Source: Trypanosoma brucei
Taxonomy: Eukaryota
Direction of reading: 5' to 3'
Assembly: GCA_000002445.1 (NCBI GenBank)
Contig: CM000207.1
Coordinates: 1,600,001 to 1,664,000 of the forward strand
DNA: 64,000 nucleotides
Shown: positions 1 to 64,000 of the stretch, piece by piece
Position numbering within the stretch: position 1 is the first letter of the stretch
Layout of the letters: every line of letters starts with the position of its first letter
Position numbers and translations under genes: made by a program
Notes under the pieces: model-generated
The model's input: only the letters and a program-made list of their open reading frames with translations
What the model was told of the DNA's origin: nothing
Database searches by the model: none

Positions 1-700
1 GCAACCTTACGCTCCTCATCATCCTTTGCTTTTGCTCCCAACCATTCTGTCATGTCGGTTCCGCGCGCCTGTCCCTGTAGAATCCCACGCTGAAGCTCAA
101 CACGGCGAACTTCGTTGCGTGACTCCGCAACAGCGAGCGCACGGCGCTTCCAGAATTGCTCGTGGTAAATGTTAGCCTCCTGCTCAAGGCGAATGGGATC
201 CTTTTGACGTAACACTTCAATATCTGTTAACAAATCACGAGTGCGCTGGTCCAGTAGGTTCTCACCCAGTTGTGCTTGAATTACGGTTTGCAGCTTGGCC
301 ACGCGGTAACGGGCAATAACTTGTGTTCCAACAAATAAAAAGACAAATCCGACGAACCACTTGTGAAAGTCGGTAATAAACCAATACCACGAGGCAATGT
401 GATTTGTGGGGTGAATATAAACTGCTTTCGTGGTGTTACACAAAACTGTAATGTTGCGCCGCTTCGGCACCTCTTGAGTCTTACCGAGTGCATTTGAATT
501 CCATTGTTGTTCCTCCTTTTGCTGCTGTTGCTTCCCACCGAATGTTTTGTTTTCACCTGAAGTCTCGAAATCACCCTCTTCGCGAGCGCATGTCGCCTGC
601 CAGCGCTGTGATGACGCAACTACAGGCACATGCAACGCCGCGTTCGTATAAAAGAGAGTCAAACGAGACGTTATGGAGTGAAAAGCTGTTCGTTTCATAT
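1..700 (-). CDS. Partial gene whose 3' end lies beyond the window start. Hypothetical mitochondrial-type membrane protein: presequence-like N-terminus, one TM helix, coiled-coil C-terminal part.
   Basis: Manual translation of the minus strand gives an open frame from ATG (rc of 698-700) to position 1 with no stop: MKRTAFHSITSRLTLFYTNAAL... WYWFITDFHKWFVGFVFLFVG ... EVLRQKDPIRLEQEANIYHEQFWKRRALAVAESRNEVRRVELQRG.... It is absent from the ORF track because it runs off the edge. Listed ORFs 281..619(-) and 488..724(+) are alternate-frame shadows. Confidence 0.5.
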
Positions 701-888
701 GTTCTACGCCCCAATCGTTACTAAATATATATTTATTTATTCGAATCCTTGTGCCGTTTCCCTCTTTCAGCACCGCACGCGGCACGTTCTAAGTTGGTGA
801 GGAGCTAAAACAATGAGATAAAAGTGGACGCAGTGTGACACACATTGATTGAGTTTTTCTTTGTAATATAAAATTCCCCTTGCATGCC

Positions 889-916
889 TTATATATATAT
901 ATATATATATATATGC
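889..916. repeat. (TA)14 microsatellite
   Basis: tatatatatatatatatatatatatat directly visible. Similar (TA)n at 1737-1770, 36706-36734, 43598-43622, 46487-46507, 58774-58796. Confidence 0.95.
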
Positions 917-1725
917 TTACATACTACAGCATTCACTCGACTCAACACTTCTACACCAGCAATCCGGTGAGATGAATCACGTCCACAAACTCGTAAAACT
1001 ACGAAAGGCACTAAACACAAATATATACACGAAAAATAAAATAAAAAAGTGAGGAAAGTTAAAGTGGGGGAAAAGCGTGCAAAGCTTTCCCTAATGGCAT
1101 TTTGTACTTTTGAAAAAAAGCCTGCGGCGCCGGTAAATAATTTAAAGAAGGGGGAAAACGAGAGTGAAAAATACAAAAACAACAAGTCAATACGAAGCGT
1201 TTCTAGTCTTACTGAATGCAGCTCCTCTCCTTTTTTTCTCTACATTGCGAGTATCCGCTTTTTTTTAAAAAAAAAAGTACATTACATTTGGTTGTGAAAA
1301 GAGCCTCCCTCTTCTCCCCTCGAAAACATGGGGGAAAAACTTGGAAAACTAAACAAACAAAACTACAAAGATAGTGACGATTATAACAGTATGTAAAAAA
1401 AAAAGAAAGAAACTGAGCACGCTGATGGGGGCAGAGCAAATTCAGATAGTGTGGGCTCAATTTTTTTTTTTAAAAAAAGCGATCCCTTGACCCCTTTCCT
1501 CTTAGGTTTCTTCATCCCAATGATCATACGCACTTCCTTTCATCACGAACACGATTCACCGCCTCTCTCTGTACAAAAAATTAAAGGAAAAAATTGTCTG
1601 AATGCAACCTAATTTATTGCGTCCGATTATCTTTAGCATTACACTACCCCCAAACCTTGCAGCATATCGCAACTGGACAATGGGCAAACGCACGTACATA
1701 CGTAACTTCAAACACGTACACGCGC

Positions 1726-1758
<33 letters not shown>

Positions 1759-2420
1759 TATGCGTCTTCACAAAGAGTGATAAGATAAAATAAAAAAAAT
1801 AAAACAAAATGGAAACAAAACGTACATTTTTACAATTCATTTATTGACCTATTTTACGAGCATATATTTAGCATAATCAAACTTCCCACCTTATTTCCCC
1901 CCCTTTCCCGCAAGTGCGCACTTAATCGCATCTGCAGACACCACATCCCACAAACTTCCCTTTTCCGCTTCTTTCTTTTTTTTTTTCACTCTTACCTTCA
2001 ACCTACTGTCACATGACCAAAAGTTACGTACTGATATAAGTCCCGTAAATTTACAATATTTCCTTTTTGAAGCCTGTTGTGTGTTGAAGCAGGTTTCGCA
2101 CAAGAAGATGGTGATAATCGTGAATGTTGACGGCTCCGTTTTCCTTTAAGGGGTGATAACGCGAATGACAACAACGGAGAAAGAAAGGGAGAGCACTGCG
2201 GAGTCATTTTTAAGAAAGTAAGTGATTGTATATTTTAAATTGATGGAAAGCAGGAATCAAAAAGAGGGGAAAGAGTCAAAAGGGGATAAACTTGAGGATC
2301 TGGAAAAGCATGAAATTTCTTCATACAAACAGTTGCATGTCATTTTTCCTTTTTTTTTTTTTATGGCGTTTCCGGCATCCCCCCCTCCCCCACACCCGCC
2401 TCGTGTAGCGGTAACAGCAA

Positions 2421-5400
2421 CTACCTCGAAGAATAAGAATAACCGCTGGTACCCGTCTGCAATCTTCTCAACGTGCCGCGTAAGGCGTTTATTTCCTCTA
2501 CTTTTGCCTGCAGGTCCCTGCGCAACTCATCAATTCCGCTCTTACGTTCGTGTCGGTTAGCATATATTTTTTCCATTTCGTAAAAGTTACATTCTTCTAG
2601 ACGCCTTGCAATCTCTTCCGTCGTTATAGATGGGTCATGCCTCAAGTCAAACGTCACATGAAGCTCAACACCATCATCGCGGTAGTCAACATCCAATACA
2701 TAATCCTCAGGTAAGTGGCAAGCAGCTGCTACGTCATGCACGATGGCGTTCACGAGAGCTTCCGGTGTGTTGGCCGCCACTAAACCCCAGTCGTCTCCAG
2801 GGAACTTTTTAGAGTGAAATGTCGTGTGTTGCGAACTTGTTGTCCGCGGGCGCCAGCGCTCGTCATGTAGCAATGCATCTTCCAGAGCATCAGCAGCAGT
2901 CTTCAGACACATTTCAAGCATCCTCGCCTCTGATGCGTGCATATCGCGGTCTGCCTCCAGAGTGGCTCGATTGGCCTTAAGTTGCTCTATATAAGTACAG
3001 AGAGCAGTGAAAACGCCACCAGAGTGGTCAACACCCTCTTCCTCTAACAAGTTAATCAACCACTGATCCTGTACTGTGTTCGCAGAGTTGAACGTTTCGG
3101 CCACTTCGGTAGTTTGTTGCTCATCGTCGCCATCCATGAAGTCCATACCAGACTTTTTACTGTTGGGCCTCCGCGCACCGTGAACATCTGCGTCCTTGTT
3201 GCCATCGGTTGCTCGCTTCAGTGCTTTTGTTAGTGCCTCCACTTCGGCTTGCAGTACTTGTACCTCCTCATCCAGCTCCGTGCGTTGATTGGTCACCTGC
3301 TCCAAGTCCAGGAGAAGGGTTTCCTCCTTTTTCTCCAACTCCCGACACTTTTGTTGCTCACGCGTGAGCAGCTCTTGGATTAGTTCACGGTCGTACATTG
3401 CCTCAACCAAACGATCTTTAATCAGAATTACATCGTTGTCACCCACGTCATCCACGACATTCTTCAAACGCTCTAAGGCGTGAGTTTGAGCATGAGCATC
3501 CCTCCTCGTGGTTATGCGAGATGTTCGATGCTCCGTGCACTCATCACTCCGCTCAGAAAAGAGGTGTGTGCTCGGTAGTCGCGAGGCGCCAAGTTCCATC
3601 ATCGCCTGCTCTACATCTAGTAAGCATGAGTGAAGGTCTTCCTTTTCAACGTATTGCTGGTGCTTCAAGGGTCCTTCCTGAGTCCGACTCAAGCACTCTC
3701 GAAGGATAGAAAGCGCCCTCTGTTGGCAACCCTCTAAGTTTGAGACTTCACGCTGGAGGGCAATGGTTTCCTTGACGTATTCCGCTTTTAATTCGTTTAG
3801 AGCCATATCATTTGAGCTTCGTGTCTCCCGCAGCTGCAACATGAACCGCTCCTGTATTTCTATTGTGCCGAGGCGCATACGGTTTACCTCTTCGTCCTGC
3901 AGTAGGCAAAGTATGCGGAAGTTCAGTCCACAACCCCGATTTACCCTCCTTTCGCTGTCTTCATCTGATCTACTCCTCACATGTTTCTTAAGACTCTTCG
4001 TCTCTTCCTCAGTCTTGCCCCACACATCCCGAAGTTCATCCTCCTTTTCTCTGAGATGGCCCTCCAGCTCATTGATGCGCTTCATAGCTCTCGACAGCTT
4101 CCTCTCGGAGTCGGCTGACTTCGAGGAAATGTTATTTGGGCGATCCCTGAGGCTGGTGGTGTCGCGGTGCATGATCTTCCAACGTTCGGCTGTAAACATC
4201 TGGTGAAGGTCGAAGAGTGATCCCAACTCCCGTGCAACCAGACGCAAACGCTCAATCGACTGATTGCAGAATATATGTGTTAAGCCAGTTGGTGCGGTAG
4301 AGACATAGGACTCAGTGACGTGTCGATCCCCAGCAACACGAGTTGCGACATTTGACCCGCGAGGAGTGCCCCGAAGCTGCTTCGACGCTGCACTCCGGAT
4401 TTGCGCAATACTATCCCGCTTAAGAATCATCTCCCTTGACTTCAAGGGGCCTGTAAGTGGTATCAGTTTGCAGAAGATAGACATTTGGAGTACCACTACT
4501 TTTTCGTCTGTGCGCACGAAGGATATTTCTCCTGATTCACTAAAGCTCCGAACAGTCATTTTAACACTGTCTTCACCATCTCTCCCCGAAAAGGGCCTCA
4601 CCCTCGTACTTGAGTTTCCACTCCGGAGCGAAGCAGAAAATTTGCTGCCCTGTGCGCCCATTGTGTCCGACAACTGGTCGTCGATCATCCGGAGGGAGGC
4701 ACGAGCCTTGTAGAGATAAACTTCGCTTGTCACCCACTTTTGAAGGAGCCCAGCGAGACGATTGTTGGCACTCACCACTGTGAAGTCAAAGAGGCGATCG
4801 CTCAAATATTTTTCATTTAGAGCATCAGCCAGTGCGTCATCCATGCGAACGGCATTTGGATCTGAGAGAAGGTCTGTAAATGCGCTAGAAGCCATGAACC
4901 GCTTCATCTGATCCCATTCATCGCTTTCAGATGAGGCCACCAGCTCAATGCACAAGAGTTCAAAAACTGCTCTCACTGCGCGCAACACAGCCTTTGGGGC
5001 CTCCTTCAGTCTCATCAACTCTTTCCACGATTCACGACTTATGTTTCGTATATCTTTCCTAATCCCCTCAACGATATTTTCTCTGCGCATAACATCATGC
5101 ACATACAATTCACGCGATATCCTCTCTCGTCTTTCCTGGGCTGTCTCCACCACCCTTTCCTCCCGCTCAGGCACATCATCCTTTGAATTCCAAACAACCT
5201 TCCAGCACAACAGTGATACGAGTCCGGGATCCGTTACAGCTGGGCTGCTGCCAACACCATCAGCGGTGGCACCATCGGAAACAACCGTGCCAATAGCCCA
5301 CATCCATTTCCCCTTGGAAACAAATTGGAAAGCCACAATACTACCCTCGGCGATATGTGTTTTTTCATCAACCGTCTCCACATAAACAGAGGTATACTCC

Positions 5401-5639
5401 TTTTTATCATCCGCCCGATGTCGACCGGGAACACGAGGTGAAACAATGCCGCGAGCTGCCCTTCGATCGGAACCACGAGGTGTAGCAGTCCCGGATAAAC
5501 CTTGAGACACTTCGAGGAGGCTCTCCTTATCCTTGCCACCACGTCGGCTCATCTCAATCAAGCGCTCGAATCTTTTGGTACGATTTCTCTTTCTTGCCTT
5601 TTTTTTTTCTTCTTCCCCCTTGTTTTTGTATTCCTTCAC
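2421..5639 (-). CDS. Large coiled-coil protein (1072 aa), conserved hypothetical. N-terminal globular region followed by long heptad-rich E/R/L/Q segments.
   Basis: Uninterrupted 3.2 kb ORF in the transcription-unit sense. Sequence typical of long coiled coils (LEQVTNQRTELDEEVQVLQAEVEALTKALK etc.). No catalytic motif recognised. Confidence 0.75.
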   Translation of the reverse strand: MKEYKNKGEEEKKKARKRNRTKRFERLIEMSRRGGKDKESLLEVSQGLSGTATPRGSDRRAARGIVSPRVPGRHRADDKKEYTSVYVETVDEKTHIAEGSIVAFQFVSKGKWMWAIGTVVSDGATADGVGSSPAVTDPGLVSLLCWKVVWNSKDDVPEREERVVETAQERRERISRELYVHDVMRRENIVEGIRKDIRNISRESWKELMRLKEAPKAVLRAVRAVFELLCIELVASSESDEWDQMKRFMASSAFTDLLSDPNAVRMDDALADALNEKYLSDRLFDFTVVSANNRLAGLLQKWVTSEVYLYKARASLRMIDDQLSDTMGAQGSKFSASLRSGNSSTRVRPFSGRDGEDSVKMTVRSFSESGEISFVRTDEKVVVLQMSIFCKLIPLTGPLKSREMILKRDSIAQIRSAASKQLRGTPRGSNVATRVAGDRHVTESYVSTAPTGLTHIFCNQSIERLRLVARELGSLFDLHQMFTAERWKIMHRDTTSLRDRPNNISSKSADSERKLSRAMKRINELEGHLREKEDELRDVWGKTEEETKSLKKHVRSRSDEDSERRVNRGCGLNFRILCLLQDEEVNRMRLGTIEIQERFMLQLRETRSSNDMALNELKAEYVKETIALQREVSNLEGCQQRALSILRECLSRTQEGPLKHQQYVEKEDLHSCLLDVEQAMMELGASRLPSTHLFSERSDECTEHRTSRITTRRDAHAQTHALERLKNVVDDVGDNDVILIKDRLVEAMYDRELIQELLTREQQKCRELEKKEETLLLDLEQVTNQRTELDEEVQVLQAEVEALTKALKRATDGNKDADVHGARRPNSKKSGMDFMDGDDEQQTTEVAETFNSANTVQDQWLINLLEEEGVDHSGGVFTALCTYIEQLKANRATLEADRDMHASEARMLEMCLKTAADALEDALLHDERWRPRTTSSQHTTFHSKKFPGDDWGLVAANTPEALVNAIVHDVAAACHLPEDYVLDVDYRDDGVELHVTFDLRHDPSITTEEIARRLEECNFYEMEKIYANRHERKSGIDELRRDLQAKVEEINALRGTLRRLQTGTSGYSYSSR

Positions 5640-6943
5640 TTAAAACTCCAGGGGGTTCCTATTACACGCTGAGATTTGCCTTTACTACGGTTTGAATGTT
5701 ATATCAAACTTTTCCGCACCCGGTTACACAAAACGCGTACGACGCGTCTCTCTGCAGGGTCATCATCAAGTAGGTAATGCACCAAAAGAAAGAATGTGGG
5801 TAGAAGAAGGGGGGAAGGCAAAAGAAGAGAAAGTAAATAAATAAAAAAGAGTGAAACAAAAAAAAAAAAAGAAAACTGAACCGTCGTTACCCACCAGTAT
5901 ATGGATAAACAAACATACTTTCCCCACACCATTGTTCACACATCCCCCTTTTCCATATCAAAGTAGACACGATTTGGTATCCAAGTTTGTCTGATTCTTT
6001 CCTCAAGTATTTTCCTCCATGAGGCTACACCAACCCCGTACAATGCACGCGACAGAGGTAGCGGTGTACATTTTCCCACAACTCTTGCATACGTAAGGTT
6101 TTAAATGTGTAGCAAAACCCCCGTTTTCATGGTGACATGCAACCCACCAACTTCCTGCACTGCTGTATGAACAACCTCCGGCGGCTCTTTTTATTTCCAC
6201 CTTAAAAACCTAAGGTCCAAATACCGTGGATTTCATTGTTCATCCCTGCCGCCGCTATAGTTCTAAGTGCATGCACATGACGCTCATCCACCAAAGGAAG
6301 AAGAGGAGGAAAAAATGTTTTGTTACACCCCATCATAAATTCCACCTTTACGCAGGAAACAGAGTTCATAGTCGAGCAGGGGGTGGCGAAAGAATAATAA
6401 CGCCTCAGAGCACTACGTTTCAATTAAAAAAAAAAAACGTAAGTCTCCCCACCATTCTTCTTTTTTTTTTTAATGTATTTCCTTGTTTTTTTTTCTGTCT
6501 TTGTGCCTGATCCCCCCACACTCTTTACAGCTTCACACCCAAAACCGAGGTCCCCGCCGACGCAGCGGAGGGACCGACGCCTGCTCTATCAAAGGTTCTA
6601 TGGATAAATCGACGTTGTGGCGACATGCAACTACAAAAAAAAGCTCCGACAGCAACGTCTTGCCGAATATATAAGATAAAATATGCAAACACATTCGTGT
6701 ATATATGTATGAAAAATGAATACAACGAGTAAGTGAAGGTTATCAACACACACATACATGCCGCACCGGTAACGGGAGACACGTGTAATAAGCACAACAT
6801 GAAGTGGAACTTCTCCACATCTGTAGACATACAATCAATTCTGCGCCCGGTTTTTGGCTCCAACAGCACGTGGACGGTAACAACAACAACAACAGGACTT
6901 GTTGGAATTATTCCTCTTCGCAAAGGTTTCGTCCATCATGTTA

Positions 6944-9124
6944 TTAGAAGTATGAGCTCCTCACATTGTCAATCGGAACATTATATTCATTTCTAACAGT
7001 GGGAGCGTCGTTTACACCAGTTTTGTGTGTATCGTCGCTGAAGAAACTTTTGGTGGCAAACGGTTGCATGGTGCTGCTCGACATCCCATTAGCCACCTTG
7101 GAGTCCAAAGGAGCCCGAGCCAGTTGCCCATTTGACCGTTTATGTTCCGCTTTGTTTTGCTCCGACAGCACTGCACTAACTGAACTTCCTGCCAACAATG
7201 TTGAGTTTGACGAGGTGCCGTTGGCCGTACCATTACCAAATGACTTCACTGATTGCTGTGCTTCGAACTGTTTTTCTACCTCGCCTAACCTGCCGTCAGG
7301 TTTGCGTTCCTCTCCATAGCCGCTAGGGCCCTTGGTGGCATTCATTGACAAAACTCCGTCGTTGTTTTCAACAATACCGCGTGATGCGTGGGCATTAAAT
7401 TGCCGATATGTTGTGCTCGCATTCTTGTTCAGCTCCTTATACACACCAAAGGAGGGAGGTGCATAATTACCATTAAACCCTGCCGCCATGGGGTCACCCG
7501 TACGGACATCATTACTACCGTTACTAAGGGAAGGAATTAAACCAGAGTTCCAACGCCTTCCACTAATACTCGTGCCGCGCTGGAGAGAAATGAGGGCATC
7601 GTTTGCGCACCTCAGCTCATTTGCTAGCTTACTGCGAGCGTCGTCTGTTTTCTCCAACTGATCTCGCAGTTCGGTAACCTTGCTTTGAAGCGCCTGGAGT
7701 TTTTCAGTGGAAGATGATAACTCACCCCTCAGTTGCATAATAGTGTTTTCCTTCTCTTGAATCAGACCATCCTGGCTATGAATCTGGCTTCGCATCATAC
7801 GACTCCTGGTCTTTAACGATTTAATGTTTTTTAGTTGTGTGGAGATGATATGATGCGCCTTCGATAATGAAGCCTCCTCCTTTGCTTTCTGCTCCGTCAA
7901 CTGCTCATTTTGTGACGCCAAGATACGGACGTAATTGTCCTGCTTTTTATATTGATCACGGAGCATCTTATGTTCCTTTTCTCTTGATTCAAGTACGTGC
8001 TCCAGACCCCGTAACCGCTCCTGCAGCTTGACGCAATTCAATTCATTCTCGGAGAGTGAACTGGTTGCTTGCGAGCGGAAAGCTTGAAGTTCACCGTTTG
8101 CGGATCGCAGTTCCTCCAGATCCTTCGCCTGGACCTTACGTGTATCTTCGCTAACGCGCAACTCTGACCGCATTTTGATGACTTCCGAATCCAACGATGC
8201 TATGCGTTTTCGTGCCTCGTTAAGCTCCATCTCCTTCACTTGCAATTCCTCCCGCAGCCGCTTTTGCGTCTCTTCCGCGCGTTGTGCTGTGTGCCGTAGA
8301 TCGGCTTCCAGTGTGGCGCGCAACTGAGACAGTTGACTGGCATGTTCTTCCCGTAGCTGACCAATACTTGTTAGTTGATTTCTTTTGCATTCACTCGTGG
8401 TCGAATCCAATCTATCACGTAAGGCAGTGGAGGTTTCCTCCAAGGTGGCCACTTCCCTTTTTAACGCTTCTATGTTTGCTGCAGCTTCTGTAGCTTCTTT
8501 ACGATGTTCCTCAATTGCTGTGGTGTAAGCGCGCTCAAAGTGGCGGAATCGTTCCGCAAGGTACCGTTTCTGACCACTATCACCCTGGCGCAGAAGTATC
8601 AGCGAAATATGCTCCACCGTCCGAAACTCCGTGCGCTCCAATACGCGAAGTGTTCCACGCGTCGTATCCCTGTTGTCCACAACAAACGACACAACGTACG
8701 GTACAATTCCACTGCAAACATTATCCAACATGGTTACGAGATATTTTGGGAAACCACTGAAGTCGACGAGTAGTTCCAACTTTTGTTTAAAGACTCCATA
8801 ATCATCCTCGAGTAGGTCCAGTTCAAAAAGGAAAAATGGGTCGCCAGGATCCGTTAGTCGCATGCACACACGCCGTGACAGTCCATTACTGCCACCTTTC
8901 CCAGTTTGAATGGAAACTCCCAAATCGCGGCAAACTTCCTCACGATCCTCCAATTTAGCATGTACCGGAAGCAGAACCTCCAGTAGAGCAGTTTTGTCGG
9001 AGCTGCAACCCGTCAACGTATGAGTCGGTTCATTAAGGGCAGAAAATTCTGGATTCAAACTACGGTTGGGGTCACGCCATGATGTCACGTCGCGTAGGGC
9101 ACTTGTGTCTACGCTACGACTCAT
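6944..9124 (-). CDS. SAS6: SAS-6 centriole/basal-body cartwheel protein: N-terminal head domain with PISA motif, coiled coil, S/N/G-rich disordered tail.
   Basis: N-terminal segment RLTDPGDPFFLFELDLLEDDYGVFKQKLELLVDFSGFPKYLVTMLDNV matches the conserved SAS-6 PISA motif (DPFFLY...LK..Q.L.VDF..FP). It is followed by ~300 aa of continuous heptad coiled coil and a low-complexity tail. Confidence 0.75.
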   Translation of the reverse strand: MSRSVDTSALRDVTSWRDPNRSLNPEFSALNEPTHTLTGCSSDKTALLEVLLPVHAKLEDREEVCRDLGVSIQTGKGGSNGLSRRVCMRLTDPGDPFFLFELDLLEDDYGVFKQKLELLVDFSGFPKYLVTMLDNVCSGIVPYVVSFVVDNRDTTRGTLRVLERTEFRTVEHISLILLRQGDSGQKRYLAERFRHFERAYTTAIEEHRKEATEAAANIEALKREVATLEETSTALRDRLDSTTSECKRNQLTSIGQLREEHASQLSQLRATLEADLRHTAQRAEETQKRLREELQVKEMELNEARKRIASLDSEVIKMRSELRVSEDTRKVQAKDLEELRSANGELQAFRSQATSSLSENELNCVKLQERLRGLEHVLESREKEHKMLRDQYKKQDNYVRILASQNEQLTEQKAKEEASLSKAHHIISTQLKNIKSLKTRSRMMRSQIHSQDGLIQEKENTIMQLRGELSSSTEKLQALQSKVTELRDQLEKTDDARSKLANELRCANDALISLQRGTSISGRRWNSGLIPSLSNGSNDVRTGDPMAAGFNGNYAPPSFGVYKELNKNASTTYRQFNAHASRGIVENNDGVLSMNATKGPSGYGEERKPDGRLGEVEKQFEAQQSVKSFGNGTANGTSSNSTLLAGSSVSAVLSEQNKAEHKRSNGQLARAPLDSKVANGMSSSTMQPFATKSFFSDDTHKTGVNDAPTVRNEYNVPIDNVRSSYF

Positions 9125-9404
9125 GTTAATAATAATGTGCTTATTTGACTAAATGACACACACACACACACAAAAATAAAATTAAAAAAATGAAGTCTGC
9201 GCCAACTAAGAACGGAGGAAAATATAATCCTACACGCCCTTGTGTACGCAAGGAGGGGTGGGACGGTAAGGGCCACGGTAAAGACGTTCTCTTCCCCTCC
9301 ACGGTTGTGGCAAAACTATATTTCAAATATTTTTTTTTAAAAAAAAGGAAGGAAAAATAGGAATTAGCAAATGAATTAGAAGTGCAGCAATGATATGAAT
9401 CATA

Positions 9405-9416
9405 GGGGGGGGGGGG
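9405..9416. repeat. G12 homopolymer
   Basis: catagggggggggggggaaac. Other C/G homopolymers of 9-11 nt at 47829-47838, 51981-51991, 53316-53325, 61151-61160, 61845-61858. Confidence 0.9.
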
Positions 9417-10110
9417 AAACAGAACCCTTTTCCACCCTTCTTACATCTTTTTTGTTTTTGTTGTTGTTGTTTTTTCATGGTATGAGGTGGGAGAAAGGTT
9501 ATATGTTTATTTATTTATTTTTGGCTTATAAGAAATGTTCTGGCAACACGATTTCAGATGGGGCCTGTCATTTGAAACTCGGCGTACTCGGACACAGCTG
9601 CAAGTGCGCTGTCATTATCGTCGTGCTTCGCTAAGATGAAAAATATTTCTTAATTCGTTTCATTACTTGTTATATTATCCTTCTCACACACGCCGCAGAT
9701 GCCTACAGTGCTCCAACATTCCCACAGTTAGAACACGGAATGGACAATAAAAAGGATAAATGCATACAAAAATTGAAGAGGGAAAATGCAGGTGGGGTGG
9801 AATGTGTTGCGTGAGGAAGCGGCCAAAAAAAAAAACAGAAAGAAGAATGGAGGAGGAGGAAAAGGATGTAAGAAGGGCTAAGGAGGTGATAAATTTACCA
9901 GCAAAGAACGAACAAATCAATTCAGTGATAATTTTCACTTTCTTCTTCCATCCATATTTTCCGCTTCCTCACGCAATACGCCCCACTCCACATTAAAACA
10001 TCACCTGCTTTTTCCAACCCCTTCGCCCCCTCCCCACCAAAAAAAAAAAACGAAAAAAAAGTGAGAACTTTAAACCTCGTCCTTCTGTTCCTCACTACAG
10101 ATGCATAAAA

Positions 10111-10150
10111 ACACAAACACAAACACAAACACGCAAACGCACACAGAGAC
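10111..10150. repeat. (CAAA/CA)n microsatellite
   Basis: acacaaacacaaacacaaacacgcaaacgcacacagagacat. Confidence 0.9.
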
Positions 10151-10601
10151 ATACATACGCATGTTTATAAGAATGATAATGTGTGCTACGTCTAAGAAGA
10201 TATGGCATGAATGTGACATCTAATCCTATAAGCGTGAACCAATAACCAAAAAAAAACACTCCATCAATATTCCTCTTCCTACTCCTCCGCGTAAACCCAA
10301 CAAAAAAAGGGTAGATCAAAAAATAATAATAATAATAATATGAGAAGTCGAATCTCGTGGCATACTTTAACTCTTCCTTCGATATATTCGTCAACCGATA
10401 AACACCAGAGTATCATAACATCATCATCCACATTCCGCCATCCAAAACCAGAACAAGAGCCCAAAATGTAAAAAAAATGTGAAAAATGCGAGAAAAATAT
10501 TTGATTTTTTTTTTTCTTCCCCCCCCCTCTCTCTCTCCTATTCGCCTTCTTCAAGTTCTTTCCCCAAACTTTCCCCCTTTCTATTTTTTTTTTCACAACT
10601 C

Positions 10602-11108
10602 TTAGTTGGAAGTACGGCTTTCATGTAAGAAACGGCGACGGAGTGCGGTGTCTCGCTGCTGCCTGGAGCTCGCTTCATTCAAACCTTCTTCACTAGCAAC
10701 CTCTTCAGCAGCTGAAAAGGCACTATGGCGACCCTTTTGAATGCGCTCGTTAAATGCCTTTCGTGCGGGAGCTCCAGATACCCGATCCGCCACATAATCT
10801 ATAGGCGTTTCGTAAAATGTGCCTTCACTCAGCACCATGGCTAAGTAAAAGAATATAATGGCATTGCGCGCAAGTGTCAGGTGTGATGACTTCACTTCCG
10901 GGTTCTGCCGCCACTTTCGGCGAAACCATGAAATAATGGGGAGTTGAAATGAGGTAGGCATCCAGTGTTCGGCTGTGTCGTGAAGCAAAACGGCAATGGG
11001 AATGCCCACAGCCACAGCGGTCACTACAGTCCGGCTGCGCACAAGCGGGATGTGAAAGTTTTCGGCGCAGTGCACCATAGAACTCACACTGTGTGCAAGG
11101 CTATCCAT
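10602..11108 (-). CDS. Small hypothetical membrane protein (168 aa, two predicted TM helices)
   Basis: ORF in the transcription-unit sense. Hydrophobic stretches VVTAVAVGIPIAVLL and AIIFFYLAMVL. No recognisable domain. Confidence 0.4.
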   Translation of the reverse strand: MDSLAHSVSSMVHCAENFHIPLVRSRTVVTAVAVGIPIAVLLHDTAEHWMPTSFQLPIISWFRRKWRQNPEVKSSHLTLARNAIIFFYLAMVLSEGTFYETPIDYVADRVSGAPARKAFNERIQKGRHSAFSAAEEVASEEGLNEASSRQQRDTALRRRFLHESRTSN

Positions 11109-11881
11109 ATTGCCTTATTTCTTTTGTATATTAATTTTATTTACCCCTTATTTTTCTTCTCTTCTTTTTTCAAAAAAAAAACCTTCAATAGCACGCACAC
11201 CACTGCAACTTCATTTAATCACAGAAAGAGATGGAGGAAGAAATAGATGTGCATAGTCGCATTTGCACGCGTGAGTAGTGAGACGTAAGCGCTAAACGCT
11301 TGGTATATTAACACCCTTCCACTGGTTAACTTTAAGTTGTCAAACATTAACGTAGCACGTCAATATACTTTCCCTCCTTGCTGGCCCTATGCACTCCCAC
11401 ACTCCCACTTCCCTTTCCTTTGCTTTTCTCTTCTTTTTCGCTCGTCTTACCGGACCTTTTGTTTCACTCCTCGTGTCACATTTTTCCTCTCAATTCTTAC
11501 ACTAAAGATTAGTTCCTAGACTTTTCCCCCCTCACGCTAACTGAGGTACTTCCTCTTTTTATCCCGAAAATGTTAAAGCAACAGTACACAAACACCTTTC
11601 AGCGAGTCATGTCCCTTCCAACTTCCCATAGCCACACTTACACGCATAAGCACCACAAAATTCCCTCATGAATGGTAAGTTGGTGTAGACACTTCAAGGT
11701 ATGGAAAATAGACATACAGAACAGAAAAAAATATATAATACGAGGACAGACACTAACAATGCACCGCTTTCTTACAAATGCATACAGTACTATTCTGTTC
11801 ACCACGTGTCGCAGACGGATTTAATAACGAAACACTAGGCACAAGCAGCCGCTCAACACCAAAAACCAAGGGGCAAAATTT

Positions 11882-12883
11882 TTATTTCTGAGCGGCACCC
11901 TCTCCTTTGCCTTGTCGAGCGCAATCATCGCACACCTTAACAGCCTCTGTAAATCCAACGGATGGGATGGTTGCCAGAGCTCCACTGCATTTGGCACACA
12001 CCAGCCGACCACAGTTACGGCAGTGATGCCGAGAGAAGCGCCCAATCGACCCACGGCAAACCATACAAGTGGTGGTAGAGTCATCCGGCTGCCAAACTTT
12101 TACGCGTCGCTGCTTCTGACGGAAACAAACCGTGCATTCCCACAAGGACGGTGGCAAACTAAACTTTGTACCACATTCAGGGCATTTGGGAGCATATATG
12201 CGGTTAAACAAGTCTTTGTTCACCTGTGAAGGGCCCTTCGCAGTGTGTTGAACCTTCTTTTGTTCTATAGTTTGTTTCACCTCACAAAACTCCAACGGAT
12301 GGGAGGCAACATATTCTTCCCAAGCTGCCTTCTGCGATTTTCGTTCCTCTTTGCGTCTTGCTTCTTCTGCAGCCAATGCCTCCTCCTCTGCCCGAAGTTG
12401 CCGTTCCCGCTCCCGTGCCTCACGACGGAGTCGGCGCCTCTCTTCCTTTTGTCTCCTTTCCTCTTCCCTAGCGAGTGCTGCCGCCTCCTCTGCAGCTTCC
12501 TGCTCTGCTAGCGCTGCGGCTTCTTCAGCTGCTAACTCTTCCTCTCGTCTCTTGCGGCGTTCCTCTCGGCGCCGCTCCCGTTCCTCTTCCTCTTCCCGTT
12601 GCCGCCTTTCCTCTTCTTCCTGTTGTCGCCTCTCCTCTTCTGCCTCCTGCTGCCGACGGAGTTCCTCCTCCTCCTCACGTTCCCGTTGCTGACGTAACAA
12701 CTCGGCTTTACGTCGCTCCGATCGTTCCCTGCGTTCCTGAAGGGCAGCACGAAGTTCACCCCAAATTTTCTCCGCATGATGGTCAGTGGCCATTTCGCTG
12801 TATATTTTTGCCATGTCCATTACTGAGACATGCTCGAGAAGGGCCATCTCATCCTCGGAGATATTCCCCTTCAGCGCCTTCAA
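11882..12883 (-). CDS. FYVE zinc-finger protein with a long E/R/K-rich charged helical repeat region
   Basis: C-terminus CMVCRGSIGRFSRHHCRNCGRLVCAKCS...VKVCDDCA contains the FYVE signature R(R/K)HHCRxCG plus flanking Cys pairs. An upstream CPECG...CTVC zinc-ribbon-like motif is present. The central ~120 aa are almost pure E/R/A/Q (EEERRQQEEEERRQREEEEERERRREERRKRREEE...). Confidence 0.75.
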   Translation of the reverse strand: MKALKGNISEDEMALLEHVSVMDMAKIYSEMATDHHAEKIWGELRAALQERRERSERRKAELLRQQREREEEEELRRQQEAEEERRQQEEEERRQREEEEERERRREERRKRREEELAAEEAAALAEQEAAEEAAALAREEERRQKEERRRLRREARERERQLRAEEEALAAEEARRKEERKSQKAAWEEYVASHPLEFCEVKQTIEQKKVQHTAKGPSQVNKDLFNRIYAPKCPECGTKFSLPPSLWECTVCFRQKQRRVKVWQPDDSTTTCMVCRGSIGRFSRHHCRNCGRLVCAKCSGALATIPSVGFTEAVKVCDDCARQGKGEGAAQK

Positions 12884-13268
12884 CAGGCGCTGAACGGGTT
12901 CTCCGAGATCCTCAAACCGGATAGTGCCTTTGGTGGACAGTGCGCCTGGTGGTATGAACTACCTTGTGAAAAGATACGGAGAATGAAGGCTGAAAGCAAT
13001 GAAACAGTTCACAATGAACAGGTGAAATAAGGAAGCGGACAAGCAATAATACACACACATATGTATTTATTTATTTTTTTTAGAAACTGGTAGTGAAGGG
13101 TAAACAGGTGTTACAGGGGGTCATATTCATTTTTTAAAAAAAAGTACACACAGAGGGAACAAACGCCATGATGTACACGTAGATCATAAGACCCTTCTGC
13201 CTCCTCTCCCCCTTTCTATTCCCCTTGGGTTCGCGAGCGTAAGAGTTACAACTTATTGTGGGACAAAC

Positions 13269-14159
13269 TTATTTGGCATCTTTTTCACTTTTCATATTAC
13301 TACCAATGTTACTCGCTGCCGATGCCGCAGTACTCCTCTTCACCCCCGCCCAAATATAATGACCGGTGTATAACCTACTGGAAAGACGGAAGCTTAAATG
13401 TAATTGACGTGAGGCAAAAGTCTTAAGAACGTCTGGACACGCTACAATATGCCGCATCTCTATTTGTGAAACACCATGGTTAAGCGCACATCTTGACAGA
13501 TCAGCGGGTGGAATAAACTTGGCCCAGTCGTGCGTTCCGGGTTCCACTATGCCAGTGATATGTTCCGCCACGACAATAAAGCTCAATGCGGTAAAAAGTG
13601 ACTTATCCATGGTGGAAATTACAAGCACGCCACCGGGTTTTGTTGCTGCGCAAATATCGTGCAAAAATGCCGCCGCATCGCTCACGTGTTCAATTACCTC
13701 CGAAGCCACTACAAGTTCAAATTGCCGTCCTTCTCCCTCCACCACCTCGTGAAGTGGCACACAACGATATGCAAGCGATGCTTGTGGAGTAATATCACGG
13801 AGAACTCGCTGACGCCGCTCCTCTGCTACGGCAATACTTTCCTTACACATGTCAATGCCCAATACATCACCACCTAATCGTGCAATGCTCTCAGAAAGAA
13901 TACCTCCACCACAACCAACATCCAATACACTCATTCCTGGTCTTATTCCTGCTGTAGCAGCCAAGTCGGATGGAGTAAATGCGCACCGGCATGCCTTATT
14001 TATGAACTCAACGCGTACAGGATTGAATTGATGTAATGTACGTAAGGGACCTTGCGGGCACCACCAATATTTCTGCAAGCGACTGAACTTAGAAATCTCA
14101 GCAGCTGATACGCCGCGAGCCATTGCTGAGGACATGTGAAAACACCACGAAACCGACAA
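13269..14159 (-). CDS. COQ3: Ubiquinone biosynthesis O-methyltransferase (COQ3/UbiG family, class I SAM-dependent MTase)
   Basis: AEISKFSRLQKYWWCPQGPLRTLHQFNPVRVEFI matches the UbiG/COQ3 N-terminal block. VLDVGCGGGILSESIARLGGDVLGIDMCKESIAVA is the SAM-binding motif I. ELVVASEVIEHVSD and KPGGVLVISTMDK match motifs II/III and the KGTHDW-type block (GTHDWAKFIPP). Confidence 0.8.
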   Translation of the reverse strand: MSVSWCFHMSSAMARGVSAAEISKFSRLQKYWWCPQGPLRTLHQFNPVRVEFINKACRCAFTPSDLAATAGIRPGMSVLDVGCGGGILSESIARLGGDVLGIDMCKESIAVAEERRQRVLRDITPQASLAYRCVPLHEVVEGEGRQFELVVASEVIEHVSDAAAFLHDICAATKPGGVLVISTMDKSLFTALSFIVVAEHITGIVEPGTHDWAKFIPPADLSRCALNHGVSQIEMRHIVACPDVLKTFASRQLHLSFRLSSRLYTGHYIWAGVKRSTAASAASNIGSNMKSEKDAK

Positions 14160-17100
14160 ATAACAAATAATAGCCGTGGTAATATACCAAACTATAATAA
14201 TAATTATTATTATATATAGATGGATATATATAGATACAGATACAGATATATGCTACTGATATATTCGCTATGAACTTTCTTGTAACTAACCGCGTAGGGG
14301 CGCCGGATTCTTCTCTTTTTTTTTTCCTTTTCACCTTCCCCCCCTACCTTTTTTAGTCAAAAGTGCGAGGGTGATAATCACCTAACATTTAAAGGTGTCG
14401 CAACCATAGGGAGGAACAGAGAAAAAAAAGGCACAAAGACATTAATATATGAATAAATATATGTGAGGAGAACGTAGACAGGAGCAGAGGAAAAAGAAAA
14501 TAATCGCGAATAGTGAAGCAATCGAGATACCGTTACGGGGAAGTGTAAACGCATCGCCGTAAAAAGTCTACATTTTATCGTTTCTTTTCAAAAATTTTCT
14601 TCACCCTTCGTATTTGTGGGCGCGTGTGTGAGAAATTAGTTTCTTGTGTATCTCTCTCTCTCTCTCTCTGTGTGTTTGTTTGTTTGTTTGTTTTATTGCT
14701 ATTATTACTTTTTCCCCTTCCTTTTGTCTTCGCGCCCTTTAATCGGTATCCCATTCAGAGGGGGGTTTTCCTCTACGTGAAAGTTTAAAAATCCAAATGT
14801 GAAGCGGTAGCGGCGAAAGTTATGGTAACACCATTACCGAAATGACAAACAAGAAAAATACAAATAAAATCAAGTAATAGACGATAGTAAGTGGTCAAGG
14901 TTTTTTCTTTTCATTTTCAAAGAAAAAAAAGAAAAAAAGAAACTAAAAGAACGAAAGAGTAAACACACTAGATGCTTTTAATCGACTCCTTCGGGGGTAT
15001 TGAAAAATAATAAAACACCGCTCGAGAGGATGGGAAGGGGAGGTATAAAAAGAAGCAACTCATCACACTCGAATTTTTTACTTTTATCCGTTTTCATACA
15101 AATGCATGGACATATATATATATATATATACGCAACAAGACAAAACAAGCACAACGTATCGTATCGTATACCGTCGTATCGCCTCCATTTTTCTTTTTTT
15201 TCCCCTGCTTCTGCTGCTGCTACTGTTTTTGTTGTCTGTCTGTTTTATTTGTTTTATTTTGCTTCTACTCTCGTAGCCTTCGATTCCACTCGCCTTCCGT
15301 TACCTTCTGCCAAATGTACGAAAAGAAAAAAAGGAAAAGAAACGTTTTACAACAATCCTTCTCACGAGGCAAATTCACACGTATCATTTCCCCCCTCTCT
15401 AACCACTTCTCCTTTTGTTTATATATCTATTTATTTATTACCACGCCTTTTTCCACCTTATGTCCTCCGAGTTTCCCTTCACCGTATACATATATATATA
15501 TATATATATATATTCCCAATAGTTTCTTTGATCCCACACTCTTTTTTTCTTTTCCTTATCCTTTTTTTTCTCTAACAATGGAAAAGAATTATCATCGCAG
15601 CCACCAGGTAGCGACGAAAAAAAAAACAAACAAAGAAACAAAAGAAGAAAATAACAACAACACCAAAAGTGTCCAGAAAATAAAGGGGAGGGGAGGAAAG
15701 AAAAAAAAGAATGAGTAAAAATATTTAAAATATTTAATGTCATCCGTAAGAACATGCCATAAGGAAGGTTTGGAAAAAAAAAATGAGATATTCGGGATGA
15801 TGAAGTAACCGGCACCGCTTAAGGAGGTAAAGAGGTAACAAAAGATTGAGAGAAGTGAAAAAAAAATGAGGATGAAAATGTAACGAAAAGGGGAAAGAAC
15901 AAGAAGGAGAGGAAAGGGGAGAAAAAAAGAGAGAGAGAGTAGAAAACAAAACAAACAAACAAACAATAATAATTATTATTATTATTATATTAATTAAGTA
16001 CACCCATGCACAGGAGGGAAGGGAAAGGGAAAATATGATGGGGTAAAGCCGCTGTATTCCACTCCTTATAGTTTTAAAACTTATGTACATTCACAAAAGC
16101 ACGCATTCGTGTGGTACAATAAGTCAAGTTTGGAGCGAATAGGAAAGGTGGGCAGAGAAGATGTAACGAACAACGAAGATAAATGGAAGGGGAATTTTTT
16201 AAGTGAAGGAAGAAAAGAGGGAGAAAACAATTCATGCGCACTGCTCGTTTCTCCATTTACTTTTTTTGTTGCTGTTGTTTATTAATTAATTTCTCTTTTA
16301 TTACTTCTTTCCGTTTAACGGAAGAAATATAAATATATACACAAGAATCCCCCCTTTCACATTACTAACTGGAAAAATAATTACTTGAGCAAGTAGTATT
16401 AGTAAACACACACCTTTCTAATTTTTCAACAAAAAGCGCAGAAATAAGATATAATACCGATGGTAATTTAATTGATCATAGAGCTTACTTCGCTTAATGA
16501 CGCACCGACCTTCACAAACATACACTCATGTATGAAAGTTTACGTTTGTTTTCACACAAAAATGTAACTGAGAAAACAAACAAAATTCGAAACCGTACAT
16601 AAATTGTTACTCACTGCAAGAGCCGAAAGACGACCACTCCCAAATATAAACAAACATAAGCGTAAGCGCAAACGGACAATAAAAACGAGTACATATACAT
16701 ATATACATATATATATATATGATCTGTATGCATAATGATAATAATAGTAACAGTGACTTTTATACAGTAGCTACGCACGGACTCAGTTGCCGTTGCAGCG
16801 CGTCTAACTGTACATTCAATATATAAAAAAGGTAAAAAAATATTTAAAGATAGAAAAATGGCATGTCGTTGATAAGTATTGGGGAACGCCTTAAATCTAA
16901 AGTACGCAAAAGGGCCACGAATCCCTGACCGGGTACACACGCACAACCAAAGAGAACTACAAGAAAAAAAACATTGTTGACTTACGATGTTCGAGTCTGT
17001 ATTCACAGAGCCGTTGCGTACCTGTTATTTAAAAACGTTGTTGCGACATTGTTTGCTTGCTTCTTTTTTTGTTTTTTTTGTTATTGTTTTCGCCATCGTT

Positions 17101-17386
17101 GTTATTGTGACAACGTCTATAAGTATAAGCACGCACAAAAAACACATGCACACACAAATGGCGATAGTACGGAGCTGCAGCAGGAAGGAGAAGTAACTGT
17201 CATTAATCGACTCACCGCAGTCATTTTCCACGACAAAAAAAAAAAGGAACTGCAGCACTAAAATGACGTGCCACCAGTGTCCTTTCCTTCCCTTTACTTC
17301 ATTTTTACCTTTTTCTTTGTCTGTCACTCTCTCTCTCTCAAACACACACGTCGCCGGATTCGAACACAATCAAATCCATTCAATAC

Positions 17387-18271
17387 TTACAGAATTCCTA
17401 ACGCAGAACACCACGCTGCCTTCTTTGCAGTAATACCTACGAGCGTCCTGTCCGTGATCATTTCCGGTCGTACATTTGCGCGCCGGAGGGTAACAAGCGC
17501 CTGCAAAGCCTCAGGATTTTGAAGACAACTGCCCACTTCAGCAGGACAACATTGATGAGCCGCTATAACACCTATTGCAGGAGACCGAAGTATCATATGT
17601 GAAATACGCCCAACATTCCCTTCTAATCGCGCAGTGAAGGGAACATTCAAAATAAGTGAAGGAACTGGCGCCTCCGTGTTGCCGCCCGTCTGCACCAAAC
17701 ACCTGCTCGCTGTTGCTGTTGTGTTCCCCAATTCATTAATATTATTAGTAGAAACCTTTGTTGCATCACACTCAGACGGGGAGGGACATTTCTCAAGACT
17801 GTGCGTAACGGGCTGCGGGCACCAGCCAAGAAATGGACGAGTATGTGCCAATACAATAGTTCCTTGAAACTGACAAGGATCAGCAGCACCACTCGTCGTT
17901 AAGTGCCGTTCCACTTTCACATGTTCAAAGTCGAATCCACAAAGAAGAGTAATGAAAAAATCCTCTACGAGTTTTGCACCACCCACCTGCCCATTAACCT
18001 GGCAGGTGAAATCGCTGTCATGCGTACGCATACCACTAAAAGTTTCACCAAATCCATATGTATGTAAGTCAGGTCCCTTAACGCCTTTGCAAAAGGGGCT
18101 CCAAAACCGCTGCATCACACGCCCCATGTCGAATGGATTGTGCGGTTCTTGCAGTGGACAGCGGACGACACGCGTACGCCACGACATGTTATGCCGAAGC
18201 AACGGAGTTGCCGAAACAAAAAACGGTAGCGGCCGCAGTGGAAGTTTCAATGAGGGAATCCGGAGAAACAA
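17387..18271 (-). CDS. Hypothetical protein (294 aa). The true start may be an internal Met (e.g. MSWRTR...).
   Basis: Non-repetitive ORF of normal composition in the transcription-unit sense. No recognisable domain. Confidence 0.45.
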   Translation of the reverse strand: MFLRIPSLKLPLRPLPFFVSATPLLRHNMSWRTRVVRCPLQEPHNPFDMGRVMQRFWSPFCKGVKGPDLHTYGFGETFSGMRTHDSDFTCQVNGQVGGAKLVEDFFITLLCGFDFEHVKVERHLTTSGAADPCQFQGTIVLAHTRPFLGWCPQPVTHSLEKCPSPSECDATKVSTNNINELGNTTATASRCLVQTGGNTEAPVPSLILNVPFTARLEGNVGRISHMILRSPAIGVIAAHQCCPAEVGSCLQNPEALQALVTLRRANVRPEMITDRTLVGITAKKAAWCSALGIL

Positions 18272-19754
18272 AAAGGGACGGCTGGTGCCGATATTTTAAT
18301 ACTTATTTATAGATTAATTGATGTCTGTTCACTAAAGTTAAGCCCCGTATATTAACTTTTAGTTGCTGTTTTTTTTTCCCGGTCCGAAGTGCTTGGATGC
18401 AATTTACCCTCTACTATTATGGGAACAGAGTAGTAGTTATTGTTATTTCTACTACTCGTCTTATCCTAACTCCACCAAGCCACAACCCGTTCTGTCAAAT
18501 TTTCTTTGTAACCTCTTATTTTTTTTTCCTCTATTCTTCCGTAACTATGGGAGAACAGCTGTAAATAAATATATATATATATGTAGTATATATCAGGCAA
18601 TGCACCTGAGCACTACAAGGCTACACTGATATATTCCCTATAAGTTTGCGAAATAGGTGTAAAATCCCCGCCGCGTACCGTAATTCAGGGCGGATGAAAA
18701 CACACAAAAGAAAACTATTGATTTCACGTTTACTTTCCGCATGCAACAACGCAAAATAAAAGAAAACAATAAGAAACAAACAATAAAATGTGGGAAAGAA
18801 AGTTAATGGCGTATACTTTAGGTAAATTTCACAACATGAGCAACCAATAACAGGCGACAACAGCAGTAAAGTAATACTCCGTTCCCACTCCTAATACAAA
18901 GTAGCGAGACTCAGAATGTGGTGAACGAAGGGCAGAGGGAGCAAAAAACGCTGTCAAACAAGAATAAAGGAAGGATAAAACTTTTTTTTTTAATAAAAGG
19001 GGGAGAGCAAGGGAGAACAACCATATAGAAAGAAGATAATAATGATAACAATAAATAATAATAATTTATTTATTTATTTTTTGGGGGGAAGGGCAGCGCT
19101 GCGTAGCAGGTAGCCTATGTGTAACTTTCCATTTGAAAAGAAGTTCCGCTATCATAAGTGAATTAAAGTACACATGGCGCCTAAGGAACCACGCCCCTCC
19201 CTCTCGTGTAAAATAGTCATGTGAATTGGAAATAATAAGACTGTACACGCGGCGCAGTGGAATATTTTCTTTGGTTAATTTGCTCTCCTCTTCGTTTGTA
19301 CTTTCTTGTTGTTGCTGTTGTTTTTTTTTTGCTTCTTTTTTTTCCGTACAAATTCTACTTTCCTCCCTTTCCACTTCAGGAACCCCATGTATGATAGTGA
19401 TGTCGTAGTACTTTCTTTGGTTTTTTTTTCCCCTCCCTGTCAACTTCCAGCGTACACACGGTATTTCACCCGTCACTGACCTCCTTCCCAAAAATTATTG
19501 CCAGAGTGCTTGTGAAACAACGGAGAAAAAAAACAAAGAGGTATCGTATCCTGACAGTGGCCATATTGTCGTGGACACCGTTATGTAAAGGGTCATGGTT
19601 GCACGTTGAAGCAAAAAAAAAAAGATGAGAAGACAAAAAGTAATCAACAGAATGAATAAAAGGAAGTCGGTAACCATGGGGAAATACCGGCTGTTGATTG
19701 GAAGAAACACAGATGATAATTATTTGAGTAACAACTTAACTACCCCCCGCCCGT

Positions 19755-22022
19755 TCATTTCAGCAAAGGGTAGTTTGTGTAACTGACACCATCCTTCAGG
19801 ATTCTAGAAATTGTTAAAGCAATATACGACATCCAAAAAATCACAAAGAACAAAATCTCACCACGCATCCAATACCGTGGCACAAACAGCATCGAGAAAC
19901 TCACAAGGGTCGCTAGCACTGCAGCTGCCATACCACCAAGTACCATTCTGTTGAGCCCTGAAAAGTTACGGGAAAATGGACTCTCAAATTGAGTGTGGAA
20001 AAGAGCAGGATCATGCTGACACGTGAGTAGAGAAACGGCATCCTGTTTCTGTCCATCAAAGAAATTTTGTTGCCACCAGCGGCGCAGTGCGATTCGCACC
20101 ACATCAAACGTGGCCGGTCCCCATTCCCCAGTTAGTAGAAAGTCCACAAAATGGGGGTCGCTTCCAGCGTACAACCTGGAAAGTGAAATTCCCAGTTCAA
20201 CCCACATATGCTTACATCTCTCTACGCTGCAATGAAACTCACCATTCCCTCGCGCTCCGTCACTTCCATCATCCTCATCTTCATACTCATCCTCATCGTC
20301 ACTGAGGTTCATTTCTTCCCCATGCCCAAGTACATACCTAATCATCTGAGGAAGAATGTTAATAGCAATCATGGACTGAACAAGGTTTGTCCGATCCAAG
20401 CAATCCAAACAGTTCACCCGAACGTAATGTTTCTGCTGGTGGACAAGAACCAACTCGCAAGTCGCCCCGTCAGCATCAGCGGTGCTGGGAACAGATGGAG
20501 GCGATGACCCACTCGATGGAGACGGATGTCCTTCATTGCTAAACTTCCAAAAATCTACGAACTGCGATCCACCTTCGTTTTTCCTATTTAGCAGAGTATC
20601 AACTTCCATTCGCATTAAGTTGTAAGGCGCATTTTTAGCCCTCCGTTCCTTTACGTTGTATTTTGTATAATAAACGTCAACGGGCCTTGAGAGAGCGCCA
20701 TTCCCTTCACGAAGTTTTAATGCCGCTGCTTCGAACGCCTTTGAAATTGGCAACTCGGCTTTGCTAAGCGACGTGGTGTCAAGACAATGGATAGATGTCA
20801 TCCCATCGAATAAAGCCAAAAGGGCATTTAAATGCAAGACCAGTTCATCAACCCCTGACGATGGCGAAGATATGGTAATCGTGGGGATGAATGTTAAATT
20901 CGCTGGCTGACTCCAGCAACGAGGCACAGAACCACGAAGAATGGTAAAGGCTGCCACGCGCTGCTTTTCATTAGCGGCCTTATCCCCCTCGTTTCCCGAC
21001 GCTAAAGGAAAGACCCAAAGCGTTGATGCAGAAAAGTTCGCTGCAATCCCACTACCAGCATTGTCAAGCCCACGCCGATTGTATCGCGTACCCGCCCACC
21101 GGTAACTAAGGCGATTGATGAGCAACATCTGAACACCCTCCTCGGGGGAAGTAGTCGCCTCCACAATACCCCTAATAAACGCAGGAACGTACACGTGGTA
21201 ATCACAATTCAGCGAAGCTACAACCTCATCAAACGCACCAAGCAGAGGCGAATTCCACTGGAAAACCACCCGCTGCGATATTTGTCCCTCGGAAGAAATC
21301 GCTAAAGAAAAGGCGCCACCACCCTTCACGCTGCTGCCATTCAACGACGGCGTGAGTACCTCCTTCATACCCTTCACAACATCACCAGGTTCCAGGGTTA
21401 AGTTCGCAGTCGGTGAATAGTAAAAATAAGAAGCACCGCAATGTTGCTCCGACTGCGCACAAAAGCTATCGACAACCCTACAATACTCTAAAACCATTTC
21501 TTCCCTGGCATGGCTTTGTGAAGAACCCTGCGAAGCGCTTGCTTCATCTTTCTCGCCTGAACCACCATCACCACCGTCCCCACTCTTATTCACGGACAGG
21601 TCAGACGCTGTTTCCGGTAGTCGAAGCCACGACAGCTGCTTTACCGCAAACACGTCGTGGGTCTCCCCAATAGTTAATGTGGTAATACGTTCCCGTTCAG
21701 AAACATACAAAAGTATCGACGCAGAGCCAATGCGAAGAACACCAAATAAAGCATAACAGGGAATACAACGGACCGGTGTAAACTCTTCAAATCCAGAGGA
21801 GGAAGCATCGGACATAACTCCATCATCAACCACATCACAAACCGCCTTTTCAGAATCTTTGCTAACATGAGAAACGGCATCATCCGCAGCCACATTACTC
21901 GGCAACACGAAACATTGACGCTCCAAATTCCAAATAAGTCTGGGATAAGAATCATCATTAGGGACAAAAGAGGCAGATTCACCATCAATAACGATATTTC
22001 CAAAAAAATCCCCTACAGACAT
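19755..22022 (-). CDS. SAC1: Sac1-type phosphoinositide phosphatase (SAC domain) with C-terminal transmembrane anchor
   Basis: Catalytic CX5R(T/S) motif in VRVNCLDCLDRTNLVQS. Upstream block RLSYRWAGTRYNRRGLDNAGSGIAANF is characteristic of the SAC domain. Two hydrophobic helices lie at the C-terminus (MVLGGMAAAVLATLVSFSMLFV, ILFFVIFWMSYIALTI). Confidence 0.8.
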   Translation of the reverse strand: MSVGDFFGNIVIDGESASFVPNDDSYPRLIWNLERQCFVLPSNVAADDAVSHVSKDSEKAVCDVVDDGVMSDASSSGFEEFTPVRCIPCYALFGVLRIGSASILLYVSERERITTLTIGETHDVFAVKQLSWLRLPETASDLSVNKSGDGGDGGSGEKDEASASQGSSQSHAREEMVLEYCRVVDSFCAQSEQHCGASYFYYSPTANLTLEPGDVVKGMKEVLTPSLNGSSVKGGGAFSLAISSEGQISQRVVFQWNSPLLGAFDEVVASLNCDYHVYVPAFIRGIVEATTSPEEGVQMLLINRLSYRWAGTRYNRRGLDNAGSGIAANFSASTLWVFPLASGNEGDKAANEKQRVAAFTILRGSVPRCWSQPANLTFIPTITISSPSSGVDELVLHLNALLALFDGMTSIHCLDTTSLSKAELPISKAFEAAALKLREGNGALSRPVDVYYTKYNVKERRAKNAPYNLMRMEVDTLLNRKNEGGSQFVDFWKFSNEGHPSPSSGSSPPSVPSTADADGATCELVLVHQQKHYVRVNCLDCLDRTNLVQSMIAINILPQMIRYVLGHGEEMNLSDDEDEYEDEDDGSDGARGNGEFHCSVERCKHMWVELGISLSRLYAGSDPHFVDFLLTGEWGPATFDVVRIALRRWWQQNFFDGQKQDAVSLLTCQHDPALFHTQFESPFSRNFSGLNRMVLGGMAAAVLATLVSFSMLFVPRYWMRGEILFFVIFWMSYIALTISRILKDGVSYTNYPLLK

Positions 22023-22029
22023 AATTCAC

Positions 22030-22320
22030 CTACAACTAAAAATAAAAAACAATAAATGTCAAACTATTTCCTAAGGGGTAAAGATAATTATGCACTCACC
22101 AACATAAATCTCCAAAAAAAAAAGGAAATATAAATACAAGAAAAAGCAAAAAAAAAACAAAAACTCGCTACAAACAAAACAACTACATAAAATAGAATAA
22201 ACAAAAAATTAAAAGAACAATATAACAAACATTATCCAGCGGAAAAAACAAAGACTTACACAAAAAAAAAACATCAAACAACAACCTAATCCACAAAGCA
22301 AAAAGTTATTTTCAAAAAAG
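22030..22320 (-). promoter_or_regulatory. Long poly(U)-rich tract on the minus strand, upstream of the Sac1-like gene. Probable splice-acceptor / UTR-processing signal region. It directly abuts the start of the tandem array.
   Basis: + strand 22030-22320 is >75% A (aaaaaaaaaggaaatataaatacaagaaaaagcaaaaaaaaaac...). Confidence 0.4.
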
Positions 22321-24584
22321 AACACCCAAACACTTACTCAGAAGTCAAACAGACAAAATTAACTGATGTCAGCATCAAATAAATTCAGCTGAAACACGGA
22401 TTTGACAGACTCATCATTGACACAAAACAAGGTAAGAGCAACACCACCAAACAGTTCAGAGCAGGAATAAGAAGGAGGGCGGCATGTACATATGTGTGTG
22501 GGGTAATGTTGGTGTAATGGGGAAAAGGTGAGAAAGTTACCGTACGCCTCGGACGCAGGACGCACGCGGCTGGAATGTTGTGCGGCGCCCCAGAAACTAT
22601 CGTAACACTCGTGCTCAATCCATGTTCGGGTGTGTGTCATAAGACCGTCGTAAGTGGTTTATCGTCATGGGCAAAGTACAAGGTGTATCCGCAGTGACCA
22701 AAGAGACAATGCAGAATCTGGCAAAGAGAAAGGGCGAAAGCCAAGCAATAAGGGTGGTTTCAAATGTAAAACAAGGAAAAAGGGAGGGGAGGGGGGTGAC
22801 AGTAACCACACACATGGTATGATAACGTGCCACGACGAAACCAAACACCATCAGCCGGGGAAAGAAGAATATTCTTTAAATGGGTTATTGTCATTCAAAT
22901 ACACTCAGAGACTCCAGTCCATTGATGTCATCAAGTAGCGCGTTTACGACAGGTTAGGTGTACCGCAAAGCAACTCTCGGAGCGCACCAAGATGGCCTAC
23001 GGCATGCAATCACAAAACGGCCGCTCCATGGCTAAAGCCCCTTTTTCATTTTTGTTGTCCATAAAAACACTGAAGGGAGAAAACAGAGGAAGGAGAAGGT
23101 AACAATATCAAACAAGAGAAGAGTGTGCACTAACCAATAACCTCCGTTATAATTCTCGGACCACGTGAGTGTGCAAACAAGGACACAGAAATGTTAGCCC
23201 AAGACACAACTCCAATGTGGGCCTTCCCCTACGGTTACTGCCCCAACACATAATTGTAATTATAATAATAACCATAATCATAATTATACACCTGACGTCA
23301 AGTGAAAAAAACTCGGCGCGTCAGAAACAATATTAGCGTCACGGGTTCTGTTCAGATGTTGCTGTTAATTTGTTATATTAGGTATTCATCACACGCACCT
23401 ACTCGCCGAACTGCTAACCCCACACGTCAGCTCGGAGCGAAAGATAGAGTTCACAGTTGCATCGACATAGTGTGTTTCCGTTCCGCCTACGCGGTATCGG
23501 AAGCTCTTTCATCAGTGGCGGGGAACGACGGATGGGGGATAAACACTTAACAGAGGGGAAAATGTGCATGAAATAGGTAATACAATAAGAGAAGGGGGAA
23601 GTAAACAGGGAATCACGGAAGTAAGGTTCAGTGCAGGTCTGTGTTATGGTGTCCTCACAGGTTCTCGGTGCAATTTGAACATATTGTACATCGTCACCTA
23701 CTACATTCCCTCTCGACTACCCCGCCACTCACAACATTATACTGCCGCCCACATTAGCCATTCCAAACTCACTGCGGTAATGTATCCTCGTGTGTGCTTG
23801 CGTGTATATGTGTATATATGTGTATGTGTATGGAGTCGCGCCCAAGTGCCCGAGGTTGAGTACCTGAAGGACACGATAGCCATCAGACCCGAAAGGTGAT
23901 TTGTGTTGTATAGATCCCTCATGAATATGACGTCGGAACATGTTTGGACGCTCAACTAGTTTCCATCATCGGCCACACACATACACAAACATACAAGCAC
24001 ACACACACACACACACACTCACATATATATATATATATATACATACACGACAAACCTCCGCACACCCAAACACTTACTCAGAAGTCAAACAGACAAAATT
24101 AACTGATGTCAGCATCAAATAAATTCAGCTGAAACACGGATTTGACAGACTCATCATTGACACAAAACAAGGTAAGAGCAACACCACCAAACAGTTCAGA
24201 GCAGGAATAAGAAGGAGGGCGGCATGTACATATGTGTGTGGGGTAATGTTGGTGTAATGGGGAAAAGGTGAGAAAGTTACCGTACGCCTCGGACGCAGGA
24301 CGCACGCGGCTGGAATGTTGTGCGGCGCCCCAGAAACTATCGTAACACTCGTGCTCAATCCATGTTCGGGTGTGTGTCATAAGACCGTCGTAAGTGGTTT
24401 ATCGTCATGGGCAAAGTACAAGGTGTATCCGCAGTGACCAAAGAGACAATGCAGAATCTGGCAAAGAGAAAGGGCGAAAGCCAAGCAATAAGGGTGGTTT
24501 CAAATGTAAAACAAGGAAAAAGGGAGGGGAGGGGGGTGACAGTAACCACACACATGGTATGATAACGTGCCACGACGAAACCAA

Positions 24585-24680
24585 ACACCATCAGCCGGGG
24601 AAAGAAGAATATTCTTTAAATGGGTTATTGTCATTCAAATACACTCAGAGACTCCAGTCCATTGATGTCATCAAGTAGCG
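24585..24680 (-). ncRNA. Weaker box C/D snoRNA-like element 'B' (representative, unit 2). Same position in all 8 copies, at unit offset ~522-617.
   Basis: Minus-strand reading: UUGAUGA-(19 nt)-CUGA-(10 nt)-AUGA-(35 nt)-CUGA. C, D', degenerate C' and D in canonical order, ~82 nt C-to-D. No clear terminal stem. Confidence 0.3.
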
Positions 24681-25054
24681 CGTTTACGACAGGTTAGGTG
24701 TACCGCAAAGCAACTCTCGGAGCGCACCAAGATGGCCTACGGCATGCAATCACAAAACGGCCGCTCCATGGCTAAAGCCCCTTTTTCATTTTTGTTGTCC
24801 ATAAAAACACTGAAGGGAGAAAACAGAGGAAGGAGAAGGTAACAATATCAAACAAGAGAAGAGTGTGCACTAACCAATAACCTCCGTTATAATTCTCGGA
24901 CCACGTGAGTGTGCAAACAAGGACACAGAAATGTTAGCCCAAGACACAACTCCAATGTGGGCCTTCCCCTACGGTTACTGCCCCAACACATAATTGTAAT
25001 TATAATAATAACCATAATCATAATTATACACCTGACGTCAAGTGAAAAAAACTC

Positions 25055-25139
25055 GGCGCGTCAGAAACAATATTAGCGTCACGGGTTCTGTTCAGATGTT
25101 GCTGTTAATTTGTTATATTAGGTATTCATCACACGCACC
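25055..25139 (-). ncRNA. Box C/D snoRNA-like element 'D', representative copy in unit 2. The same element is present in units 1-7 at 23315-23399, 25055-25139, 26807-26891, 28553-28637, 30293-30377, 32033-32117, 33771-33855.
   Basis: Minus-strand reading: 5'-GGUGCG-U-GUGAUGA-(30 nt)-CUGA-(27 nt)-CUGA-CGCGCC-3'. Canonical C box (RUGAUGA), D' and D boxes (CUGA). The 6-bp terminal stem GGUGCG/CGCGCC (one G.U) flanks the C and D boxes directly. Size ~85 nt. Not verified against rRNA targets. Confidence 0.5.
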
Positions 25140-25157
25140 TACTCGCCGAACTGCTAA

Positions 25158-25263
25158 CCCCACACGTCAGCTCGGAGCGAAAGATAGAGTTCACAGTTGC
25201 ATCGACATAGTGTGTTTCCGTTCCGCCTACGCGGTATCGGAAGCTCTTTCATCAGTGGCGGGG
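25158..25263 (-). ncRNA. Box C/D snoRNA-like element 'C', representative copy in unit 2. The same element is present in units 1-7 at 23418-23523, 25158-25263, 26910-27015, 28656-28761, 30396-30501, 32136-32241, 33874-33979.
   Basis: Minus-strand reading: 5'-CCCCGC-CAC-UGAUGA-(~85 nt)-CUGA-CGU-GUGGGG-3'. C box UGAUGA and D box CUGA are bracketed by a 6-bp terminal stem CCCCGC/GUGGGG (one G.U). Lies immediately upstream (in the minus sense) of element D. Confidence 0.45.
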
Positions 25264-28200
25264 AACGACGGATGGGGGATAAACACTTAACAGAGGGGAA
25301 AATGTGCATGGAATAGGTAATACAATAAGAGAAGGGGGAAGTAAACAGGGAATCACGGAAGTAAGGTTCAGTGCAGGTCTGTGTTATGGTGTCCTCACAG
25401 GTTCTCGGTGCAATTTGAACATATTGTACATCGTCACCCACTACATTCCCTCTCGACTACCCCGCCACTCACAACATTATACTGCCGCCCACATTAGCCA
25501 TTCCAAACTCACTGCGGTAATGTATCCTCGTGTGTGCTTGCGTGTATATGTGTATATATGTGTATATATGTGTATGTGTATGGAGTCGCGCCCAAGTGCC
25601 CGAGGTTGAGTACCTGAAGGACACGATAGCCATCAGACCCGAAAGGTGATTTGTGTTGTATAGATCCCTCATGAATATGACGTCGGAACATGTTTGGACG
25701 CTCAACTAGTTTCCATCATCGGCCACACACATACACAAACATACAAGCACACACACATACACACACTCACATATATATATATATATATATATACATACAC
25801 GACAAACCTCCGCACACCCAAACACTTACTCAGAAGTCAAACAGACAAAATTAACTGATGTCAGCATCAAATAAATTCAGCTGAAACACGGATTTGACAG
25901 ACTCATCATTGACACAAAACAAGGTAAGAGCAACACCACCAAACAGTTCAGAGCAGGAATAAGAAGGAGGGCGGCATGTACATATGTGTGTGGGGTAATC
26001 TTGGTGTAATGGGGAAAAGGTGAGAAAGTTACCGTACGCCTCGGACGCAGGACGCACGCGGCTGGAATGTTGTGCGGCGCCCCAGAAACTATCGTAACAC
26101 TCGTGCTCAATCCATGTTCGGGTGTGTGTCATAAGACCGTCGTAAGTGGTTTATCGTCATGGGCAAAGTACAAGGTGTATCCGCAGTGACCAAAGAGACA
26201 ATGCAGAATCTGGCAAAGAGAAAGGGCGAAAGCCAAGCAATAAGGGTGGTTTCAAATGTAAAACAAGGAAAAAGGGAGGGGAGGGGGGTGACAGTAACCA
26301 CACACATGGTATGATAACGTGCCACGACGAAACCAAACACCATCAGCCGGGGAAAGAAGAATATTCTTTAAATGGGTTATTGTCATTCAAATACACTCAG
26401 AGACTCCAGTCCATTGATGTCATCAAGTAGCGCGTTTACGACAGGTTAGGTGTACCGCAAAGCAACTCTCGGAGCGCACCAAGATGGCCTACGGCATGCA
26501 ATCACAAAACGGCCGCTCCATGGCTAAAGCCCCTTTTTCATTTTTGTTGTCCATAAAAACACTGAAGGGAGAAAACAGAGGAAGGAGAAGGTAACAATAT
26601 CAAACAAGAGAAGAGTGTGCACTAACCAATAACCTCCGTTATAATTCTCGGACCACGTGAGTGTGCAAACAAGGACACAGAAATGTTAGCCCAAGACACA
26701 ACTCCAATGTGGGCCTTCCCCTACGGTTACTGCCCCAACACATAATTGTAATTATAATAATAACCATAATCATAATTATACACCTGACGTCAAGTGAAAA
26801 AAACTCGGCGCGTCAGAAACAATATTAGCGTCACGGGTTCTGTTCAGATGTTGCTGTTAATTTGTTATATTAGGTATTCATCACACGCACCTACTCGCCG
26901 AACTGCTAACCCCACACGTCAGCTCGGAGCGAAAGATAGAGTTCACAGTTGCATCGACATAGTGTGTTTCCGTTCCGCCTACGCGGTATCGGAAGCTCTT
27001 TCATCAGTGGCGGGGAACGACGGATGGGGGATAAACACTTAACAGAGGGGAAAATGTGCATGGAATAGGTAATACAATAAGAAAAGGGGGAAGTAAACAG
27101 GGAATCACGGAAGTAAGGTTCAGTGCAGGTCTGTGTTATGGTGTCCTCACAGGTTCTCGGTGCAATTTGAACATATTGTACATCGTCACCCACTACATTC
27201 CCTCTCGACTACCCCGCCACTCACAACATTATACTGCCGCCCACATTAGCCATTCCAAACTCACTGCGGTAATGTATCCTCGTGTGTGCTTGCGTGTATA
27301 TGTGTATATATGTGTATGTGTATGGAGTCGCGCCCAAGTGCCCGAGGTTGAGTACCTGAAGGACACGATAGCCATCAGACCCGAAAGGTGATTTGTGTTG
27401 TATAGATCCCTCATGAATATGACGTCGGAACATGTTTGGACGCTCAACTAGTTTCCATCATCGGCCACACACATACACAAACATACAAGCACACACACAC
27501 ACACACACACTCACATATATATATATATATATACATATATATACACGACAAACCTCCGCACACCCAAACACTTACTCAGAAGTCAAACAGACAAAATTAA
27601 CTGATGTCAGCATCAAATAAATTCAGCTGAAACACGGATTTGACAGACTCATCATTGACACAAAACAAGGTAAGAGCAACACCACCAAACAGTTCAGAGC
27701 AGGAATAAGAAGGAGGGCGGCATGTACATATGTGTGTGGGGTAATCTTGGTGTAATGGGGAAAAGGTGAGAAAGTTACCGTACGCCTCGGACGCAGGACG
27801 CACGCGGCTGGAATGTTGTGCGGCGCCCCAGAAACTATCGTAACACTCGTGCTCAATCCATGTTCGGGTGTGTGTCATAAGACCGTCGTAAGTGGTTTAT
27901 CGTCATGGGCAAAGTACAAGGTGTATCCGCAGTGACCAAAGAGACAATGCAGAATCTGGCAAAGAGAAAGGGCGAAAGCCAAGCAATAAGGGTGGTTTCA
28001 AATGTAAAACAAGGAAAAAGGGAGGGGAGGGGGGTGACAGTAACCACACACATGGTATGATAACGTGCCACGACGAAACCAAACACCATCAGCCGGGGAA
28101 AGAAGAATATTCTTTAAATGGGTTATTGTCATTCAAATACACTCAGAGACTCCAGTCCATTGATGTCATCAAGTAGCGCGTTTACGACAGGTTAGGTGTA

Positions 28201-31200
28201 CCGCAAAGCAACTCTCGGAGCGCACCAAGATGGCCTACGGCATGCAATCACAAAACGGCCGCTCCATGGCTAAAGCCCCTTTTTCATTTTTGTTGTCCAT
28301 AAAAACACTGAAGGGAGAAAACAGAGGAAGGAGAAGGTAACAATATCAAACAAGAGAAGAGTGTGCACTAACCAATAACCTCCGTTATAATTCTCGGACC
28401 ACGTGAGTGTGCAAACAAGGACACAGAAATGTTAGCCCAAGACACAACTCCGATGTGGGCCTTCCCCTACGGTTACTGCCCCAACACATAATTGTAATTA
28501 TAATAATAACCATAATCATAATTATACACCTGACGTCAAGTGAAAAAAACTCGGCGCGTCAGAAACAATATTAGCGTCACGGGTTCTGTTCAGATGTTGC
28601 TGTTAATTTGTTATATTAGGTATTCATCACACGCACCTACTCGCCGAACTGCTAACCCCACACGTCAGCTCGGAGCGAAAGATAGAGTTCACAGTTGCAT
28701 CGACATAGTGTGTTTCCGTTCCGCCTACGCGGTATCGGAAGCTCTTTCATCAGTGGCGGGGAACGACGGATGGGGGATAAACACTTAACAGAGGGGAAAA
28801 TGTGCATGGAATAGGTAATACAATAAGAGAAGGGGGAAGTAAACAGGGAATCACGGAAGTAAGGTTCAGTGCAGGTCTGTGTTATGGTGTCCTCACAGGT
28901 TCTCGGTGCAATTTGAACATATTGTACATCGTCACCCACTACATTCCCTCTCGACTACCCCGCCACTCACAACATTATACTGCCGCCCACATTAGCCATT
29001 CCAAACTCACTGCGGTAATGTATCCTCGTGTGTGCTTGCGTGTATATGTGTATATATGTGTATGTGTATGGAGTCGCGCCCAAGTGCCCGAGGTTGAGTA
29101 CCTGAAGGACACGATAGCCATCAGACCCGAAAGGTGATTTGTGTTGTATAGATCCCTCATGAATATGACGTCGGAACATGTTTGGACGCTCAACTAGTTT
29201 CCATCATCGGCCACACACATACACAAACATACAAGCACACACACACACACACACACTCACATATATATATATATATATACATACACGACAAACCTCCGCA
29301 CACCCAAACACTTACTCAGAAGTCAAACAGACAAAATTAACTGATGTCAGCATCAAATAAATTCAGCTGAAACACGGATTTGACAGACTCATCATTGACA
29401 CAAAACAAGGTAAGAGCAACACCACCAAACAGTTCAGAGCAGGAATAAGAAGGAGGGCGGCATGTACATATGTGTGTGGGGTAATCTTGGTGTAATGGGG
29501 AAAAGGTGAGAAAGTTACCGTACGCCTCGGACGCAGGACGCACGCGGCTGGAATGTTGTGCGGCGCCCCAGAAACTATCGTAACACTCGTGCTCAATCCA
29601 TGTTCGGGTGTGTGTCATAAGACCGTCGTAAGTGGTTTATCGTCATGGGCAAAGTACAAGGTGTATCCGCAGTGACCAAAGAGACAATGCAGAATCTGGC
29701 AAAGAGAAAGGGCGAAAGCCAAGCAATAAGGGTGGTTTCAAATGTAAAACAAGGAAAAAGGGAGGGGAGGGGGGTGACAGTAACCACACACATGGTATGA
29801 TAACGTGCCACGACGAAACCAAACACCATCAGCCGGGGAAAGAAGAATATTCTTTAAATGGGTTATTGTCATTCAAATACACTCAGAGACTCCAGTCCAT
29901 TGATGTCATCAAGTAGCGCGTTTACGACAGGTTAGGTGTACCGCAAAGCAACTCTCGGAGCGCACCAAGATGGCCTACGGCATGCAATCACAAAACGGCC
30001 GCTCCATGGCTAAAGCCCCTTTTTCATTTTTGTTGTCCATAAAAACACTGAAGGGAGAAAACAGAGGAAGGAGAAGGTAACAATATCAAACAAGAGAAGA
30101 GTGTGCACTAACCAATAACCTCCGTTATAATTCTCGGACCACGTGAGTGTGCAAACAAGGACACAGAAATGTTAGCCCAAGACACAACTCCAATGTGGGC
30201 CTTCCCCTACGGTTACTGCCCCAACACATAATTGTAATTATAATAATAACCATAATCATAATTATACACCTGACGTCAAGTGAAAAAAACTCGGCGCGTC
30301 AGAAACAATATTAGCGTCACGGGTTCTGTTCAGATGTTGCTGTTAATTTGTTATATTAGGTATTCATCACACGCACCTACTCGCCGAACTGCTAACCCCA
30401 CACGTCAGCTCGGAGCGAAAGATAGAGTTCACAGTTGCATCGACATAGTGTGTTTCCGTTCCGCCTACGCGGTATCGGAAGCTCTTTCATCAGTGGCGGG
30501 GAACGATGGATGGGGGATAAACACTTAACAGAGGGGAAAATGTGCATGGAATAGGTAATACAATAAGAGAAGGGGGAAGTAAACAGGGAATCACGGAAGT
30601 AAGGTTCAGTGCAGGTCTGTGTTATGGTGTCCTCACAGGTTCTCGGTGCAATTTGAACATATTGTACATCGTCACCCACTACATTCCCTCTCGACTACCC
30701 CGCCACTCACAACATTATACTGCCGCCCACATTAGCCATTCCAAACTCACTGCGGTAATGTATCCTCGTGTGTGCTTGCGTGTATATGTGTATATATGTG
30801 TATGTGTATGGAGTCGCGCCCAAGTGCCCGAGGTTGAGTACCTGAAGGACACGATAGCCATCAGACCCGAAAGGTGATTTGTGTTGTATAGATCCCTCAT
30901 GAATATGACGTCGGAACATGTTTGGACGCTCAACTAGTTTCCATCATCGGCCACACACATACACAAACATACAAGCACACACACACACACACACTCACAT
31001 ATATATATATATATATATACATACACGACAAACCTCCGCACACCCAAACACTTACTCAGAAGTCAAACAGACAAAATTAACTGATGTCAGCATCAAATAA
31101 ATTCAGCTGAAACACGGATTTGACAGACTCATCATTGACACAAAACAAGGTAAGAGCAACACCACCAAACAGTTCAGAGCAGGAATAAGAAGGAGGGCGG

Positions 31201-34200
31201 CATGTACATATGTGTGTGGGGTAATGTTGGTGTAATGGGGAAAAGGTGAGAAAGTTACCGTACGCCTCGGACGCAGGACGCACGCGGCTGGAATGTTGTG
31301 CGGCGCCCCAGAAACTATCGTAACACTCGTGCTCAATCCATGTTCGGGTGTGTGTCATAAGACCGTCGTAAGTGGTTTATCGTCATGGGCAAAGTACAAG
31401 GTGTATCCGCAGTGACCAAAGAGACAATGCAGAATCTGGCAAAGAGAAAGGGCGAAAGCCAAGCAATAAGGGTGGTTTCAAATGTAAAACAAGGAAAAAG
31501 GGAGGGGAGGGGGGTGACAGTAACCACACACATGGTATGATAACGTGCCACGACGAAACCAAACACCATCAGCCGGGGAAAGAAGAATATTCTTTAAATG
31601 GGTTATTGTCATTCAAATACACTCAGAGACTCCAGTCCATTGATGTCATCAAGTAGCGCGTTTACGACAGGTTAGGTGTACCGCAAAGCAACTCTCGGAG
31701 CGCACCAAGATGGCCTACGGCATGCAATCACAAAACGGCCGCTCCATGGCTAAAGCCCCTTTTTCATTTTTGTTGTCCATAAAAACACTGAAGGGAGAAA
31801 ACAGAGGAAGGAGAAGGTAACAATATCAAACAAGAGAAGAGTGTGCACAAACCAATAACCTCCGTTATAATTCTCGGACCACGTGAGTGTGCAAACAAGG
31901 ACACAGAAATGTTAGCCCAAGACACAACTCCAATGTGGGCCTTCCCCTACGGTTACTGCCCCAACACATAATTGTAATTATAATAATAACCATAATCATA
32001 ATTATACACCTGACGTCAAGTGAAAAAAACTCGGCGCGTCAGAAACAATATTAGCGTCACGGGTTCTGTTCAGATGTTGCTGTTAATTTGTTATATTAGG
32101 TATTCATCACACGCACCTACTCGCCGAACTGCTAACCCCACACGTCAGCTCGGAGCGAAAGATAGAGTTCACAGTTGCATCGACATAGTGTGTTTCCGTT
32201 CCGCCTACGCGGTATCGGAAGCTCTTTCATCAGTGGCGGGGAACGACGGATGGGGGATAAACACTTAACAGAGGGGAAAATGTGCATGGAATAGGTAATA
32301 CAATAAGAGAAGGGGGAAGTAAACAGGGAATCACGGAAGTAAGGTTCAGTGCAGGTCTGTGTTATGGTGTCCTCACAGGTTCTCGGTGCAATTTGAACAT
32401 ATTGTACATCGTCACCCACTACATTCCCTCTCGACTACCCCGCCACTCACAACATTATACTGCCGCCCACATTAGCCATTCCAAACTCACTGCGGTAATG
32501 TATCCTCGTGTGTGCTTGCGTGTATATGTGTATATATGTGTATGTGTATGGAGTCGCGCCCAAGTGCCCGAGGTTGAGTACCTGAAGGACACGATAGCCA
32601 TCAGACCCGAAAGGTGATTTGTGTTGTATAGATCCCTCATGAATATGACGTCGGAACATGTTTGGACGCTCAACTAGTTTCCATCATCGGCCACACACAT
32701 ACACAAACATACAAGCACACACACATACACACACTCACATATATATATATATATATACATACACGACAAACCTCCGCACACCCAAACACTTACTCAGAAG
32801 TCAAACAGACAAAATTAACTGATGTCAGCATCAAATAAATTCAGCTGAAACACGGATTTGACAGACTCATCATTGACACAAAACAAGGTAAGAGCAACAC
32901 CACCAAACAGTTCAGAGCAGGAATAAGAAGGAGGGCGGCATGTACATATGTGTGTGGGGTAATGTTGGTGTAATGGGGAAAAGGTGAGAAAGTTACCGTA
33001 CGCCTCGGACGCAGGACGCACGCGGCTGGAATGTTGTGCGGCGCCCCAGAAACTATCGTAACACTCGTGCTCAATCCATGTTCGGGTGTGTGTCATAAGA
33101 CCGTCGTAAGTGGTTTATCGTCATGGGCAAAGTACAAGGTGTATCCGCAGTGACCAAAGAGACAATGCAGAATCTGGCAAAGAGAAAGGGCGAAAGCCAA
33201 GCAATAAGGGTGGTTTCAAATGTAAAACAAGGAAAAAGGGAGGGGAGGGGGGTGACAGTAACCACACACATGGTATGATAACGTGCCACGACGAAACCAA
33301 ACACCATCAGCCGGGGAAAGAAGAATATTCTTTAAATGGGTTATTGTCATTCAAATACACTCAGAGACTCCAGTCCATTGATGTCATCAAGTAGCGCGTT
33401 TACGACAGGTTAGGTGTACCGCAAAGCAACTCTCGGAGCGCACCAAGATGGCCTACGGCATGCAATCACAAAACGGCCGCTCCATGGCTAAAGCCCCTTT
33501 TTCATTTTTGTTGTCCATAAAAACACTGAAGGGAGAAAACAGAGGAAGGAGAAGGTAACAATATCAAACAAGAGAAGAGTGTGCACTAACCAATAACCTC
33601 CGTTATAATTCTCGGACCACGTGAGTGTGCAAACAAGGACACAGAAATGTTAGCCCAAGACACAACTCCAATGTGGGCCTTCCCCTACGGTTACTGCCCC
33701 AACACATAATTGTAATTATAATAATAACCATAATCATAATTATACACCTGACGTCAAGTGAAAAAAACTCGGCGCGTCAGAAACAATATTAGCGTCACGG
33801 GTTCTGTTCAGATGTTGCTGTTAATTTGTTATATTAGGTATTCATCACACGCACCTACTCGCCGAACTGCTAACCCCACACGTCAGCTCGGAGCGAAAGA
33901 TAGAGTTCACAGTTGCATCGACATAGTGTGTTTCCGTTCCGCCTACGCGGTATCGGAAGCTCTTTCATCAGTGGCGGGGAACGACGGATGGGGGATAAAC
34001 ACTTAACAGAGGGGAAAATGTGCATGAAATAGGTAATACAATAAGAGAAGGGGGAAGTAAACAGGGAATCACGGAAGTAAGGTTCAGTGCAGGTCTGTGT
34101 TATGGTGTCCTCACAGGTTCTCGGTGCAATTTGAACATATTGTACATCGTCACCCACTACATTCCCTCTCGACTACCCCGCCACTCACAACATTATACTG

Positions 34201-35985
34201 CCGCCCACATTAGCCATTCCAAACTCACTGCGGTAATGTATCCTCGTGTGTGCTTGCGTGTATATGTGTATATATGTGTATGTGTATGGAGTCGCGCCCA
34301 AGTGCCCGAGGTTGAGTACCTGAAGGACACGATAGCCATCAGACCCGAAAGGTGATTTGTGTTGTATAGATCCCTCATGAATATGACGTCGGAACATGTT
34401 TGGACGCTCAACTAGTTTCCATCATCGGCCACACACATACACAAACATACAAGCACACACACACACACACACACTCACATATATATATATATATATACAT
34501 ACACGACAAACCTCCGCACACCCAAACACTTACTCAGAAGTCAAACAGACAAAATTAACTGATGTCAGCATCAAATAAATTCAGCTGAAACACGGATTTG
34601 ACAGACTCATCATTGACACAAAACAAGGTAAGAGCAACACCACCAAACAGTTCAGAGCAGGAATAAGAAGGAGGGCGGCATGTACATATGTGTGTGGGGT
34701 AATGTTGGTGTAATGGGGAAAAGGTGAGAAAGTTACCGTACGCCTCGGACGCAGGACGCACGCGGCTGGAATGTTGTGCGGCGCCCCAGAAACTATCGTA
34801 ACACTCGTGCTCAATCCATGTTCGGGTGTGTGTCATAAGACCGTCGTAAGTGGTTTATCGTCATGGGCAAAGTACAAGGTGTATCCGCAGTGACCAAAGA
34901 GACAATGCAGAATCTGGCAAAGAGAAAGGGCGAAAGCCAAGCAATAAGGGTGGTTTCAAATGTAAAACAAGGAAAAAGGGAGGGGGGGTGACAGCAACCA
35001 CACACATGGTATGATAACGTGCCACGACGAAACCAAACACCATCAGCCGGGGAAAGAAGAATATTCTTTAAATGGGTTATTGTCATTCAAATACACTCAG
35101 AGACTCCAGTCCATTGATGTCATCAAGTAGCGCGTTTACGACAGGTTAGGTGTACCGCAAAGCAACTCTCGGAGCGCACCAAGATGGCCTACGGCATGCA
35201 ATCACAAAACGGCCGCTCCATGGCTAAAGCCCCTTTTTCATTTTTGTTGTCCATAAAAACACTGAAGGGAGAAAACAGAGGAAGGAGAAGGTAACAATAT
35301 CAAACAAGAGAAGAGTGTGCACTAACCAATAACCTCCGTTATAATTCTCGGACCACGTGAGTGTGCAAACAAGGACACAGAAATGTTAGCCCAAGACACA
35401 ACTCCAATGTGTCGCATTTTTTTTCGTAATATAGTTTTTGAAAGTTTATTCAAATTTTTTGGAAGAAGGCTGAGTTGTTGCAGGTTCTTTACCTATGATA
35501 GGTCATATTGCTGATTATATTTTTTGTTCAATTGTTTTTTGTGTATAGAATGATTTCTCCTTTTTTATTTTTTTTCACCAAGTGGCTTGATAATTTTGGT
35601 GGAACCAACTGTTTTTTTTTTTTTCGCATGATATATTGTTAATAAGTTGAAACTCAAAAGTAAATGAGTAGGGTAACCATTATTTTGTGATAACTGCACG
35701 TAGCTTCGCTATAGTTGAAGCATCGATGTGCCCTTTTTCATTACTTTTTTTTTTACGTTTCTTGCATTGTTTAGCAATTGAGTATCGATTTTGTGTCCGC
35801 TTCCGATATTACTTTGGCAGGGTCAGTGATGTGGTTTAACAAAAAGGAAAAAATCAGCTGAATGGTGTTGTTTACTTGTTTGATGCCATTACCACTTGTT
35901 TTTTATTTTCGCTGTTGCATCATATCGCAGCTGTTCTCGCTGCCGTTTGATTATCACTCTCTTGATGTAGTTGGTAGTAACGTTT

Positions 35986-36381
35986 TCACATCCTGTAATC
36001 TCTTCTGTTTTCGTTTGATGCGTTGTTGTTTGTGTCGTAACTGTTTGAATAGTATGCGTCTGTCCCATATTCCCTGTTTTGGTTGCTGGAAAAGTCATAA
36101 GTTGGGTATTGCGATGTTTGCTGATTGTTTGATGGGTTATTATTTGCCGCTTCCTCCTTTTTGTGTTCGTTGGACGTGTTTCCATTGTCATTAGATTCTG
36201 TTCTGCCTTTAGCGCTTTGGGCCACCCCCGCAGCTTGCCGACGGGCGACAGACCTCTTATGAATCAAACAACCGACTATCCACAGAGCGGTCAGACCGAT
36301 ATAAACGGCGATTGTGATGAGGTATTTATACCACTCCCCCCCTTCCTTCTTCTCCTCTGGTTGTTGTTGTTGTTGTTCCAT
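35986..36381 (-). CDS. Small single-pass membrane protein with Q-rich N-terminus and N-rich C-terminal tail (131 aa), hypothetical
   Basis: ORF in the transcription-unit sense. TM helix WYKYLITIAVYIGLTALWIVGCLI followed by a basic stop-transfer (HKRSVARRQ). Low-complexity N/Q-rich tail, so coding status is not certain. Confidence 0.45.
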   Translation of the reverse strand: MEQQQQQPEEKKEGGEWYKYLITIAVYIGLTALWIVGCLIHKRSVARRQAAGVAQSAKGRTESNDNGNTSNEHKKEEAANNNPSNNQQTSQYPTYDFSSNQNREYGTDAYYSNSYDTNNNASNENRRDYRM

Positions 36382-37041
36382 GGCAACGCTAAGTCACTAG
36401 TGGGTTTTTTTTTGAAAAAGATTTCTATCGTTGGTCCTCGATAGGTTCGCCCTCCCCCCTACGTATTTCTCAACACTATTGTTGTTGTTGTTGTTACCTA
36501 CACTCTAAACACCTGCCAAATAAATGAACACGAGTAACCTCAGATTCAATGTGGTTTATCCTTCGCTTACGATAAAAAAAAATTGATGGAAACACTATGT
36601 AAAAGACACGGTTGAGAGCAAGTGAGAAGTACAGCGGAATCGGGTGGAAAATGATGCAACAACAACAGCAGCTTTACTTACGCGCCAAAACTCTGGTCCA
36701 AAAATAGACAATATATATATATATATATATATATGACTGAGTGACACTGTCTAACCTCCAATGAAGAGAAAAAGAGGGCACAAACCCAACAGCGGCGAGC
36801 ACGCGCAATGGAGCAAATGCAGCATAACTGCGCTCAGACACGAGAACAACCAAACACGGTATCGCACGTGGAGAAAATTCAGATGCCTAAACGAGCGAAT
36901 TGTTACCGAAGGCGATAAAAAAGCGAGGAGGAGGAGAGAAAAAAAAAACGGGAGAAGGCACAAAAACACGAGACATTGATCGTGCAATGAGAATCAACAC
37001 TCCGCACCTTCCTCCAATAAAAGTCTTTTGCCGCGTCGCAA

Positions 37042-37569
37042 TCAGTCCTGCTTCTTGTCGGGATTAATAGCTTCGGCTTCACTAGCAAGAGGCGCTTCCC
37101 TTAAAGAGTAAACAACGTATACCGTCATTATCACTATAGTAGAAAATACCGCCATCAAACCGCCGCAGGTTCCCGGATCAACATCCGCAAAGGGAGCAAC
37201 AATATGCATGCCGATGAGGAGGATTAAAATAGGAACAGTTAGCATGAGCACCGAAAACAAGAGAAAGACAGACGCAACCCGTTGGTTATGCGGCATTCTC
37301 ATATTTTGTGCAAATAGACGGAAACCCGCTGCCTTATCCTTCAATGGACGAAATGCAGCCCTATTAAGTTCCTCACGTGCCTCCTTGGACATGCGCAGAG
37401 TCTCCTTTGTTGACGGCTCATCGCCACTTTCGGCGTTATCACCGTTTAATAGAGAACTGTAGAGCTCTTTTCTAATATACTCACGTTCCCGATGCTCCTC
37501 TTCCTGAAGAGTCCGTAACGTGTCAGCACCTCCCTGAGGCTGCGGCCTCTCATCGTCAGCTCCGCTCAT
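37042..37569 (-). CDS. Hypothetical membrane protein (175 aa). Acidic N-terminal region, two C-terminal TM helices.
   Basis: ORF in the transcription-unit sense. Hydrophobic segments VASVFLLFSVLMLTVPILILLIGMHIV and LMAVFSTIVIMTVYVVY. Confidence 0.5.
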   Translation of the reverse strand: MSGADDERPQPQGGADTLRTLQEEEHREREYIRKELYSSLLNGDNAESGDEPSTKETLRMSKEAREELNRAAFRPLKDKAAGFRLFAQNMRMPHNQRVASVFLLFSVLMLTVPILILLIGMHIVAPFADVDPGTCGGLMAVFSTIVIMTVYVVYSLREAPLASEAEAINPDKKQD

Positions 37570-38059
37570 TTCCCCTCTGACATTATTATTATTATTATTT
37601 CAAAATTTAGGAAAAAAATGTGACGGAAAAGAAGGAAAAAGTGGGGAGATGTAAATTGTAACAGAAGCAGTGGTTGCTAATGATTAAAAAACTTGAGAAC
37701 TAGAGGGGAAGTTTGATACCACAATCTCATAATAACACAAAGAGGTGGGGGAAATAACAAAATAATAACGAAATTAATACTCTACATCCGCTCGAGCTAG
37801 AGCTCCATACCCTTTCTTTCCTTCCAGGGGCATGAAACAAAAATCACCACATGATTGGCTGACACGGTAAACGCAACAAGGATTTAGCAAGCAAGTGCGG
37901 AGAGGAGGATATGCACAATATGATAATAGTTTCAACCAACGGAATCACTTTCTTTTTTTTTTCCGAAGCAACAACACACTACCCCACGAAACGGCACTAC
38001 AAACTGCAGCTTTTCTTTTTCGTCGAGCAGGTGGTAAACGTTCGATCAGTTGTCCACCT

Positions 38060-39889
38060 CTATGAATTGTCTTCTATGAATCCAGCGTCAGGCAACCTCA
38101 CATCCACCGCTGCGAGCGTTGAGAGGCTGTGTGAAGAAGTGACAGAGAGGCAAATACCCTCGTCAATCGCGTTGTCATCAAGGCGTTCCACAAGCACCTC
38201 ACATGTTGAAACTGTGGATGGCAGAAGGAATGGCACACACAAAATTGAGTTTGATATTTTGTAAGTAGTACATGAACAACTTACTACAAGGGACAAGTCT
38301 CGTAATACCCCCTTGCTAATGTTTTGAATCTTTGCCCTAATCCTAAATACCGGGCCAAGGCCTTGAACGGATGTGATCATACGAACAGAATTGCCAAGCA
38401 TGGGTACTGCAGGGGCGGCAGTTTTCTTCGGTGATACCGCCGGTTTGTGAGTATCTGAAAGTAGAGAGAGATATGCCTTCGCTGTTGTTAGGCGTAACAT
38501 AGTTAAATCACGCTGGAACAAGCGGTGCATGTCAATGCTGTAGGCACGTTCCCTCTCTGCTTGTGCCACAAAAACATTTGTAAGGGGGGGGACAGGAATA
38601 GGAACGTCCTGTTCTCCCGGTGGTCCAGAATCCTGATTTCGCTTGCATTCGAAGGACGCGTTTCTATGTAACATCTCCACCACAAGGGTGCCGTTTTGCA
38701 TAACAAGTATAAGTGCGGCATCTTCGCGCCCGTATCGTCCAAACTTCATGGCTGTTACCCTTCCGTACACTTGAGCCTCATGCAACAACGTTTTACCCAC
38801 GTATACCCGAACCATACCACTCTTTAACGCCACAATGACCCCGCGAGCTTTGCCTGACGCAGAATCAAGTAGTGTAGCGATGCCTGTTATCGGAGAGGGA
38901 AGGAAGACACGCATCTCACACTTCCCCTTAAGTTTATAATACGAGAGCGTGTTTTGTGTTGTCGCAACTGCCACGAGATTTTCACAGAGTGCAATTTGCA
39001 CGATAGCACCATCAGAATGAATAGAATAATCCGCTAATTCACCATTTTTCACTGTGTACACACAACCATCGCGGCAGGCCACAACGATGCGGTAGTCAAC
39101 ACGAAACGAGCCAAGGGACACGATGCACGTTGGAACACCGGGTAGTCGCACCCGGTGATGAACTCCCGTAAACTTCTCGGCCAGTACATATATATGACGC
39201 GTTTCTGTACCAATAACAAGGCAGCTACGGCCACCATCCTCTACACGGTCTAACGAAAGGGAACTTATGCACGTCACTACATCCTGCTCACTAAGGGGCT
39301 TAGTCTTATGGTATTGCACAAAACGTTCCCGCTCCTCCGTCCCCTGCAGTGCTAAGAGATCCGCTGACCGTGTTGACAGCTTCACGCCCGCCATCCGCCG
39401 CTCCTTCAACCTCGTGCACGCTTCTGCTGCAGAAATATTACCATTGCGAAGTTGCTCCCACACGGAAACATCGACCTCATCCAGTTCTACACACGGTACG
39501 GTAAAGCGGTACAGCGGCTTCATCTTACGGTACATGAAAACGTCTGGTCCGCAGGAAACTGCAATGACAGGAAGGTGTTGATCATCACCAGCTTCAGCAA
39601 AAACCACAGTAATCGCAGAGGGAACCGCTGAGAGCCGAATCTCTTCCGAAAGAGATGTACCGTCATATATCTTCAAAGTTTTGGAGGCGTCCGCCACAAT
39701 CAGCTTATTGTCACCGTTACCATAGATGTCGGCAACCTCAACGCAATTTGAGAACGCCTGCAAACCTGCTAAACGGTCACGAAAGGCAAAGATCCAGAAC
39801 TCTTTCTGTTGATTCTTTTCGGCATGATTCCTACCTAACTGCTCCCGACGCATGACTATGAACAGTCTATCCAAGGAAAAGAAAGGCAT
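38060..39889 (-). CDS. BBS1: BBS1 (Bardet-Biedl syndrome 1) BBSome subunit
   Basis: Multiple blocks co-linear with BBS1. [15 protein letters not shown] matches [29 protein letters not shown] matches [45 protein letters not shown] matches [39 protein letters not shown] matches VQGLGPTFKL. Length 609 aa, appropriate. Confidence 0.8.
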   Translation of the reverse strand: [609 protein letters not shown]

Positions 39890-40249
39890 AAAACGCTAAT
39901 AATAACAATCATTATTATTATTATTATTATTGTTCATATTATTTCGTTTGGATGGAACGCACAGTCCTCAACTTGGGGAAAGCTACATAAAAACTGAACC
40001 GGAGAAATAACAGTGTGAACTTGGACAAACAGACAAGCGCAATACCAGTTTGGGAAACCCGCCGTGGGTAACTTTCCCTATTCCACGACCAAGCGTCACC
40101 AGCGCTCACGCACTGCTACGAAGTCTCACATCCCAACAGACGCCTACCGTCGTGTGACACACCACCCACCAGCAGCTGATGTTACATAACGGCAACCGTA
40201 CACCCACGCAACTGCCGGCACGCTTTCGTCCTGCACAAACCATGACCCT

Positions 40250-41242
40250 TCAGTGCGCGTCGACGTTGATGCTGGGAGTGCATACAAGCTTCTTTGAAAG
40301 TAGTCCCAGTTGGTAGCACCTCGCCATATCCGTAGGCTGTTGGGCTGGCGTAACGGCCGACACGACATTACACGCCTCGGTGCCTACGGCTGAGTAGCCC
40401 TCCACTGCTACATCGTAACAAACACCGCCAATCTCCATGATCATACGCCCGCTTTTATACACTTTAATTTCTCCCACCTTTCCAGGAGGAAGGTTAGAGA
40501 GCCGAAAGGGTGGGTCCGCCTGGAATCGGGGTAACTGAAACCACACAAGTTCACCCACATTGCGGCGCCCAACGTCCGCCTCAACGTCAAGAGCATTGGC
40601 AGAAGCATGAAGAACATCACGATCGAAGCGCAAGTTGTCCTGTCGGCTGCTCTTCAATTCCTTTTCATATCCTTTTAGGAAGGCAATGCCATCATTCCCC
40701 GTCTCCGCCACCGGCACCTTCACATCACCCTCGACAGAAAACTCCGCCTCATGCTTCGGCTCTGCAGAAACATTGCTGTCCAGTGGGGTTGGACGATAAA
40801 CGGTTGTTGCGGGGTTCTCCGACTCCATCTCAAGTACTGAAGACATGGTGTTCTCCGGAAGGTGCTCCGACGTGGGGGGCAAATTTGAGAAGTCACGCGT
40901 GAGTGCCCTGACGGCAGCTGCTGCAACGGCCACACGACCGAATCCTCGCAAACGCTCACTGCCACCGGGGGTTGCAGCACCTGCGTTGTGAAGTGCTCCT
41001 GAGGGTGCAGAGGACACACCGTTTGCGACATGTTGTTGTGCGGAATACAGTTGCTGTTCTCGTTCCTTCTGCTCCTGCTGAAGTGCAGCCTCCTGTTGAA
41101 GTCGCAAGCGCTCCAGCTGCACAAAACTCAGGTTGTCTAAAGCTGTGGGGGATTCCGATACGTCGGGTTCTTCCTTAGCTCGGACAATATGCCGTGGCTT
41201 AAACTTAAGGTTGGGGACCTTAGGTGGCATCGCGCCCGACAC
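40250..41242 (-). CDS. RPC4: RNA polymerase III subunit RPC4 (RPC53)-like protein
   Basis: C-terminal block GKVGEIKVYKSGRMIMEIGGVCYDVAVEGYSAVGTEACNVVSAV...KKLVCTPSI is co-linear with the conserved RPC4 C-terminus (GKLLVHKSGKVQLLLGKVTLDVTMGTACSFLQELVSV...HKLVCSPDF). The N-terminal part is low complexity, as in RPC4. Confidence 0.65.
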   Translation of the reverse strand: MSGAMPPKVPNLKFKPRHIVRAKEEPDVSESPTALDNLSFVQLERLRLQQEAALQQEQKEREQQLYSAQQHVANGVSSAPSGALHNAGAATPGGSERLRGFGRVAVAAAAVRALTRDFSNLPPTSEHLPENTMSSVLEMESENPATTVYRPTPLDSNVSAEPKHEAEFSVEGDVKVPVAETGNDGIAFLKGYEKELKSSRQDNLRFDRDVLHASANALDVEADVGRRNVGELVWFQLPRFQADPPFRLSNLPPGKVGEIKVYKSGRMIMEIGGVCYDVAVEGYSAVGTEACNVVSAVTPAQQPTDMARCYQLGLLSKKLVCTPSINVDAH

Positions 41243-42082
41243 TCAGTGGTCTGATGTTGCGGGGAAAATAGGTGTCGAGGGAGAAAGGAGAGAGTGTAGG
41301 TACTTCAATAACGACACGCTCTTCTTTACTGGCTGCCATCCCATGTGCCCAACAAGAAGGGAAGAGGAGAAACAGGGGTAGGGGGAAATGGAACCTTACT
41401 GTTCTTTTTGGAGGACTTTAATTAAACAGCCTTTCCACAAGCAGATAAAACATTTTAAATACCAAAATAACTCTGTTAAGCGTCAACTGACATTACCGCG
41501 GCCTCTACGTCGTTCGGTGTGTATGTTCGTCACAATGGGAGAGTGGAGAGGGATACAGTGCCACTAATGTGTTGCATGAAGCATCGCTCCAGACCTTGTG
41601 TAGGGTCGTGTGGAAAACCAACAGTCCCACCATGGCACCAGAACCCAAATTGTCAAACATTGGAGACTACTTCCCTTCTCCTCCCCTTACACGCACACCA
41701 TTCGGTACACTTCCGCTGCCGTATTTTTTTTCGCTTCGGATTCACCTCCCCATCAGCTGGTGTTCGCCGTTTGCATTCTCGTTCTCTTTTTAAATGACGA
41801 GTCTGACAACCGCACCAAACGATAAAACCAAAGAAAGAAGCGAAGCAAGGGTAAACCCGTAATCATTCTATATATATATATATATATTTGACATTCCATA
41901 ATTCACAATCCCTTCCCTTTAATTTATTGCTTTCGGGAGGGTGGTATCAATGGCACGTACATACACATTGAAAGGAATTAAAACAACAAACAAAAGGCCA
42001 ACAGCAAGAGGTATTAGTTACCGACAACCCACAACCACCCGCACACAGATACCGTGCGCTACAATTCCCCTTTACTAATACC

Positions 42083-43549
42083 TCATAGACTGAGGTCACC
42101 GTCGAAGGAGCTAAAGCCAGCCAACAAAAAAAGTGGGTAGAACGGTTTGAAGCGGATGCTGTTGCACCAATTCCACGCGCTTGTTAATCGGCCATCAACG
42201 CAGCTTCCTGCGTCATCCATGTTATCACCTCCACTGCCATCAAAACCGTGTCGAAAGAAATCACGAAGAATAGCCAGTTTAGCTCCAGTTGGGCTACCCC
42301 AAATCTCTTTTACGTACGCCTTGTGCTCGGGGCTCTCCTCCAGTTTGTCTATATGACTAACAGTTCGAAGGATGGGTATAATTATTCGAGACACCTGACC
42401 ATATTTGTCAATAAAGTGAAAGGCATTCGGCACCTGGTCATCACCCAAGTGGATGCGCTCGGAGCCCACCCATTCACCTAGCTCTTTCTTCGTTTCCTGC
42501 ACAACTTCGTGAATTGCATTGTACAGATTTGGCGCTTTTTGCACGCGCTGATAACCCTGGCCGGTGGAGCGAAACTCATAAGGTTCATTTGGGTTTAACA
42601 TGTCTTCCTCCGCAATTGTCCACAATGAAAACATGCGGCGGCAAATGTTTTTCCAGAGAGAGAGGCTCTGTAATACAAAGAAATATTGACGTCTATGGTT
42701 GTGAGTGAGCCGACTTCCGCCTTCCCCTTCTACAATATTCAAATCTGTAGCTTCTGTCACATTGTTCGGTGAAAAGTGCTGGAGCAAAAGATTCAGTAAC
42801 TCATTGGTGCTTTCTACATTTTCATTTGCGAACTGGTTAGCGTCATTGAGACTCCGGATGGCTATCTCCACCTCGTCCTGCGATCTCCCGGATTTCCTAC
42901 TATATTCCTTTACGACAGAGCTGACGGTTACATCCTTCCGGCGCAGCGCCTCGTTGAGTTTGCTTCTCTTTTTCATGAAAGGTACCGGTGTAATGCACAG
43001 CGGCAGACGTTTGTCCTGCAGCATATCCTCCACACCCAAGTAACTGCAGTAACGCCCGACAGTGATGATTCTCTCTGCAACTGGGAAACCCAGCGCCTCC
43101 TTCACATTCTGGTTCTGCACTGCATCCTGAATCATATACAAGAACTTGACGTAGTCTGTTCTAATGAGATCTGGATTCATCATTTTGTATCGACGATATG
43201 TTTCCACGGCGGACTGAATATCTCTTGCGAACGGTGTGAAATCCTTGTCTCTATAAAGGGCCCCTCCCTTCTCAACATCCAAACCAACAATAAGACCACT
43301 GAGTGCGCTCGTAACTTCCTTGACGATAACGCTGTCCCTCTTGTTACCTTTCAGAGTAGATTCGTTGTCAACCTTATCCGTGTAATGGGAAGCCATGACA
43401 ATGCCCCGCATGAGTCGCTGCACCTTGCGCTCTTTGGGGTTAAGGCGCAGGGGAATGTAATCCGCGTGAGCAATCGGCTCGGGCATAAGGTCATAGTCTG
43501 CCCCGGTGTTACCGTTAACACTATTGGAACGAAGCCCAAAGAGGTTCAT
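42083..43549 (-). CDS. Conserved hypothetical protein (488 aa). Possibly DUF2009-like (unverified).
   Basis: Long non-repetitive ORF in the transcription-unit sense with globular composition. No motif I can name with certainty. Confidence 0.65.
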   Translation of the reverse strand: MNLFGLRSNSVNGNTGADYDLMPEPIAHADYIPLRLNPKERKVQRLMRGIVMASHYTDKVDNESTLKGNKRDSVIVKEVTSALSGLIVGLDVEKGGALYRDKDFTPFARDIQSAVETYRRYKMMNPDLIRTDYVKFLYMIQDAVQNQNVKEALGFPVAERIITVGRYCSYLGVEDMLQDKRLPLCITPVPFMKKRSKLNEALRRKDVTVSSVVKEYSRKSGRSQDEVEIAIRSLNDANQFANENVESTNELLNLLLQHFSPNNVTEATDLNIVEGEGGSRLTHNHRRQYFFVLQSLSLWKNICRRMFSLWTIAEEDMLNPNEPYEFRSTGQGYQRVQKAPNLYNAIHEVVQETKKELGEWVGSERIHLGDDQVPNAFHFIDKYGQVSRIIIPILRTVSHIDKLEESPEHKAYVKEIWGSPTGAKLAILRDFFRHGFDGSGGDNMDDAGSCVDGRLTSAWNWCNSIRFKPFYPLFLLAGFSSFDGDLSL

Positions 43550-44554
43550 TGCTTGACGTCGTCAGCCTTCCAGATAAATGTATATGTATATATGTATTTT
43601 TGGATATATATATATATATATAATGTTTGGCTGATGGTGTTGTGAACAACCCGCCTTCTTCCCACCCCTGCTTACGGGTTATCCCAATACGTTCCAATTG
43701 CCTTGCCTTTACTTTGCTCTCCCTATTTTCCTCTCTACTTACTGTTTCCTCCTTGTTTTACCCAGTGATCAAATTCACTTAATATATCCCTCCCCTCCCA
43801 CGGTTCTGCTTCGTCACCAAATACCGCCCTTTGCAGTCTGTAAGTGCACGAGTGGCAAAATAGTGAACGGATGCAATATATAACCGAATATTTAAATGTA
43901 TAAAGATGTTTTCTTATTTACCTTTTGTGCTGCAGAGCACTCGAGTCAGGCAAACCGGCAACCGCCGTCGAAATCCTTTACTAAACAAGTTAAAGAGAAA
44001 ATTAGACCCACCCGCTTACAAGAGTATAATATTGAAAAGCGTGCGAAAAACGCATTGGGAGCGTGAAGTATATGAGGAATATAAGAAAAATCAGCATGAA
44101 ATCACAAAAAGAGTGCAAAAATGGAAGGAAAAGAGATTATAAGCATGAATCAAGAAACGCAACAACAGGGGACGGTGAGTGAGGTGATGGATCAGGCAAA
44201 AATAAGTAATTCTTTTAAAAAAAAAAAAAAGGGACCTCAAATTAGAAAGTCCGTGGTATTAACCGCTGTAAATGGAGGTGGCCTTAGTGGCAATATAGTC
44301 CCCTCGCAATATACTAACAACAGAACAGTACGCCATCTGCGCGATGTCAAGCAGGGTGACTGCAGGCAGGCGCACAAATAGGTCCCGACCGCCCGGAGAC
44401 ACCGCTACCCCGCACAAACAGACGCACACAATTATATATTATGCACTGCTGCACCTCGTCTAACCCCTTGCCTCTGCATCCCTAGCGGAGTTAACGTGGA
44501 CGACGGTTGCAAAGGGATTTCCCAAGCGCAATCTCTGCCAACGTGGTGGTCGGC

Positions 44555-46411
44555 TCAAAGCATGATCGACTCCACCAGTCCACCAGCCACAGTTTCACCA
44601 TCCTGCTGCAGCACGAAACGACCCAAAGAACGACACACTTCCGCGGGTTCCAAAGCAACCTTCCGCTCGGCCCTAAATACGATAATCGCCTGTGTTGACT
44701 TGGGAATGCACTTCACCATGCCAGATGACCAGTTTCCACAGCGGTCCATTTTGGAAACAAGGACCAGAACTTGGAGTTGCACCGTTAATGCGTGGCACAC
44801 CATCGTAAAACGGGCACCGGGCAAGATGGACTTCTGTAGTGTGGTGTATGTTTGTATGCGCGCCTTGAAATCTGTTGAGCAGCGTGTTGCGTCACCACTA
44901 CCGGCTTTGCATCCCACACATCCCGGTCCAAGACCCACAAGAGAAGAGGCGGTGTCAATCACAATTGTGTCGCCCGCAAAAGCGGCGGGGACGAGCCCAC
45001 CCATTGTAGGTTTTTCTATGGATCGAACTTGCACCTTCACATCTGCCGGAACGAACAGCAACTTCTCCCCTTTCTGCACATTTCCGCATTCCACCTTGCA
45101 AAAGATCCTCGAATCTTGTACGTCCTGCACACTCAGTCGTAGCAGAGTGCCCATCATCCTACTTTCTAGCGGACATTGATCAAGCAGCACCACCAACGAC
45201 GGCCCTTTATACCAAGGTGTCAGCCCCACATCAACGACGTTGATGTTTGTTCCCTGAATACCACTAACTGGGCAGAAGCCAGCGACCGCATCTTCCTTGA
45301 AGTGAACCTGCTTCAACAGGTATTTGAGCTCGCGAACAACGAAATCATAGCGCTCTTGGCTGTAACCAACCGAATCCATTTTGTTCACAGCTACAACTAT
45401 GTGCCCCACGCCCAGCATCTTCAGTATCACAAGATGCTCTTTCGTCCCATGAGCAAGTCCCACCTCAAACTCGGAGGTGCCTGCAGTCACAACGAGAAGT
45501 GCTGCATCAGCCTGTGCTGCACTGCTCATCATATTAAGGACATAATCCTTGTGACCGGGCGCATCTAGAACGTGGATGCGACGATGCTCCGTCTCAAAGC
45601 AGTACGACCCCGCGTCGATTGTTACGCCACGTCGACGTTCCTCCTCCGATTGATCGAGTAACCAGGCAAATTTAAACGACTCCTTCTTCATTTGGCGAGC
45701 GTTCTTCTCGTTACGGTCCACCTCTGACTGTGTGACCTTCCCCAGCATCAACAACAAATGCCCGATGGTTGTGCTCTTGCCTGCATCAACATGACCAGCG
45801 ACGATAAATGTGCAATCCAGTTTGCTTGGGTCAGGAGCTATTTCCTTGACCATGTCCTTCTTACCTTTATGTTGTTGTTGCTGCTGCTGCCGTTGTTGCT
45901 GCAGCTGCGCTGAGGAGGGGGAAAAATCAACTGCTGCTCCGATCTGTTCCTTGGTGGAAGCCGTCATACTGGTTTCTCGCTTTGCAGTTGATCCCACCTT
46001 TAGCGACCGACCTTTACCAGGAATTGGAGTTGATACGGCAGGGCGCACAACAGTTGAAGTCACTGCACTTACTGCCTGGCACACGTCGTAATTACACGCG
46101 CGCAACGCCTCGACGGCACGCGGCGTATCACACCTGCACGTACCGTTAGTTGTCAACAACTGCTCATAGAAGCCCGGTAAAAGCGTTTGGAGCAACTCAT
46201 AATCAACGTCTTGCTTATCTAAACGGTGAATATCCGACTCCTCTGGTTTTTGACCCTCCAAATTATCCGTTCTGCTGACACCAGCGGGTTGCTGCGCTTC
46301 CTCACCTCCATAATAACCCTCCCCCTCCTCATAGTAGTAATCTTCTTCTTCGTAGTAGTCGTCATCCATGTAGTCATCCAGTTCATTGTAAAACTTCCTG
46401 TGGCGATTCAT
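44555..46411 (-). CDS. eEF1A-family translational GTPase of the Hbs1/eRF3 subfamily, with acidic/Tyr-rich and poly-Q N-terminal extension
   Basis: G1 FIVAGHVDAGKST. G2/G3 region FAWLLDQSEEERRRGVTIDAGSYCFETEHRRIHVLDAPGHKDYV (matches HBS1L FAWVLDETGEERERGVTMD...LMDAPGHKDF). G4 VAVNKMD. Beta-barrel domains II/III follow. N-terminus MNRHRKFYNELDDYMDDDYYEEEDYYYEEGEGYYGGEE and QLQQQRQQQQQQHKGKK. Confidence 0.85.
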   Translation of the reverse strand: MNRHRKFYNELDDYMDDDYYEEEDYYYEEGEGYYGGEEAQQPAGVSRTDNLEGQKPEESDIHRLDKQDVDYELLQTLLPGFYEQLLTTNGTCRCDTPRAVEALRACNYDVCQAVSAVTSTVVRPAVSTPIPGKGRSLKVGSTAKRETSMTASTKEQIGAAVDFSPSSAQLQQQRQQQQQQHKGKKDMVKEIAPDPSKLDCTFIVAGHVDAGKSTTIGHLLLMLGKVTQSEVDRNEKNARQMKKESFKFAWLLDQSEEERRRGVTIDAGSYCFETEHRRIHVLDAPGHKDYVLNMMSSAAQADAALLVVTAGTSEFEVGLAHGTKEHLVILKMLGVGHIVVAVNKMDSVGYSQERYDFVVRELKYLLKQVHFKEDAVAGFCPVSGIQGTNINVVDVGLTPWYKGPSLVVLLDQCPLESRMMGTLLRLSVQDVQDSRIFCKVECGNVQKGEKLLFVPADVKVQVRSIEKPTMGGLVPAAFAGDTIVIDTASSLVGLGPGCVGCKAGSGDATRCSTDFKARIQTYTTLQKSILPGARFTMVCHALTVQLQVLVLVSKMDRCGNWSSGMVKCIPKSTQAIIVFRAERKVALEPAEVCRSLGRFVLQQDGETVAGGLVESIML

Positions 46412-46509
46412 ATTATTCCACTTCCTACGCTGCTGTACTTCCCCTCCCTCTACCGACAGTACCGCAAATCAACTAATTTTGTTGCGTAAATTATATATAT
46501 ATATATAAG

Positions 46510-46580
46510 CAAAGACCGCACACAAGAGCAGCGTAAGTGTGAAAAAAAAGAGAAATAAGGGAAAAGACAGATGGAGTTTG
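46510..46580 (-). promoter_or_regulatory. Polypyrimidine tract (minus strand) upstream of the Hbs1/eRF3-like GTPase ATG
   Basis: + strand agcaaagaccgcacacaagagcagcgtaagtgtgaaaaaaaagagaaataagggaaaagacag is purine-rich. The rc is a CU-rich tract ~100-170 nt upstream of the start codon at 46411. Confidence 0.4.
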
Positions 46581-49384
46581 TAGTGACTATTGCAGAACCC
46601 CAAGTTCTTTCCGCAGAAGCAGCAACCGCGATAAAAACATTTTCTTTTTTTTTTCATATTGTGTTTAGTTTTTTTTTGGAATAACCGCTGCGACGATTTC
46701 TCCTTCCTTTTACTCTTTTTGTTATTTCATGGTGAATTGGAAAGAGGGAGGGAGCAGATCGCACTTCTTAGCCAACCTCCCACCCAATCCCCATTTTCCT
46801 TTTTTTTTTCCCTCTCGTTACTCCTCTTGACTTTTTTTGTTATTTCACCGTTTTACTTTTATTTTTTTTTTTTGTTTGCTTTTCTTTTAGTTCCTTCAGA
46901 AGCACCTTAATGTTCCTTTCCTCATACCATTTCCTTCACCTTTTTTTTCTTTCTCTCCGACTCCTTCAGCACACTTATTGTATTAATAATAATAATAATA
47001 ATAGAGGCAGCATCCTCGCCCTCTCCCCAAACCCCACAAAGGACCGTTCACACAAATGCACGTCCACACACACACAAACGAATATAAGGAGGTAAATAGC
47101 CCTCATTCCTTTTTTTTGTTTGTTTCCTTCCTTTCATCTTCTTTTGTTCCTTTCGCCCATTTCATTCTTTCCTTTCCATTATGCACTACACGATGCCCTC
47201 GCATTGGCGGCGCAACACGTCACTCATTTTCTTCCTTTTCTCCTGGCGCCCCTTCCTTTTTTTTTTCCTTCATTCATCTCCGGATTCACTCCTCTGCTCG
47301 TGGCACTGGTACTCAACACTTTGAAAGGAAGAATGACGAGGGGAATCATTTCATGGTGAAACAAAAGAAAATAAGAGGGATAAAAGAAAAAACAGCGATT
47401 ACCCCACGGGCTTCACTTCACTTCACTTCGCTCCCTTTCCTTCTGTCTGGTCGTACCGTTGCGCTTTCGCTCTCATTTATTGTTTATCATTACCATTATC
47501 AACACCACTCTAACCACTACTCCCAATTCCCCACCACTCACCACCAACCTCCTTTTGCCGTTACATCAAACAATAAAGAAAAGGAAAAGCACGAGGTAAA
47601 GTGGAAGAGGGGAATTAAAAACAGAGGAGAGGTCTGAAATGGTTGCCAAAACCCCATCAGTACGATATAATGATAAATAAATGAAGGAATAATTGAGTAC
47701 AGTAACCGATGCCATATCATATGAAAGGGACAAGTTTGGCAGGGGAGAAGACAAATGGCGTGGAGGGAAGTTGACAAATAAAAAGGTAGAAAATGAACGT
47801 CACAGAGAATCCCGTTTGGGCGTTCCTTTTTTTTCCCCCCCCCTCTCCTAACCTTTCCCTCATTAATCTCTACCTTTCTATCTTTCTTTCATATGTGCAC
47901 GAAGGGATTATTGCGGTTTCCGCCTACGCCAATCACAGGGCGACGGCGTATGCATTCCCTCCCTTCCTCCCGCGATCAAATGTTCCCTCTATCTTCAGAC
48001 TTTCTCCTCTCAAGATAAACGCCTTGTTTCCCCCCCCCCTTTTTTTTAAAAAAAAAGAAAACTCCCGTTTCTTCTCTCCCTCTTTTCGCACTGATGCTCA
48101 TTTTCCCGCATGCCGCGCCAACTCCGAGGGATCATTTTCCTTTTCTTTCTGTTTTTATACTTTCTCCTCTCATCTCCTTCCCCTCCCCCTTACCGTCACA
48201 ACATTCCCAAATTAAAAATAAATTAATCAAACATGCTCGGCGAAGAGTGTTGTAGAAACAGCGAGAGAATATATTGTAAGAACGAGACGGCAGAGGAAGA
48301 AAGACATATTTGAACGCAAGGAAGTAATACGAAGGGGAAAAGCACGCACCTACGGGAAACAATACAAAAACAGGAGCTGCTAAAAATAAAATAAAATAAA
48401 ACAAGCGAACAAAAACAGAAAAACGAAGGAGGGAGTCGTATATGGAAAGAGAGAAAATGTGTGTTCATTCCACCATCTCATGCACTTCCCACTCCCTTCT
48501 CATCCCTCTCTCCCCTCTTTCTGTTCCCATCCTCTCTTATGTCCAGCCTCTTTTCTTCTTTTACTTCGGTTATTTTTCCAGTTTTAGTTTGCCCTTCTTC
48601 GTTCCTTTTATTTCGCTCACGTATACAACATATCTTCCCATTTTCCCTTCACTTTCTTTCCCTCTTAACGGTGAAAGCCACCGGAGCTCCCATTGCTTTA
48701 TCATCTTTTTTTTTTCTGTTGTTTTTCTCTTGGTCTCTTCCAATTTCTCATACAATTTTAAAAAGAATGTGTGTTTGCAAGTCTGCAGTTAAATAATATA
48801 ACGCCTCCTCTCGACTAACCGCAGCAGCCACCACACTCTCTTTAATGTATTTTATATGATTTCCCACTCAATTAAGGTCCACCCCATTTCCTTTTCACAT
48901 TGTCACCAATACTCCCTCCTTTTTCTTTTTTACTTCCTTTCCTTTTCTCACTCTTAACATTTGCTGGAATCAGTCACATTACATACTGTTTCGTACCCGA
49001 CGGAGACTCAGGGGCAACAACAACAAAAAAAAAAAGAAAGGTGAAGGAAAGTGGAAGAGGGCGAAAAAGAGTGGCGAAAACAAAATAAAGAAAAGATTTT
49101 CCTGCTGACACATCCCAAAACAACTTCATAAATTTTCAGTCTAAACGAGCGATGGCGGTCGTACCTGAATACCGCCAAGAGCACCCCACTTCTTTTGTTC
49201 CATTGCTTTCACACATATATATACACACAGTATTTCTCTCTTTTCTTATGTCTGCCTAACCCTTCTCATAAGTACTCATACGCGTGTGCGCTGAAGCGTA
49301 CGCGTTGTCTTCCCTTTTTTTCTTCAACCTTTTCCTTCCATCTCCCGTTCGACTCTCCGCTCGCACGCTGCAGTGATGCTGATC

Positions 49385-51052
49385 CTACATGCCAATGTGA
49401 CGGTTGAGCACGTCGAGGGCCTCCTGCACCTTCGTGTCAAGCAGACTGTGGTTGTCTAGCAGGTTGAGGATCTCGCTGTTATCCATCTCCAACAACATGC
49501 CTGTAACCTTCGCGGCGAAGGAGGGATTGTTTCGTACAATGTAGTTGTACAGCCGCTCGCCCAGCACATTCTTTTGCTGATCTGGAGTCATGCTGGCAAG
49601 TACTGTGGAGAGGTTCTGCCCCTGAGCAACCGGAGGTTGCGGAATTTGTGGGTGCGACTGTTGCTGTGGGGCCATCATGGATTGCATGGGCGGGCGCTGT
49701 GGTCCCGGGCGGGCGCGGACTTGGTTCATGGGTGTCGGTCCCATTGGTCGCATCGGGCCACCCATGCCCATGGTGGAAGGCATCATTGGCATGCGCGTGT
49801 TCATGAAGTGCATACCATTGAACATCGCCGGGGGATTCATGAAACTGAGCTGTGGTCCCATCATACCACCCATCAGGCCACCCATAGGCGGTTGACGCAT
49901 GCGGGGCTGTTTGTTCCGCATGTCTTCGAGTGTCTGCCGGCGGGCGTCCTTGCGGAGGGCGTAACTCACAAACAGAGGGCGAGGGCCCAACGCCGTGCTA
50001 CCGTGTAGTTCCTGGATAGCCTGAGCCGCGGAGCTTTGTTCCTTGAAGGAGACGAAGCCGAAGCAGCGGGACACCTTCGTTGCTTTGTCCATCATCACAC
50101 TGACAGATACAGTCTCGCCAAAGGGATCGAACAACGCCTTCAGGCGTTCGCTCGTGACGGTATCGTCAAAGTTCTTCACATACAGGTTCGGGTATTTGCT
50201 GTGCTGCTGCTGGCGCTCCCGGCGAAGGCGTTCGCGCTCCCGTTTGCGCTCCTCCCTGGAACGGAAGCGGCAGACACTTAACTTCATGCCTTCCTTTGCG
50301 AGGGGGCTTTCCTTATCATCCAACTCCTCCACGGCCTTAGCGGCAGCTTCGTGTGTGGCATAGGCAACATACCCGAAGCCGACGGTCGGCCTGCCGGCGA
50401 GATCGCGCACCTTCGCGGAAGTCACCTCACCAAAGGGAGAAAACACCTCCTTCAACTTCTCATCGTCCACGGAGGGGTCAAGGTTCTTTACGTAGAGGTT
50501 CGTGTACTGTTTCAGCTGCTCTTCGCGGTGGTGGGGTTGGTAGCGTTCCACGGTAATGGCACAGTCGTCAATGGAAACCCCATTCAACTCCCGGACGGCA
50601 TCAACAGCGGATTCCTCCTTTTCGTAGGAGATGCGGGCATACCCGCGTGATTCTCCTTTTTCATCAGTGGCAAGCCCGATGGCAGTAAGGCGACCGTACT
50701 TGGAGAACATCTCCTTCAGCGCGTAGGTGTCCACGGTGGGAGGGAGTTTTTTCACTATGATGTTCGTCACGCCGCTACGGCGTTTCGAAGGGTCGCGCTG
50801 GATTTTGGCGATACGGATGTGCTTCGTACCCAACTTCACACCGGCCTGGTCAAGCGCCTTCTCAGCATCGGCAGGGTTCTGGAAGTTCACGTAGCCGTAG
50901 CCAAGTGACTTTTGGGTGACGGAGTCCACACACACGCGGACAGAGGCAACGGGCCCGACACGAACGAAATGGTCGTAGAGTTTCTGTTCATTCAGGTTGG
51001 GGTCCAAACCTCCCACCCAAATGGAGGGGCTCGCAGCAGCAAATGCAGCCAT
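49385..51052 (-). CDS. PABP: Poly(A)-binding protein (4 RRMs + PABC/MLLE domain)
   Basis: Four RRM domains with RNP1 octamers KSLGYGYVNF, SRGYARISY, TVGFGYVAY, RCFGFVSF. Met/Pro/Gly-rich linker. C-terminal MLLE/PABC domain (TPDQQKNVLGERLYNYIVRNNPSFAAKVTGMLLEMDNSEILNLLDNHSLLDTKVQEALDVL). Confidence 0.9.
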   Translation of the reverse strand: MAAFAAASPSIWVGGLDPNLNEQKLYDHFVRVGPVASVRVCVDSVTQKSLGYGYVNFQNPADAEKALDQAGVKLGTKHIRIAKIQRDPSKRRSGVTNIIVKKLPPTVDTYALKEMFSKYGRLTAIGLATDEKGESRGYARISYEKEESAVDAVRELNGVSIDDCAITVERYQPHHREEQLKQYTNLYVKNLDPSVDDEKLKEVFSPFGEVTSAKVRDLAGRPTVGFGYVAYATHEAAAKAVEELDDKESPLAKEGMKLSVCRFRSREERKRERERLRRERQQQHSKYPNLYVKNFDDTVTSERLKALFDPFGETVSVSVMMDKATKVSRCFGFVSFKEQSSAAQAIQELHGSTALGPRPLFVSYALRKDARRQTLEDMRNKQPRMRQPPMGGLMGGMMGPQLSFMNPPAMFNGMHFMNTRMPMMPSTMGMGGPMRPMGPTPMNQVRARPGPQRPPMQSMMAPQQQSHPQIPQPPVAQGQNLSTVLASMTPDQQKNVLGERLYNYIVRNNPSFAAKVTGMLLEMDNSEILNLLDNHSLLDTKVQEALDVLNRHIGM

Positions 51053-51094
51053 GATTTCTCTGGTTGTTCCCTTTCCTGGTTTATATTTTTAATA

Positions 51095-51100
51095 AACTCT

Positions 51101-51134
<34 letters not shown>

Positions 51135-51140
51135 GTGTAT

Positions 51141-51170
<30 letters not shown>
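51095..51170. repeat. (TA)n microsatellite, interrupted (~70 bp)
   Basis: tagatatatatatatatatatatatatatatacacgtgtatagatatatatatatatatatatatatatatgtat. Confidence 0.95.
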
Positions 51171-51176
<6 letters not shown>

Positions 51177-51354
51177 ACAAGTACCTTGTTCTCTTAACTT
51201 TATTTACTTTCTTCTTCCCCTCTCCCTTTGAAGGTCTATCAACTAAGTGGCACTGGATACCTTTTGTTTGCTCTTCCTTACTTTTGTGTTTTTTTTGTTA
51301 GCTACTATATTTATTTTTATTTTTGTTATATTTTTTTAGAGGCTGGACAAAGAC

Positions 51355-51475
51355 TATCACACCAGGGGGGTGTGAAAATACCAAAGAAGAAAAAAAGAAA
51401 GCAACATATAGCGAAGTTGAAAGCAAAAAAAGTCATTGCGAGAAAAGCAGCAGCGGAGATAATAATTTAATGCAC
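51355..51475 (-). promoter_or_regulatory. Polypyrimidine tract (minus strand). Likely trans-splice acceptor region for the PABP mRNA.
   Basis: The + strand is strongly purine-rich here (aaagaagaaaaaaagaaagcaacat...). The minus strand is therefore U/C-rich ~300-400 nt upstream of the PABP ATG at 51052. Confidence 0.4.
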
Positions 51476-53969
51476 CCAAACGCACATACAGGTAAATGTA
51501 CGCGCGTCTGCCCGTATCTCTGCAACTCGCACAGCGCATGCTCGTATTTCATGAATCCTTTTTTTCATATGACCATTAGTTCAGCACTCGCTCTGTGTAT
51601 CTCTGTATGAATATGCATAAATAAATAAATCAAAACAAACATATAAATACATGCACATGCGCATATATACATATACATGCTTGTGGTTTTGTTTGTTTGA
51701 ACAGATAGGGGAGAATAAAATGGTAGAAAATGTGAAATTGGGCACCTCCTCCTTCTCTTCACCCGTTTTTTTCCTCTCCTTCATAGCACTCAGGGATAAT
51801 CGCGCCGCAACAGACAAGAACCTGTGGTATAAATAAGAACAAACGAAAAAGGAGAAGGCTTGGAAAATAATAGGAAGAGGTTAAAGGGGAAAATAATAAC
51901 AATGTCACAAGAGGCAGAACCACGATCGGGAGCAAAGGTGACAACCACGCAAGCGAATAAAGAAATGAGAGAGTTTAGCCCCCCCCCTTTTGCTCCTTAA
52001 CCTTCCCTTCATTCTTTCATGTTTCATTTATTTTGTTGTTGTTTATTTTCTCTCCCTCACTCTATCCTTCTTTCATTTTCTTCGAGGAGGAGAAGGAGGA
52101 AGGAGATTATGTCCAGTTCTCTTTTTTTTTTTTTTCCTTCTCCCCTTCCTTCTCTTTTCTACTGTAGCTTTCTCAAATCTGTTTTCACAACGGTTCCACA
52201 GAAGATGGGTGGTGCTTGCTCTGATATGCGCGGCGCTGAATCAATCAATGCGTCGGTGAAACGGACAGTAGAATGTAAGAAAGAGAGAAAGAGAGCGAGT
52301 AAAAGAATAGAGATAGGGAATGGGATTTGAAATACCGACAAAAAAGAAACAAAGAAAAAAAACATTCAGACTCACCACATAAATATTTATGAAAAACAAT
52401 CACCGATTTCATTATCCCTCCACACACACACACACGCATCTGGGTAATGCATACAGCAATGGGGGAAATGAAAGAGAAGAGAAGAAACAACGGGAAAGAT
52501 GAATCAAACAAAAAAATAAATTAATAATAACCCCAACGGAACACAAAAAAATTGTTGCGAACTCGTTGGTGGTCTGGCATGGGAGTTAATGTGAACCACA
52601 GCGAAGGTGGGAGCAACCTAAAAGGGCTAAGACAGGGAAACTCACACGGGCGTGGTCAACGAACAAGGAGGGGGAAAGACATTTGTTGTCAAGTAACAAT
52701 GAAAAAACAGTAATAATAATAATAATAAACAAAAGCAAATAAGGCAGCGGCTCCTGCGGTAATTAATGTGGTTACAGTTTTGTTGAATTTTGTTCATCAT
52801 CTTTTCCCCACACCCCTTTCCCCCCCACCTCCTCTCCACCTCTTGTGTCCTCTGGTCTCTTCACTTCCCTTAAGCCATCGCACCCTACCTCAACTCACTA
52901 CTCTCTCCTTCTTCATAGTTCTTATCTCAAAATGCAAAAAAAAATGCACAAACACAAATGTGAAAGGAGATAAAAGAGAGGACGAAAACAAGTAACATAC
53001 ATAAACACACACGCGCCTAAAAGCATAAGCAGGAACATGGCCCCCTTCATTTTCATTGTCCCTTCTTTCTCTCCTTCTCCACGATCCACCGTCCTCAGCT
53101 TCGTTACACACCCTTCAGCACACTAAAGGCACATGCGTACACATACATTACATACATGTACATACACACAAATACTTCATTCCTCACATACATCATATAC
53201 ATATATATATGTATATTTGTAGACACGCGCCCTCGGTGAATGACGCGCAGCGGCTAAACTGCAAAATTGTGTCTGTACGCTAAATTCCCTCCCCGTAACC
53301 CTCCTCTTTATCACCCCCCCCCCAACACAAACACCTTTCCTTGACACTTTGATGCATACACAACAAATGCCCTATTCCCTTCTCCCCATAGGTATTCCTT
53401 CTTGCAACGCTTTATTCCCCCAGGGGTACATGTTTTACCCATAACTTACGCACCGCTAACAGTGGCACATTTTCTCCAATTATTTTTGTCTTCCCTTCGC
53501 TGCAAAGTTCCTACACCCTGCCACCTACTTGCCTGCCTATTACGTTTCCTCTGAGCTTAATACTGGTGTATGCTCGTCTACAGCTACCACAAATGGCATC
53601 CACACAACCGATTCACCTTTCAATTTTGTGGGTTAGTCCAAAAACGCACGTAAAAAAAACCGCAAACCAAACACCCTATACACACACGACAGACTCACCC
53701 TCACACACACCACTTAATATGACAGCTCCTACATGGTCATCTCAATCCTTTTCGTCTCTCTCTCGCCCTTATCATTTTTTTAATCACTATCACTACCCCA
53801 TTACCAGTTCATCAATTCATCGGTAACGCTGAGTAGTTCTTCCACTACCACACGACAGGTATGGCACCGTAATGCACATTGTCACGGGGCCGCCGAATGC
53901 CAAGGAATGCACATCACTAATCATATTGACTTACCCCTCGTGGCACGTAGCTGAGGGCAATAACACCTG

Positions 53970-54902
53970 TCAGTAACCCAAAAGCCTCGGGTTCGGCGTG
54001 CCGTCGGGGGAAAGTCTTGTAGACATATCATCCCCGCTCATCTCCACGTATGGCGCTGTGTCTGTCCTGCAGTTCATGAGAGCTGAAGGAGCGCGGGCCG
54101 ACGAACCCCTGCTCGCGTTGCACAATAACACGGTATCGGGCGATTGTCTCACGTCCGTCAGTTCCTTAGCTGGGCCCACAGCGCGGAAAGCTGCAGAGAT
54201 GGCCGGACGTTTCCTTCTCGCAGTAGAGTCCACCACCCGCGGCCTCCCTGTTGCAGCGGCAGAAGAAACAGCTGTTGGAGTGGTCGTGGGGGATGGCTGT
54301 GAACGAATGCTCACTGCCCTCATGACGCTGGACGTATTCCGACGAGGTGTGCCATCAGGGACCCTAGTAAGCGACAGTGACGTGCCCCGCAGTACCTTTT
54401 CGGGAGAAATAGACCGTCCAGCCCGCACTTGCCGCGTGGGTTTGTTGTGCCATGTACTCCCGTTTCGCTGGGGAGTGCGACTTTTGGGCCGCTCTCTGCT
54501 GGCTACCCGAATGCCCTTGCTTTCGCAGATCACCTTATGTATGTGTGCACGTTGAGCATTGTCTTCCCACATACGACTCCAAAACAGATCCGTCTGCTTC
54601 GGGGTACAAGGGGGTTGGGGAAAAGAGCCTGTTGTGCGCCCAGGTGAGAACAAGGCGGAGCTACGCAGCGGTGATATCTTCATCCCCTTTTCTTTTCCAG
54701 TGATGCTACAAGCGATATCGCCGCTTGCGTGCTTTTGTGTGCCGTTGCTGTCGGTGCTGAGGCCCTTGCAGAACCGAGACCGTTCCGCACTACCGCGTCG
54801 CAATGCGGAGGCTGGATACTCACGCCGCAAAACAGGTGTGACACGACGGTCTGGAGTATTCTGCCTTGATGATGCCAGCGTGGACATTGGTTGTTTGAAC
54901 AA
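53970..54902 (-). CDS. Possible S/R/P-rich disordered protein (310 aa). Coding status uncertain.
   Basis: Longest ORF in a GC-rich block and in the transcription-unit sense. Overlapping + strand ORFs (53998..54555, 54559..54987) are of similar length, so this could be a non-coding GC-rich region. Confidence 0.3.
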   Translation of the reverse strand: MFKQPMSTLASSRQNTPDRRVTPVLRREYPASALRRGSAERSRFCKGLSTDSNGTQKHASGDIACSITGKEKGMKISPLRSSALFSPGRTTGSFPQPPCTPKQTDLFWSRMWEDNAQRAHIHKVICESKGIRVASRERPKSRTPQRNGSTWHNKPTRQVRAGRSISPEKVLRGTSLSLTRVPDGTPRRNTSSVMRAVSIRSQPSPTTTPTAVSSAAATGRPRVVDSTARRKRPAISAAFRAVGPAKELTDVRQSPDTVLLCNASRGSSARAPSALMNCRTDTAPYVEMSGDDMSTRLSPDGTPNPRLLGY

Positions 54903-55565
54903 TTGGTGCAGTAACCACGTTCCCTTCGCTACTTCCCTGTTGCCCTCCTTTGGGATTTCTTCGCTTCAAGAAAAAGAGGTCTCCTGACTCTCTTCTACTC
55001 GTGTTTCTTTCACCCCCGCCTTTATCGCTACGGTAACACAGCACTGTAAGAACCCGCAACCTCTGCCAAATATTTGAACACCTTCCGCTTGGGCTGAACA
55101 ACAAGCTACGTCCGGGACACCGCAGCAATGTGGAATGGGTTGAGGCGACAGTCGCAATTCCTCTCCCCTGTTGCACTCTTTCTTTTTCGGTTTTATATTT
55201 CTTTGTTTGCTCTTCCGAATATTATGAATTTGTTGTTGGTACTTCTCACCTTCCTCCCTTAAACCACCGAAACACAACCTCAGATTCCTTTACCTTCAAG
55301 TGTATTTGGTAATCTGACAAGAGCAGACCTAAACCAAAAAAAAAAACCGGCAATAGGATGTAGAAAAGAGCAGATGAAGGCATCAACATCACCAAATATT
55401 TGCAATGACGATAATTAAAAAACCTACCCCTGTGTGAAGTCAGTAAGTTAACAGGAAAGCGAAACGCGGCCCCTGGAGAGCGCTGTCACACGTTTCCACT
55501 GCTCGGGACTATGCTCCCACTACCGCAAGCTCCCGTTTTCCCAAGTAACAGTGCAAGTGAGAATT

Positions 55566-57503
55566 TTATATCCCGCTCATCGCCAAACGGACAGCGACAT
55601 TGGAAAGATGAGGCATGCTCCACATCGAACAAAGCGTTTCCATGGCGCTGAAAGCCCACCCGGTTACCTCCGCGCCTGTGTTAGGTGTCTTGTTGCAATG
55701 TGGAAGAAGCAAAGCAAAGTACAAACGCCCTCCATCCATGTCCTCGTAACTCCGTAGGACGTAAAAGGCGGAGTTACTATCGCCAACAAAGTACATCCTT
55801 CTCCCCGGTGACTTAAGCGCCTGCAGTGCTACAGATTGGATTAACGCCCTTTCCTGCTCAAGGCGCTTTTCCGCATCATCGGATAACCGTCTTTGCGGGA
55901 ACACACAGTTTACCACCCAGTGCTCCAGCTGCTTCATTTCACTATCTTCATTGGCCTGTCCCCCGCCGTTGGAACGTTCCTTGGCTGCAGAAACTGTCAT
56001 GTTAGATGTGATAGCACCAAAATTGTAGTGGTGCCGGTACCATGCACGTTTCCCAGGTCGCCGTGTGCAGTCGCTCACTAAGAGGAAAGTTGTCCCGTTT
56101 CGTTCGCGTGTTATACTCAAAAGCAATTGCACCAAGCACCGGCAGCCCCTCGTTAGCACAAAGTCGCAATCTGATCCCAATACAGGAGATAAACATAAAC
56201 CAAAAGGTGGTGTCAACTTTACTGGTATCTGACGCGGACCGTCGTCGCTACGGCGCCGAAATGAATTACCGCGCCAAGCCTCTAAACCGGCCATTAATAA
56301 GTCATAGGGGCTGGTGAAACGGAGCTGGCGGCCAGAATTCCGAACCGCTGCTGGCGGTCCGCTCGTTGATGCACCGTTTTGACGCGCATTTTTTTCTTTT
56401 TCTCCCTCACTTTTCGCCACACTTTCACCTTCTGGTAAAGGTGTAACGTTTGAGGATGGAATCTGACACTCATTTTCCACTCTGTTCTGCTCATCGATGG
56501 CCGGTGAGCCACCCTTCAATCGATCACGGGACGTGGGCTCTTTCTTATGGGAAAAGGATGTTAAGCAGTTTCTGAATAGAAATGAGAGTCGGCTTTGCAG
56601 ACCCCACACGATGTTCAACATTATCCATATGAATGGACACCGCATATGGAACAGGGCGGGTAACGCAAAAGCTTTAGAGGAAGTAGAGTTCGACTGCAGA
56701 GATCGCGGAAATTTGCAGACCACCTGACTCTCAAAATTGTGGTAATGAGAAAGTTCCGCAAGGCGACTCGGAGTAAGCAAGCCTAATTCCTCCCACAACT
56801 TCTGCTGCTTCGCCATCTCCCGCTGCATCGTTCGGGCCATGTGCACGTAACGAACAGCAACCATTACGTTCACGCACCGAAAGGAGTTCTCCACTATCTC
56901 AGCCACGCACCGCAGGAGCTCGATCCGCACTGCGAGGGTGTGTTGTAAAATATAAAGGAAGTACGTGAAACTCGGTGCTTTCCCCAACTCAATCTCCGCA
57001 AGAGTTCGCTGAGAGCCCTCTTTCGCGTCCTGCATCCACTTCAGGTTGGCCGCAGTGCTTACCTCCGACCAATGTACCGCAAACACGTGGGGCGGGAACT
57101 CCGCACGACCCCCCGATGAATATGTCGCCCCGAATAATCGTAACCATAACCTTCTGAACTCATTGAGATGGTTAGTGTACGATATAGCGGCCACAGCATC
57201 TTCGCCTCGAAGAAAGCTACCATCGGCAGCCTCTAACGACTCACCAAGTTTCTTCCAGTTATCCTGACAAACGTTAAGTGCCCCATCAAATGCCTCGGTA
57301 GACCCACTTAGGGCGCGTGACAGGCCGATAAGGGACGATACGGCTTTGTCGACAATGGCAGGCAAGTAGCGGAGGTGTGACCCTCGTCGCCGAGCCTCCT
57401 GTGGGCCTGCAAGACTTAAAATTGCCTCTTGGGCAACGTCTAGCATTCCAGAGTGAAACAAGCTCATCTTTACATTTTTATGGACATTTACCTTATCGCT
57501 CAT
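55566..57503 (-). CDS. Conserved hypothetical protein (645 aa)
   Basis: Long non-repetitive ORF in the transcription-unit sense. No recognisable domain. Confidence 0.65.
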   Translation of the reverse strand: MSDKVNVHKNVKMSLFHSGMLDVAQEAILSLAGPQEARRRGSHLRYLPAIVDKAVSSLIGLSRALSGSTEAFDGALNVCQDNWKKLGESLEAADGSFLRGEDAVAAISYTNHLNEFRRLWLRLFGATYSSGGRAEFPPHVFAVHWSEVSTAANLKWMQDAKEGSQRTLAEIELGKAPSFTYFLYILQHTLAVRIELLRCVAEIVENSFRCVNVMVAVRYVHMARTMQREMAKQQKLWEELGLLTPSRLAELSHYHNFESQVVCKFPRSLQSNSTSSKAFALPALFHMRCPFIWIMLNIVWGLQSRLSFLFRNCLTSFSHKKEPTSRDRLKGGSPAIDEQNRVENECQIPSSNVTPLPEGESVAKSEGEKEKNARQNGASTSGPPAAVRNSGRQLRFTSPYDLLMAGLEAWRGNSFRRRSDDGPRQIPVKLTPPFGLCLSPVLGSDCDFVLTRGCRCLVQLLLSITRERNGTTFLLVSDCTRRPGKRAWYRHHYNFGAITSNMTVSAAKERSNGGGQANEDSEMKQLEHWVVNCVFPQRRLSDDAEKRLEQERALIQSVALQALKSPGRRMYFVGDSNSAFYVLRSYEDMDGGRLYFALLLPHCNKTPNTGAEVTGWAFSAMETLCSMWSMPHLSNVAVRLAMSGI

Positions 57504-57739
57504 CAGCTAGTGTATTGCTTCCTTAGCGGCTCAACAAGGATGCAGCGAGCAGGAAGAAACGCGATAAGCACAAGGACCAAAAACCGGCTTATGTTTTGAA
57601 AACCAAAATAACACGTTACGTCGCTCCACCACGCACCCGTGCAATGTCGCGGGCTAGTGCAGGCGAAAGTGCAAAAAGGGGGGAATTTCTCCCATACCTC
57701 GACAGAACCATCATACCTCCCCTCCCGTCAGTTGGTGTC

Positions 57740-58312
57740 TTAACTCTTCCGAGAGGGTCGTGTGCTCACCAGGTTGTCATAGATACTTCGAACCCACGGA
57801 TGCTTAATTTTTTCCCCCGAAACATAAAACGAATCAAAGTTTAACTCAGGATGTGTCTTCTCGTATGCATGCGCCTGCGTCACCATTTCCAAGAGATCAA
57901 TGTCTCTGAGAAAGCGTGCCTCTGGGGTTCCCTGAGTTTCGTACTCTTCCCATAATTCCTGTAATTCCTTTTCCAAAGGGGAGTCATGCGGGAGGAGTCC
58001 TCTAAGGTGCAATATCGCCTCCTTTTCCCTCTTGTGTTTCTCTGCAGCCGGAACACCCATTTTGGGAGAGATGTCACCAATTATACTCTCACCAACATCG
58101 TGACAGAGCGCCATGCGTACAAGCCTGTCCCTATTGAGGGATGAGTCCGGGCACATCATACACAAAAGGGCAGCACGGTACATGTGATCAGAAACGGACT
58201 CGGGCTGATGGACACCGGTTTCCACCCAACCAGTTCGCATCGTTTCTTTCAGCTTCCCAACCGTGTGGAGGAATTCGATCGTGTCCATCTCTCGTACGGG
58301 AAGTAACCTCAA
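57740..58312 (-). CDS. HDDC2: HD-domain metal-dependent phosphohydrolase, HDDC2/YfbR-like (5'-deoxynucleotidase family)
   Basis: ESVSDHMYRAALLCMM (H...HD motif region) and CHDVGESIIGDISPKMGVPAAEKHKREKEA match HDDC2 blocks (ESVSDHMYRMAVMAM / VHDMAECIVGDIAP...KEEKHRREEEA). Size 190 aa, appropriate. Confidence 0.75.
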   Translation of the reverse strand: MRLLPVREMDTIEFLHTVGKLKETMRTGWVETGVHQPESVSDHMYRAALLCMMCPDSSLNRDRLVRMALCHDVGESIIGDISPKMGVPAAEKHKREKEAILHLRGLLPHDSPLEKELQELWEEYETQGTPEARFLRDIDLLEMVTQAHAYEKTHPELNFDSFYVSGEKIKHPWVRSIYDNLVSTRPSRKS

Positions 58313-58811
58313 CTACACACATGAAACAAGGAAAAAGAAGAACACCAGTATCCAAAACAAACAATTGCATAGCGAAAGCAAACACCTGAAACTGAGTCAT
58401 AAACCTGCAAGTAATGAAGTAAGTAATGCGGCAGCAGACACAGCACAATCCCACAGGGAAACTGATCGCAAATGGGCCACCACTCAGGACACCGAGCCGA
58501 CGAAGCAGTATTTAGGCGTTACGATCGTAATCCCAACTACGATAACTCACATACTCCCGCCACCGAACGAGGCGGAAATAGTGCCAACGACAACAACAAT
58601 AATAATGGTGATAGATGAGGGAACGAGAGAATAGCAGGCCACAGCGCTTGCACACCAACAGTCAAACTCGTTTTTCTTGTCTTTCTGACTATCGCGATGC
58701 TGAACTCACACGTCAAGGGGTAACCACACATTTTTTAAATCCAGCTTCCTTTGTTTTGCTTACCCAGTGCAAATATATATATATATATATATATCAATAA
58801 TACCGACAACC

Positions 58812-60272
58812 TCATGTGAAGGACACGGGTCTCCCGTGAGAATCGAGGAGAGGCTCGTCATAACCGAGAGCTTTGCGAAGTGTTACACCCTTGAAGGATT
58901 TCATAGACCGCAAAAGTTTTCCATCGGCGCCATCGTACACAACCATCATGCCATCCCCTTCCCTTGCGGTGGGAGGTGCGGCAGCGAATTCAATGTGGAC
59001 GTCGGAATGGAACTCATCCATGAAGGACCACTTTTTGATTCGCTCGAAGATCTCCCGATTTGGTTTACCTCCTTCAATAACGACATCGATTTGGGTGAGC
59101 TTTTCCGAAGCCCCAAGTACACGGCGCCATTGCGGGCGGTCCGTCGTGCGCACGAAAACGTTAATTATGGTCTCGTAGTCACATAGCAAGAGGTGAAGCT
59201 CCAGTTGCGCCACCTGCGGTATCTTTGGGCGTCTCAGCAGCAGCTTTGCCGCTTCCGCAGGCTCCACACGCCTCATTACGAGCTTTCGTGTATCAAACCC
59301 GCAGCGAAGAGTACGATCATAAAGATCCTCTACGACATCACCAGATTTACGTTTTAAATCCGTATTGCGATCTTTGGGGCGCAGACGCTTTTGTTTCGCG
59401 AGCTCCACCATCTCAGGGTACGTAAGGAACTTGCTAGTACGTTGTCCGGGGTTAACCAATATACCGAACTGCGATGATGATAACGCTATGGTGGCGAGCG
59501 CACTTAGGTGGTGAATGGACCCAACCGCGGTGACGGGAAAGGGAAGCTTACAGAACTCCTCGTAGCGTGTACCCATTCGAGGTACTGGAAACCAGCACGA
59601 CTCAAATGCATCTACCCGACCAAAGTAGTGATCAAGATATTCCTCCATTGAGAAAACTGGAAGGACAAGCATCCCGTTCGGCATTTCCATCAGTACGGGA
59701 AGTCGCTTCTCTTCACATTCATCTAGATTAATCCATAACTTCTTTCCCTTGGGGAAGACATCCGTCGCATCCTTCTGCAGTTCACAGCACATCTCTGTGG
59801 TACGAAGGAAAAGATACACTTCCTGCCAACCCTCATGATCAGGCCCCTCATTGTGGACGGTGTCCAGTGCGGCTCTCAATCGGTCCAGTTTCGCGTGATT
59901 CCTCATAAATTGATTGCTCACCATAATTTCTTTTGTCATATGCATCCGCTGTTCCTCTGGAACATAAGGGGGGTCATCTGGAGTAACGTTGTGCGCGTCG
60001 GCGCCGAAGAGTGTCATCGCGTCTTTCAGTCGGTCCGGCACAGGAGGTTGAGCTCGGTAACCTTTATTTGGAATACGACCCTGAAAACGCCGTTGAGACG
60101 CGACGGCGGAATTTATAGTGGTAGCAGCAACTACTTCGCATCGGACGGTGCTGTAAATAGATGAGGTCAGCAGAGCGCACCGGTGCATGTGAACCCGTAC
60201 CACCCCCGCGATCACAGCGTCGAAACGTTTTCCGTTACAGTTGACTCGGGAAGCACACCGCTGCTGGTGCAA
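58812..60272 (-). CDS. Hypothetical protein (486 aa as annotated from the first Met; true start may be internal)
   Basis: Long non-repetitive ORF in the transcription-unit sense. No recognisable domain. Confidence 0.6.
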   Translation of the reverse strand: MHQQRCASRVNCNGKRFDAVIAGVVRVHMHRCALLTSSIYSTVRCEVVAATTINSAVASQRRFQGRIPNKGYRAQPPVPDRLKDAMTLFGADAHNVTPDDPPYVPEEQRMHMTKEIMVSNQFMRNHAKLDRLRAALDTVHNEGPDHEGWQEVYLFLRTTEMCCELQKDATDVFPKGKKLWINLDECEEKRLPVLMEMPNGMLVLPVFSMEEYLDHYFGRVDAFESCWFPVPRMGTRYEEFCKLPFPVTAVGSIHHLSALATIALSSSQFGILVNPGQRTSKFLTYPEMVELAKQKRLRPKDRNTDLKRKSGDVVEDLYDRTLRCGFDTRKLVMRRVEPAEAAKLLLRRPKIPQVAQLELHLLLCDYETIINVFVRTTDRPQWRRVLGASEKLTQIDVVIEGGKPNREIFERIKKWSFMDEFHSDVHIEFAAAPPTAREGDGMMVVYDGADGKLLRSMKSFKGVTLRKALGYDEPLLDSHGRPVSFT

Positions 60273-60598
60273 AATACCTAAAAGAAAATATTCAAAAAAA
60301 AGAATATGAAATAATGATGTGCAAGCAAATAATCATAGTGAACACCAGTGAGTAAGTGATAAAGAAAAGCAATAAAAGTTGTACGTGCCTTCGCGTAAAG
60401 GGCCAAACTACGATGGAGCGCAACGTGTGGGTCCAGTTTACAGCTGTAAAGAGATTGGAGAGAGAGAATATAGATGGAAAATCACTCTCCGGGCACATGT
60501 TGACTTCCTCTCCGCCTTTTGCGTGCCGTACCGCTCGGTGATCCAAATCTTCACCAAAACACACACGGTGGGTAGTCCTTGGATAATCGACTGGGCTG

Positions 60599-60916
60599 TC
60601 AAGTATTATGCAAATCCCTCTTCCGCGTAGGGTCCACTGCCCGCTCGAGTAGCATGCGCTCTACCCGTACAGGAGATGCATTCTCCACTATTGAAAGATA
60701 TTCCAAATGGTCACGATGCAAAATAATCGTAGCTGCTGTGTCACGGTGCTGATACCGCAACCAGTCATCTTTGGTGCATTCGAGTGTGAGCGTTCCTTCA
60801 TTCTTCAGCAGCGCCTGCTCAATGTGAGGCTGGTAGGTTAGGCCGGGTCGCACAAAAGGATCGCCCATAGAAACACCCGCGCCCGAGAATGGTGTGGTTA
60901 CGGGAGTATGCAACAC
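60599..60916 (-). CDS. Possible small protein (105 aa), hypothetical
   Basis: Isolated ORF of normal composition in the transcription-unit sense between two larger genes. No domain recognised. Confidence 0.3.
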   Translation of the reverse strand: MLHTPVTTPFSGAGVSMGDPFVRPGLTYQPHIEQALLKNEGTLTLECTKDDWLRYQHRDTAATIILHRDHLEYLSIVENASPVRVERMLLERAVDPTRKRDLHNT

Positions 60917-62252
60917 TGGATAAATAAATAAATGGATGTAGAAAAGAGAAGGAAATGGTAGTCAACATCATTCCATCACCGAAAGAAGGAATTATAGTTC
61001 GCTACTGCAGGTAGATGTGTTTTCGCTTGACCGTATACGCACACGCTCATATTTACAATATTTGGTTGCAAAACAACGTGGAATAAGCAGCCTATTTCCC
61101 ACAGTGTGAAAACACCGTATACTATACGAAGATATTTACACAATTCTCCCCCCCCCAAAAAAAAAAAACTTGCGCGCAACATACGGCAACAACAATCAGA
61201 AACTAAGCTCACTTTACTCTATGGTTCGGCAACGGGATGCTTAACGAAACACCCGCTCAACGCTTTGGTTTTTACAAAGAAAGGGGGGTATCCTGCCGAC
61301 AAACCACTTGTAGCGGTACACAATAATGGAGTACACCAACAATGGTTCAAGTATTGGTGCTGCACGGAATATCCGCGACACACACACACACACACACACA
61401 TTATTTTATCTAGAGTGTTTGAAACACATCGATTATGTGGATTCTGATCTTTCACACATGTTTGTCCCTTTTTATTTGAACCACCACTCCCTGTGATAAC
61501 ACGCACACAACCTTTACCTTCGTGGGTTCCCCCCCCCTTCAGTCAAATAACAACCGTTGCATATTGCCAACTCCCAGGGGTCTTGTATGGTATCTTCAAA
61601 CCTTGGCACATGTCATCCGCAGCCCGATTCCTCGTCTGCAATCATACACAATCGCAACCACTTCTCCCTACAACAACAGTGCCCACATCAGAATGCCTAT
61701 CATTCCCATCACTGCAAAATTAACTCAAAAACAACACAGTAAAGTTACCAGCCCATGTCGCAAGTTGAAGACGGGCTACATGCGAGAGAGAAAAAAAAAA
61801 CTACGACTTTCGCGGAATCTGCCACCACAAGCGCTGATCCCCCCGCCCCCCCCCCCAATGCTTCCAAAAGCATATTACATATAATTCCCTCCGGGTTGAA
61901 TGCCCGTGTCGCGGCATCTCCGGGTGGGTACATCTGAGCTGCAGCTCACATTCCCGCATGCGAGACGGTTCCACGGTTGAGGTCCATACCTCCGTTCCAA
62001 GTGGAAAGAAATCTCCGCTAAATTCTTCACGTCCACAGCAGCAAGTCCTGTAGACCCAGCTGTAAAGTAACGCTACTCCCTTCACCCAGAAGAGGCCTCC
62101 GGACCCAGCAAACGGACGTCCTGAGGTAAAAGGGATACCCCATCGTCAACCTCCCCATATTAAAAAGTAAAAGTAAAGGATACAATCTTAATGGTGGCCT
62201 AAAACTTTACAAAATACGCATACCGCAACCTCAGGAACATCGGGGCCCGGGC

Positions 62253-63260
62253 TCAACGACGCCTTGAAGAAGACGAGCCCCGAGAGCTTAGCCGGCGACG
62301 CCCTGATACAGTTGTCCGCCCTGAGGGCAGGAGAGGCTCCTTTGCCGCTGCATCCTTTTTCCTGTCGCACTCTTTCTGCCAATTATACAGCCGCCGGACT
62401 AACCGATCCGCCCTTCGGGGCGAAATTGAAAAACCACTAATCACCCTCCTTTCCTCTCTCTGTTGGATAATCTGCCTTCGCAGTTGTTGCCTCACAAGCC
62501 TGCAGCCCCCTTCAAAGCAGAGGCGATCACCCACGTCTGTAAACGGGTCGTCTTTGCGAAGTTTGTCTGCCAACGTCATTGAGTTAGCGGTAAGTGTGGG
62601 ACGAAACGTACAATCAGAATCAGACTTCATCAGTATCACCTGCTCACGCATACGTCTTTTTTCAATGGCCCTGCTTTGTACCTCCTTATAGCATTCATGC
62701 GGCGGCCTGTATCCGCCCGCGCACAGCAGCCTCGACGTTGACGTTATCTTGGGCTTGAATGTTAGTTTATCCTCCTGTTCCTTCAACTTCCTCTCGCTCT
62801 CAGCCCTCTTTTCAGCAATGTGCTTTAGCTGAGCCATCGCAAGAGCGTAAAGCCGCGACCCAGCATTTGTTGCAACAGGTGAAACGCTACGCGAACCGGT
62901 TGAGGGCTCTCCGCCGTGCCCATTTTTTCGCTCCACGTACTTGCTTTGTGCCCTCGCCTTCGAGGCGGTGGTGGGAAGTAACAGATGGCTAAATGCCGCA
63001 GGATCCGAGCGTCTGGCATGTTTCCGTAGTGGTGTGGGTTCCTCTCGCGGACTCGGCGGGGCACGCGCAACCCGCTCCTTACGCAGCGGTGTAGGATTCG
63101 GCACACTGGCCCTCCTAGTTGAAGCACGGCCAAACTTTTGGGTTCCAGAACGAGTTCGAGAGAAGCGACCCCCGTCGCCACCCCATTCATCTATGTAACG
63201 AGTATCATTGTCATCCTTGTAATCGATGGAAACTGAACGACGGTTCACCAAGATACTCAT
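62253..63260 (-). CDS. Hypothetical basic, R/S-rich protein (335 aa) with short coiled-coil segment
   Basis: ORF in the transcription-unit sense. Central region (AEKRAESERKLKEQEDKL) is helical. Both termini are R/S/P-rich. Confidence 0.5.
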   Translation of the reverse strand: MSILVNRRSVSIDYKDDNDTRYIDEWGGDGGRFSRTRSGTQKFGRASTRRASVPNPTPLRKERVARAPPSPREEPTPLRKHARRSDPAAFSHLLLPTTASKARAQSKYVERKNGHGGEPSTGSRSVSPVATNAGSRLYALAMAQLKHIAEKRAESERKLKEQEDKLTFKPKITSTSRLLCAGGYRPPHECYKEVQSRAIEKRRMREQVILMKSDSDCTFRPTLTANSMTLADKLRKDDPFTDVGDRLCFEGGCRLVRQQLRRQIIQQREERRVISGFSISPRRADRLVRRLYNWQKECDRKKDAAAKEPLLPSGRTTVSGRRRLSSRGSSSSRRR

Positions 63261-63729
63261 GGCGCCTCACTCCAGGAAATATCCGTGCAGTAAAGTGGGC
63301 AGAAACCCCTACCTGATATAATCACCAGGTCTGTTGGTGTCCTTTGCAAGGCTCAGACGCATACAAATTGGGGAAGATTGCGTCCGTCGAATGTGAAGCA
63401 AAAGCAGCCAAAAAAAAACAACTCTACAGTCAGAAGCTATAGAAAGTGTAATGCCCTCAAACAATCGTACAGTTAAACGTATGCAACATTTCATATGGTT
63501 GTTGCATACGAGCAACCCCTTAGGAAGGGAGTGATGGCTTTTACTTCTTACTTTTTATTATTCTCTTAACTCAAAGGGAAAGAGAAAATTTATACGTCGG
63601 AAAACACCTCTTTAACACACCTTTCTCCATTCAAATAATGAAACTCTCACTTCGACCGCGCTGGATGCCCACACTACCCTGGTCATTTCTTTTTTTTTTT
63701 CACAACCGCCACTCTTCAATGAGCACATG

Positions 63730-64000
63730 TTAAGCGATGTCATCATCACCCTCATCGCACGACTCCCACTCGGGTTCATCCAAATCCCCCTCCTCATCGC
63801 CGTTGTCATCATTAGCAACCACCTCATCGTCCTCTGGTTGCAAAAGTTCAATGGGATTTGGATGATCCATGTCGGGAATCTGCTCCACAGCCGCGGGACC
63901 ACCCATTTCCTCTACTAAAACACCAATGGCTGTGTCCACCTCCTGCAATGCATCCGCATCACCGCCCGAGAGCGTCAACAAGACACGCGCACGACGGAGT
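63730..64000 (-). CDS. 3' end (C-terminus) of a gene whose 5' part lies beyond the window end. Acidic D/E-rich C-terminal tail.
   Basis: Open frame continues to the window edge on the minus strand. C-terminus ...DEEGDLDEPEWESCDEGDDDIA. Confidence 0.45.
   Translation of the reverse strand, partial: LRRARVLLTLSGGDADALQEVDTAIGVLVEEMGGPAAVEQIPDMDHPNPIELLQPEDDEVVANDDNGDEEGDLDEPEWESCDEGDDDIA

What the first reader, a model, noticed from the sequence alone, without database searches (positions are those of the whole stretch)
22322..35411. 13.1 kb tandem array of a 1.74 kb non-coding unit embedded in a protein-coding polycistron
There are eight unit starts (7 full copies + 0.5 copy) at >99% identity. 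The largest ORF per unit is 111 aa, and equally long ORFs occur on both strands, so the unit is almost certainly not protein coding. This is by far the dominant non-genic structure in the window. It sits between the Sac1-like gene and a small membrane-protein gene, in the same transcription unit. In trypanosomatids, tandemly reiterated non-coding units inside polycistronic transcription units are the typical organisation of snoRNA clusters and SL/5S arrays. No SL exon or 5S sequence is present, which leaves a small-RNA cluster as the best explanation. If the copy number is real rather than an assembly artefact, it implies very high expression demand or recent amplification.
Basis: partly seen in the sequence, partly recalled or inferred. 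Interest (0 to 1): 0.85.

Follow-up and report, generated by a model that had tools for sequence, protein, structure and literature searches.

The report
Known Trypanosoma brucei snoRNA gene array

Summary
Window 22322-35411 holds 7 full copies plus 898/1740 nt of a 1738-1752 nt unit, and the copies are more than 99% identical. The interpretation (a snoRNA cluster on the minus strand, inside a polycistron) is supported. Rfam finds the trypanosomatid H/ACA snoRNA TB9Cs2H1 once per unit. Nine published T. brucei oligos for TB9Cs2C3 and TB9Cs2C5 match exactly, 7 times each, with the minus strand as sense. The flanking proteins are exact matches to T. b. brucei TREU927 chromosome 9. Comparison with the syntenic T. 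cruzi array shows exactly nine conserved blocks per unit in the same order (H1-H2-C7-C1-C2-C3-C4-C5-C6), and the spacers are not conserved. For all seven C/D RNAs, the window carries an element antisense to the published modified rRNA oligonucleotide, and the modified base pairs exactly 5 nt upstream of a D or D' box. The array holds 68 snoRNA gene copies; the first H1 copy is 5'-truncated. Copy number differs between assemblies (7.5, 4.5 and 3.5 units) although the junctions are identical. The members are characterised experimentally in the literature (rRNA 2'-O-methylation, pseudouridylation, LSU processing). Verdict: already known, low interest.

The parts
22322..35411 (-). Tandem array of the TB9Cs2 snoRNA cluster: 7 full units plus a 898-nt partial unit. 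The partial unit is the first to be transcribed.
   Evidence: Unit starts 22322, 24062, 25814, 27560, 29300, 31040, 32778, 34518. Holds 68 snoRNA gene copies.
30132..30201 (-). TB9Cs2H1, a single-hairpin H/ACA-like snoRNA with a 3' AGA box (reference unit).
   Evidence: Rfam RF01554, 86.8 bits against a gathering score of 45. Copies at 23154-23223, 24894-24963, 26646-26715, 28392-28461 (1 substitution), 30132-30201, 31872-31941 and 33610-33679. Conserved in T. cruzi and in L003. The literature assigns it Psi518 (H69) and Psi680 of LSU-beta.
35346..35415 (-). 5'-truncated first copy of H1 at the upstream array junction.
   Evidence: Rfam score drops to 70.5 bits. Repeat homology starts at 35411. 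The GGCCC strand of the basal stem is replaced by unrelated sequence, and the canonical fold is lost. The same truncated copy opens the array in L006 and L007.
29950..30019 (-). TB9Cs2H2, a single-hairpin H/ACA-like snoRNA ending in AGA.
   Evidence: Conserved block between T. brucei and T. cruzi. Hairpin with compensatory changes in the basal stem. The pocket strands CUUG and GCC can pair with CAAG-[Psi1248 G]-GGC of LSU-alpha as listed in PMC10662448 suppl. file 13. 8 identical copies: 22972-23041, 24712-24781, 26464-26533, 28210-28279, 29950-30019, 31690-31759, 33428-33497, 35164-35233.
29824..29916 (-). TB9Cs2C7, a box C/D snoRNA (C box UGAUGA; D' and D boxes CUGA).
   Evidence: Antisense elements to AC(Um685)CCAG and GG(Gm659)GAAAGAAGA of LSU-beta, each with the modified nt 5 nt upstream of CUGA. 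8 identical copies: 22846-22938, 24586-24678, 26338-26430, 28084-28176, 29824-29916, 31564-31656, 33302-33394, 35038-35130.
29526..29650 (-). TB9Cs2C1, a box C/D snoRNA (C box AUGACGA, D' box AUGA) plus a conserved 3' hairpin. The exact 3' end is not resolved here.
   Evidence: Antisense element CGACGGUCU to AGA(Cm1413)CGUCG of LSU-beta at +5 from AUGA. 124-nt block 82-84% conserved in T. cruzi and in L004. 3' hairpin with one covarying pair. 8 identical copies: 22548-22672, 24288-24412, 26040-26164, 27786-27910, 29526-29650, 31266-31390, 33004-33128, 34744-34868. The literature reports a role in LSU/srRNA-2 processing.
29311..29399 (-). TB9Cs2C2, a box C/D snoRNA with two guide elements.
   Evidence: Antisense elements to G(m1A)(Am743)ACACG and U(Cm760)AAACAG of LSU-alpha, both at +5 from CUGA. 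8 identical copies: 22333-22421, 24073-24161, 25825-25913, 27571-27659, 29311-29399, 31051-31139, 32789-32877, 34529-34617.
30856..30954 (-). TB9Cs2C3, a box C/D snoRNA (C box UGAUGG, D' box CCGA, D box CUGA).
   Evidence: The published sense primer GTGGCCGATGATGGAAACTA matches its 5' end exactly. Antisense element to ACCC(Gm925)AAAGGU of LSU-alpha at +5 from CUGA. The D' guide reads onto U914/G915, 10-11 nt upstream. 7 identical copies: 23878-23976, 25628-25726, 27370-27468, 29116-29214, 30856-30954, 32596-32694, 34334-34432.
30602..30679 (-). TB9Cs2C4, a box C/D snoRNA (C box UGACGA, D box CUGA).
   Evidence: The guide ...ACAGACCUGCA|CUGA places CA(Gm1895)GU of SSU at +5. Weak Rfam similarity to snR56. 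Conserved in T. cruzi. 7 copies: 23624-23701 (1 substitution), 25364-25441, 27116-27193, 28862-28939, 30602-30679, 32342-32419, 34080-34157.
30401..30497 (-). TB9Cs2C5, a box C/D snoRNA, 96-97 nt.
   Evidence: The published northern primers and the biotinylated '76-96 nt' oligo match exactly at both ends. Antisense element UCGCUCCGA to UCG(Gm1028)AGCGA of LSU-alpha at +5 from CUGA. 7 identical copies: 23423-23519, 25163-25259, 26915-27011, 28661-28757, 30401-30497, 32141-32237, 33879-33975. The literature reports a role in srRNA1 / 3'ETS processing.
30293..30377 (-). TB9Cs2C6, a box C/D snoRNA (C box UGAUGA; D' and D boxes CUGA).
   Evidence: The D' guide ...AACAGCAACAU|CUGA places U(Um714)GC of SSU at +5 (the published context is short). 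6-bp terminal stem. Conserved in T. cruzi and in L003. Weak Rfam C/D similarity. 7 identical copies: 23315-23399, 25055-25139, 26807-26891, 28553-28637, 30293-30377, 32033-32117, 33771-33855.
19755..22022 (-). Downstream flanking gene in the same polycistron: Sac1-homology (synaptojanin N-terminal) phosphoinositide phosphatase.
   Evidence: Pfam Syja_N, 1.2e-35. Exact match to XP_827348.1 of T. b. brucei TREU927. Its orthologue also lies downstream of the array in T. cruzi.
35986..39889 (-). Upstream flanking genes in the same polycistron: a 131-aa ORF (35986-36381), a VMA21-like gene (37042-37569) and BBS1 (38060-39889).
   Evidence: Pfam. BBS1 is an exact match to XP_827351.1 of TREU927. Same gene order in DAL972.

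Best explanation
The array is the TB9Cs2 snoRNA gene cluster of Trypanosoma brucei brucei TREU927 chromosome 9. Each 1.74 kb unit encodes nine small nucleolar RNAs on the minus strand, in the transcription order H1-H2-C7-C1-C2-C3-C4-C5-C6, separated by microsatellite-rich spacers. From established trypanosomatid biology (inferred here, not tested), the array is transcribed by RNA polymerase II as part of the surrounding polycistron, and the precursor is cut and trimmed into individual snoRNAs. The seven box C/D RNAs assemble with fibrillarin/NOP1-type snoRNPs and pair with rRNA. The nucleotide opposite the 5th position upstream of the D or D' box is then 2'-O-methylated: LSU-beta C1413, G659 and U685; LSU-alpha A743, C760, G925 (and U914/G915) and G1028; SSU G1895 and U714. 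The two single-hairpin, AGA-box H/ACA-like RNAs direct pseudouridylation: H2 at LSU-alpha Psi1248, and H1 at LSU-beta Psi518 in helix 69 and Psi680. According to published RNAi and cross-linking work, C1, C3 and C5 are also needed for trypanosome-specific cleavages of the fragmented LSU rRNA. Tandem reiteration multiplies gene dosage, and the near-identity of the copies reflects concerted evolution by unequal crossing-over. That also explains why unit number varies between strains while the junctions stay fixed.
For: Shown here:
- Rfam RF01554 TB9Cs2H1 hits once per unit on the minus strand, at 84-87 bits against a gathering score of 45.
- Nine published T. brucei TB9Cs2C3/C5 oligos (PMC6411936 Table S1) match exactly, 7 times each, with the minus strand as sense.
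- The flanking proteins are exact matches to TREU927 proteins on a 3.06 Mb record.
- A box scan finds 5 C/D candidates on the minus strand and 0 on the plus strand, against 0.15 expected from shuffles.
- T. brucei and T. cruzi share exactly nine conserved blocks in the same order, and the spacers are not conserved.
- Elements antisense to the published mass-spectrometry rRNA oligos occur once per unit, only on the minus strand. In each, the modified nucleotide sits exactly at +5 from CUGA (AUGA for C1 D').
- H2 is a hairpin plus AGA with compensatory basal-stem changes.
- The unit ORFs have no family match.

From the literature:
- C1-C7, H1 and H2 are all named, with these targets.
- Functional data exist for C1, for C3 and C5, and for H1, where knock-out attempts failed.
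- Pol II polycistronic transcription and processing of snoRNA clusters is described in the PMC3273796 introduction.
Against: Nothing found here contradicts it.

Limits:
- Expression and RNA ends were not measured here; they rest on the cited papers.
- The original cluster description (Liang et al. 2005, RNA 11:619) and the published repeat number (Fig. 4 of PMC3273796) could not be read.
- The published contexts for C4 and C6 are only 4-5 nt long, so those two guide matches are weak on their own.
- The H1 pocket pairs imperfectly with the Psi518 site by my reading (4 + 3-4 bp).
- The 3' end and D box of C1 are not resolved.
Confidence: 0.97

Rival explanations
1. The repeat is a non-functional satellite, a transposable element, or a decayed protein-gene array, and the snoRNA-like hit is incidental.
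For: Spacers contain (CA)n/(TA)n microsatellites. ORFs of up to 111 aa exist on both strands.
Against: No Pfam match for any unit ORF. Nine blocks, about 46% of the unit, are conserved with T. cruzi while the spacers are not. Strand-specific C/D architecture. Guide elements fit published modification sites at +5. Published probes detect these RNAs.
Confidence: 0.01
2. The cluster is real, but the 7.5-copy number is an assembly artefact, by over-expansion here or collapse elsewhere, rather than the true state of the strain.
For: Other T. brucei-group assemblies carry 3.5 units (DAL972, L006) and 4.5 units (GCA_003543875.1, L007) between the same junctions. Short-read contigs break at the array.
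Against: Copies in the window are individually distinguishable. There are four different unit lengths (1738, 1740, 1746 and 1752 nt) and 8 point differences, some shared by non-adjacent units, which is not what a duplicated consensus looks like. The other assemblies come from different subspecies or strains with a different unit length (~1672 nt), so real polymorphism by unequal crossing-over is at least as likely. Tandem reiteration itself is conserved as far as T. cruzi.
Confidence: 0.2
3. The array is transcribed from its own start region just upstream of the first repeat, rather than only by read-through from the upstream protein-coding genes.
For: A 575-nt A-rich, ORF-free stretch (35412-35985) precedes the array. 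A paper cited in PMC3273796 (Liang et al. 2004, J Biol Chem, on Leptomonas collosoma) discusses a potential role for sequences upstream of the first repeated cluster.
Against: The array is co-oriented with every flanking gene. The literature describes snoRNA clusters as polycistronic Pol II transcripts. No trypanosomatid promoter model could be run here. This rival concerns only the mode of transcription, not what the array is.
Confidence: 0.15

Closest known systems
T. brucei snoRNA cluster TB9Cs2 (Michaeli-lab nomenclature: chromosome 9, cluster 2; members TB9Cs2C1-C7, H1, H2; Rfam RF01554 for H1)
   Same: Identical. Same chromosome and strain (TREU927). Exact matches to published oligos. 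Same nine RNAs, with guide elements fitting the published targets.
   Different: Nothing substantive. The published repeat number could not be read for comparison with the 7.5 units seen here.
Syntenic orthologous cluster in T. cruzi (GCA_015033655.1, CM026627.1) and partial copies in two other Trypanosoma assemblies (GCA_003719485.1, GCA_003719475.1)
   Same: Same position upstream of the Sac1 orthologue. Same nine RNAs in the same order. Tandemly repeated. Guide elements and boxes identical.
   Different: The unit is 1.54 kb rather than 1.74 kb. Spacers are unrelated. At least 4 copies lie within the 10 kb examined, with an Oxidored_FMN gene between copies.
Other reiterated trypanosomatid snoRNA clusters (e.g. 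TB9Cs3, TB10Cs1, TB11Cs2 with SLA1/snR30; Leishmania major and Leptomonas collosoma clusters)
   Same: Mixed C/D and single-hairpin AGA-box H/ACA-like genes in tandemly repeated units inside Pol II polycistrons, with the +5 methylation rule (literature).
   Different: Different snoRNA content and different targets.
Yeast and human counterparts: snR56/SNORD25 (for C4), snR39b (for C3), snR60 (for C5)
   Same: Equivalent rRNA target sites. C4 has weak Rfam similarity to snR56. The C3 and C5 equivalences are stated in PMC6562600.
   Different: In yeast these are independently transcribed or intronic genes, not members of a 9-gene tandem array. The trypanosome RNAs also act in trypanosome-specific LSU fragment processing.

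Membership tests
TB9Cs2 cluster of T. brucei | Contains TB9Cs2H1 (Rfam RF01554) above the gathering score | tested here: met
   8 hits at 70.5-86.8 bits against a gathering score of 45, all on the minus strand, one per unit.
TB9Cs2 cluster of T. brucei | Sequence identity to published TB9Cs2C3 and TB9Cs2C5 probes and primers | tested here: met
   9 of 9 oligos from PMC6411936 Table S1 match exactly, 7 times each.
TB9Cs2 cluster of T. brucei | Located on chromosome 9 of T. brucei | tested here: met
   The flanking proteins equal XP_827348.1 and XP_827351.1 of TREU927, on a 3,057,547-bp record. That this record is chromosome 9 is my own knowledge of its size, and it agrees with the 'TB9' name.
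TB9Cs2 cluster of T. brucei | Composition: seven C/D RNAs (C1-C7) and two H/ACA-like RNAs (H1, H2) with the published rRNA targets | tested here: met
   Nine footprinted blocks. Guides match the published modified oligos at +5 for C1, C2 (2 sites), C3, C5 and C7 (2 sites), and with short contexts for C4 and C6. The H2 pocket fits Psi1248.
Box C/D snoRNA | C box (RUGAUGA-like) near the 5' end, D box (CUGA) near the 3' end, and a short terminal stem | tested here: met
   Five of seven pass an automatic scan, with 0 on the opposite strand and 0.15 expected from shuffles. C2 has canonical boxes but a weak stem. C1 has AUGACGA and an unresolved D box.
Box C/D snoRNA | An antisense element of at least 9-10 nt ending next to D or D', with the methylated nucleotide paired to the 5th position upstream | tested here: met
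   against rRNA contexts from PMC10662448 supplements.
Box C/D snoRNA | Stable RNA bound by fibrillarin/NOP56/NOP58 and located in the nucleolus | not testable with these tools
   Literature only: RNA-seq of small RNPs, northern blots and gradients.
Trypanosomatid single-hairpin H/ACA-like snoRNA | One hairpin of about 70 nt with an internal pseudouridylation pocket and an AGA box 3 nt from the 3' end | tested here: met
   H1: Rfam structure alignment. H2: consensus hairpin with 3 pairs changed on both sides, followed by AGA. Thermodynamic z-scores alone are not significant.
Trypanosomatid single-hairpin H/ACA-like snoRNA | Pocket strands complementary to rRNA on both sides of the target U, about 14-15 nt upstream of AGA | tested here: inconclusive
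   H2: CUUG and GCC pair with CAAG and GGC around Psi1248 (context), with 14-nt spacing. H1: good fit to Psi680 (8 + 4 bp, partly using rRNA sequence I recalled from memory) and a weaker fit to Psi518.
SL RNA / 5S rRNA tandem arrays | The unit contains an SL RNA or 5S rRNA gene | tested here: not met
   No such Rfam hit at gathering score across the whole window, or at E<=10 in one unit.
Protein-coding gene array or transposable element | A conserved ORF or recognisable protein domain in the unit | tested here: not met
   Longest ORF is 111 aa. No Pfam hit better than E=0.098.

The most novel reading that the evidence does not exclude
Two small open points remain. First, the ~45-nt conserved, structured 3' extension of the C1 block (about 29570-29526) might be a distinct functional module, or a separate small RNA that is not part of the C/D guide proper, perhaps tied to C1's role in LSU processing. 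Second, the two-fold difference in unit number between T. brucei-group genomes (7.5, 4.5 and 3.5 units) might be real dosage polymorphism affecting snoRNA abundance and levels of rRNA modification.
Probability: 0.2. Interest if true: 0.25.

Novelty: already known. Interest (0 to 1): 0.08.

Why it matters
It matters mainly as a validation. A reader working from raw sequence correctly recognised a snoRNA array, and the tools recover the complete, published nine-gene content, including RNAs absent from Rfam, by combining footprinting with the +5 rule. Biologically the cluster is important: it guides about a dozen rRNA modifications, including one in helix 69, and three members are needed for trypanosome-specific LSU rRNA processing. 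All of this is already in the literature. The only mildly new outputs are the per-copy map of 68 genes, the conserved truncated H1 at the array edge, the difference in copy number between assemblies, and the note that published RNAi and probe amplicons span neighbouring snoRNAs.

Tried and rejected
- Tandem Repeats Finder could not see the 1.74 kb period (its maximum period is 500) and reported only spacer microsatellites. I used the repeat finder and BLAST instead.
- The weak Rfam hits to mir-297 and mir-3149 fall on (CA)n/(TA)n spacers, far below gathering score, and were rejected as low-complexity artefacts.
- My first, strict C/D scan missed C5 even though primers anchor it experimentally, so I relaxed the scan. 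C1 and C2 still escape automatic detection and were assigned from guide matches and conservation.
- Single-sequence folding z-scores for H1, H2 and C1 are not significant, so I did not use thermodynamic stability as evidence.
- The original description (Liang et al. 2005; PMID 15840815 / PMC1370750) is not held.
- PMC3273796 has no supplements held as text, and its Figure 4 (repeat numbers, snoRNA lengths) is not readable.
- Table S2 of PMC6411936 gave no lengths.
- The exact VMA21-like protein was not on record.
- I did not use the phage, plasmid or E. coli collections, or the bacterial genome collection, because they are irrelevant to a trypanosome locus.
Full report
OBSERVATION.

BLAST of one unit against the window gives seven full-length matches (99.1-100% identity) plus one 898-nt partial match. 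Together they cover 22322-35411. Unit starts are 22322, 24062, 25814, 27560, 29300, 31040, 32778 and 34518, with periods of 1738-1752 nt. The seven full units differ at only 30 alignment columns. These are length changes in (CA)n/(TA)n spacers plus eight point differences. The largest ORF in a unit is 111 aa, similar ORFs lie on both strands, and none has a credible Pfam match. No tRNA, 5S or SL RNA is present. All ORFs of at least 294 aa in the 64 kb window are on the minus strand. The immediate neighbours are a Sac1-homology gene downstream (19755-22022), and a 131-aa ORF, a VMA21-like gene and BBS1 upstream, all on the minus strand.

WHAT IT IS.

Rfam at curated thresholds finds one family only: RF01554 TB9Cs2H1, a trypanosomatid H/ACA snoRNA. 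It occurs once per unit on the minus strand, at 84-87 bits against a gathering score of 45, with a weaker 70.5-bit copy at the array edge. The family name points to the Michaeli-lab cluster "T. brucei chromosome 9, cluster 2".

I tested that identity in four independent ways:

- Published oligos. Nine oligonucleotides published for TB9Cs2C3 and TB9Cs2C5 (RNAi, northern and affinity-selection oligos; PMC6411936 Table S1) all match the window exactly. Each matches seven times, with the minus strand as the RNA-sense strand.
- Flanking proteins. The Sac1-like and BBS1 proteins are exact matches to XP_827348.1 and XP_827351.1 of T. brucei brucei TREU927, on a 3,057,547-bp record.
- Synteny and footprinting. 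The orthologous Sac1 gene of T. cruzi (chromosome-level assembly GCA_015033655.1) is preceded by a 1.54 kb tandem unit carrying TB9Cs2H1. Comparing the two units gives exactly nine conserved blocks in the same order, and the spacers do not align. Per-block alignments, which add two further Trypanosoma contigs, show boxes and guide elements perfectly conserved while termini and internal linkers drift.
- Guide elements. The literature names nine members (C1-C7, H1, H2) with defined rRNA targets. I took the modified rRNA oligonucleotides determined by mass spectrometry in PMC10662448 and searched one unit for their reverse complements. Every context of 7 nt or more occurs once, only on the minus strand, and the nucleotide opposite the modified residue is exactly the fifth upstream of a CUGA box (AUGA for the D' box of C1). 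The matches are:
  - C1: Cm1413 of LSU-beta
  - C2: Am743 and Cm760 of LSU-alpha
  - C3: Gm925 of LSU-alpha
  - C5: Gm1028 of LSU-alpha
  - C7: Um685 and Gm659 of LSU-beta
  - C4 (Gm1895 of SSU) and C6 (Um714 of SSU) also fit at +5, but their published contexts are only 4-5 nt long.

An automatic box scan finds five C/D candidates on the minus strand and none on the plus strand, against 0.15 expected from shuffles. H2 (30019-29950) is a single hairpin followed by AGA, with compensatory changes in its basal stem between T. brucei and T. cruzi. Its pocket strands can pair with CAAG and GGC on either side of Psi1248-G of LSU-alpha (context).

ANATOMY.

In transcription order (high to low coordinates), a unit reads H1-H2-C7-C1-C2-C3-C4-C5-C6. 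Reference-unit coordinates are:

| snoRNA | Coordinates (minus strand) |
|---|---|
| H1 | 30201-30132 |
| H2 | 30019-29950 |
| C7 | 29916-29824 |
| C1 | 29650-29526 |
| C2 | 29399-29311 |
| C3 | 30954-30856 |
| C4 | 30679-30602 |
| C5 | 30497-30401 |
| C6 | 30377-30293 |

The array begins inside H1. Repeat homology starts at 35411, so the first H1 copy lacks the GGCCC strand of its basal stem. It ends 11 nt after the last C2 copy (22333-22421), at 22322. The array therefore holds 8 copies each of H1 (one truncated), H2, C7, C1 and C2, and 7 copies each of C3-C6. That is 68 genes, all identical apart from single substitutions in one H1 copy and one C4 copy. About 46% of each unit is snoRNA.

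MECHANISM.

Shown here: the gene content, the strand, the guide complementarity and the conservation.

Taken from the literature:
- Trypanosomatid snoRNA clusters are transcribed polycistronically by Pol II and processed into individual RNAs (PMC3273796).
- C/D members guide 2'-O-methylation by the +5 rule.
- H1 guides Psi518 in helix 69, and attempts to knock it out failed.
- C1, C3 and C5 are additionally required for trypanosome-specific LSU rRNA processing steps.

Inferred: tandem reiteration raises gene dosage, and the near-identity of the copies reflects concerted evolution by unequal crossing-over.

COPY NUMBER.

The same locus in T. b. gambiense DAL972 has 3.5 units, and GCA_003543875.1 has 4.5 units. 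Both share the window's junctions, including the truncated first H1, and have a ~1672-nt unit. A short-read assembly contig stops about 470 nt into the array. The window's copies are individually distinguishable, which argues against simple duplication by an assembler. The exact number in TREU927 still needs long reads or a Southern blot.

COMPARISON AND VERDICT.

This is not merely like a known system. It is the known TB9Cs2 cluster in the reference strain in which it was defined.

Residual open points are minor:
- the true 3' end of C1, whose conserved block extends ~45 nt into a hairpin with one covarying pair;
- whether H1 fits Psi680 better than Psi518;
- whether the differences in unit number between strains are real.

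Noticed in passing
window 35346-35415; L006 3783-3852; L007 2113-2182: The first H1 copy to be transcribed is 5'-truncated. The array junction falls 4-5 nt inside the gene and removes one strand of the basal stem. The same truncated copy opens the array in two other T. brucei-group assemblies, so the junction is old and this copy is probably non-functional.
   Followed up: partly
window 22322-35411 versus L006 3783-9689 and L007 2113-9686: Unit number differs between assemblies: 7.5 in TREU927, 3.5 in T. b. gambiense DAL972 and 4.5 in GCA_003543875.1. Flanks are identical. The unit is ~1672 nt in the other two assemblies, against 1738-1752 nt here. This could be real polymorphism or assembly collapse; the question is not resolved.
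   Followed up: partly
window 29570-29526 (and the equivalent position in every unit): The conserved C1 block is ~125 nt, long for a C/D snoRNA. Its 3' ~45 nt form a GC-rich hairpin conserved in T. cruzi and in another Trypanosoma contig, with one covarying pair. It is unclear whether the D box is the CUGG at ~29570 or the CCGA at ~29531, or whether the hairpin is a separate element.
   Followed up: partly
window 31052-30523, 30762-30283 and 30602-30621: Published primer pairs (PMC6411936 Table S1) span more than the snoRNA they are named for. The 'TB9Cs2C3' RNAi amplicon covers C3 and C4. The 'TB9Cs2C5' RNAi amplicon covers C4, C5 and nearly all of C6. The 'Antisense T7 TB9Cs2C3' northern primer maps to the 3' end of C4. 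This could affect how specific those reagents are.
   Followed up: no
L002 1399-2328 (T. cruzi CM026627.1): In T. cruzi a gene with an Oxidored_FMN (old-yellow-enzyme-type) domain sits between copies of the orthologous snoRNA unit. A 364-aa gene with no Pfam match (7742-8836) separates the array from the Sac1 orthologue. Neither has a counterpart at this position in T. brucei.
   Followed up: no
window 28392-28461 and 23624-23701: The only sequence variants inside snoRNA genes are one substitution in the H1 copy of unit 4 (Rfam score 83.9 against 86.8) and one at the third nucleotide of the C4 copy of unit 1. The other six point differences between units lie in spacers.
   Followed up: no
L001, L003, L004 (contig ends): Contigs from three other Trypanosoma assemblies (L001, L003, L004) end inside or just beside the snoRNA array, so this locus often breaks assemblies.
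   Followed up: no
window 30132-30201 (H1 pocket): By hand pairing, the H1 pocket (5' strand AUUGGAGUU, 3' strand ACUCAC) fits LSU-beta Psi680 (about 8 + 4 bp) better than the helix-69 site Psi518 (about 4 + 3-4 bp with one mismatch). The literature assigns both sites to H1. Part of the rRNA context I used was recalled from memory, not retrieved.
   Followed up: partly

What the first reader, a model, noticed from the sequence alone, without database searches (positions are those of the whole stretch)
24063..24700. Additional weaker snoRNA-like motifs in the first third of each unit (possible multi-snoRNA cluster)
On the minus strand at unit offset ~522-617 there is UUGAUGA-(19)-CUGA-(10)-AUGA-(35)-CUGA (C/D'/C'/D in order, ~82 nt). 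At offset ~45-100 there is AUGAUGAG-(22)-CUGA-(6)-UUGAUGC-UGA, which is too compact and weak. Trypanosomatid snoRNA repeats usually hold 2-6 snoRNAs mixing C/D and single-hairpin H/ACA-like (AGA box) species. The remaining ~1 kb of the unit could hold H/ACA-like RNAs, which I cannot call by eye.
Basis: seen in the sequence. Interest (0 to 1): 0.5.

Follow-up and report, generated by a model that had tools for sequence, protein, structure and literature searches.

The report
Known trypanosome snoRNA genes TB9Cs2C7/C1/C2
The two "weak" motifs are real but already described: they are the Trypanosoma brucei guide RNAs TB9Cs2C7 and TB9Cs2C2, which direct methylation of ribosomal RNA, and a third known gene (TB9Cs2C1) lies between them.

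Summary
The box pattern occurs 16 times in the window, all inside the array, against 0.26 expected by chance. The array (22322 to about 35411, minus strand) is the T. brucei chromosome-9 snoRNA cluster TB9Cs2: Rfam finds TB9Cs2H1 8 times, and nine published T. brucei oligos match exactly.

Motif A (24680-24585) is a canonical C/D snoRNA. In a kinetoplastid rDNA contig its two guides pair with LSU sites 26 nt apart (a G and a U). That matches the published TB9Cs2C7 targets, LSU-beta Gm659 and Um685.

Motif B is the 5' two-thirds of TB9Cs2C2 (24163-24072). The true D box is 24081-24078. Its guides hit an A and a C 17 nt apart, matching LSU-alpha Am743 and Cm760.

A syntenic T. cruzi array conserves exactly nine islands, which fits the 7 C/D and 2 H/ACA-like genes named for this cluster in the papers read. 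The spacers do not align.

That one is probably TB9Cs2C1, with odd boxes AUGACGA and CCGA.

No H/ACA-like RNA lies inside the span. Two lie just 5' of it: H1, and a hairpin at 24781-24712 that is probably H2.

Nothing new here; interest is low.

The parts
24585..24680 (-). Motif A = C/D snoRNA gene TB9Cs2C7 (about 96 nt with terminal stem). The other 7 copies, C box to D box, are at 22851-22933, 26343-26425, 28089-28171, 29829-29911, 31569-31651, 33307-33389 and 35043-35125.
   Evidence: Box pattern. Conserved in T. cruzi L012 and L013; alignment z=24.7 against about 0 for spacers. Guide targets.
24668..24674 (-). C7 C box UUGAUGA (GUGAUGA in T. cruzi). The 5' stem arm CGCUA (24680-24676) pairs with UGGUG (24590-24586).
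   Evidence: The terminal stem is kept by different sequences in T. cruzi (GCCG/CGGC).
24649..24667 (-). C7 D' guide CAUCAAUGGACUGGAGUCU, followed by the D' box CUGA at 24648-24645.
   Evidence: GACUGGAGUCU is invariant in three trypanosomes. It pairs with GACUCCAGUCUG in L018, with the U at LSU:2700 opposite position 5.
24631..24637 (-). C7 C' box UGAAUGA.
   Evidence: Invariant in T. brucei, T. cruzi and L013.
24591..24608 (-). C7 D guide UCUUCUUUCCCCGG (24608-24595) plus the D box CUGA (24594-24591).
   Evidence: Invariant in three species. It pairs with CGGGGAAAGAAGA in L018, with the G at LSU:2674 opposite position 5; 0 of 100 shuffles did as well. That G is 26 nt 5' of the D' target, as for the published LSU-beta G659/U685.
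24285..24412 (-). C box AUGACGA 24408-24402; antisense CUUACGACGGUCU 24394-24382; D'-like AUGA 24380-24377; conserved internal hairpin 24331-24297; D-like CCGA 24292-24289.
   Evidence: 84% identical to T. cruzi over 124 nt; z=29.2. Covariation in the hairpin and terminal stem across three species. The antisense element pairs with AGACCGUCGUGAG in L018, with the C at LSU:3366 opposite position 5. The published target of C1 is a C in LSU-beta.
24072..24163 (-). Motif B extended = C/D snoRNA gene TB9Cs2C2 (about 90 nt). The other copies, C box to D box, are at 22338-22416, 25830-25908, 27576-27654, 29316-29394, 31056-31134, 32794-32872 and 34534-34612.
   Evidence: Conserved in T. cruzi units 1 and 3; z=15.3.
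24125..24157 (-). C2 C box AUGAUGA (24157-24151), D' antisense UCCGUGUUUCAG (24140-24129) and D' box CUGA (24128-24125).
   Evidence: The antisense element pairs with UUGAAACACGGA in L018, with the A at LSU:663 opposite position 5. It is conserved in T. cruzi.
24109..24115 (-). C2 C' box AUGCUGA.
   Evidence: GAUGCUGA is conserved between T. brucei and T. cruzi.
24078..24095 (-). C2 D antisense UGUCUGUUUGACUU (24095-24082) plus the true D box CUGA (24081-24078).
   Evidence: A 20-nt block UUUGUCUGUUUGACUUCUGA is invariant between T. brucei and T. cruzi. It pairs with GAGUCAAACAGACA in L018, with the C at LSU:680 opposite position 5, 17 nt 3' of A663, as for the published A743/C760. GGAGTCAAACAGAC is part of a pan-Kinetoplastida 28S primer.
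24712..24781 (-). H/ACA-like single hairpin with an AGA box (24717-24715) 3 nt from the inferred 3' end; probably TB9Cs2H2. It lies just outside the finding's span.
   Evidence: Conserved in T. cruzi (z=17.5). The lower stem GGGGC/GCUCC becomes GGGAC/GUCCC, one compensatory change plus one half change. The 3' pocket strand starts 14 nt before AGA. No target was verified.
24894..24963 (-). H/ACA-like snoRNA TB9Cs2H1. It serves as the anchor that identifies the cluster.
   Evidence: Rfam RF01554, 86.8 bits, E=1e-16, 8 copies.
22322..35411 (-). The whole tandem array: 7 full units of 1736-1752 bp plus a partial unit at the 5' (high-coordinate) end. Units are 98.7-99.1% identical.

Best explanation
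The finding's span covers three genes of the tandemly repeated snoRNA cluster TB9Cs2 of a Trypanosoma brucei-type chromosome 9. All three are on the minus strand.

Motif A is TB9Cs2C7, a box C/D guide RNA. The guide upstream of its D box pairs with CGGGGAAAGAAGA of the large-subunit rRNA. The guide upstream of its D' box pairs with GACUCCAGUC 26 nt further 3'. By the fifth-nucleotide rule these place 2'-O-methyl groups on LSU-beta G659 and U685.

Motif B is the 5' part of TB9Cs2C2. Its D' guide pairs with UUGAAACACGGA (Am743). Its D guide, which ends at the CUGA at 24081-24078, pairs with GAGUCAAACAGAC (Cm760).

Between them lies a longer C/D-type RNA at 24412-24285 with degenerate boxes, probably TB9Cs2C1. 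Papers link that RNA to LSU processing and to a Cm in LSU-beta.

Shown here: the boxes, the conservation, guide complementarity to a kinetoplastid rRNA, and target spacings equal to the published sites.

Taken from papers: that the sites are methylated, and the snoRNA names.

Inferred from general trypanosomatid biology: that the array is transcribed as one precursor and cut into individual snoRNAs that assemble with fibrillarin/NOP1.
For: 1. Cluster identity. Rfam TB9Cs2H1 hits 8 times at 70.5-86.8 bits. Nine published T. brucei oligos for TB9Cs2C3 and TB9Cs2C5 match exactly, 7 copies each.

2. Papers list C1-C7, H1 and H2 for this cluster. C7 is assigned LSUb_659 G and LSUb_685 U. C2 is assigned LSUa_742/743 A and LSUa_760 C.

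3. Guides were tested against a kinetoplastid rDNA contig, L018. For all 10 guides with a good match, the nucleotide opposite position 5 has the published identity. The spacings also equal the published ones: C7 26 nt, C2 17 nt, C3 11 nt, and C3 to C5 103 nt.

4. Two sequences predicted from the guides exist in real LSU rRNAs. The 35-mer from the C7 guides plus the conserved linker was found in 11 metagenome LSU contigs. The 28-mer from the C2 guides was found in 3 kinetoplastid-type LSU contigs, and it overlaps a pan-Kinetoplastida 28S primer.

5. A syntenic T. cruzi array upstream of the same SAC-domain gene has nine conserved islands in the same order. Boxes and antisense elements are invariant, terminal stems are kept by compensatory changes, and spacers do not align: z is 15-29 for snoRNAs against about 0 for spacers.

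6. The box pattern is far above chance.
Against: No T. brucei rRNA sequence was available. Complementarity was tested on a distant kinetoplastid (bodonid-like) rDNA, so only the conserved 10-14 bp cores were checked.

Taken one at a time, several guide scores are not extreme against shuffled guides (C7 D' 10/100, C2 D' 10/100). The strength comes from the paired hits and their spacings.

No published sequence or coordinate for C2, C7 or C1 was held in the paper library. These three names rest on matching targets and on elimination, not on sequence identity to a deposited record.

The C2 terminal stem is only about 3 bp.

Expression was not tested here.
Confidence: 0.93

Rival explanations
1. 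The motifs are chance matches to short box consensus sequences in repeated spacer DNA, and look impressive only because the unit is copied 8 times.
For: The boxes are short. The copies are not independent (99% identical units), so eightfold recurrence proves nothing. MFE folding is no better than for shuffles.
Against: The expected number of pattern matches in a 1.74-kb unit is about 0.007 (0.26 per 64 kb), and two are seen. Boxes and guides are conserved in T. cruzi and L013 while flanking spacers are not. Both guides of each RNA hit rRNA sites at the published spacing. Weak MFE folding is normal for guide snoRNAs, whose guides stay unpaired.
Confidence: 0.01
2. Motif B is a compact snoRNA of about 56 nt as the reader delimited it (C box, D', then UUGAUGC-UGA as C'/D), or a decayed pseudogene.
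For: A CUGA does overlap the UUGAUGC motif (GAUGCUGA, 24116-24109). One T. cruzi unit carries a decayed C2 copy.
Against: The 12 nt upstream of that CUGA have no rRNA match better than chance (45 of 100 shuffles did as well). The 20 nt ending in the CUGA at 24078 are invariant between T. brucei and T. cruzi, and they pair with the kinetoplastid-specific GAGUCAAACAGACA exactly 17 nt from the D' target. All 8 T. brucei copies are intact and identical.
Confidence: 0.03
3. The RNAs are real C/D snoRNAs, but the names are misassigned: A and B are other members of the cluster, or members not in the published list.
For: No deposited sequence of C2, C7 or C1 could be compared. Targets reported in the papers for H1 and H2 could not be reproduced with L018. 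That shows the names and targets in those papers do not always map cleanly.
Against: All seven C/D islands map one-to-one onto the seven published target sets, with the right nucleotide and spacing. C3 and C5 are pinned by exact published oligos. The gene order C1-C2-C3-C4-C5-(C6)-H1-(H2)-(C7) would fit numbering along the unit with C6 and C7 added later (my inference).
Confidence: 0.04

Closest known systems
TB9Cs2C7 (T. brucei C/D snoRNA guiding LSU-beta Gm659 and Um685)
   Same: It sits in the TB9Cs2 repeat. The two guides pair with a G and a U 26 nt apart in the GGGGAAAGAAGACCCUGUUGAGYUUGACUCC segment of the LSU. The box order is the canonical C/D'/C'/D.
   Different: Nothing detected. Identity to the published sequence could not be checked because it is not in the held library.
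TB9Cs2C2 (T. brucei C/D snoRNA guiding LSU-alpha Am742/743 and Cm760). The Cm760 site corresponds to yeast Cm663 (snR58), from my own knowledge.
   Same: The D' guide pairs with UUGAAACACGGA and the D guide with GAGUCAAACAGAC, 17 nt apart. It lies directly 5' of TB9Cs2C3, whose published silencing primer starts at 24074.
   Different: The C' box is AUGCUGA and the terminal stem is short.
TB9Cs2C1 (abundant T. brucei snoRNA implicated in srRNA-2/LSU processing, predicted Cm in LSU-beta; PMC3273796)
   Same: It is a conserved island in the expected slot between C7 and C2. Its antisense element to AGACCGUCGUGAG puts a C opposite position 5. It is long (about 128 nt) with extra conserved segments, as expected for a processing snoRNA.
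   Different: The boxes are degenerate (AUGACGA, AUGA, CCGA). The assignment is by elimination and target type only.
Trypanosomatid H/ACA-like single-hairpin AGA-box snoRNAs (TB9Cs2H1, Rfam RF01554; TB9Cs2H2)
   Same: H1 matches Rfam. The hairpin at 24781-24712 has the single hairpin, an AGA 3 nt from the end and a pocket 14 nt before AGA.
   Different: None lies inside 24063-24700. The targets reported in the papers (H1: psi518 in H69; H2: an snR37-type site) were not reproduced with the rDNA available.

Membership tests
Box C/D snoRNA (2'-O-methylation guide) | C box RUGAUGA near the 5' end and D box CUGA near the 3' end | tested here: met
   C7 has UUGAUGA and CUGA. C2 has AUGAUGA and CUGA (at 24081-24078). 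The C1 candidate has only degenerate AUGACGA and CCGA; the GA dinucleotides are kept.
Box C/D snoRNA (2'-O-methylation guide) | Short terminal stem that brings the C and D boxes together | tested here: met
   C7 has 5 bp (CGCUA/UGGUG), replaced by GCCG/CGGC in T. cruzi. C1 has 4-5 bp with covariation. C2 has only about 3 bp, which is weak.
Box C/D snoRNA (2'-O-methylation guide) | Internal D' and C' boxes | tested here: met
   C7 has CUGA and UGAAUGA. C2 has CUGA and AUGCUGA. All are conserved in T. cruzi.
Box C/D snoRNA (2'-O-methylation guide) | At least 10 nt of antisense sequence directly upstream of D or D', with the modified rRNA nucleotide opposite position 5 | tested here: met
   Tested against kinetoplastid rDNA L018. 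C7 D has 13 bp (G2674) and C7 D' 12 bp (U2700). C2 D' has 12 bp (A663) and C2 D 14 bp (C680). Nucleotide identities and spacings equal the published Nm sites. T. brucei rRNA itself was not available.
Box C/D snoRNA (2'-O-methylation guide) | Stable small RNA bound by fibrillarin/NOP1, NOP56/58 and Snu13 | not testable with these tools
   Papers name C2 and C7 as guides of RiboMeth-seq sites. No expression data were analysed here.
TB9Cs2 cluster of T. brucei | Linked in one repeat unit with TB9Cs2H1, C3 and C5 | tested here: met
   Rfam RF01554 hits 8 times. Published C3 and C5 oligos match exactly in every full unit.
TB9Cs2 cluster of T. brucei | Sequence identity to the published TB9Cs2C2, C7 and C1 sequences | not tested
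   Liang et al. 2005 is not held. No supplement with these sequences was available.
Trypanosomatid H/ACA-like (AGA-box) snoRNA, within 24063-24700 | Single hairpin of about 70 nt with AGA 3 nt from the 3' end, conserved between species | tested here: not met
   The only conserved islands in the span are the three C/D genes. Rfam at E<=10 gives no H/ACA hit there. H/ACA-like RNAs lie outside the span at 24963-24894 and 24781-24712.
Trypanosomatid H/ACA-like (AGA-box) snoRNA, hairpin 24781-24712 | Bipartite pocket complementary to rRNA flanking a U, 14-16 nt before AGA | tested here: inconclusive
   The pocket geometry fits: the 3' pocket strand starts 14 nt before AGA. The best L018 match is 8+4 bp at LSU:1151. 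No match was found to the site reported for H2.

The most novel reading that the evidence does not exclude
Some conserved parts of these RNAs are not explained by the known methylation targets. Examples are the invariant AGAAUAYUC 5' of the C7 D guide, and the conserved loop ACAAYAUUCCAGC and hairpin of C1. The C2 D-guide region also has a 21-bp match (3 G:U, 1 mismatch) to a second LSU-alpha stretch in L018 (LSU:1121-1141). That stretch lies 2 nt from the best match of the neighbouring H/ACA-like hairpin's pocket. These could mark extra, undescribed base-pairing roles in trypanosome-specific rRNA processing, with snoRNAs of one cluster acting together on one rRNA segment.
Probability: 0.07. 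Interest if true: 0.4.

Novelty: already known. Interest (0 to 1): 0.1.

Why it matters
It matters little for discovery, because these are catalogued T. brucei snoRNAs with assigned rRNA methylation sites. The useful outcome is a clean annotation of the repeat unit. Nine snoRNA genes now have box and guide coordinates. One boundary is corrected (C2), and one gene the motif scan missed is placed (probably C1). The T. cruzi comparison also shows that interspecies footprinting separates snoRNA genes from spacers very sharply in these arrays.

Tried and rejected
- Rfam at gathering and at E<=10 finds only H1. The C/D genes give just sub-threshold generic hits (SNORD126-like at 24107-24162, E=1.1; SNORD96-like for C6).
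- MFE folding with shuffles does not discriminate these RNAs (z from -1.2 to +1.6).
- Liang et al. 2005 and the supplement of the NAR 2012 paper are not held, so no published C2, C7 or C1 sequences could be compared.
- The metagenome scan returned 11 eukaryotic LSU contigs, but none kinetoplastid. L008 was rejected as a reference.
- Loci L015 and L016, and the look-up for T. congolense P0002, gave no orthologous array. L013 and L014 are cut by contig ends.
- I looked for a guide in the unit for the snR37-type site reported for TB9Cs2H2 and found nothing convincing.
- I looked for an H69 (psi518) match for H1; it was not among the top hits.
The 12 nt before the nearer CUGA have no rRNA match above chance.
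- ORFs in the span are all under 100 aa and were not pursued.
Full report
**What is in the sequence**

The window holds a tandem array on the minus strand from 22322 to about 35411. It has seven full units of 1736-1752 bp plus a partial unit at the high-coordinate end, and the units are 98.7-99.1% identical.

Both motif strings of the finding are present at the stated offsets, with spacers off by one nucleotide. Both are identical in all eight copies.

The generic pattern TGATGA-N12-30-CTGA-N30-60-CTGA occurs 16 times in the 64 kb window. All 16 are these two loci in their eight copies. Dinucleotide shuffles give 0.26 on average, and none of 100 reached 16. Because the copies are not independent, the real count is two hits in one 1.74-kb unit, where about 0.007 would be expected.

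**Which locus this is**

Rfam finds the trypanosomatid H/ACA-like snoRNA TB9Cs2H1 (RF01554) once per unit: 86.8 bits in six copies, 83.9 and 70.5 in the other two.

Nine oligonucleotides published for T. brucei TB9Cs2C3 and TB9Cs2C5 match the window exactly, once in each full unit. They are silencing primers, northern primers and a biotinylated antisense probe.

So the array is the T. brucei-type chromosome-9 cluster TB9Cs2. The papers I could read name seven C/D snoRNAs (C1-C7) and two H/ACA-like snoRNAs (H1, H2) for this cluster. They assign these targets:

| snoRNA | Published target |
|---|---|
| C1 | LSU-beta C1413 |
| C2 | LSU-alpha A742/A743 and C760 |
| C3 | LSU-alpha U914 and G925 |
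| C4 | SSU G1895 |
| C5 | LSU-alpha G1028 |
| C6 | SSU U714 |
| C7 | LSU-beta G659 and U685 |

**Comparison with other trypanosomes**

The gene just downstream of the array (19755-22022, minus strand) encodes a SAC/synaptojanin-N protein with orthologues in other trypanosomes.

The T. cruzi orthologue (L012, CM026627.1) is preceded by a tandem array with a period of about 1545 bp. That array carries TB9Cs2H1 at 88.8 bits.

BLAST of one T. brucei unit against it gives exactly nine conserved islands, in the same order in both species, and nothing else. Their window coordinates are:

- 25254-25167
- 25110-25058
- 24967-24894
- 24783-24585 (two genes)
- 24408-24286
- 24156-24077
- 23979-23878
- 23692-23628

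Global alignment scores against shuffles separate genes from spacers sharply. For the islands near the finding, z is 17.5 (H2 candidate), 24.7 (motif A), 29.2 (the 24412-24285 island) and 15.3 (motif B). For the four spacers between them z runs from -0.7 to 1.5.

Two further trypanosome contigs, L013 and L014, are cut by contig ends but add partial copies.

**Motif A is TB9Cs2C7**

The gene runs from 24680 to 24585 on the minus strand. Its parts are:

- C box UUGAUGA, 24674-24668
- D' guide, 24667-24649
- D' box CUGA, 24648-24645
- C' box UGAAUGA, 24637-24631
- D guide ending at 24595
- D box CUGA, 24594-24591
- a 5-bp terminal stem

In T. cruzi and L013 the boxes are unchanged, as are the guide cores GACUGGAGUCU and UCUUCUUUCCCCGG. 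The terminal stem is rebuilt from other bases, CGCUA/UGGUG becoming GCCG/CGGC.

**Motif B is the 5' part of TB9Cs2C2**

The gene runs from 24163 to 24072. Its parts are:

- C box AUGAUGA, 24157-24151
- D' antisense UCCGUGUUUCAG, 24140-24129
- D' box CUGA, 24128-24125
- C' box AUGCUGA, 24115-24109
- D antisense UGUCUGUUUGACUU, 24095-24082
- D box CUGA, 24081-24078

The block UUUGUCUGUUUGACUUCUGA is invariant between T. brucei and T. cruzi. The published sense primer for the TB9Cs2C3 silencing construct starts at 24074, directly after this gene.

**Guide tests**

No T. brucei rRNA was available, so I used two steps.

First, I predicted rRNA sequences from the guides and scanned public collections for them.

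- The 35-mer built from the C7 guides plus the conserved linker occurs in 11 metagenome LSU contigs. None of these is kinetoplastid.
- The 28-mer GAAACACGGACCAAGGAGTCAAACAGAC, built from the C2 guides, occurs in three contigs binned into bacterial MAGs.
- One of these, L018, carries a complete rDNA unit. Its SSU matches kinetoplastid-specific primers that I recalled from memory.
- The string GGAGTCAAACAGAC lies within the published pan-Kinetoplastida 28S primer F2.

Second, I aligned every guide of the unit to L018, allowing G:U pairs and using shuffled guides as controls. The nucleotide opposite position 5 was:

| Guide | L018 position | Base |
|---|---|---|
| C7 D | LSU:2674 | G |
| C7 D' | LSU:2700 | U |
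| C2 D' | LSU:663 | A |
| C2 D | LSU:680 | C |
| C3 D' | LSU:818 | U |
| C3 D | LSU:829 | G |
| C5 D | LSU:932 | G |
| C4 D | SSU:1750 | G |
| C6 D' | SSU:663 | U |
| C1 | LSU:3366 | C |

All ten bases agree with the published sites. The spacings also equal the published ones:

- 26 nt for C7 (685-659)
- 17 nt for C2 (760-743)
- 11 nt for C3 (925-914)
- 103 nt from C3 to C5 (1028-925)

Single-guide scores are only moderately unusual (0-14 of 100 shuffles did as well). The paired hits at the right spacing are what make the case.

A published primer for LSU-beta 701-719 lines up 15 nt after the U2700 equivalent in L018. This fits the T. brucei numbering. It also fits the idea that the whole 19-nt C7 D' guide pairs in T. 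brucei; that last point is an inference.

The best-conserved island of the unit, at 24412-24285, is 84% identical to T. cruzi and lies inside the finding's span. Its features are:

- degenerate boxes: AUGACGA (24408-24402), AUGA (24380-24377) and CCGA (24292-24289)
- a 23-nt invariant 5' element whose core CUUACGACGGUCU pairs with AGACCGUCGUGAG of the LSU
- an internal hairpin (24331-24297) with covariation across three species
- a terminal stem with covariation

By position, by target type (a C in LSU-beta) and by elimination, this is TB9Cs2C1. Papers link that abundant snoRNA to LSU and srRNA-2 processing.

**H/ACA-like RNAs**

None lies inside 24063-24700. H1 is at 24963-24894.

A second conserved hairpin at 24781-24712 ends in AGA (24717-24715) followed by 3 nt. 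Its pocket starts 14 nt before AGA. Its lower stem shows one compensatory and one half-compensatory change in T. cruzi. It is probably TB9Cs2H2.

I could not confirm a target for it. The best L018 match is GCACCAAG-UG-GGCC at LSU:1151. The snR37-type site given for H2 in a secondary table has no guide in the unit.

**Verdict**

One boundary was corrected and one gene was added. Everything found is already catalogued for T. brucei, so the novelty rating is "already known" and interest is low.

Noticed in passing
window 24285-24412 (-), 8 copies: This is the most conserved island of the unit (84% identity to T. cruzi). It has degenerate C/D boxes (AUGACGA, CCGA) and an internal hairpin with covariation.
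   Followed up: yes
window 24712-24781 (-): A conserved AGA-box single hairpin, probably TB9Cs2H2. Its pocket best matches GCACCAAG-UG-GGCC (L018 LSU:1151), not the snR37-type site listed for H2 in PMC3542256. No guide for that site exists in the unit.
   Followed up: partly
window 24894-24963 (-): The pocket of TB9Cs2H1 best matches GAGUGUG-UA-ACAACUC (L018 LSU:1311, 7+7 bp). The second-best match is a site next to the C7 D' target (LSU:2695). The H69 psi518 site quoted for H1 in PMC10662448 was not among the top hits.
   Followed up: partly
window 24082-24108 (-) versus L018 4881-4901: The C2 D-guide region also has a 21-bp match (3 G:U, 1 mismatch; 0 of 100 shuffles as good) to L018 LSU:1121-1141. 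That is 2 nt from the stretch matched by the H2 candidate's pocket. The match is weaker for the T. cruzi guide, so it may be chance or lineage-specific.
   Followed up: partly
L012 about 5255-5335: One T. cruzi repeat unit carries a decayed C2 copy (C box UUGAGAA, disrupted D' guide, altered C'). Units 1 and 3 are intact.
   Followed up: no
window 23624-23643: The primer published as 'Antisense T7 TB9Cs2C3' (PMC6411936, Table S1) maps to the 3' end of the C4 gene. That northern probe would therefore span both C3 and C4.
   Followed up: no
window 25545-25554 and 25758-25794 (and equivalents): The length differences between units come from (TA)n/(TG)n and (CA)n tracts, which lie in the C3-C4 and C2-C3 spacers respectively. 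Only about a dozen single-base differences exist among the units. One of them lies in H1 (24954 equivalent, the 83.9-bit copy).
   Followed up: partly
window 35346-35415: The 5'-most H1 copy scores lower (70.5 bits), and similarity to the unit stops at 35411. The array boundary therefore falls inside an H1 copy.
   Followed up: no
L018 (RXJO01000217.1), L017, L019: Kinetoplastid-type rDNA contigs are binned in bacterial MAGs (Curvibacter, Hyphomonadaceae, Sphingosinicella). This is eukaryotic contamination of the bins.
   Followed up: no
L014 about 655-680: A short stretch, GGTCAATGGACAGGAGTCT, resembles the C7 D' guide. It lies at the start of a called protein gene downstream of the truncated array and may be a remnant.
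   Followed up: no

What the first reader, a model, noticed from the sequence alone, without database searches (positions are those of the whole stretch)
22323..35411. Sub-family SNP structure and microsatellite length variation among array copies
Copies are near-identical but not uniform.
- Units 3, 4 and 5 share a G->C substitution (aatgttggtg -> aatcttggtg at unit offset ~195) absent from units 1, 2, 6, 7 and 8.
- Units 1 and 8 (the two ends) share gcatgAaatagg versus gcatgGaatagg in all internal units.
- Private SNPs occur in unit 1 (cacctac vs cacccac), unit 4 (agaaaagg vs agagaagg), unit 5 (tccgatg), and in the unit-5 and unit-6 sequence at 30505 and ~31849 (aacgatgg; cacaaacc). Unit 8 has a 4-bp deletion in a G-run.
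- Unit length varies (1738-1752 bp) only through the internal (TGTATATATG)n, (CA)n and (TA)n tracts near the unit 3' end.
This pattern, a block of adjacent copies sharing a variant with the end copies the most divergent, is the classic signature of unequal crossing-over / gene conversion homogenising a tandem array.
Basis: seen in the sequence. Interest (0 to 1): 0.5.

Follow-up and report, generated by a model that had tools for sequence, protein, structure and literature searches.

The report
Known trypanosome snoRNA gene array, copy variants
The repeat is the already described TB9Cs2 small-nucleolar-RNA gene cluster of Trypanosoma brucei-group parasites, present as 7.5 almost identical tandem copies; the few differences between copies are real and fit ordinary repeat homogenisation, but their layout does not prove it.

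Summary
The array spans 22322-35411. It has seven full units (1738-1752 bp) plus a truncated eighth of 894 bp. Every quoted variant string exists, but three are assigned to the wrong unit and two variants were missed.

The array is the published T. brucei TB9Cs2 snoRNA cluster on the minus strand. Each unit has nine conserved blocks: seven C/D snoRNAs, TB9Cs2H1 (Rfam RF01554) and an H2-like hairpin. It sits inside a window whose long ORFs are all on the minus strand. Eight published TB9Cs2C3/C5 primers match exactly, seven times each.

- T. cruzi has a tandem array with the same snoRNA blocks upstream of the same gene, but only those blocks align between species.
- The "private" haplotype of unit 8 (uninterrupted G-run, C at 34995) is the form seen in T. 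equiperdum OVI and in another isolate's collapsed unit, so units 1-7 carry a strain-specific homogenised haplotype.

Differences do not rise with distance along the array (Mantel r -0.13, p 0.74). The most similar pair is units 1 and 7.

This is known biology and of low interest.

The parts
22322..35411 (-). TB9Cs2 snoRNA gene array: seven full units plus one truncated unit, holding 68 snoRNA gene copies
22322..24061 (-). Unit 1 (1740 bp). It is the last unit transcribed. It carries A at 23571 (shared with unit 7) and a private T at 23699.
24062..25813 (-). Unit 2 (1752 bp). It has one extra TATATGTGTA repeat at 25545-25554, a (CA)n tract interrupted by T at 25758 (shared with unit 6), and (TA)11.
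25814..27559 (-). Unit 3 (1746 bp). It has C at 26000 (shared with units 4 and 5), a private A at 27083 and a longer TA tail.
27560..29299 (-). Unit 4 (1740 bp). It has C at 27746 and a private G at 28452, which lies inside TB9Cs2H1 (U10>C in the RNA).
29300..31039 (-). Unit 5 (1740 bp). It has C at 29486 and T at 30507. That T is the majority state in another isolate's collapsed unit (L005). Microsatellites are (CA)9 and (TA)10.
31040..32777 (-). Unit 6 (1738 bp). It has a private A at 31849 and a (CA)n tract interrupted by T at 32726 (shared with unit 2).
32778..34517 (-). Unit 7 (1740 bp). It has A at 34027 (shared with unit 1) and differs from unit 1 at a single position.
34518..35411 (-). 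Unit 8, truncated to 894 bp and the first unit transcribed. Its G-run is short and uninterrupted (4 bp fewer, after 34982) and it has C at 34995. Its H1 copy lacks the first 4 nt.
23877..23975 (-). C/D snoRNA gene with C box AUGAUGG, D box CUGA and a 6-bp terminal stem. It begins with the published TB9Cs2C3 sense primer. Seven copies, at unit offset +1555.
23625..23699 (-). C/D snoRNA gene, conserved in T. cruzi, ending in D box CUGA. The published 'TB9Cs2C3 antisense' primer lies at its 3' end. The unit-1 variant at 23699 is at its 5' edge.
23424..23519 (-). TB9Cs2C5 C/D snoRNA gene, delimited by the published primers for nt 1-20 and 76-96. Seven copies.
23316..23397 (-). C/D snoRNA gene with C box GUGAUGA and CUGA at both D' and D. 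Seven copies.
   Evidence: (weak SNORD96 hit)
23154..23223 (-). TB9Cs2H1, a single-hairpin H/ACA-like snoRNA with an AGA box. Eight copies; the Rfam scores are 86.8 bits for six copies, 83.9 for unit 4 and 70.5 for unit 8.
22975..23041 (-). Conserved block ending in ...CCGAGA. It is a candidate second H/ACA-like snoRNA (TB9Cs2H2?). Its structure was not confirmed by folding.
22846..22939 (-). C/D snoRNA gene with C box UUGAUGA and CUGA at both D' and D. Eight copies.
22546..22670 (-). The best-conserved block (84% identity to T. cruzi). It looks like a C/D snoRNA, with C box AUGACGA, a D-like CCGA and a GCC/GGC terminal stem. It may be the abundant TB9Cs2C1, but that assignment is inferred.
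22335..22422 (-). C/D snoRNA gene with C box AUGAUGA and CUGA at both D' and D. Eight copies. The array ends 13 nt beyond its 3' end.
   Evidence: (weak SNORD126 hit)
23796..23830 (.). (TGTATATATG)-type tract in the spacer between the first two C/D genes. It gains one 10-bp repeat in unit 2.
23997..24050 (.). (CA)n-CTCAC-(AT)n microsatellite in the inter-unit spacer. It accounts for the remaining length variation.
19755..22022 (-). Flanking gene for a 755-aa Syja_N (SAC1/synaptojanin N-terminal) protein, immediately downstream of the array in the direction of transcription. It served as the synteny anchor to T. cruzi.
35986..36381 (-). Flanking 131-aa ORF upstream of the array. It is identical in T. 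equiperdum OVI.

Best explanation
What it is. The region is the TB9Cs2 small-nucleolar-RNA gene cluster of a Trypanosoma brucei-group (Trypanozoon) genome. It is reiterated head-to-tail 7.5 times on the minus strand, inside a stretch where all long ORFs are also on the minus strand.

What each unit encodes. Each 1.74-kb unit has nine blocks conserved with T. cruzi: seven C/D snoRNAs (including TB9Cs2C5, plus two genes bracketed by the published C3 primers), the H/ACA-like TB9Cs2H1, and an H2-like block.

How it works (from the literature, not tested here). Such clusters are transcribed polycistronically by RNA polymerase II, and the individual snoRNAs are cut out of the transcript. Tandem reiteration serves gene dosage (inference). 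C1, C3 and C5 are among the most abundant snoRNAs in T. brucei.

Why the copies are alike (inferred mechanism). The near-identity of the copies, spacers included, is maintained by recurrent unequal sister-chromatid or homologue exchange and/or gene conversion. New variants arise by point mutation and microsatellite slippage, mostly in spacers. They are either lost or spread to other units. The truncated right-edge unit exchanges least and retains an older haplotype.
For: Identity of the locus:
- Rfam RF01554 TB9Cs2H1 is found once per unit on the minus strand, above the gathering score.
- Eight published T. brucei primers for TB9Cs2C3 and TB9Cs2C5 match exactly, seven times each.
- The literature names C1-C7 and H1 for this cluster, and H2 in one paper.
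- C/D boxes with terminal stems were found for six genes.
- Nine blocks are conserved against T. cruzi.

Genomic context:
- All 15 ORFs of at least 250 aa in the window are on the minus strand.
- Polycistronic Pol II transcription of snoRNA clusters is stated in PMC3273796.
- C1, C5 and C3 rank 3rd, 5th and 7th in abundance in Table S2 of PMC6411936.

Homogenisation:
- Pairwise unit identity is 98.75-99.94% including spacers.
- T. cruzi has a roughly 1543-bp tandem array (97.6-99.3% identity between copies) holding TB9Cs2H1, upstream of the orthologous Syja_N gene. Only the snoRNA blocks align to it, at 71-84% identity.
- Units 1-7 share GGGAGGGGAGGGGGG plus T at the position of 34995. Unit 8 and a collapsed unit from another isolate (L005) have an uninterrupted G-run plus C. 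The right-edge unit of T. equiperdum OVI also has the C, but that contig ends inside the G-run, so its G-run form is not established. The left-edge OVI contig ends within an uninterrupted G-run.
- The 'private' T of unit 5 at 30507 is the majority state in L005.
- The array's right junction is identical in T. equiperdum OVI.
Against: - The SNP layout shows no adjacency effect (Mantel r -0.13, p 0.74), so nearest-neighbour spreading is not demonstrated.
- Only three sites are shared by more than one unit.
- Copy-number variation between strains could not be examined, because the public short-read assemblies either collapse the array to one unit or break inside it.
- The excess of variants in spacers is not significant: 2 of 9 variants fall in the 46% of the unit that is snoRNA-coding, binomial p 0.14.
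- Transcription and processing were not tested here.
- The names given to individual C/D genes other than C5 are inferred.
Confidence: 0.85

Rival explanations
1. The array arose by a single recent amplification, and no exchange has happened since. The differences between copies are simply mutations accumulated after one burst of duplication.
For: - Very few differences exist between units: 0-4 non-microsatellite differences per pair.
- Most variants are singletons.
- There is no distance-dependent similarity, which a star-like burst would also produce.
Against: - A tandem array with the same snoRNA set exists at the syntenic site in T. cruzi, so the tandem arrangement is old while the spacers are young.
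- The majority haplotype differs between closely related isolates that share the same array junctions (99.4% flank identity). This requires spread or replacement after the array existed.
- Variants shared by units 1 and 7, units 2 and 6, and units 3-5 need duplication or conversion after the mutation arose.
Confidence: 0.08
2. The variant pattern is partly an artefact of assembly or polishing. On this view the singleton substitutions and microsatellite lengths are sequencing errors, and the copy number and high uniformity reflect consensus polishing of a collapsed repeat.
For: - Six substitution variants have no outside confirmation: 26000/27746/29486, 23571/34027, 27083, 23699, 31849 and 28452. 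Look-ups of the variant ORFs found nothing.
- Microsatellite and G-run lengths are error-prone in long reads.
- Independent Illumina contigs break at the G-run.
Against: - The unit-8 haplotype and the T of unit 5 at 30507 recur in independent assemblies.
- Two variants occur in several units at exactly the same position.
- The unit-2 insertion is one exact 10-bp repeat, which is typical of slippage.
- The array junctions are identical in T. equiperdum OVI.
Confidence: 0.1
3. The sub-families are functional. On this view variant units are kept by selection because they make snoRNA isoforms with altered targets or processing.
For: - The unit-4 change puts C in place of U10 of TB9Cs2H1. That position is conserved in T. 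cruzi and in the Rfam consensus, and it is unpaired in the model, where the guide pocket lies.
- TB9Cs2H1 guides pseudouridine 518 in helix 69, and attempts to knock it out failed (PMC10662448).
Against: - Seven of nine non-microsatellite variants, and all the microsatellite variants, lie in spacers.
- The three shared variants are all in spacers.
- The H1 variant is in one copy out of eight.
- The variant at 23699 sits at the edge of a terminal stem, and both states can pair (inference).
Confidence: 0.03

Closest known systems
T. brucei snoRNA cluster TB9Cs2 (Liang et al. 2005, RNA 11:619; Michaeli et al. 2012, PMC3273796; Chikne et al. 2019, PMC6411936)
   Same: - It has the same TB9Cs2H1 sequence (Rfam RF01554, 86.8 bits).
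- Published TB9Cs2C3 and TB9Cs2C5 primers match exactly.
- C/D and H/ACA-like genes are interspersed and tandemly reiterated.
- All genes share the orientation of the surrounding protein-coding genes.
   Different: Nothing of substance differs. This assembly resolves 7.5 units and their copy-to-copy variants, which the papers I could read do not describe. The repeat number given in Figure 4 of PMC3273796 could not be read.
Syntenic TB9Cs2H1-containing array in T. cruzi (GCA_015033655.1, CM026627.1, locus L003)
   Same: - It lies upstream of the orthologous Syja_N gene.
- It holds the same nine conserved blocks in the same order.
- It is tandemly repeated, with 97.6-99.3% identity between copies.
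   Different: - The unit is about 1543 bp rather than about 1740 bp.
- The spacers cannot be aligned with the T. brucei-group spacers, and it has microsatellites of its own.
- The array is interrupted by about 1.4 kb that carries an Oxidored_FMN-like ORF.
Concerted evolution of tandem multigene arrays (rDNA, 5S, spliced-leader RNA and tubulin arrays of trypanosomatids)
   Same: - Spacers are uniform within the genome but diverge between species.
- Isolates differ in their majority variant.
- An edge copy keeps an older haplotype.
   Different: - The array is very small (7.5 units), so there are few informative sites.
- No measurable similarity-by-distance gradient was found.

Membership tests
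Trypanosomatid TB9Cs2 snoRNA cluster | Contains TB9Cs2H1 (Rfam RF01554) above the gathering score | tested here: met
   There are eight hits on the minus strand, one per unit, scoring 70.5-86.8 bits against a gathering score of 45.
Trypanosomatid TB9Cs2 snoRNA cluster | Contains the published TB9Cs2C5 and TB9Cs2C3 sequences | tested here: met
   All eight primers from Table S1 of PMC6411936 match exactly, seven times each, in the expected orientation.
Trypanosomatid TB9Cs2 snoRNA cluster | Interspersed C/D snoRNAs (C and D boxes, terminal stem) and single-hairpin H/ACA-like snoRNAs with an AGA box | tested here: met
   Six canonical C/D candidates were found, plus one with an AUGACGA/CCGA box pair. 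H1 ends in AGA. The H2-like block ends in GAGA, but its fold was not confirmed.
Trypanosomatid TB9Cs2 snoRNA cluster | Cluster tandemly reiterated | tested here: met
   Seven full units plus one truncated unit.
Trypanosomatid TB9Cs2 snoRNA cluster | Transcribed polycistronically by Pol II and processed into mature snoRNAs | not testable with these tools
   Only the orientation is consistent: all long ORFs and all snoRNA genes lie on the minus strand. Expression is reported in PMC3273796 and PMC6411936.
Concerted evolution by unequal exchange or gene conversion | Within-array identity, spacers included, far exceeds the identity to the orthologous array in another species | tested here: met
   Identity within the array is 98.75-99.94%. 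Against T. cruzi, only the snoRNA blocks align, at 71-84%.
Concerted evolution by unequal exchange or gene conversion | Variants fixed across copies in one lineage but not in a sister lineage | tested here: met
   The interrupted G-run plus T haplotype is present in units 1-7 of this genome. It is absent from the L005 collapsed unit. The right-edge OVI unit lacks the T, and the left-edge OVI unit lacks the interrupting A. L005 also differs from all the window units at alignment columns 4 and 1733. The comparison rests on one collapsed contig and two contig ends.
Concerted evolution by unequal exchange or gene conversion | Neighbouring units are more alike than distant units | tested here: not met
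   Mantel r = -0.13, exact p = 0.74. Mean differences are 2.17 for adjacent pairs against 2.48 for all pairs, p = 0.21. Units 1 and 7 are the closest pair.
Concerted evolution by unequal exchange or gene conversion | Edge units escape homogenisation | tested here: inconclusive
   Unit 8 keeps the haplotype that is common in other isolates. Units 1 and 7 share A at alignment column 1250, but its polarity is unknown. Unit 1 is no more divergent than units 3-5.
Concerted evolution by unequal exchange or gene conversion | Copy-number polymorphism between isolates | not testable with these tools
   The public assemblies that could be reached either break in the array (OVI) or collapse it to one 1765-bp contig (Logan).

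The most novel reading that the evidence does not exclude
The three shared variants form a nested pattern: units 1 and 7, then units 2 and 6, then units 3-5. Given the group sizes, a perfectly concentric order arises in 2 of 210 arrangements, but this was noticed after the fact. The right-edge unit is also a 'fossil' copy. Together these could mean that turnover in these small snoRNA arrays runs from the centre outwards. The unit order would then record the array's expansion history. The unit-4 TB9Cs2H1 copy, with U10>C in its guide pocket, could be an expressed isoform acting on helix 69.
Probability: 0.07. Interest if true: 0.3.

Novelty: already known. Interest (0 to 1): 0.1.

Why it matters
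It matters little beyond annotation. The result names the repeat (TB9Cs2). It gives coordinates for 68 snoRNA gene copies that ORF-based annotation would miss. It shows that the copy-to-copy differences are ordinary repeat-array polymorphism, lying mostly in spacers.

Two practical points follow:
- The published TB9Cs2C3 probe primers bracket two adjacent C/D genes and a length-variable tract.
- The essential helix-69 guide TB9Cs2H1 is present in eight copies, one truncated and one with a pocket substitution. That copy number may bear on the failed knock-out attempts reported in PMC10662448 (my inference).

Tried and rejected
- ORF analysis of the units found only short overlapping ORFs of 111 aa or fewer on both strands, so no protein gene is present.
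- No tRNAs were found.
- Weak Rfam hits to mir-297 and mir-4012 are artefacts of the TG/TA microsatellites. The weak SNORD96 and SNORD126 hits only flag C/D-like genes.
- I tried to obtain the arrays of other strains by exact-protein look-ups.
  - The two flanking proteins returned only T. equiperdum OVI contigs that break inside the array.
  - A third flanking protein was not on record.
  - The homologue search gave one Logan contig without any array, plus distant species.
- I used ORFs inside the array as probes for specific variants.
  - The consensus 111-aa ORF found four collapsed contigs.
  - The C-187 form, the A-1250 form and the H form of the 93-aa ORF were not on record. The polarity of those variants therefore stays unknown.
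- Liang et al. 2005 (PMC1370750) is not held, and PMC3273796 has no supplementary files held. The official gene order and repeat number could not be read.
- Folding of the H2-like block did not give a convincing H/ACA hairpin (z-score +0.38).
- An apparent alternation of T. cruzi unit sub-types turned out to be an artefact of ungapped comparison.
- I did not scan the metagenome or prokaryote collections, because they are not expected to hold trypanosome DNA.
Full report
**Checking the observation**

The repeat finder shows eight in-register copies starting at 22322, 24062, 25814, 27560, 29300, 31040, 32778 and 34518. Their spacings are 1740, 1752, 1746, 1740, 1740, 1738 and 1740 bp.

A MAFFT alignment of the units shows that the eighth copy is truncated. 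Homology to the other units ends exactly at 35411/35412, and the left edge is at 22322. The array is therefore seven full units plus one of 894 bp.

- gcatgAaatagg is in units 1 and 7. Unit 8 does not contain that segment.
- agaaaagg is in unit 3, not unit 4.
- tccgatg is in unit 4, not unit 5.

- A T>C change in unit 8 at 34995.
- The unit-4 change at 28452 lies in a gene.
- A C>T interruption of the (CA)n tract is shared by units 2 and 6.

**What the repeat is**

The units contain no long ORF. Rfam finds TB9Cs2H1 (RF01554), a trypanosomatid H/ACA-like snoRNA, once per unit on the minus strand and above the gathering score.

Table S1 of Chikne et al. 2019 lists primers for TB9Cs2C3 and TB9Cs2C5. 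All eight match the window exactly, seven times each, in minus-strand orientation. They place TB9Cs2C5 at 23519-23424 in unit 1.

The literature names C1-C7 and H1 for this cluster, and H2 in one paper. C1, C5 and C3 are among the ten most abundant snoRNAs in T. brucei. C1, C3 and C5 act in the trypanosome-specific processing of large-subunit rRNA. H1 guides pseudouridine 518 in helix 69, and attempts to knock it out failed.

The flanking Syja_N protein is identical to that of T. equiperdum OVI, and 7 kb of flank is 99.4% identical. The window is therefore from a T. brucei-group (Trypanozoon) genome.

All 15 ORFs of at least 250 aa in the window are on the minus strand. The array thus has the same orientation as the surrounding genes. 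Published work says such clusters are transcribed polycistronically by Pol II and then processed. I did not test that.

**Anatomy of one unit**

The orthologous Syja_N gene of T. cruzi has a tandem array of about 1543 bp units upstream of it, carrying TB9Cs2H1.

Aligning a window unit with two T. cruzi units gives nine conserved blocks separated by spacers that do not align. In order of transcription, with unit-1 coordinates, they are:

| Coordinates (minus strand) | Element |
|---|---|
| 23975-23877 | C/D gene; starts with the published C3 sense primer |
| 23699-23625 | C/D gene; the published C3 antisense primer lies at its 3' end |
| 23519-23424 | TB9Cs2C5 |
| 23397-23316 | C/D gene |
| 23223-23154 | TB9Cs2H1 |
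| 23041-22975 | H2-like block ending in GAGA |
| 22939-22846 | C/D gene |
| 22670-22546 | Best-conserved block (AUGACGA ... CCGA with a GCC/GGC stem); possibly C1 |
| 22422-22335 | C/D gene |

A box scan found C and D boxes for six of these genes.

The first four genes occur seven times and the last five occur eight times. That makes 68 gene copies in 13.09 kb.

The array boundary at 35411 removes the first four nucleotides of the first transcribed H1 copy. That copy scores 70.5 bits and loses its basal stem in the predicted fold.

**Where the variants fall**

Nine non-microsatellite variants were found. Seven lie in spacers. One is U10>C in the H1 copy of unit 4. That position is conserved in T. 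cruzi and in the Rfam consensus and is unpaired in the model. One lies at the 5' edge of the second C/D gene, in unit 1.

snoRNA-coding sequence makes up 46% of a unit, so the deficit of variants there is only a trend (binomial p 0.14). All microsatellite variation is in spacers.

**Is the layout a signature of homogenisation?**

Taken by itself, it is not.
- Only three sites are shared by more than one unit: G>C in units 3-5, A in units 1 and 7, and the (CA)n interruption in units 2 and 6.
- Three contiguous carriers among eight units has probability 0.11.
- A Mantel test of differences against array distance gives r = -0.13, exact p = 0.74.
- Adjacent pairs are not significantly more alike than other pairs (p 0.21).
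- The closest pair is units 1 and 7, 10.4 kb apart, with a single difference.
- Unit 1 is no more divergent from the consensus than units 3-5.

The nested arrangement (1/7, 2/6, 3-5) is curious. It was noticed after the fact, and it rests on three sites, one of which is inside a microsatellite.

**Better evidence for homogenisation**

1. Spacers within the array are about as uniform as the genes (98.75-99.94% pairwise identity). Both this genome and T. cruzi have a tandem array at the same place, yet only the snoRNA blocks align between them. The tandem arrangement is therefore old and the spacers are young.
2. A collapsed 1765-bp unit from another isolate (Logan ERR7929162, L005) and the two T. 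equiperdum OVI contig ends were compared with the window units.
   - The array junctions are the same in OVI.
   - Unit 8's supposedly private haplotype (uninterrupted G-run plus C at 34995) is the form in L005. The OVI right-edge unit has the same C, although that contig ends inside the G-run. The OVI left-edge contig ends within an uninterrupted G-run. Units 1-7 of this genome therefore share a different, strain-specific haplotype, and the truncated edge unit did not receive it.
   - Unit 5's private T at 30507 is the majority state in L005.
   - L005 differs from all the window units at two further positions.

   These results also show that at least some of the variants are real polymorphisms rather than assembly errors.

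**Rivals**

- A single recent amplification without later exchange is hard to reconcile with the old syntenic array and with the between-isolate replacement of the majority haplotype.
- Assembly error may account for some singletons and microsatellite lengths, which have no outside confirmation. It cannot account for the variants that recur elsewhere or in several units.
- Functional sub-families are unlikely, because the shared variants are all in spacers.

**Verdict**

This is the known TB9Cs2 snoRNA cluster, behaving as small tandem arrays are expected to behave.
- Novelty: already known.
- Interest: low.

Noticed in passing
window 23625-23978 (and the same offsets in units 2-7): The published Northern-probe primers named TB9Cs2C3 (PMC6411936, Table S1) start in one C/D gene (23978) and end in the next (23625). 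Together they span about 354 nt, including the length-variable TGTATATATG tract. A probe made with this primer pair would detect two snoRNAs.
   Followed up: partly
L003 1299-2725 (T. cruzi CM026627.1): The T. cruzi snoRNA array is interrupted by about 1.4 kb of non-repeat sequence. That stretch carries a called 309-aa ORF with an Oxidored_FMN (old-yellow-enzyme-like) Pfam hit. The array resumes on both sides and runs off the left end of the locus.
   Followed up: no
window 22782-22796 and 34978-34988; ends of L001 and L002: Both T. equiperdum OVI contigs that reach the array end inside the same G-run (GGGAGGGG...). The run's length differs between unit 8 (G7), L005 (G9) and units 1-7 (G4-A-G6). 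The tract is both polymorphic and a breakpoint for short-read assembly.
   Followed up: partly
window 35346-35415: The array boundary falls four nucleotides inside the first transcribed TB9Cs2H1 copy (GCGA in place of GGCC). The identical junction is present in T. equiperdum OVI. This damaged edge copy is therefore stable across the group.
   Followed up: partly
window 1-64000: All 15 ORFs of at least 250 aa are on the minus strand, and cumulative GC skew falls steadily across the window. This is consistent with one long trypanosomatid polycistronic transcription unit with no strand switch. There are also several AT/TA microsatellites, for example (AT)37 at 51103-51177.
   Followed up: no
window units 1-7, alignment columns 187, 1250 and 1697: The shared variants are arranged concentrically: units 1 and 7, units 2 and 6, and units 3-5. 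Direct-order block duplication cannot produce a mirrored order. No simple history was found.
   Followed up: partly

What the first reader, a model, noticed from the sequence alone, without database searches (positions are those of the whole stretch)
25055..25263. Two adjacent canonical box C/D snoRNA-like genes per repeat unit, on the transcription-unit strand
Read on the minus strand, each unit contains the two elements below, immediately after one another.
- Element C: CCCCGC-CAC-UGAUGA ... CUGA-CGU-GUGGGG.
- Element D: GGUGCG-U-GUGAUGA-(30 nt)-CUGA-(27 nt)-CUGA-CGCGCC.
Both have RUGAUGA C boxes, CUGA D (and D') boxes, and 6-bp terminal stems that directly bracket the boxes. This is the defining architecture of C/D snoRNAs. 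Their sense orientation matches the surrounding polycistron, as expected for snoRNAs processed from polycistronic precursors. Seven copies of each exist (23315-23399/23418-23523, 26807-26891/26910-27015, 28553-28637/28656-28761, 30293-30377/30396-30501, 32033-32117/32136-32241, 33771-33855/33874-33979, plus the unit-2 copy given here). Candidate guide regions are the 10-20 nt 5' of each D/D' box, e.g. GACGCUAAUAUUGUUU before the D box of element D.
Basis: seen in the sequence. Interest (0 to 1): 0.8.

Follow-up and report, generated by a model that had tools for sequence, protein, structure and literature searches.

The report
Known trypanosome C/D snoRNAs TB9Cs2C5 and TB9Cs2C6
The two elements are real box C/D small nucleolar RNA genes that guide ribose methylation of ribosomal RNA, but they are the already published Trypanosoma brucei snoRNAs TB9Cs2C5 and (almost certainly) TB9Cs2C6, so the finding is correct and ordinary.

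Summary
Both elements are at the stated coordinates, on the minus strand, in seven identical copies inside a ~1.74-kb tandem repeat at window 22322-35415. That repeat is the T. brucei chromosome-9 snoRNA cluster TB9Cs2: Rfam finds TB9Cs2H1 eight times.

Element C is TB9Cs2C5. Published probe primers for that RNA match it exactly. Its D-box guide has 13 nt of perfect complementarity to kinetoplastid LSU rRNA, and position 5 falls on LSU-alpha G1024, the published Gm site. Published work also gives it a role in srRNA1 and 3'ETS processing.

Element D is, by gene order and target, TB9Cs2C6. Its D' guide pairs over 12 nt with SSU rRNA, with position 5 on a U that fits the published Um714. That guide, the D' box and the C' box are invariant in nine orthologous or paralogous copies from Trypanosoma, Leishmania and Leptomonas.

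- The guide it named (GACGCUAAUAUUGUUU, before the D box of element D) overlaps the conserved C' box, is not conserved, and has no rRNA match.
- Element C has no canonical D' box, and its C box reads CUGAUGA.
- By my scans each unit holds about seven C/D snoRNAs and at least one H/ACA snoRNA, not two genes.

Novelty: already known. Interest is low.

The parts
22322..35415 (-). Tandem array of the TB9Cs2 snoRNA cluster: seven full units of ~1.74 kb plus one partial unit, transcribed on the minus strand
   Evidence: Repeat families with spacings of 1738-1752 bp. Unit-versus-window blastn. Eight Rfam RF01554 TB9Cs2H1 hits above the gathering score.
25158..25263 (-). Element C with its precursor terminal stem = the TB9Cs2C5 gene (unit-2 copy). 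The published mature RNA starts at 25259 and extends at least to 25164 (about 96-97 nt).
   Evidence: Published primers match exactly: 'Sense TB9Cs2C5 (1-20 nt)' GCCACTGATGAAAGAGCTTC at 25240-25259, and the antisense probe primer at 25164-25183.
25249..25255 (-). C box of element C (cUGAUGA)
   Evidence: Read from the sequence. Motif scan. UGAUGA is conserved in the T. cruzi and T. vivax orthologues.
25216..25242 (-). Internal stem-loop of element C (UUCCG-AUA-CCGC-GUAG-GCGG-AA-CGGAA), in the position of the D'/C' motif
   Evidence: RNAfold of the inner segment in three species gives a hairpin each time, with different stem sequences: CCGC/GCGG in T. brucei and CGCC/GGCG in T. cruzi and T. vivax.
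25172..25184 (-). Antisense (guide) element of element C: 13 nt at positions 2-14 upstream of the D box, complementary to LSU rRNA AUCGGAGCGAAAGAC. Position 5 pairs with LSU-alpha G1024.
   Evidence: Perfect 13-nt anchored match in seven kinetoplastid rDNA loci. Nine of 20000 shuffled guides do as well. Colinear counting from the published primer LSUa 980-999 gives position 1024. The neighbouring A1020 also fits. Gm1024 falls on silencing (PMC6411936).
25167..25170 (-). D box (CUGA) of element C
   Evidence: Invariant in the orthologues.
25055..25139 (-). Element D with its terminal stem (GGUGCG / CGCGCC) = the TB9Cs2C6 gene (unit-2 copy). The name is inferred from gene order and target.
   Evidence: It follows C2, C3, C4 and C5 in order on the minus strand. 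Its target base and register fit the published SSU_714 U assigned to TB9Cs2C6.
25126..25132 (-). C box of element D (GUGAUGA)
   Evidence: GAUGA is kept in eight of nine orthologues or paralogues.
25097..25108 (-). D' guide of element D: 12 nt at positions 2-13 upstream of D', complementary to SSU rRNA UGUUGCUGUUAA. Position 5 pairs with a U (published Um714).
   Evidence: UUAACAGCAACAU is invariant in nine sequences from Trypanosoma, Leptomonas and Leishmania.
25092..25095 (-). D' box (CUGA) of element D
   Evidence: Invariant in alignment A1.
25076..25082 (-). C' box of element D (GUGACGC).
   Evidence: TGACG is invariant in all nine aligned sequences.
25065..25075 (-). 11 nt (UAAUAUUGUUU) between C' and D of element D: a nominal D guide with no target found
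   Evidence: No anchored run of at least 8 nt in a full rDNA unit and no better than shuffles. The best runs elsewhere are 6-9 nt, at unannotated positions of the contigs. Not conserved between T. brucei, T. cruzi and T. vivax.
25061..25064 (-). D box (CUGA) of element D
   Evidence: Conserved in the Trypanosoma orthologues.
23418..23523 (-). Element C (TB9Cs2C5), copy in unit 1
   Evidence: 100% identical.
26910..27015 (-). Element C (TB9Cs2C5), copy in unit 3
   Evidence: 100% identical.
28656..28761 (-). Element C (TB9Cs2C5), copy in unit 4
   Evidence: 100% identical.
30396..30501 (-). Element C (TB9Cs2C5), copy in unit 5
   Evidence: 100% identical.
32136..32241 (-). Element C (TB9Cs2C5), copy in unit 6
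   Evidence: 100% identical.
33874..33979 (-). Element C (TB9Cs2C5), copy in unit 7
   Evidence: 100% identical.
23315..23399 (-). Element D (TB9Cs2C6), copy in unit 1
   Evidence: 100% identical.
26807..26891 (-). Element D (TB9Cs2C6), copy in unit 3
   Evidence: 100% identical.
28553..28637 (-). Element D (TB9Cs2C6), copy in unit 4
   Evidence: 100% identical.
30293..30377 (-). Element D (TB9Cs2C6), copy in unit 5
   Evidence: 100% identical.
32033..32117 (-). Element D (TB9Cs2C6), copy in unit 6
   Evidence: 100% identical.
33771..33855 (-). Element D (TB9Cs2C6), copy in unit 7
   Evidence: 100% identical.

Best explanation
The window comes from the Trypanosoma brucei group. It carries the chromosome-9 snoRNA cluster TB9Cs2, a ~1.74-kb unit repeated in tandem and co-oriented with the surrounding RNA polymerase II polycistron.

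**What the elements are.** Element C is the gene for the abundant box C/D snoRNA TB9Cs2C5, the trypanosome counterpart of yeast snR60 and human U80. Element D is the next gene in the unit, TB9Cs2C6.

**How they are made (inferred from established knowledge).** Each RNA is cut out of the polycistronic precursor. The flanking 5-6-bp stem brings the C and D boxes together into a kink-turn. That kink-turn nucleates the SNU13/NOP56/NOP58/fibrillarin (NOP1) particle and protects the RNA from exonucleases.

**How they act.**
- In TB9Cs2C5, the 13 nt upstream of the D box pair with LSU-alpha rRNA (AUCGGAGCGAAAGAC). The nucleotide opposite guide position 5, G1024, is 2'-O-methylated. The pairing is shown here by complementarity; the methylation dependence is shown in the literature by silencing.
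- According to the literature, the same RNA also contacts srRNA1, ITS3 and the 3'ETS, and is needed for release of srRNA1.
- In TB9Cs2C6, the 12 nt upstream of the D' box pair with SSU rRNA (UGUUGCUGUUAA) and direct methylation of U714. The pairing is shown here. The site-to-snoRNA assignment comes from the literature. Equating element D with the name C6 is my inference.
- The D-box-proximal 11 nt of TB9Cs2C6 are probably not a working rRNA guide.
For: **Cluster identity**
- Eight Rfam TB9Cs2H1 hits at 70-87 bits against a gathering score of 45. One copy lies directly after each element D.
- The flanking BBS1 protein is 99% identical to that of T. b. gambiense.

**Element C = TB9Cs2C5**
- Published primers 'Sense TB9Cs2C5 (1-20 nt)' and 'Antisense T7 TB9Cs2C5' match 25240-25259 and 25164-25183 exactly.

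**Guide of element C**
- 13-nt anchored perfect complementarity in seven kinetoplastid rDNA loci.
- Nine of 20000 shuffled guides reach 13 nt.
- Position 5 is G at T. brucei LSU-alpha 1024, counted from the 100%-matching published primer LSUa 980-999. The neighbouring published A1020 also fits.
- Gm1024 is reduced on TB9Cs2C5 silencing (PMC6411936).
- The snR60/U80 homology is stated in PMC3542256 and PMC6562600.

**Element D**
- A scan of the whole unit, both strands, against a complete kinetoplastid rDNA gave eight anchored guide hits of at least 10 nt. All are on the minus strand and all lie directly 5' of a CUGA.
- Their target bases and spacings reproduce the published sites of TB9Cs2C7 (G, then U 26 nt later), C2 (A, then C 17 nt later), C3 (G), C4 (SSU G), C5 (G) and C6 (SSU U).
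- The register U680/U714/A721 fits.

**Conservation**
- Syntenic arrays between BBS1 and the synaptojanin gene in T. cruzi and T. vivax carry orthologues of both elements. A third Trypanosoma assembly holds the array end next to the synaptojanin gene.
- The D' guide, D' box and C' box of element D are invariant in nine sequences, including Leishmania and Leptomonas.
- The 3' guide of element C is invariant over 24 nt, apart from one variable column, in the four species aligned.
- Terminal stems persist with different sequences.

**Expression**
- TB9Cs2C5 and C6 are at the 76th-97th percentile of small-RNP RNA-seq.
Against: - No published sequence of TB9Cs2C6 could be read. Liang 2005 and Rajan 2020 are not held, and sequence-string searches found nothing. 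The name of element D therefore rests on order and target.
- T. brucei rRNA itself was not available. Targets were tested on rDNA of free-living kinetoplastids from metagenomes.
- Those loci were selected with a pattern that contained the 12-nt SSU target. The SSU match in them is therefore not an independent statistical test, although the existence of that sequence at that place in SSU is a real result.
- The covariation count on the element D terminal stem is weak with four species: 87.5% paired, one compensatory pair, 117 of 500 shuffles as high.
- No Rfam C/D family reaches its threshold. The best hit is SNORD96 at 22.7 bits against 43.
- The published numbering differs between papers (G1024, G1028, 'LSU5 Gm1192').
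Confidence: 0.93

Rival explanations
1. Element D is a true double guide. Besides D'/Um714, the 11-16 nt before its D box direct a second methylation, on a T. brucei-specific rRNA segment, a spacer, or a non-ribosomal RNA such as an snRNA, SL RNA or tRNA.
For: - The spacing is that of a canonical two-guide C/D snoRNA.
- One Leptomonas paralogue has a related stretch, CGCUAAUGUUAUU, before its D box.
- Only conserved rDNA of distant kinetoplastids could be searched, so species-specific targets were not testable.
Against: - GUGACGC within that stretch is the invariant C' box, which leaves only 11 A/U-rich nt.
- Those 11 nt differ completely in T. cruzi, T. vivax and the third Trypanosoma.
- None of eight orthologous D guides has a conserved-rRNA match of more than 10 nt.
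- The published Nm table assigns only SSU_714 to TB9Cs2C6.
- The Leptomonas similarity is shifted by one register relative to the D box.
Confidence: 0.1
2. Element D is a real C/D snoRNA of the cluster but carries another published name (for example TB9Cs2C1 or C7) rather than TB9Cs2C6.
For: - No sequence of C6 was accessible.
- The serial numbers in the published table (C1, then H2, C2 ... C6) do not simply follow my map of the unit.
Against: - The published targets of C1 (LSU-beta C1413) and C7 (LSU-beta G659/U685) do not fit element D. The C7 targets fit the element at 26343-26426 instead.
- The only SSU U site assigned to this cluster is U714/C6.
- C2, C3, C4 and C5 map in consecutive order immediately upstream.
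Confidence: 0.04
3. The box motifs and stems are chance features of a repeated intergenic spacer and do not give functional RNAs.
For: The seven copies are identical because the unit is duplicated, so copy number adds no evidence. No Rfam C/D model reaches its threshold.
Against: - Exact identity to published probe primers for an RNA detected by northern blot and RNA-seq.
- Anchored rRNA complementarity far beyond shuffles.
- Conservation of boxes and guides from Trypanosoma to Leishmania.
- The motif is absent from the rest of the window.
Confidence: 0.01

Closest known systems
TB9Cs2C5 (T. brucei box C/D snoRNA; Liang et al. 2005; Chikne et al. 2019, PMC6411936)
   Same: Element C is this RNA. 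Its first 20 nt and nt ~77-96 are identical to the published primers. It has the same target, Gm1024 of LSU-alpha. It sits in the same cluster next to TB9Cs2H1.
   Different: Nothing differs in sequence. My analysis adds that the Gm1024 guide is the D-box guide, and that a conserved internal hairpin replaces canonical D'/C' boxes.
TB9Cs2C6 (T. brucei box C/D snoRNA; guide for SSU Um714 in PMC9283944 Table)
   Same: Element D follows C5 in the unit. Its D' guide places a U of the conserved SSU sequence UGUUGCUGUUAA at position 5, in register with the published U680, U714 and A721.
   Different: The published sequence could not be read, so identity is inferred rather than shown base by base.
Yeast snR60 / human SNORD80 (U80)
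   Same: They guide methylation of the homologous LSU guanosine (yeast 25S G908, human 28S G1612), according to PMC3542256 and PMC6562600. They are box C/D RNPs that follow the +5 rule.
   Different: There is no detectable sequence or Rfam-model similarity outside the boxes and guide. The trypanosome RNA is encoded in a tandemly repeated polycistronic cluster. It is reported to have an extra role in trypanosome-specific srRNA1 and 3'ETS processing.
Leishmania and Leptomonas snoRNAs with the same D' guide (L128 15815-15931 and ~16705-16822; L129 15397-15493 and 15789-15886)
   Same: Same D' guide UUAACAGCAACAU-CUGA, same C' box UGACG, same syntenic interval downstream of BBS1 and upstream of the TB9Cs2H1-type array.
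   Different: There are two paralogues per genome, with longer and different D guides. They lie outside the H1 repeat unit rather than inside it.

Membership tests
Box C/D snoRNA (2'-O-methylation guide) | C box RUGAUGA near the 5' end and D box CUGA near the 3' end | tested here: met
   Element D has GUGAUGA and CUGA. Element C has cUGAUGA (core perfect, R position = C) and CUGA. The boxes are kept in the orthologues.
Box C/D snoRNA (2'-O-methylation guide) | A terminal stem that juxtaposes the C and D boxes | tested here: met
   Both elements have 6-bp stems, each with one G.U pair. Flank duplexes of -5 to -14 kcal/mol are present in the nine orthologue or paralogue sequences scored correctly, with different sequences. 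The formal covariation count is weak with four species.
Box C/D snoRNA (2'-O-methylation guide) | An antisense element of at least 10 nt directly 5' of D or D', with the modified nucleotide opposite position 5 | tested here: met
   Element C D guide: 13 nt, position 5 = LSU-alpha G1024. Element D D' guide: 12 nt, position 5 = SSU U. Both sites are published Nm sites. The D guide of element D does not meet this feature.
Box C/D snoRNA (2'-O-methylation guide) | Internal D' and C' boxes | tested here: inconclusive
   Element D meets it: D' CUGA and C' GUGACGC, both invariant. Element C does not: it has only degenerate xxGA and a conserved internal hairpin. Degenerate D'/C' boxes are common in this family (my own knowledge).
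Box C/D snoRNA (2'-O-methylation guide) | A stable small RNA bound by fibrillarin/NOP56/NOP58/SNU13 | not testable with these tools
   From the literature only. TB9Cs2C5 and C6 are abundant in small-RNP RNA-seq. Northern probes and sucrose-gradient co-sedimentation are reported for C5.
TB9Cs2 cluster of T. brucei | Tandem repeat containing TB9Cs2H1 and the C/D genes C1-C7 | tested here: met
   RF01554 hits eight times. Primers for C3 and C5 map in the unit. Guides for the published C7, C2, C3, C4, C5 and C6 sites are found in order.
TB9Cs2C5 | Sequence identity to the published RNA | tested here: met
   The two published 20-nt primers that span nt 1-20 and ~77-96 match exactly in all seven copies.
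TB9Cs2C6 | Sequence identity to the published RNA | not testable with these tools
   The papers that hold the sequence are not in the library and string searches gave nothing. The assignment rests on gene order and on the U714 target.
Rfam C/D families (SNORD96, snoR38, snoZ266) | Score at or above the family's gathering threshold | tested here: not met
   Element D scores 22.7, 22.7 and 18.9 bits against thresholds of 43-45. Element C has no hit at E <= 10.

The most novel reading that the evidence does not exclude
The short, fast-evolving stretch between the C' and D boxes of TB9Cs2C6 (UAAUAUUGUUU in T. brucei) might be a lineage-specific guide for a non-ribosomal or spacer target. That would make this snoRNA a case of guide turnover on a fixed scaffold. 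Separately, the published TB9Cs2C5 snoRNAi construct spans C4, C5 and C6 (25045-25524). Part of the rRNA-processing phenotype ascribed to C5 could therefore come from co-silencing its neighbours.
Probability: 0.08. Interest if true: 0.3.

Novelty: already known. Interest (0 to 1): 0.08.

Why it matters
It matters little as a discovery. These snoRNAs were catalogued in 2005, quantified by RNA-seq in 2012, and TB9Cs2C5 was functionally dissected in 2019.

The result is useful as calibration. A reader working from raw sequence alone correctly recognised two C/D snoRNA genes, their strand, their copy number and the organism type.

The re-analysis adds three small points:
- It shows which guide of each RNA is the working one.
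- It shows that the D' guide and C' box of TB9Cs2C6 are invariant across trypanosomatids, whereas its D guide is not.
- It shows that the published silencing construct for TB9Cs2C5 covers three adjacent snoRNAs.

Tried and rejected
- **Rfam at gathering thresholds.** Only TB9Cs2H1 was found; there is no C/D family.
- **Rfam at E <= 10.** Only sub-threshold generic C/D hits on element D (SNORD96, snoR38, snoZ266) and none on element C. The mir-297 and mir-4012 hits fall on (TA)n/(TG)n microsatellites and are spurious.
- **Source papers for the sequences.** Liang 2005 (PMC1370750) and Rajan 2020 (PMC7549662) are not held. PMC3273796 has no supplements held. The PMC9283944 supplements do not mention the names.
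- **Full-text searches.** Searches for the element sequences and for Um714 gave nothing useful.
- **D-box guide of element D.** This guide, and the D guides of seven orthologues or paralogues, were searched against six complete or near-complete kinetoplastid rDNA contigs. No conserved anchored match was found, only isolated 9-10-nt matches that are not shared between species.
- **Other syntenic contigs.** Contigs from three further assemblies were truncated before the array, or showed no guide or H1 seed match (L122, L123, L125). T. theileri (L127) has no cluster in the 10 kb downstream of BBS1.
- **Technical failures.** A first fuzzy-regex search for diverged copies timed out and was replaced by blastn. 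One multi-locus Rfam call failed.
- **Covariation statistics.** The test on the terminal stem of element D with four species is not significant.
Full report
**1. The observation**

- Element C (25158-25263) is CCCCGC-CAC-UGAUGA ... CUGA-CGU-GUGGGG.
- Element D (25055-25139) is GGUGCG-U-GUGAUGA-30 nt-CUGA-27 nt-CUGA-CGCGCC.
- The copies lie in a tandem array of units of 1738-1752 bp: seven full units and one partial unit, at 22322-35415.

A strict motif scan asked for NUGAUGA, a CUGA 55-125 nt downstream, and a terminal stem of at least 5 bp within 3 nt of the boxes.
- It hits only the minus strand and only the array, with three distinct elements per unit.
- It hits nothing in the remaining 50 kb.
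- Block-shuffled sequence gives 0.68 hits per 100 kb.

So the anatomy is real and not a chance pattern. The seven copies reflect repeat structure and are not independent support.

Details to correct: element C's C box is CUGAUGA, and element C has no canonical internal D' box.

**2. Where the window comes from**

- Rfam finds the H/ACA family RF01554, 'Trypanosomatid snoRNA TB9Cs2H1', eight times on the minus strand at 70-87 bits (gathering score 45). One copy begins about 90 nt downstream of each element D.
- The genes flanking the array are both on the minus strand: a synaptojanin N-terminal-domain protein (19755-22022) and BBS1 (38060-39889).
- The BBS1 product is 99% identical to that of T. 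brucei gambiense.
- Eighteen of the 22 ORFs of at least 150 aa are on the minus strand.

The array is therefore the T. brucei chromosome-9 snoRNA cluster 'TB9Cs2', embedded in sense orientation in a polycistron. This is the general arrangement of trypanosomatid snoRNA genes (review PMC6562600).

**3. Identity of element C**

Supplementary Table S1 of Chikne et al. 2019 (PMC6411936) lists two primers:
- 'Sense TB9Cs2C5 (1-20 nt)' GCCACTGATGAAAGAGCTTC
- 'Antisense T7 TB9Cs2C5' ...ACGTCAGCTCGGAGCGAAAG, which is also the 76-96 nt affinity oligonucleotide.

Both match element C exactly in all seven copies, at 25240-25259 and 25164-25183 in unit 2. Element C is TB9Cs2C5. The mature RNA starts at 25259 and runs to at least 25164.

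What the literature reports about this RNA:
- It is among the most abundant snoRNAs, at the 97th percentile.
- It guides Gm1024 on LSU-alpha, and that modification drops on silencing.
- It cross-links to srRNA1, ITS3 and the 3'ETS.
- It is needed for LSU precursor processing and srRNA1 release.
- It is regarded as the counterpart of yeast snR60 and human U80.

**4. An independent guide test**

T. brucei rRNA was not available in the tools. I therefore scanned the metagenome collection for eukaryotic SSU genes that carry the complement of element D's D' guide at the expected place (GGTAATTCCAGCTCC, then 5-35 nt, then TGTTGCTGTTAA).
Many carry the context ...TGTTGCTGTTAAAGGGTTCGTAGTTGAA, which I recognise from memory, not from a tool result, as typical of kinetoplastids.
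- One locus, L032, holds a complete rDNA unit with SSU, 5.8S and LSU.

For element C:
- The 22 nt before the D box contain a perfect 13-nt complement (guide positions 2-14) to AUCGGAGCGAAAGAC in the LSU of seven such contigs.
- Only 9 of 20000 shuffled guides reach 13 nt in one rDNA unit.
- The published primer 'LSUa 980-999' matches L032 at 20 of 20 positions. Counting from it puts the nucleotide opposite guide position 5 at 1024, and it is a G.
- The A four nucleotides upstream fits the published neighbouring Am1020.

This test is independent of the pattern used to fetch the loci.

**5. Element D**

The 22 nt before its D' box give a 12-nt perfect complement (positions 2-13) to SSU UGUUGCUGUUAA, with a U opposite position 5.
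- The loci were selected for that 12-mer, so the shuffle figure (41 of 20000) is not an independent statistic here.
- What is independent is the published Nm table (PMC9283944). It assigns SSU_714 (U) to TB9Cs2C6 and lists U680 and A721 nearby.
- In the kinetoplastid SSU, the bases 34 nt upstream and 7 nt downstream of the predicted U are U and A.

I then scanned the whole repeat unit: both strands, every NTGA, with the 22 nt upstream tested against L032 rDNA.
- It returns eight anchored guide hits of at least 10 nt. All are on the minus strand and directly 5' of a CUGA. One 10-nt A/T-rich hit falls on the plus strand.
- Their target bases and spacings reproduce the published sites: C7 (G, then U 26 nt later), C2 (A, then C 17 nt later), C3 (G), C4 (SSU G), C5 (G) and C6 (SSU U).
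- They lie in that order along the unit.
- The C3 and C5 primers anchor the numbering.

Element D, the gene after C5, is therefore TB9Cs2C6. I could not read a published C6 sequence, so this name is inferred. I put it at about 0.9.

**6. Comparative evidence**

Syntenic loci were fetched through the two flanking proteins.
- The T. cruzi and T. vivax intervals between BBS1 and synaptojanin hold tandem arrays (units of about 1.54 and 1.58 kb) with TB9Cs2H1 and orthologues of both elements. A third Trypanosoma assembly holds the last unit.
- L. donovani and Leptomonas pyrrhocoris each carry two snoRNAs with the same D' guide in the same interval.
- In a nine-sequence alignment of element D, 17 consecutive columns are invariant: UUAACAGCAACAU plus CUGA. 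The C' core UGACG is also invariant. The segment between C' and D varies freely.
- For element C, the 24 nt before the D box are invariant, apart from one variable column, in the four species aligned. An internal hairpin is kept with swapped base pairs: CCGC/GCGG in T. brucei and CGCC/GGCG in T. cruzi and T. vivax.
- Terminal flank duplexes exist in the nine sequences scored correctly, with different sequences.
- A formal count on four Trypanosoma sequences shows 87.5% pairing and one compensatory pair, but it is not statistically distinguishable from shuffles.

**7.

GACGCUAAUAUUGUUU, before the D box of element D, overlaps the invariant C' box (GUGACGC).
- The remaining 11 nt are A/U-rich and differ entirely in T. 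cruzi, T. vivax and the third Trypanosoma.
- Neither they nor the D guides of the orthologues and paralogues have a conserved rRNA complement.
- The published table lists only one site for C6.

I conclude that the D' guide is the working guide and that the D guide is probably vestigial. A T. brucei-specific or non-rRNA target cannot be excluded with these tools.

**8. Mechanism**

Shown here:
- boxes, terminal stems, anchored guides that obey the +5 rule, and conservation;
- identity of element C with a characterised RNA.

From the literature:
- abundance, dependence of Gm1024 on the snoRNA, and rRNA-processing roles.

Inferred from established knowledge of box C/D RNPs:
- kink-turn formation by the C/D boxes, assembly with SNU13, NOP56, NOP58 and fibrillarin, exonucleolytic trimming from the polycistronic precursor, and methyl transfer to the nucleotide paired with guide position 5.

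**9. Verdict**

The finding is correct in observation and interpretation, but it describes two already published snoRNAs. Novelty: already known. Interest is low.

Noticed in passing
window 25045-25524 (and the same span in the other units): The published snoRNAi construct for TB9Cs2C5 (sense primer at 25505-25524, antisense primer at 25045-25064) spans three adjacent snoRNA genes by my map: C4, C5 and C6. The silencing phenotype ascribed to C5 might therefore include co-depletion of its neighbours.
   Followed up: partly
window 25364-25383 and 25707-25726: The published northern primers for TB9Cs2C3 map 340 nt apart. The sense primer sits at the C box of the 25630-25726 snoRNA. The antisense primer sits at the D-box end of the next snoRNA, the SSU-G guide that I take to be C4. 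The probe would cover two snoRNAs, or the C3/C4 naming differs from my map.
   Followed up: partly
window 26343-26426, ~25830-25915, ~25630-25726, ~25355-25440 (minus strand; repeated in each unit): There are four further C/D snoRNAs per unit whose guides match kinetoplastid rRNA. Their bases and spacings fit the published TB9Cs2C7 (LSU-beta G659/U685), C2 (LSU-alpha A743/C760), C3 (LSU-alpha G925) and C4 (SSU G1895).
   Followed up: partly
window ~26075-26160 and ~26455-26520 (minus strand): There is a C/D-like element with AUGACGA near its 5' end, possibly TB9Cs2C1. Between H1 and C7 there is a hairpin-rich stretch ending in AGA, possibly TB9Cs2H2. Both were seen by eye only. Neither has an Rfam hit or an rDNA guide match.
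   Followed up: no
window 35346-35415: The first TB9Cs2H1 copy, at the upstream end of the array, scores 70.5 bits against 86.8 for the others. Its 5' end differs (GCGACACAUUGG instead of GGCCCACAUUGG), which would weaken the basal stem.
   Followed up: no
window 25520-25800 and the equivalent part of each unit: (TA)n, (CA)n and (TATG)n microsatellites between the snoRNA genes appear to account for the unit-length differences (1738-1752 bp; inferred, not tested). They also produce spurious sub-threshold mir-297, mir-4012 and mir-3149 hits.
   Followed up: yes
L121 1399-2328; L127 16691-17821: In T. cruzi an Oxidored_FMN (old-yellow-enzyme-like) gene lies between snoRNA-bearing segments of the array. 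In T. theileri the interval downstream of BBS1 holds Oxidored_FMN and other genes, with no H1 or guide matches within 10 kb.
   Followed up: no
L128 15815-15931 and ~16705-16822; L129 15397-15493 and 15789-15886: Leishmania donovani and Leptomonas pyrrhocoris each have two paralogous C/D snoRNAs that share the U714-type D' guide but carry different D guides. They lie just upstream of their TB9Cs2H1-type tandem arrays. One Leptomonas D guide (CGCUAAUGUUAUU) resembles the T. brucei stretch CGCUAAUAUUGUUU.
   Followed up: partly
window 25216-25242: TB9Cs2C5 has a conserved internal stem-loop flanked by GA-containing bulges, where D'/C' boxes would be. The stem base pairs are swapped between T. 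brucei and T. cruzi/T. vivax. It might be a K-loop-like C'/D' substitute.
   Followed up: partly
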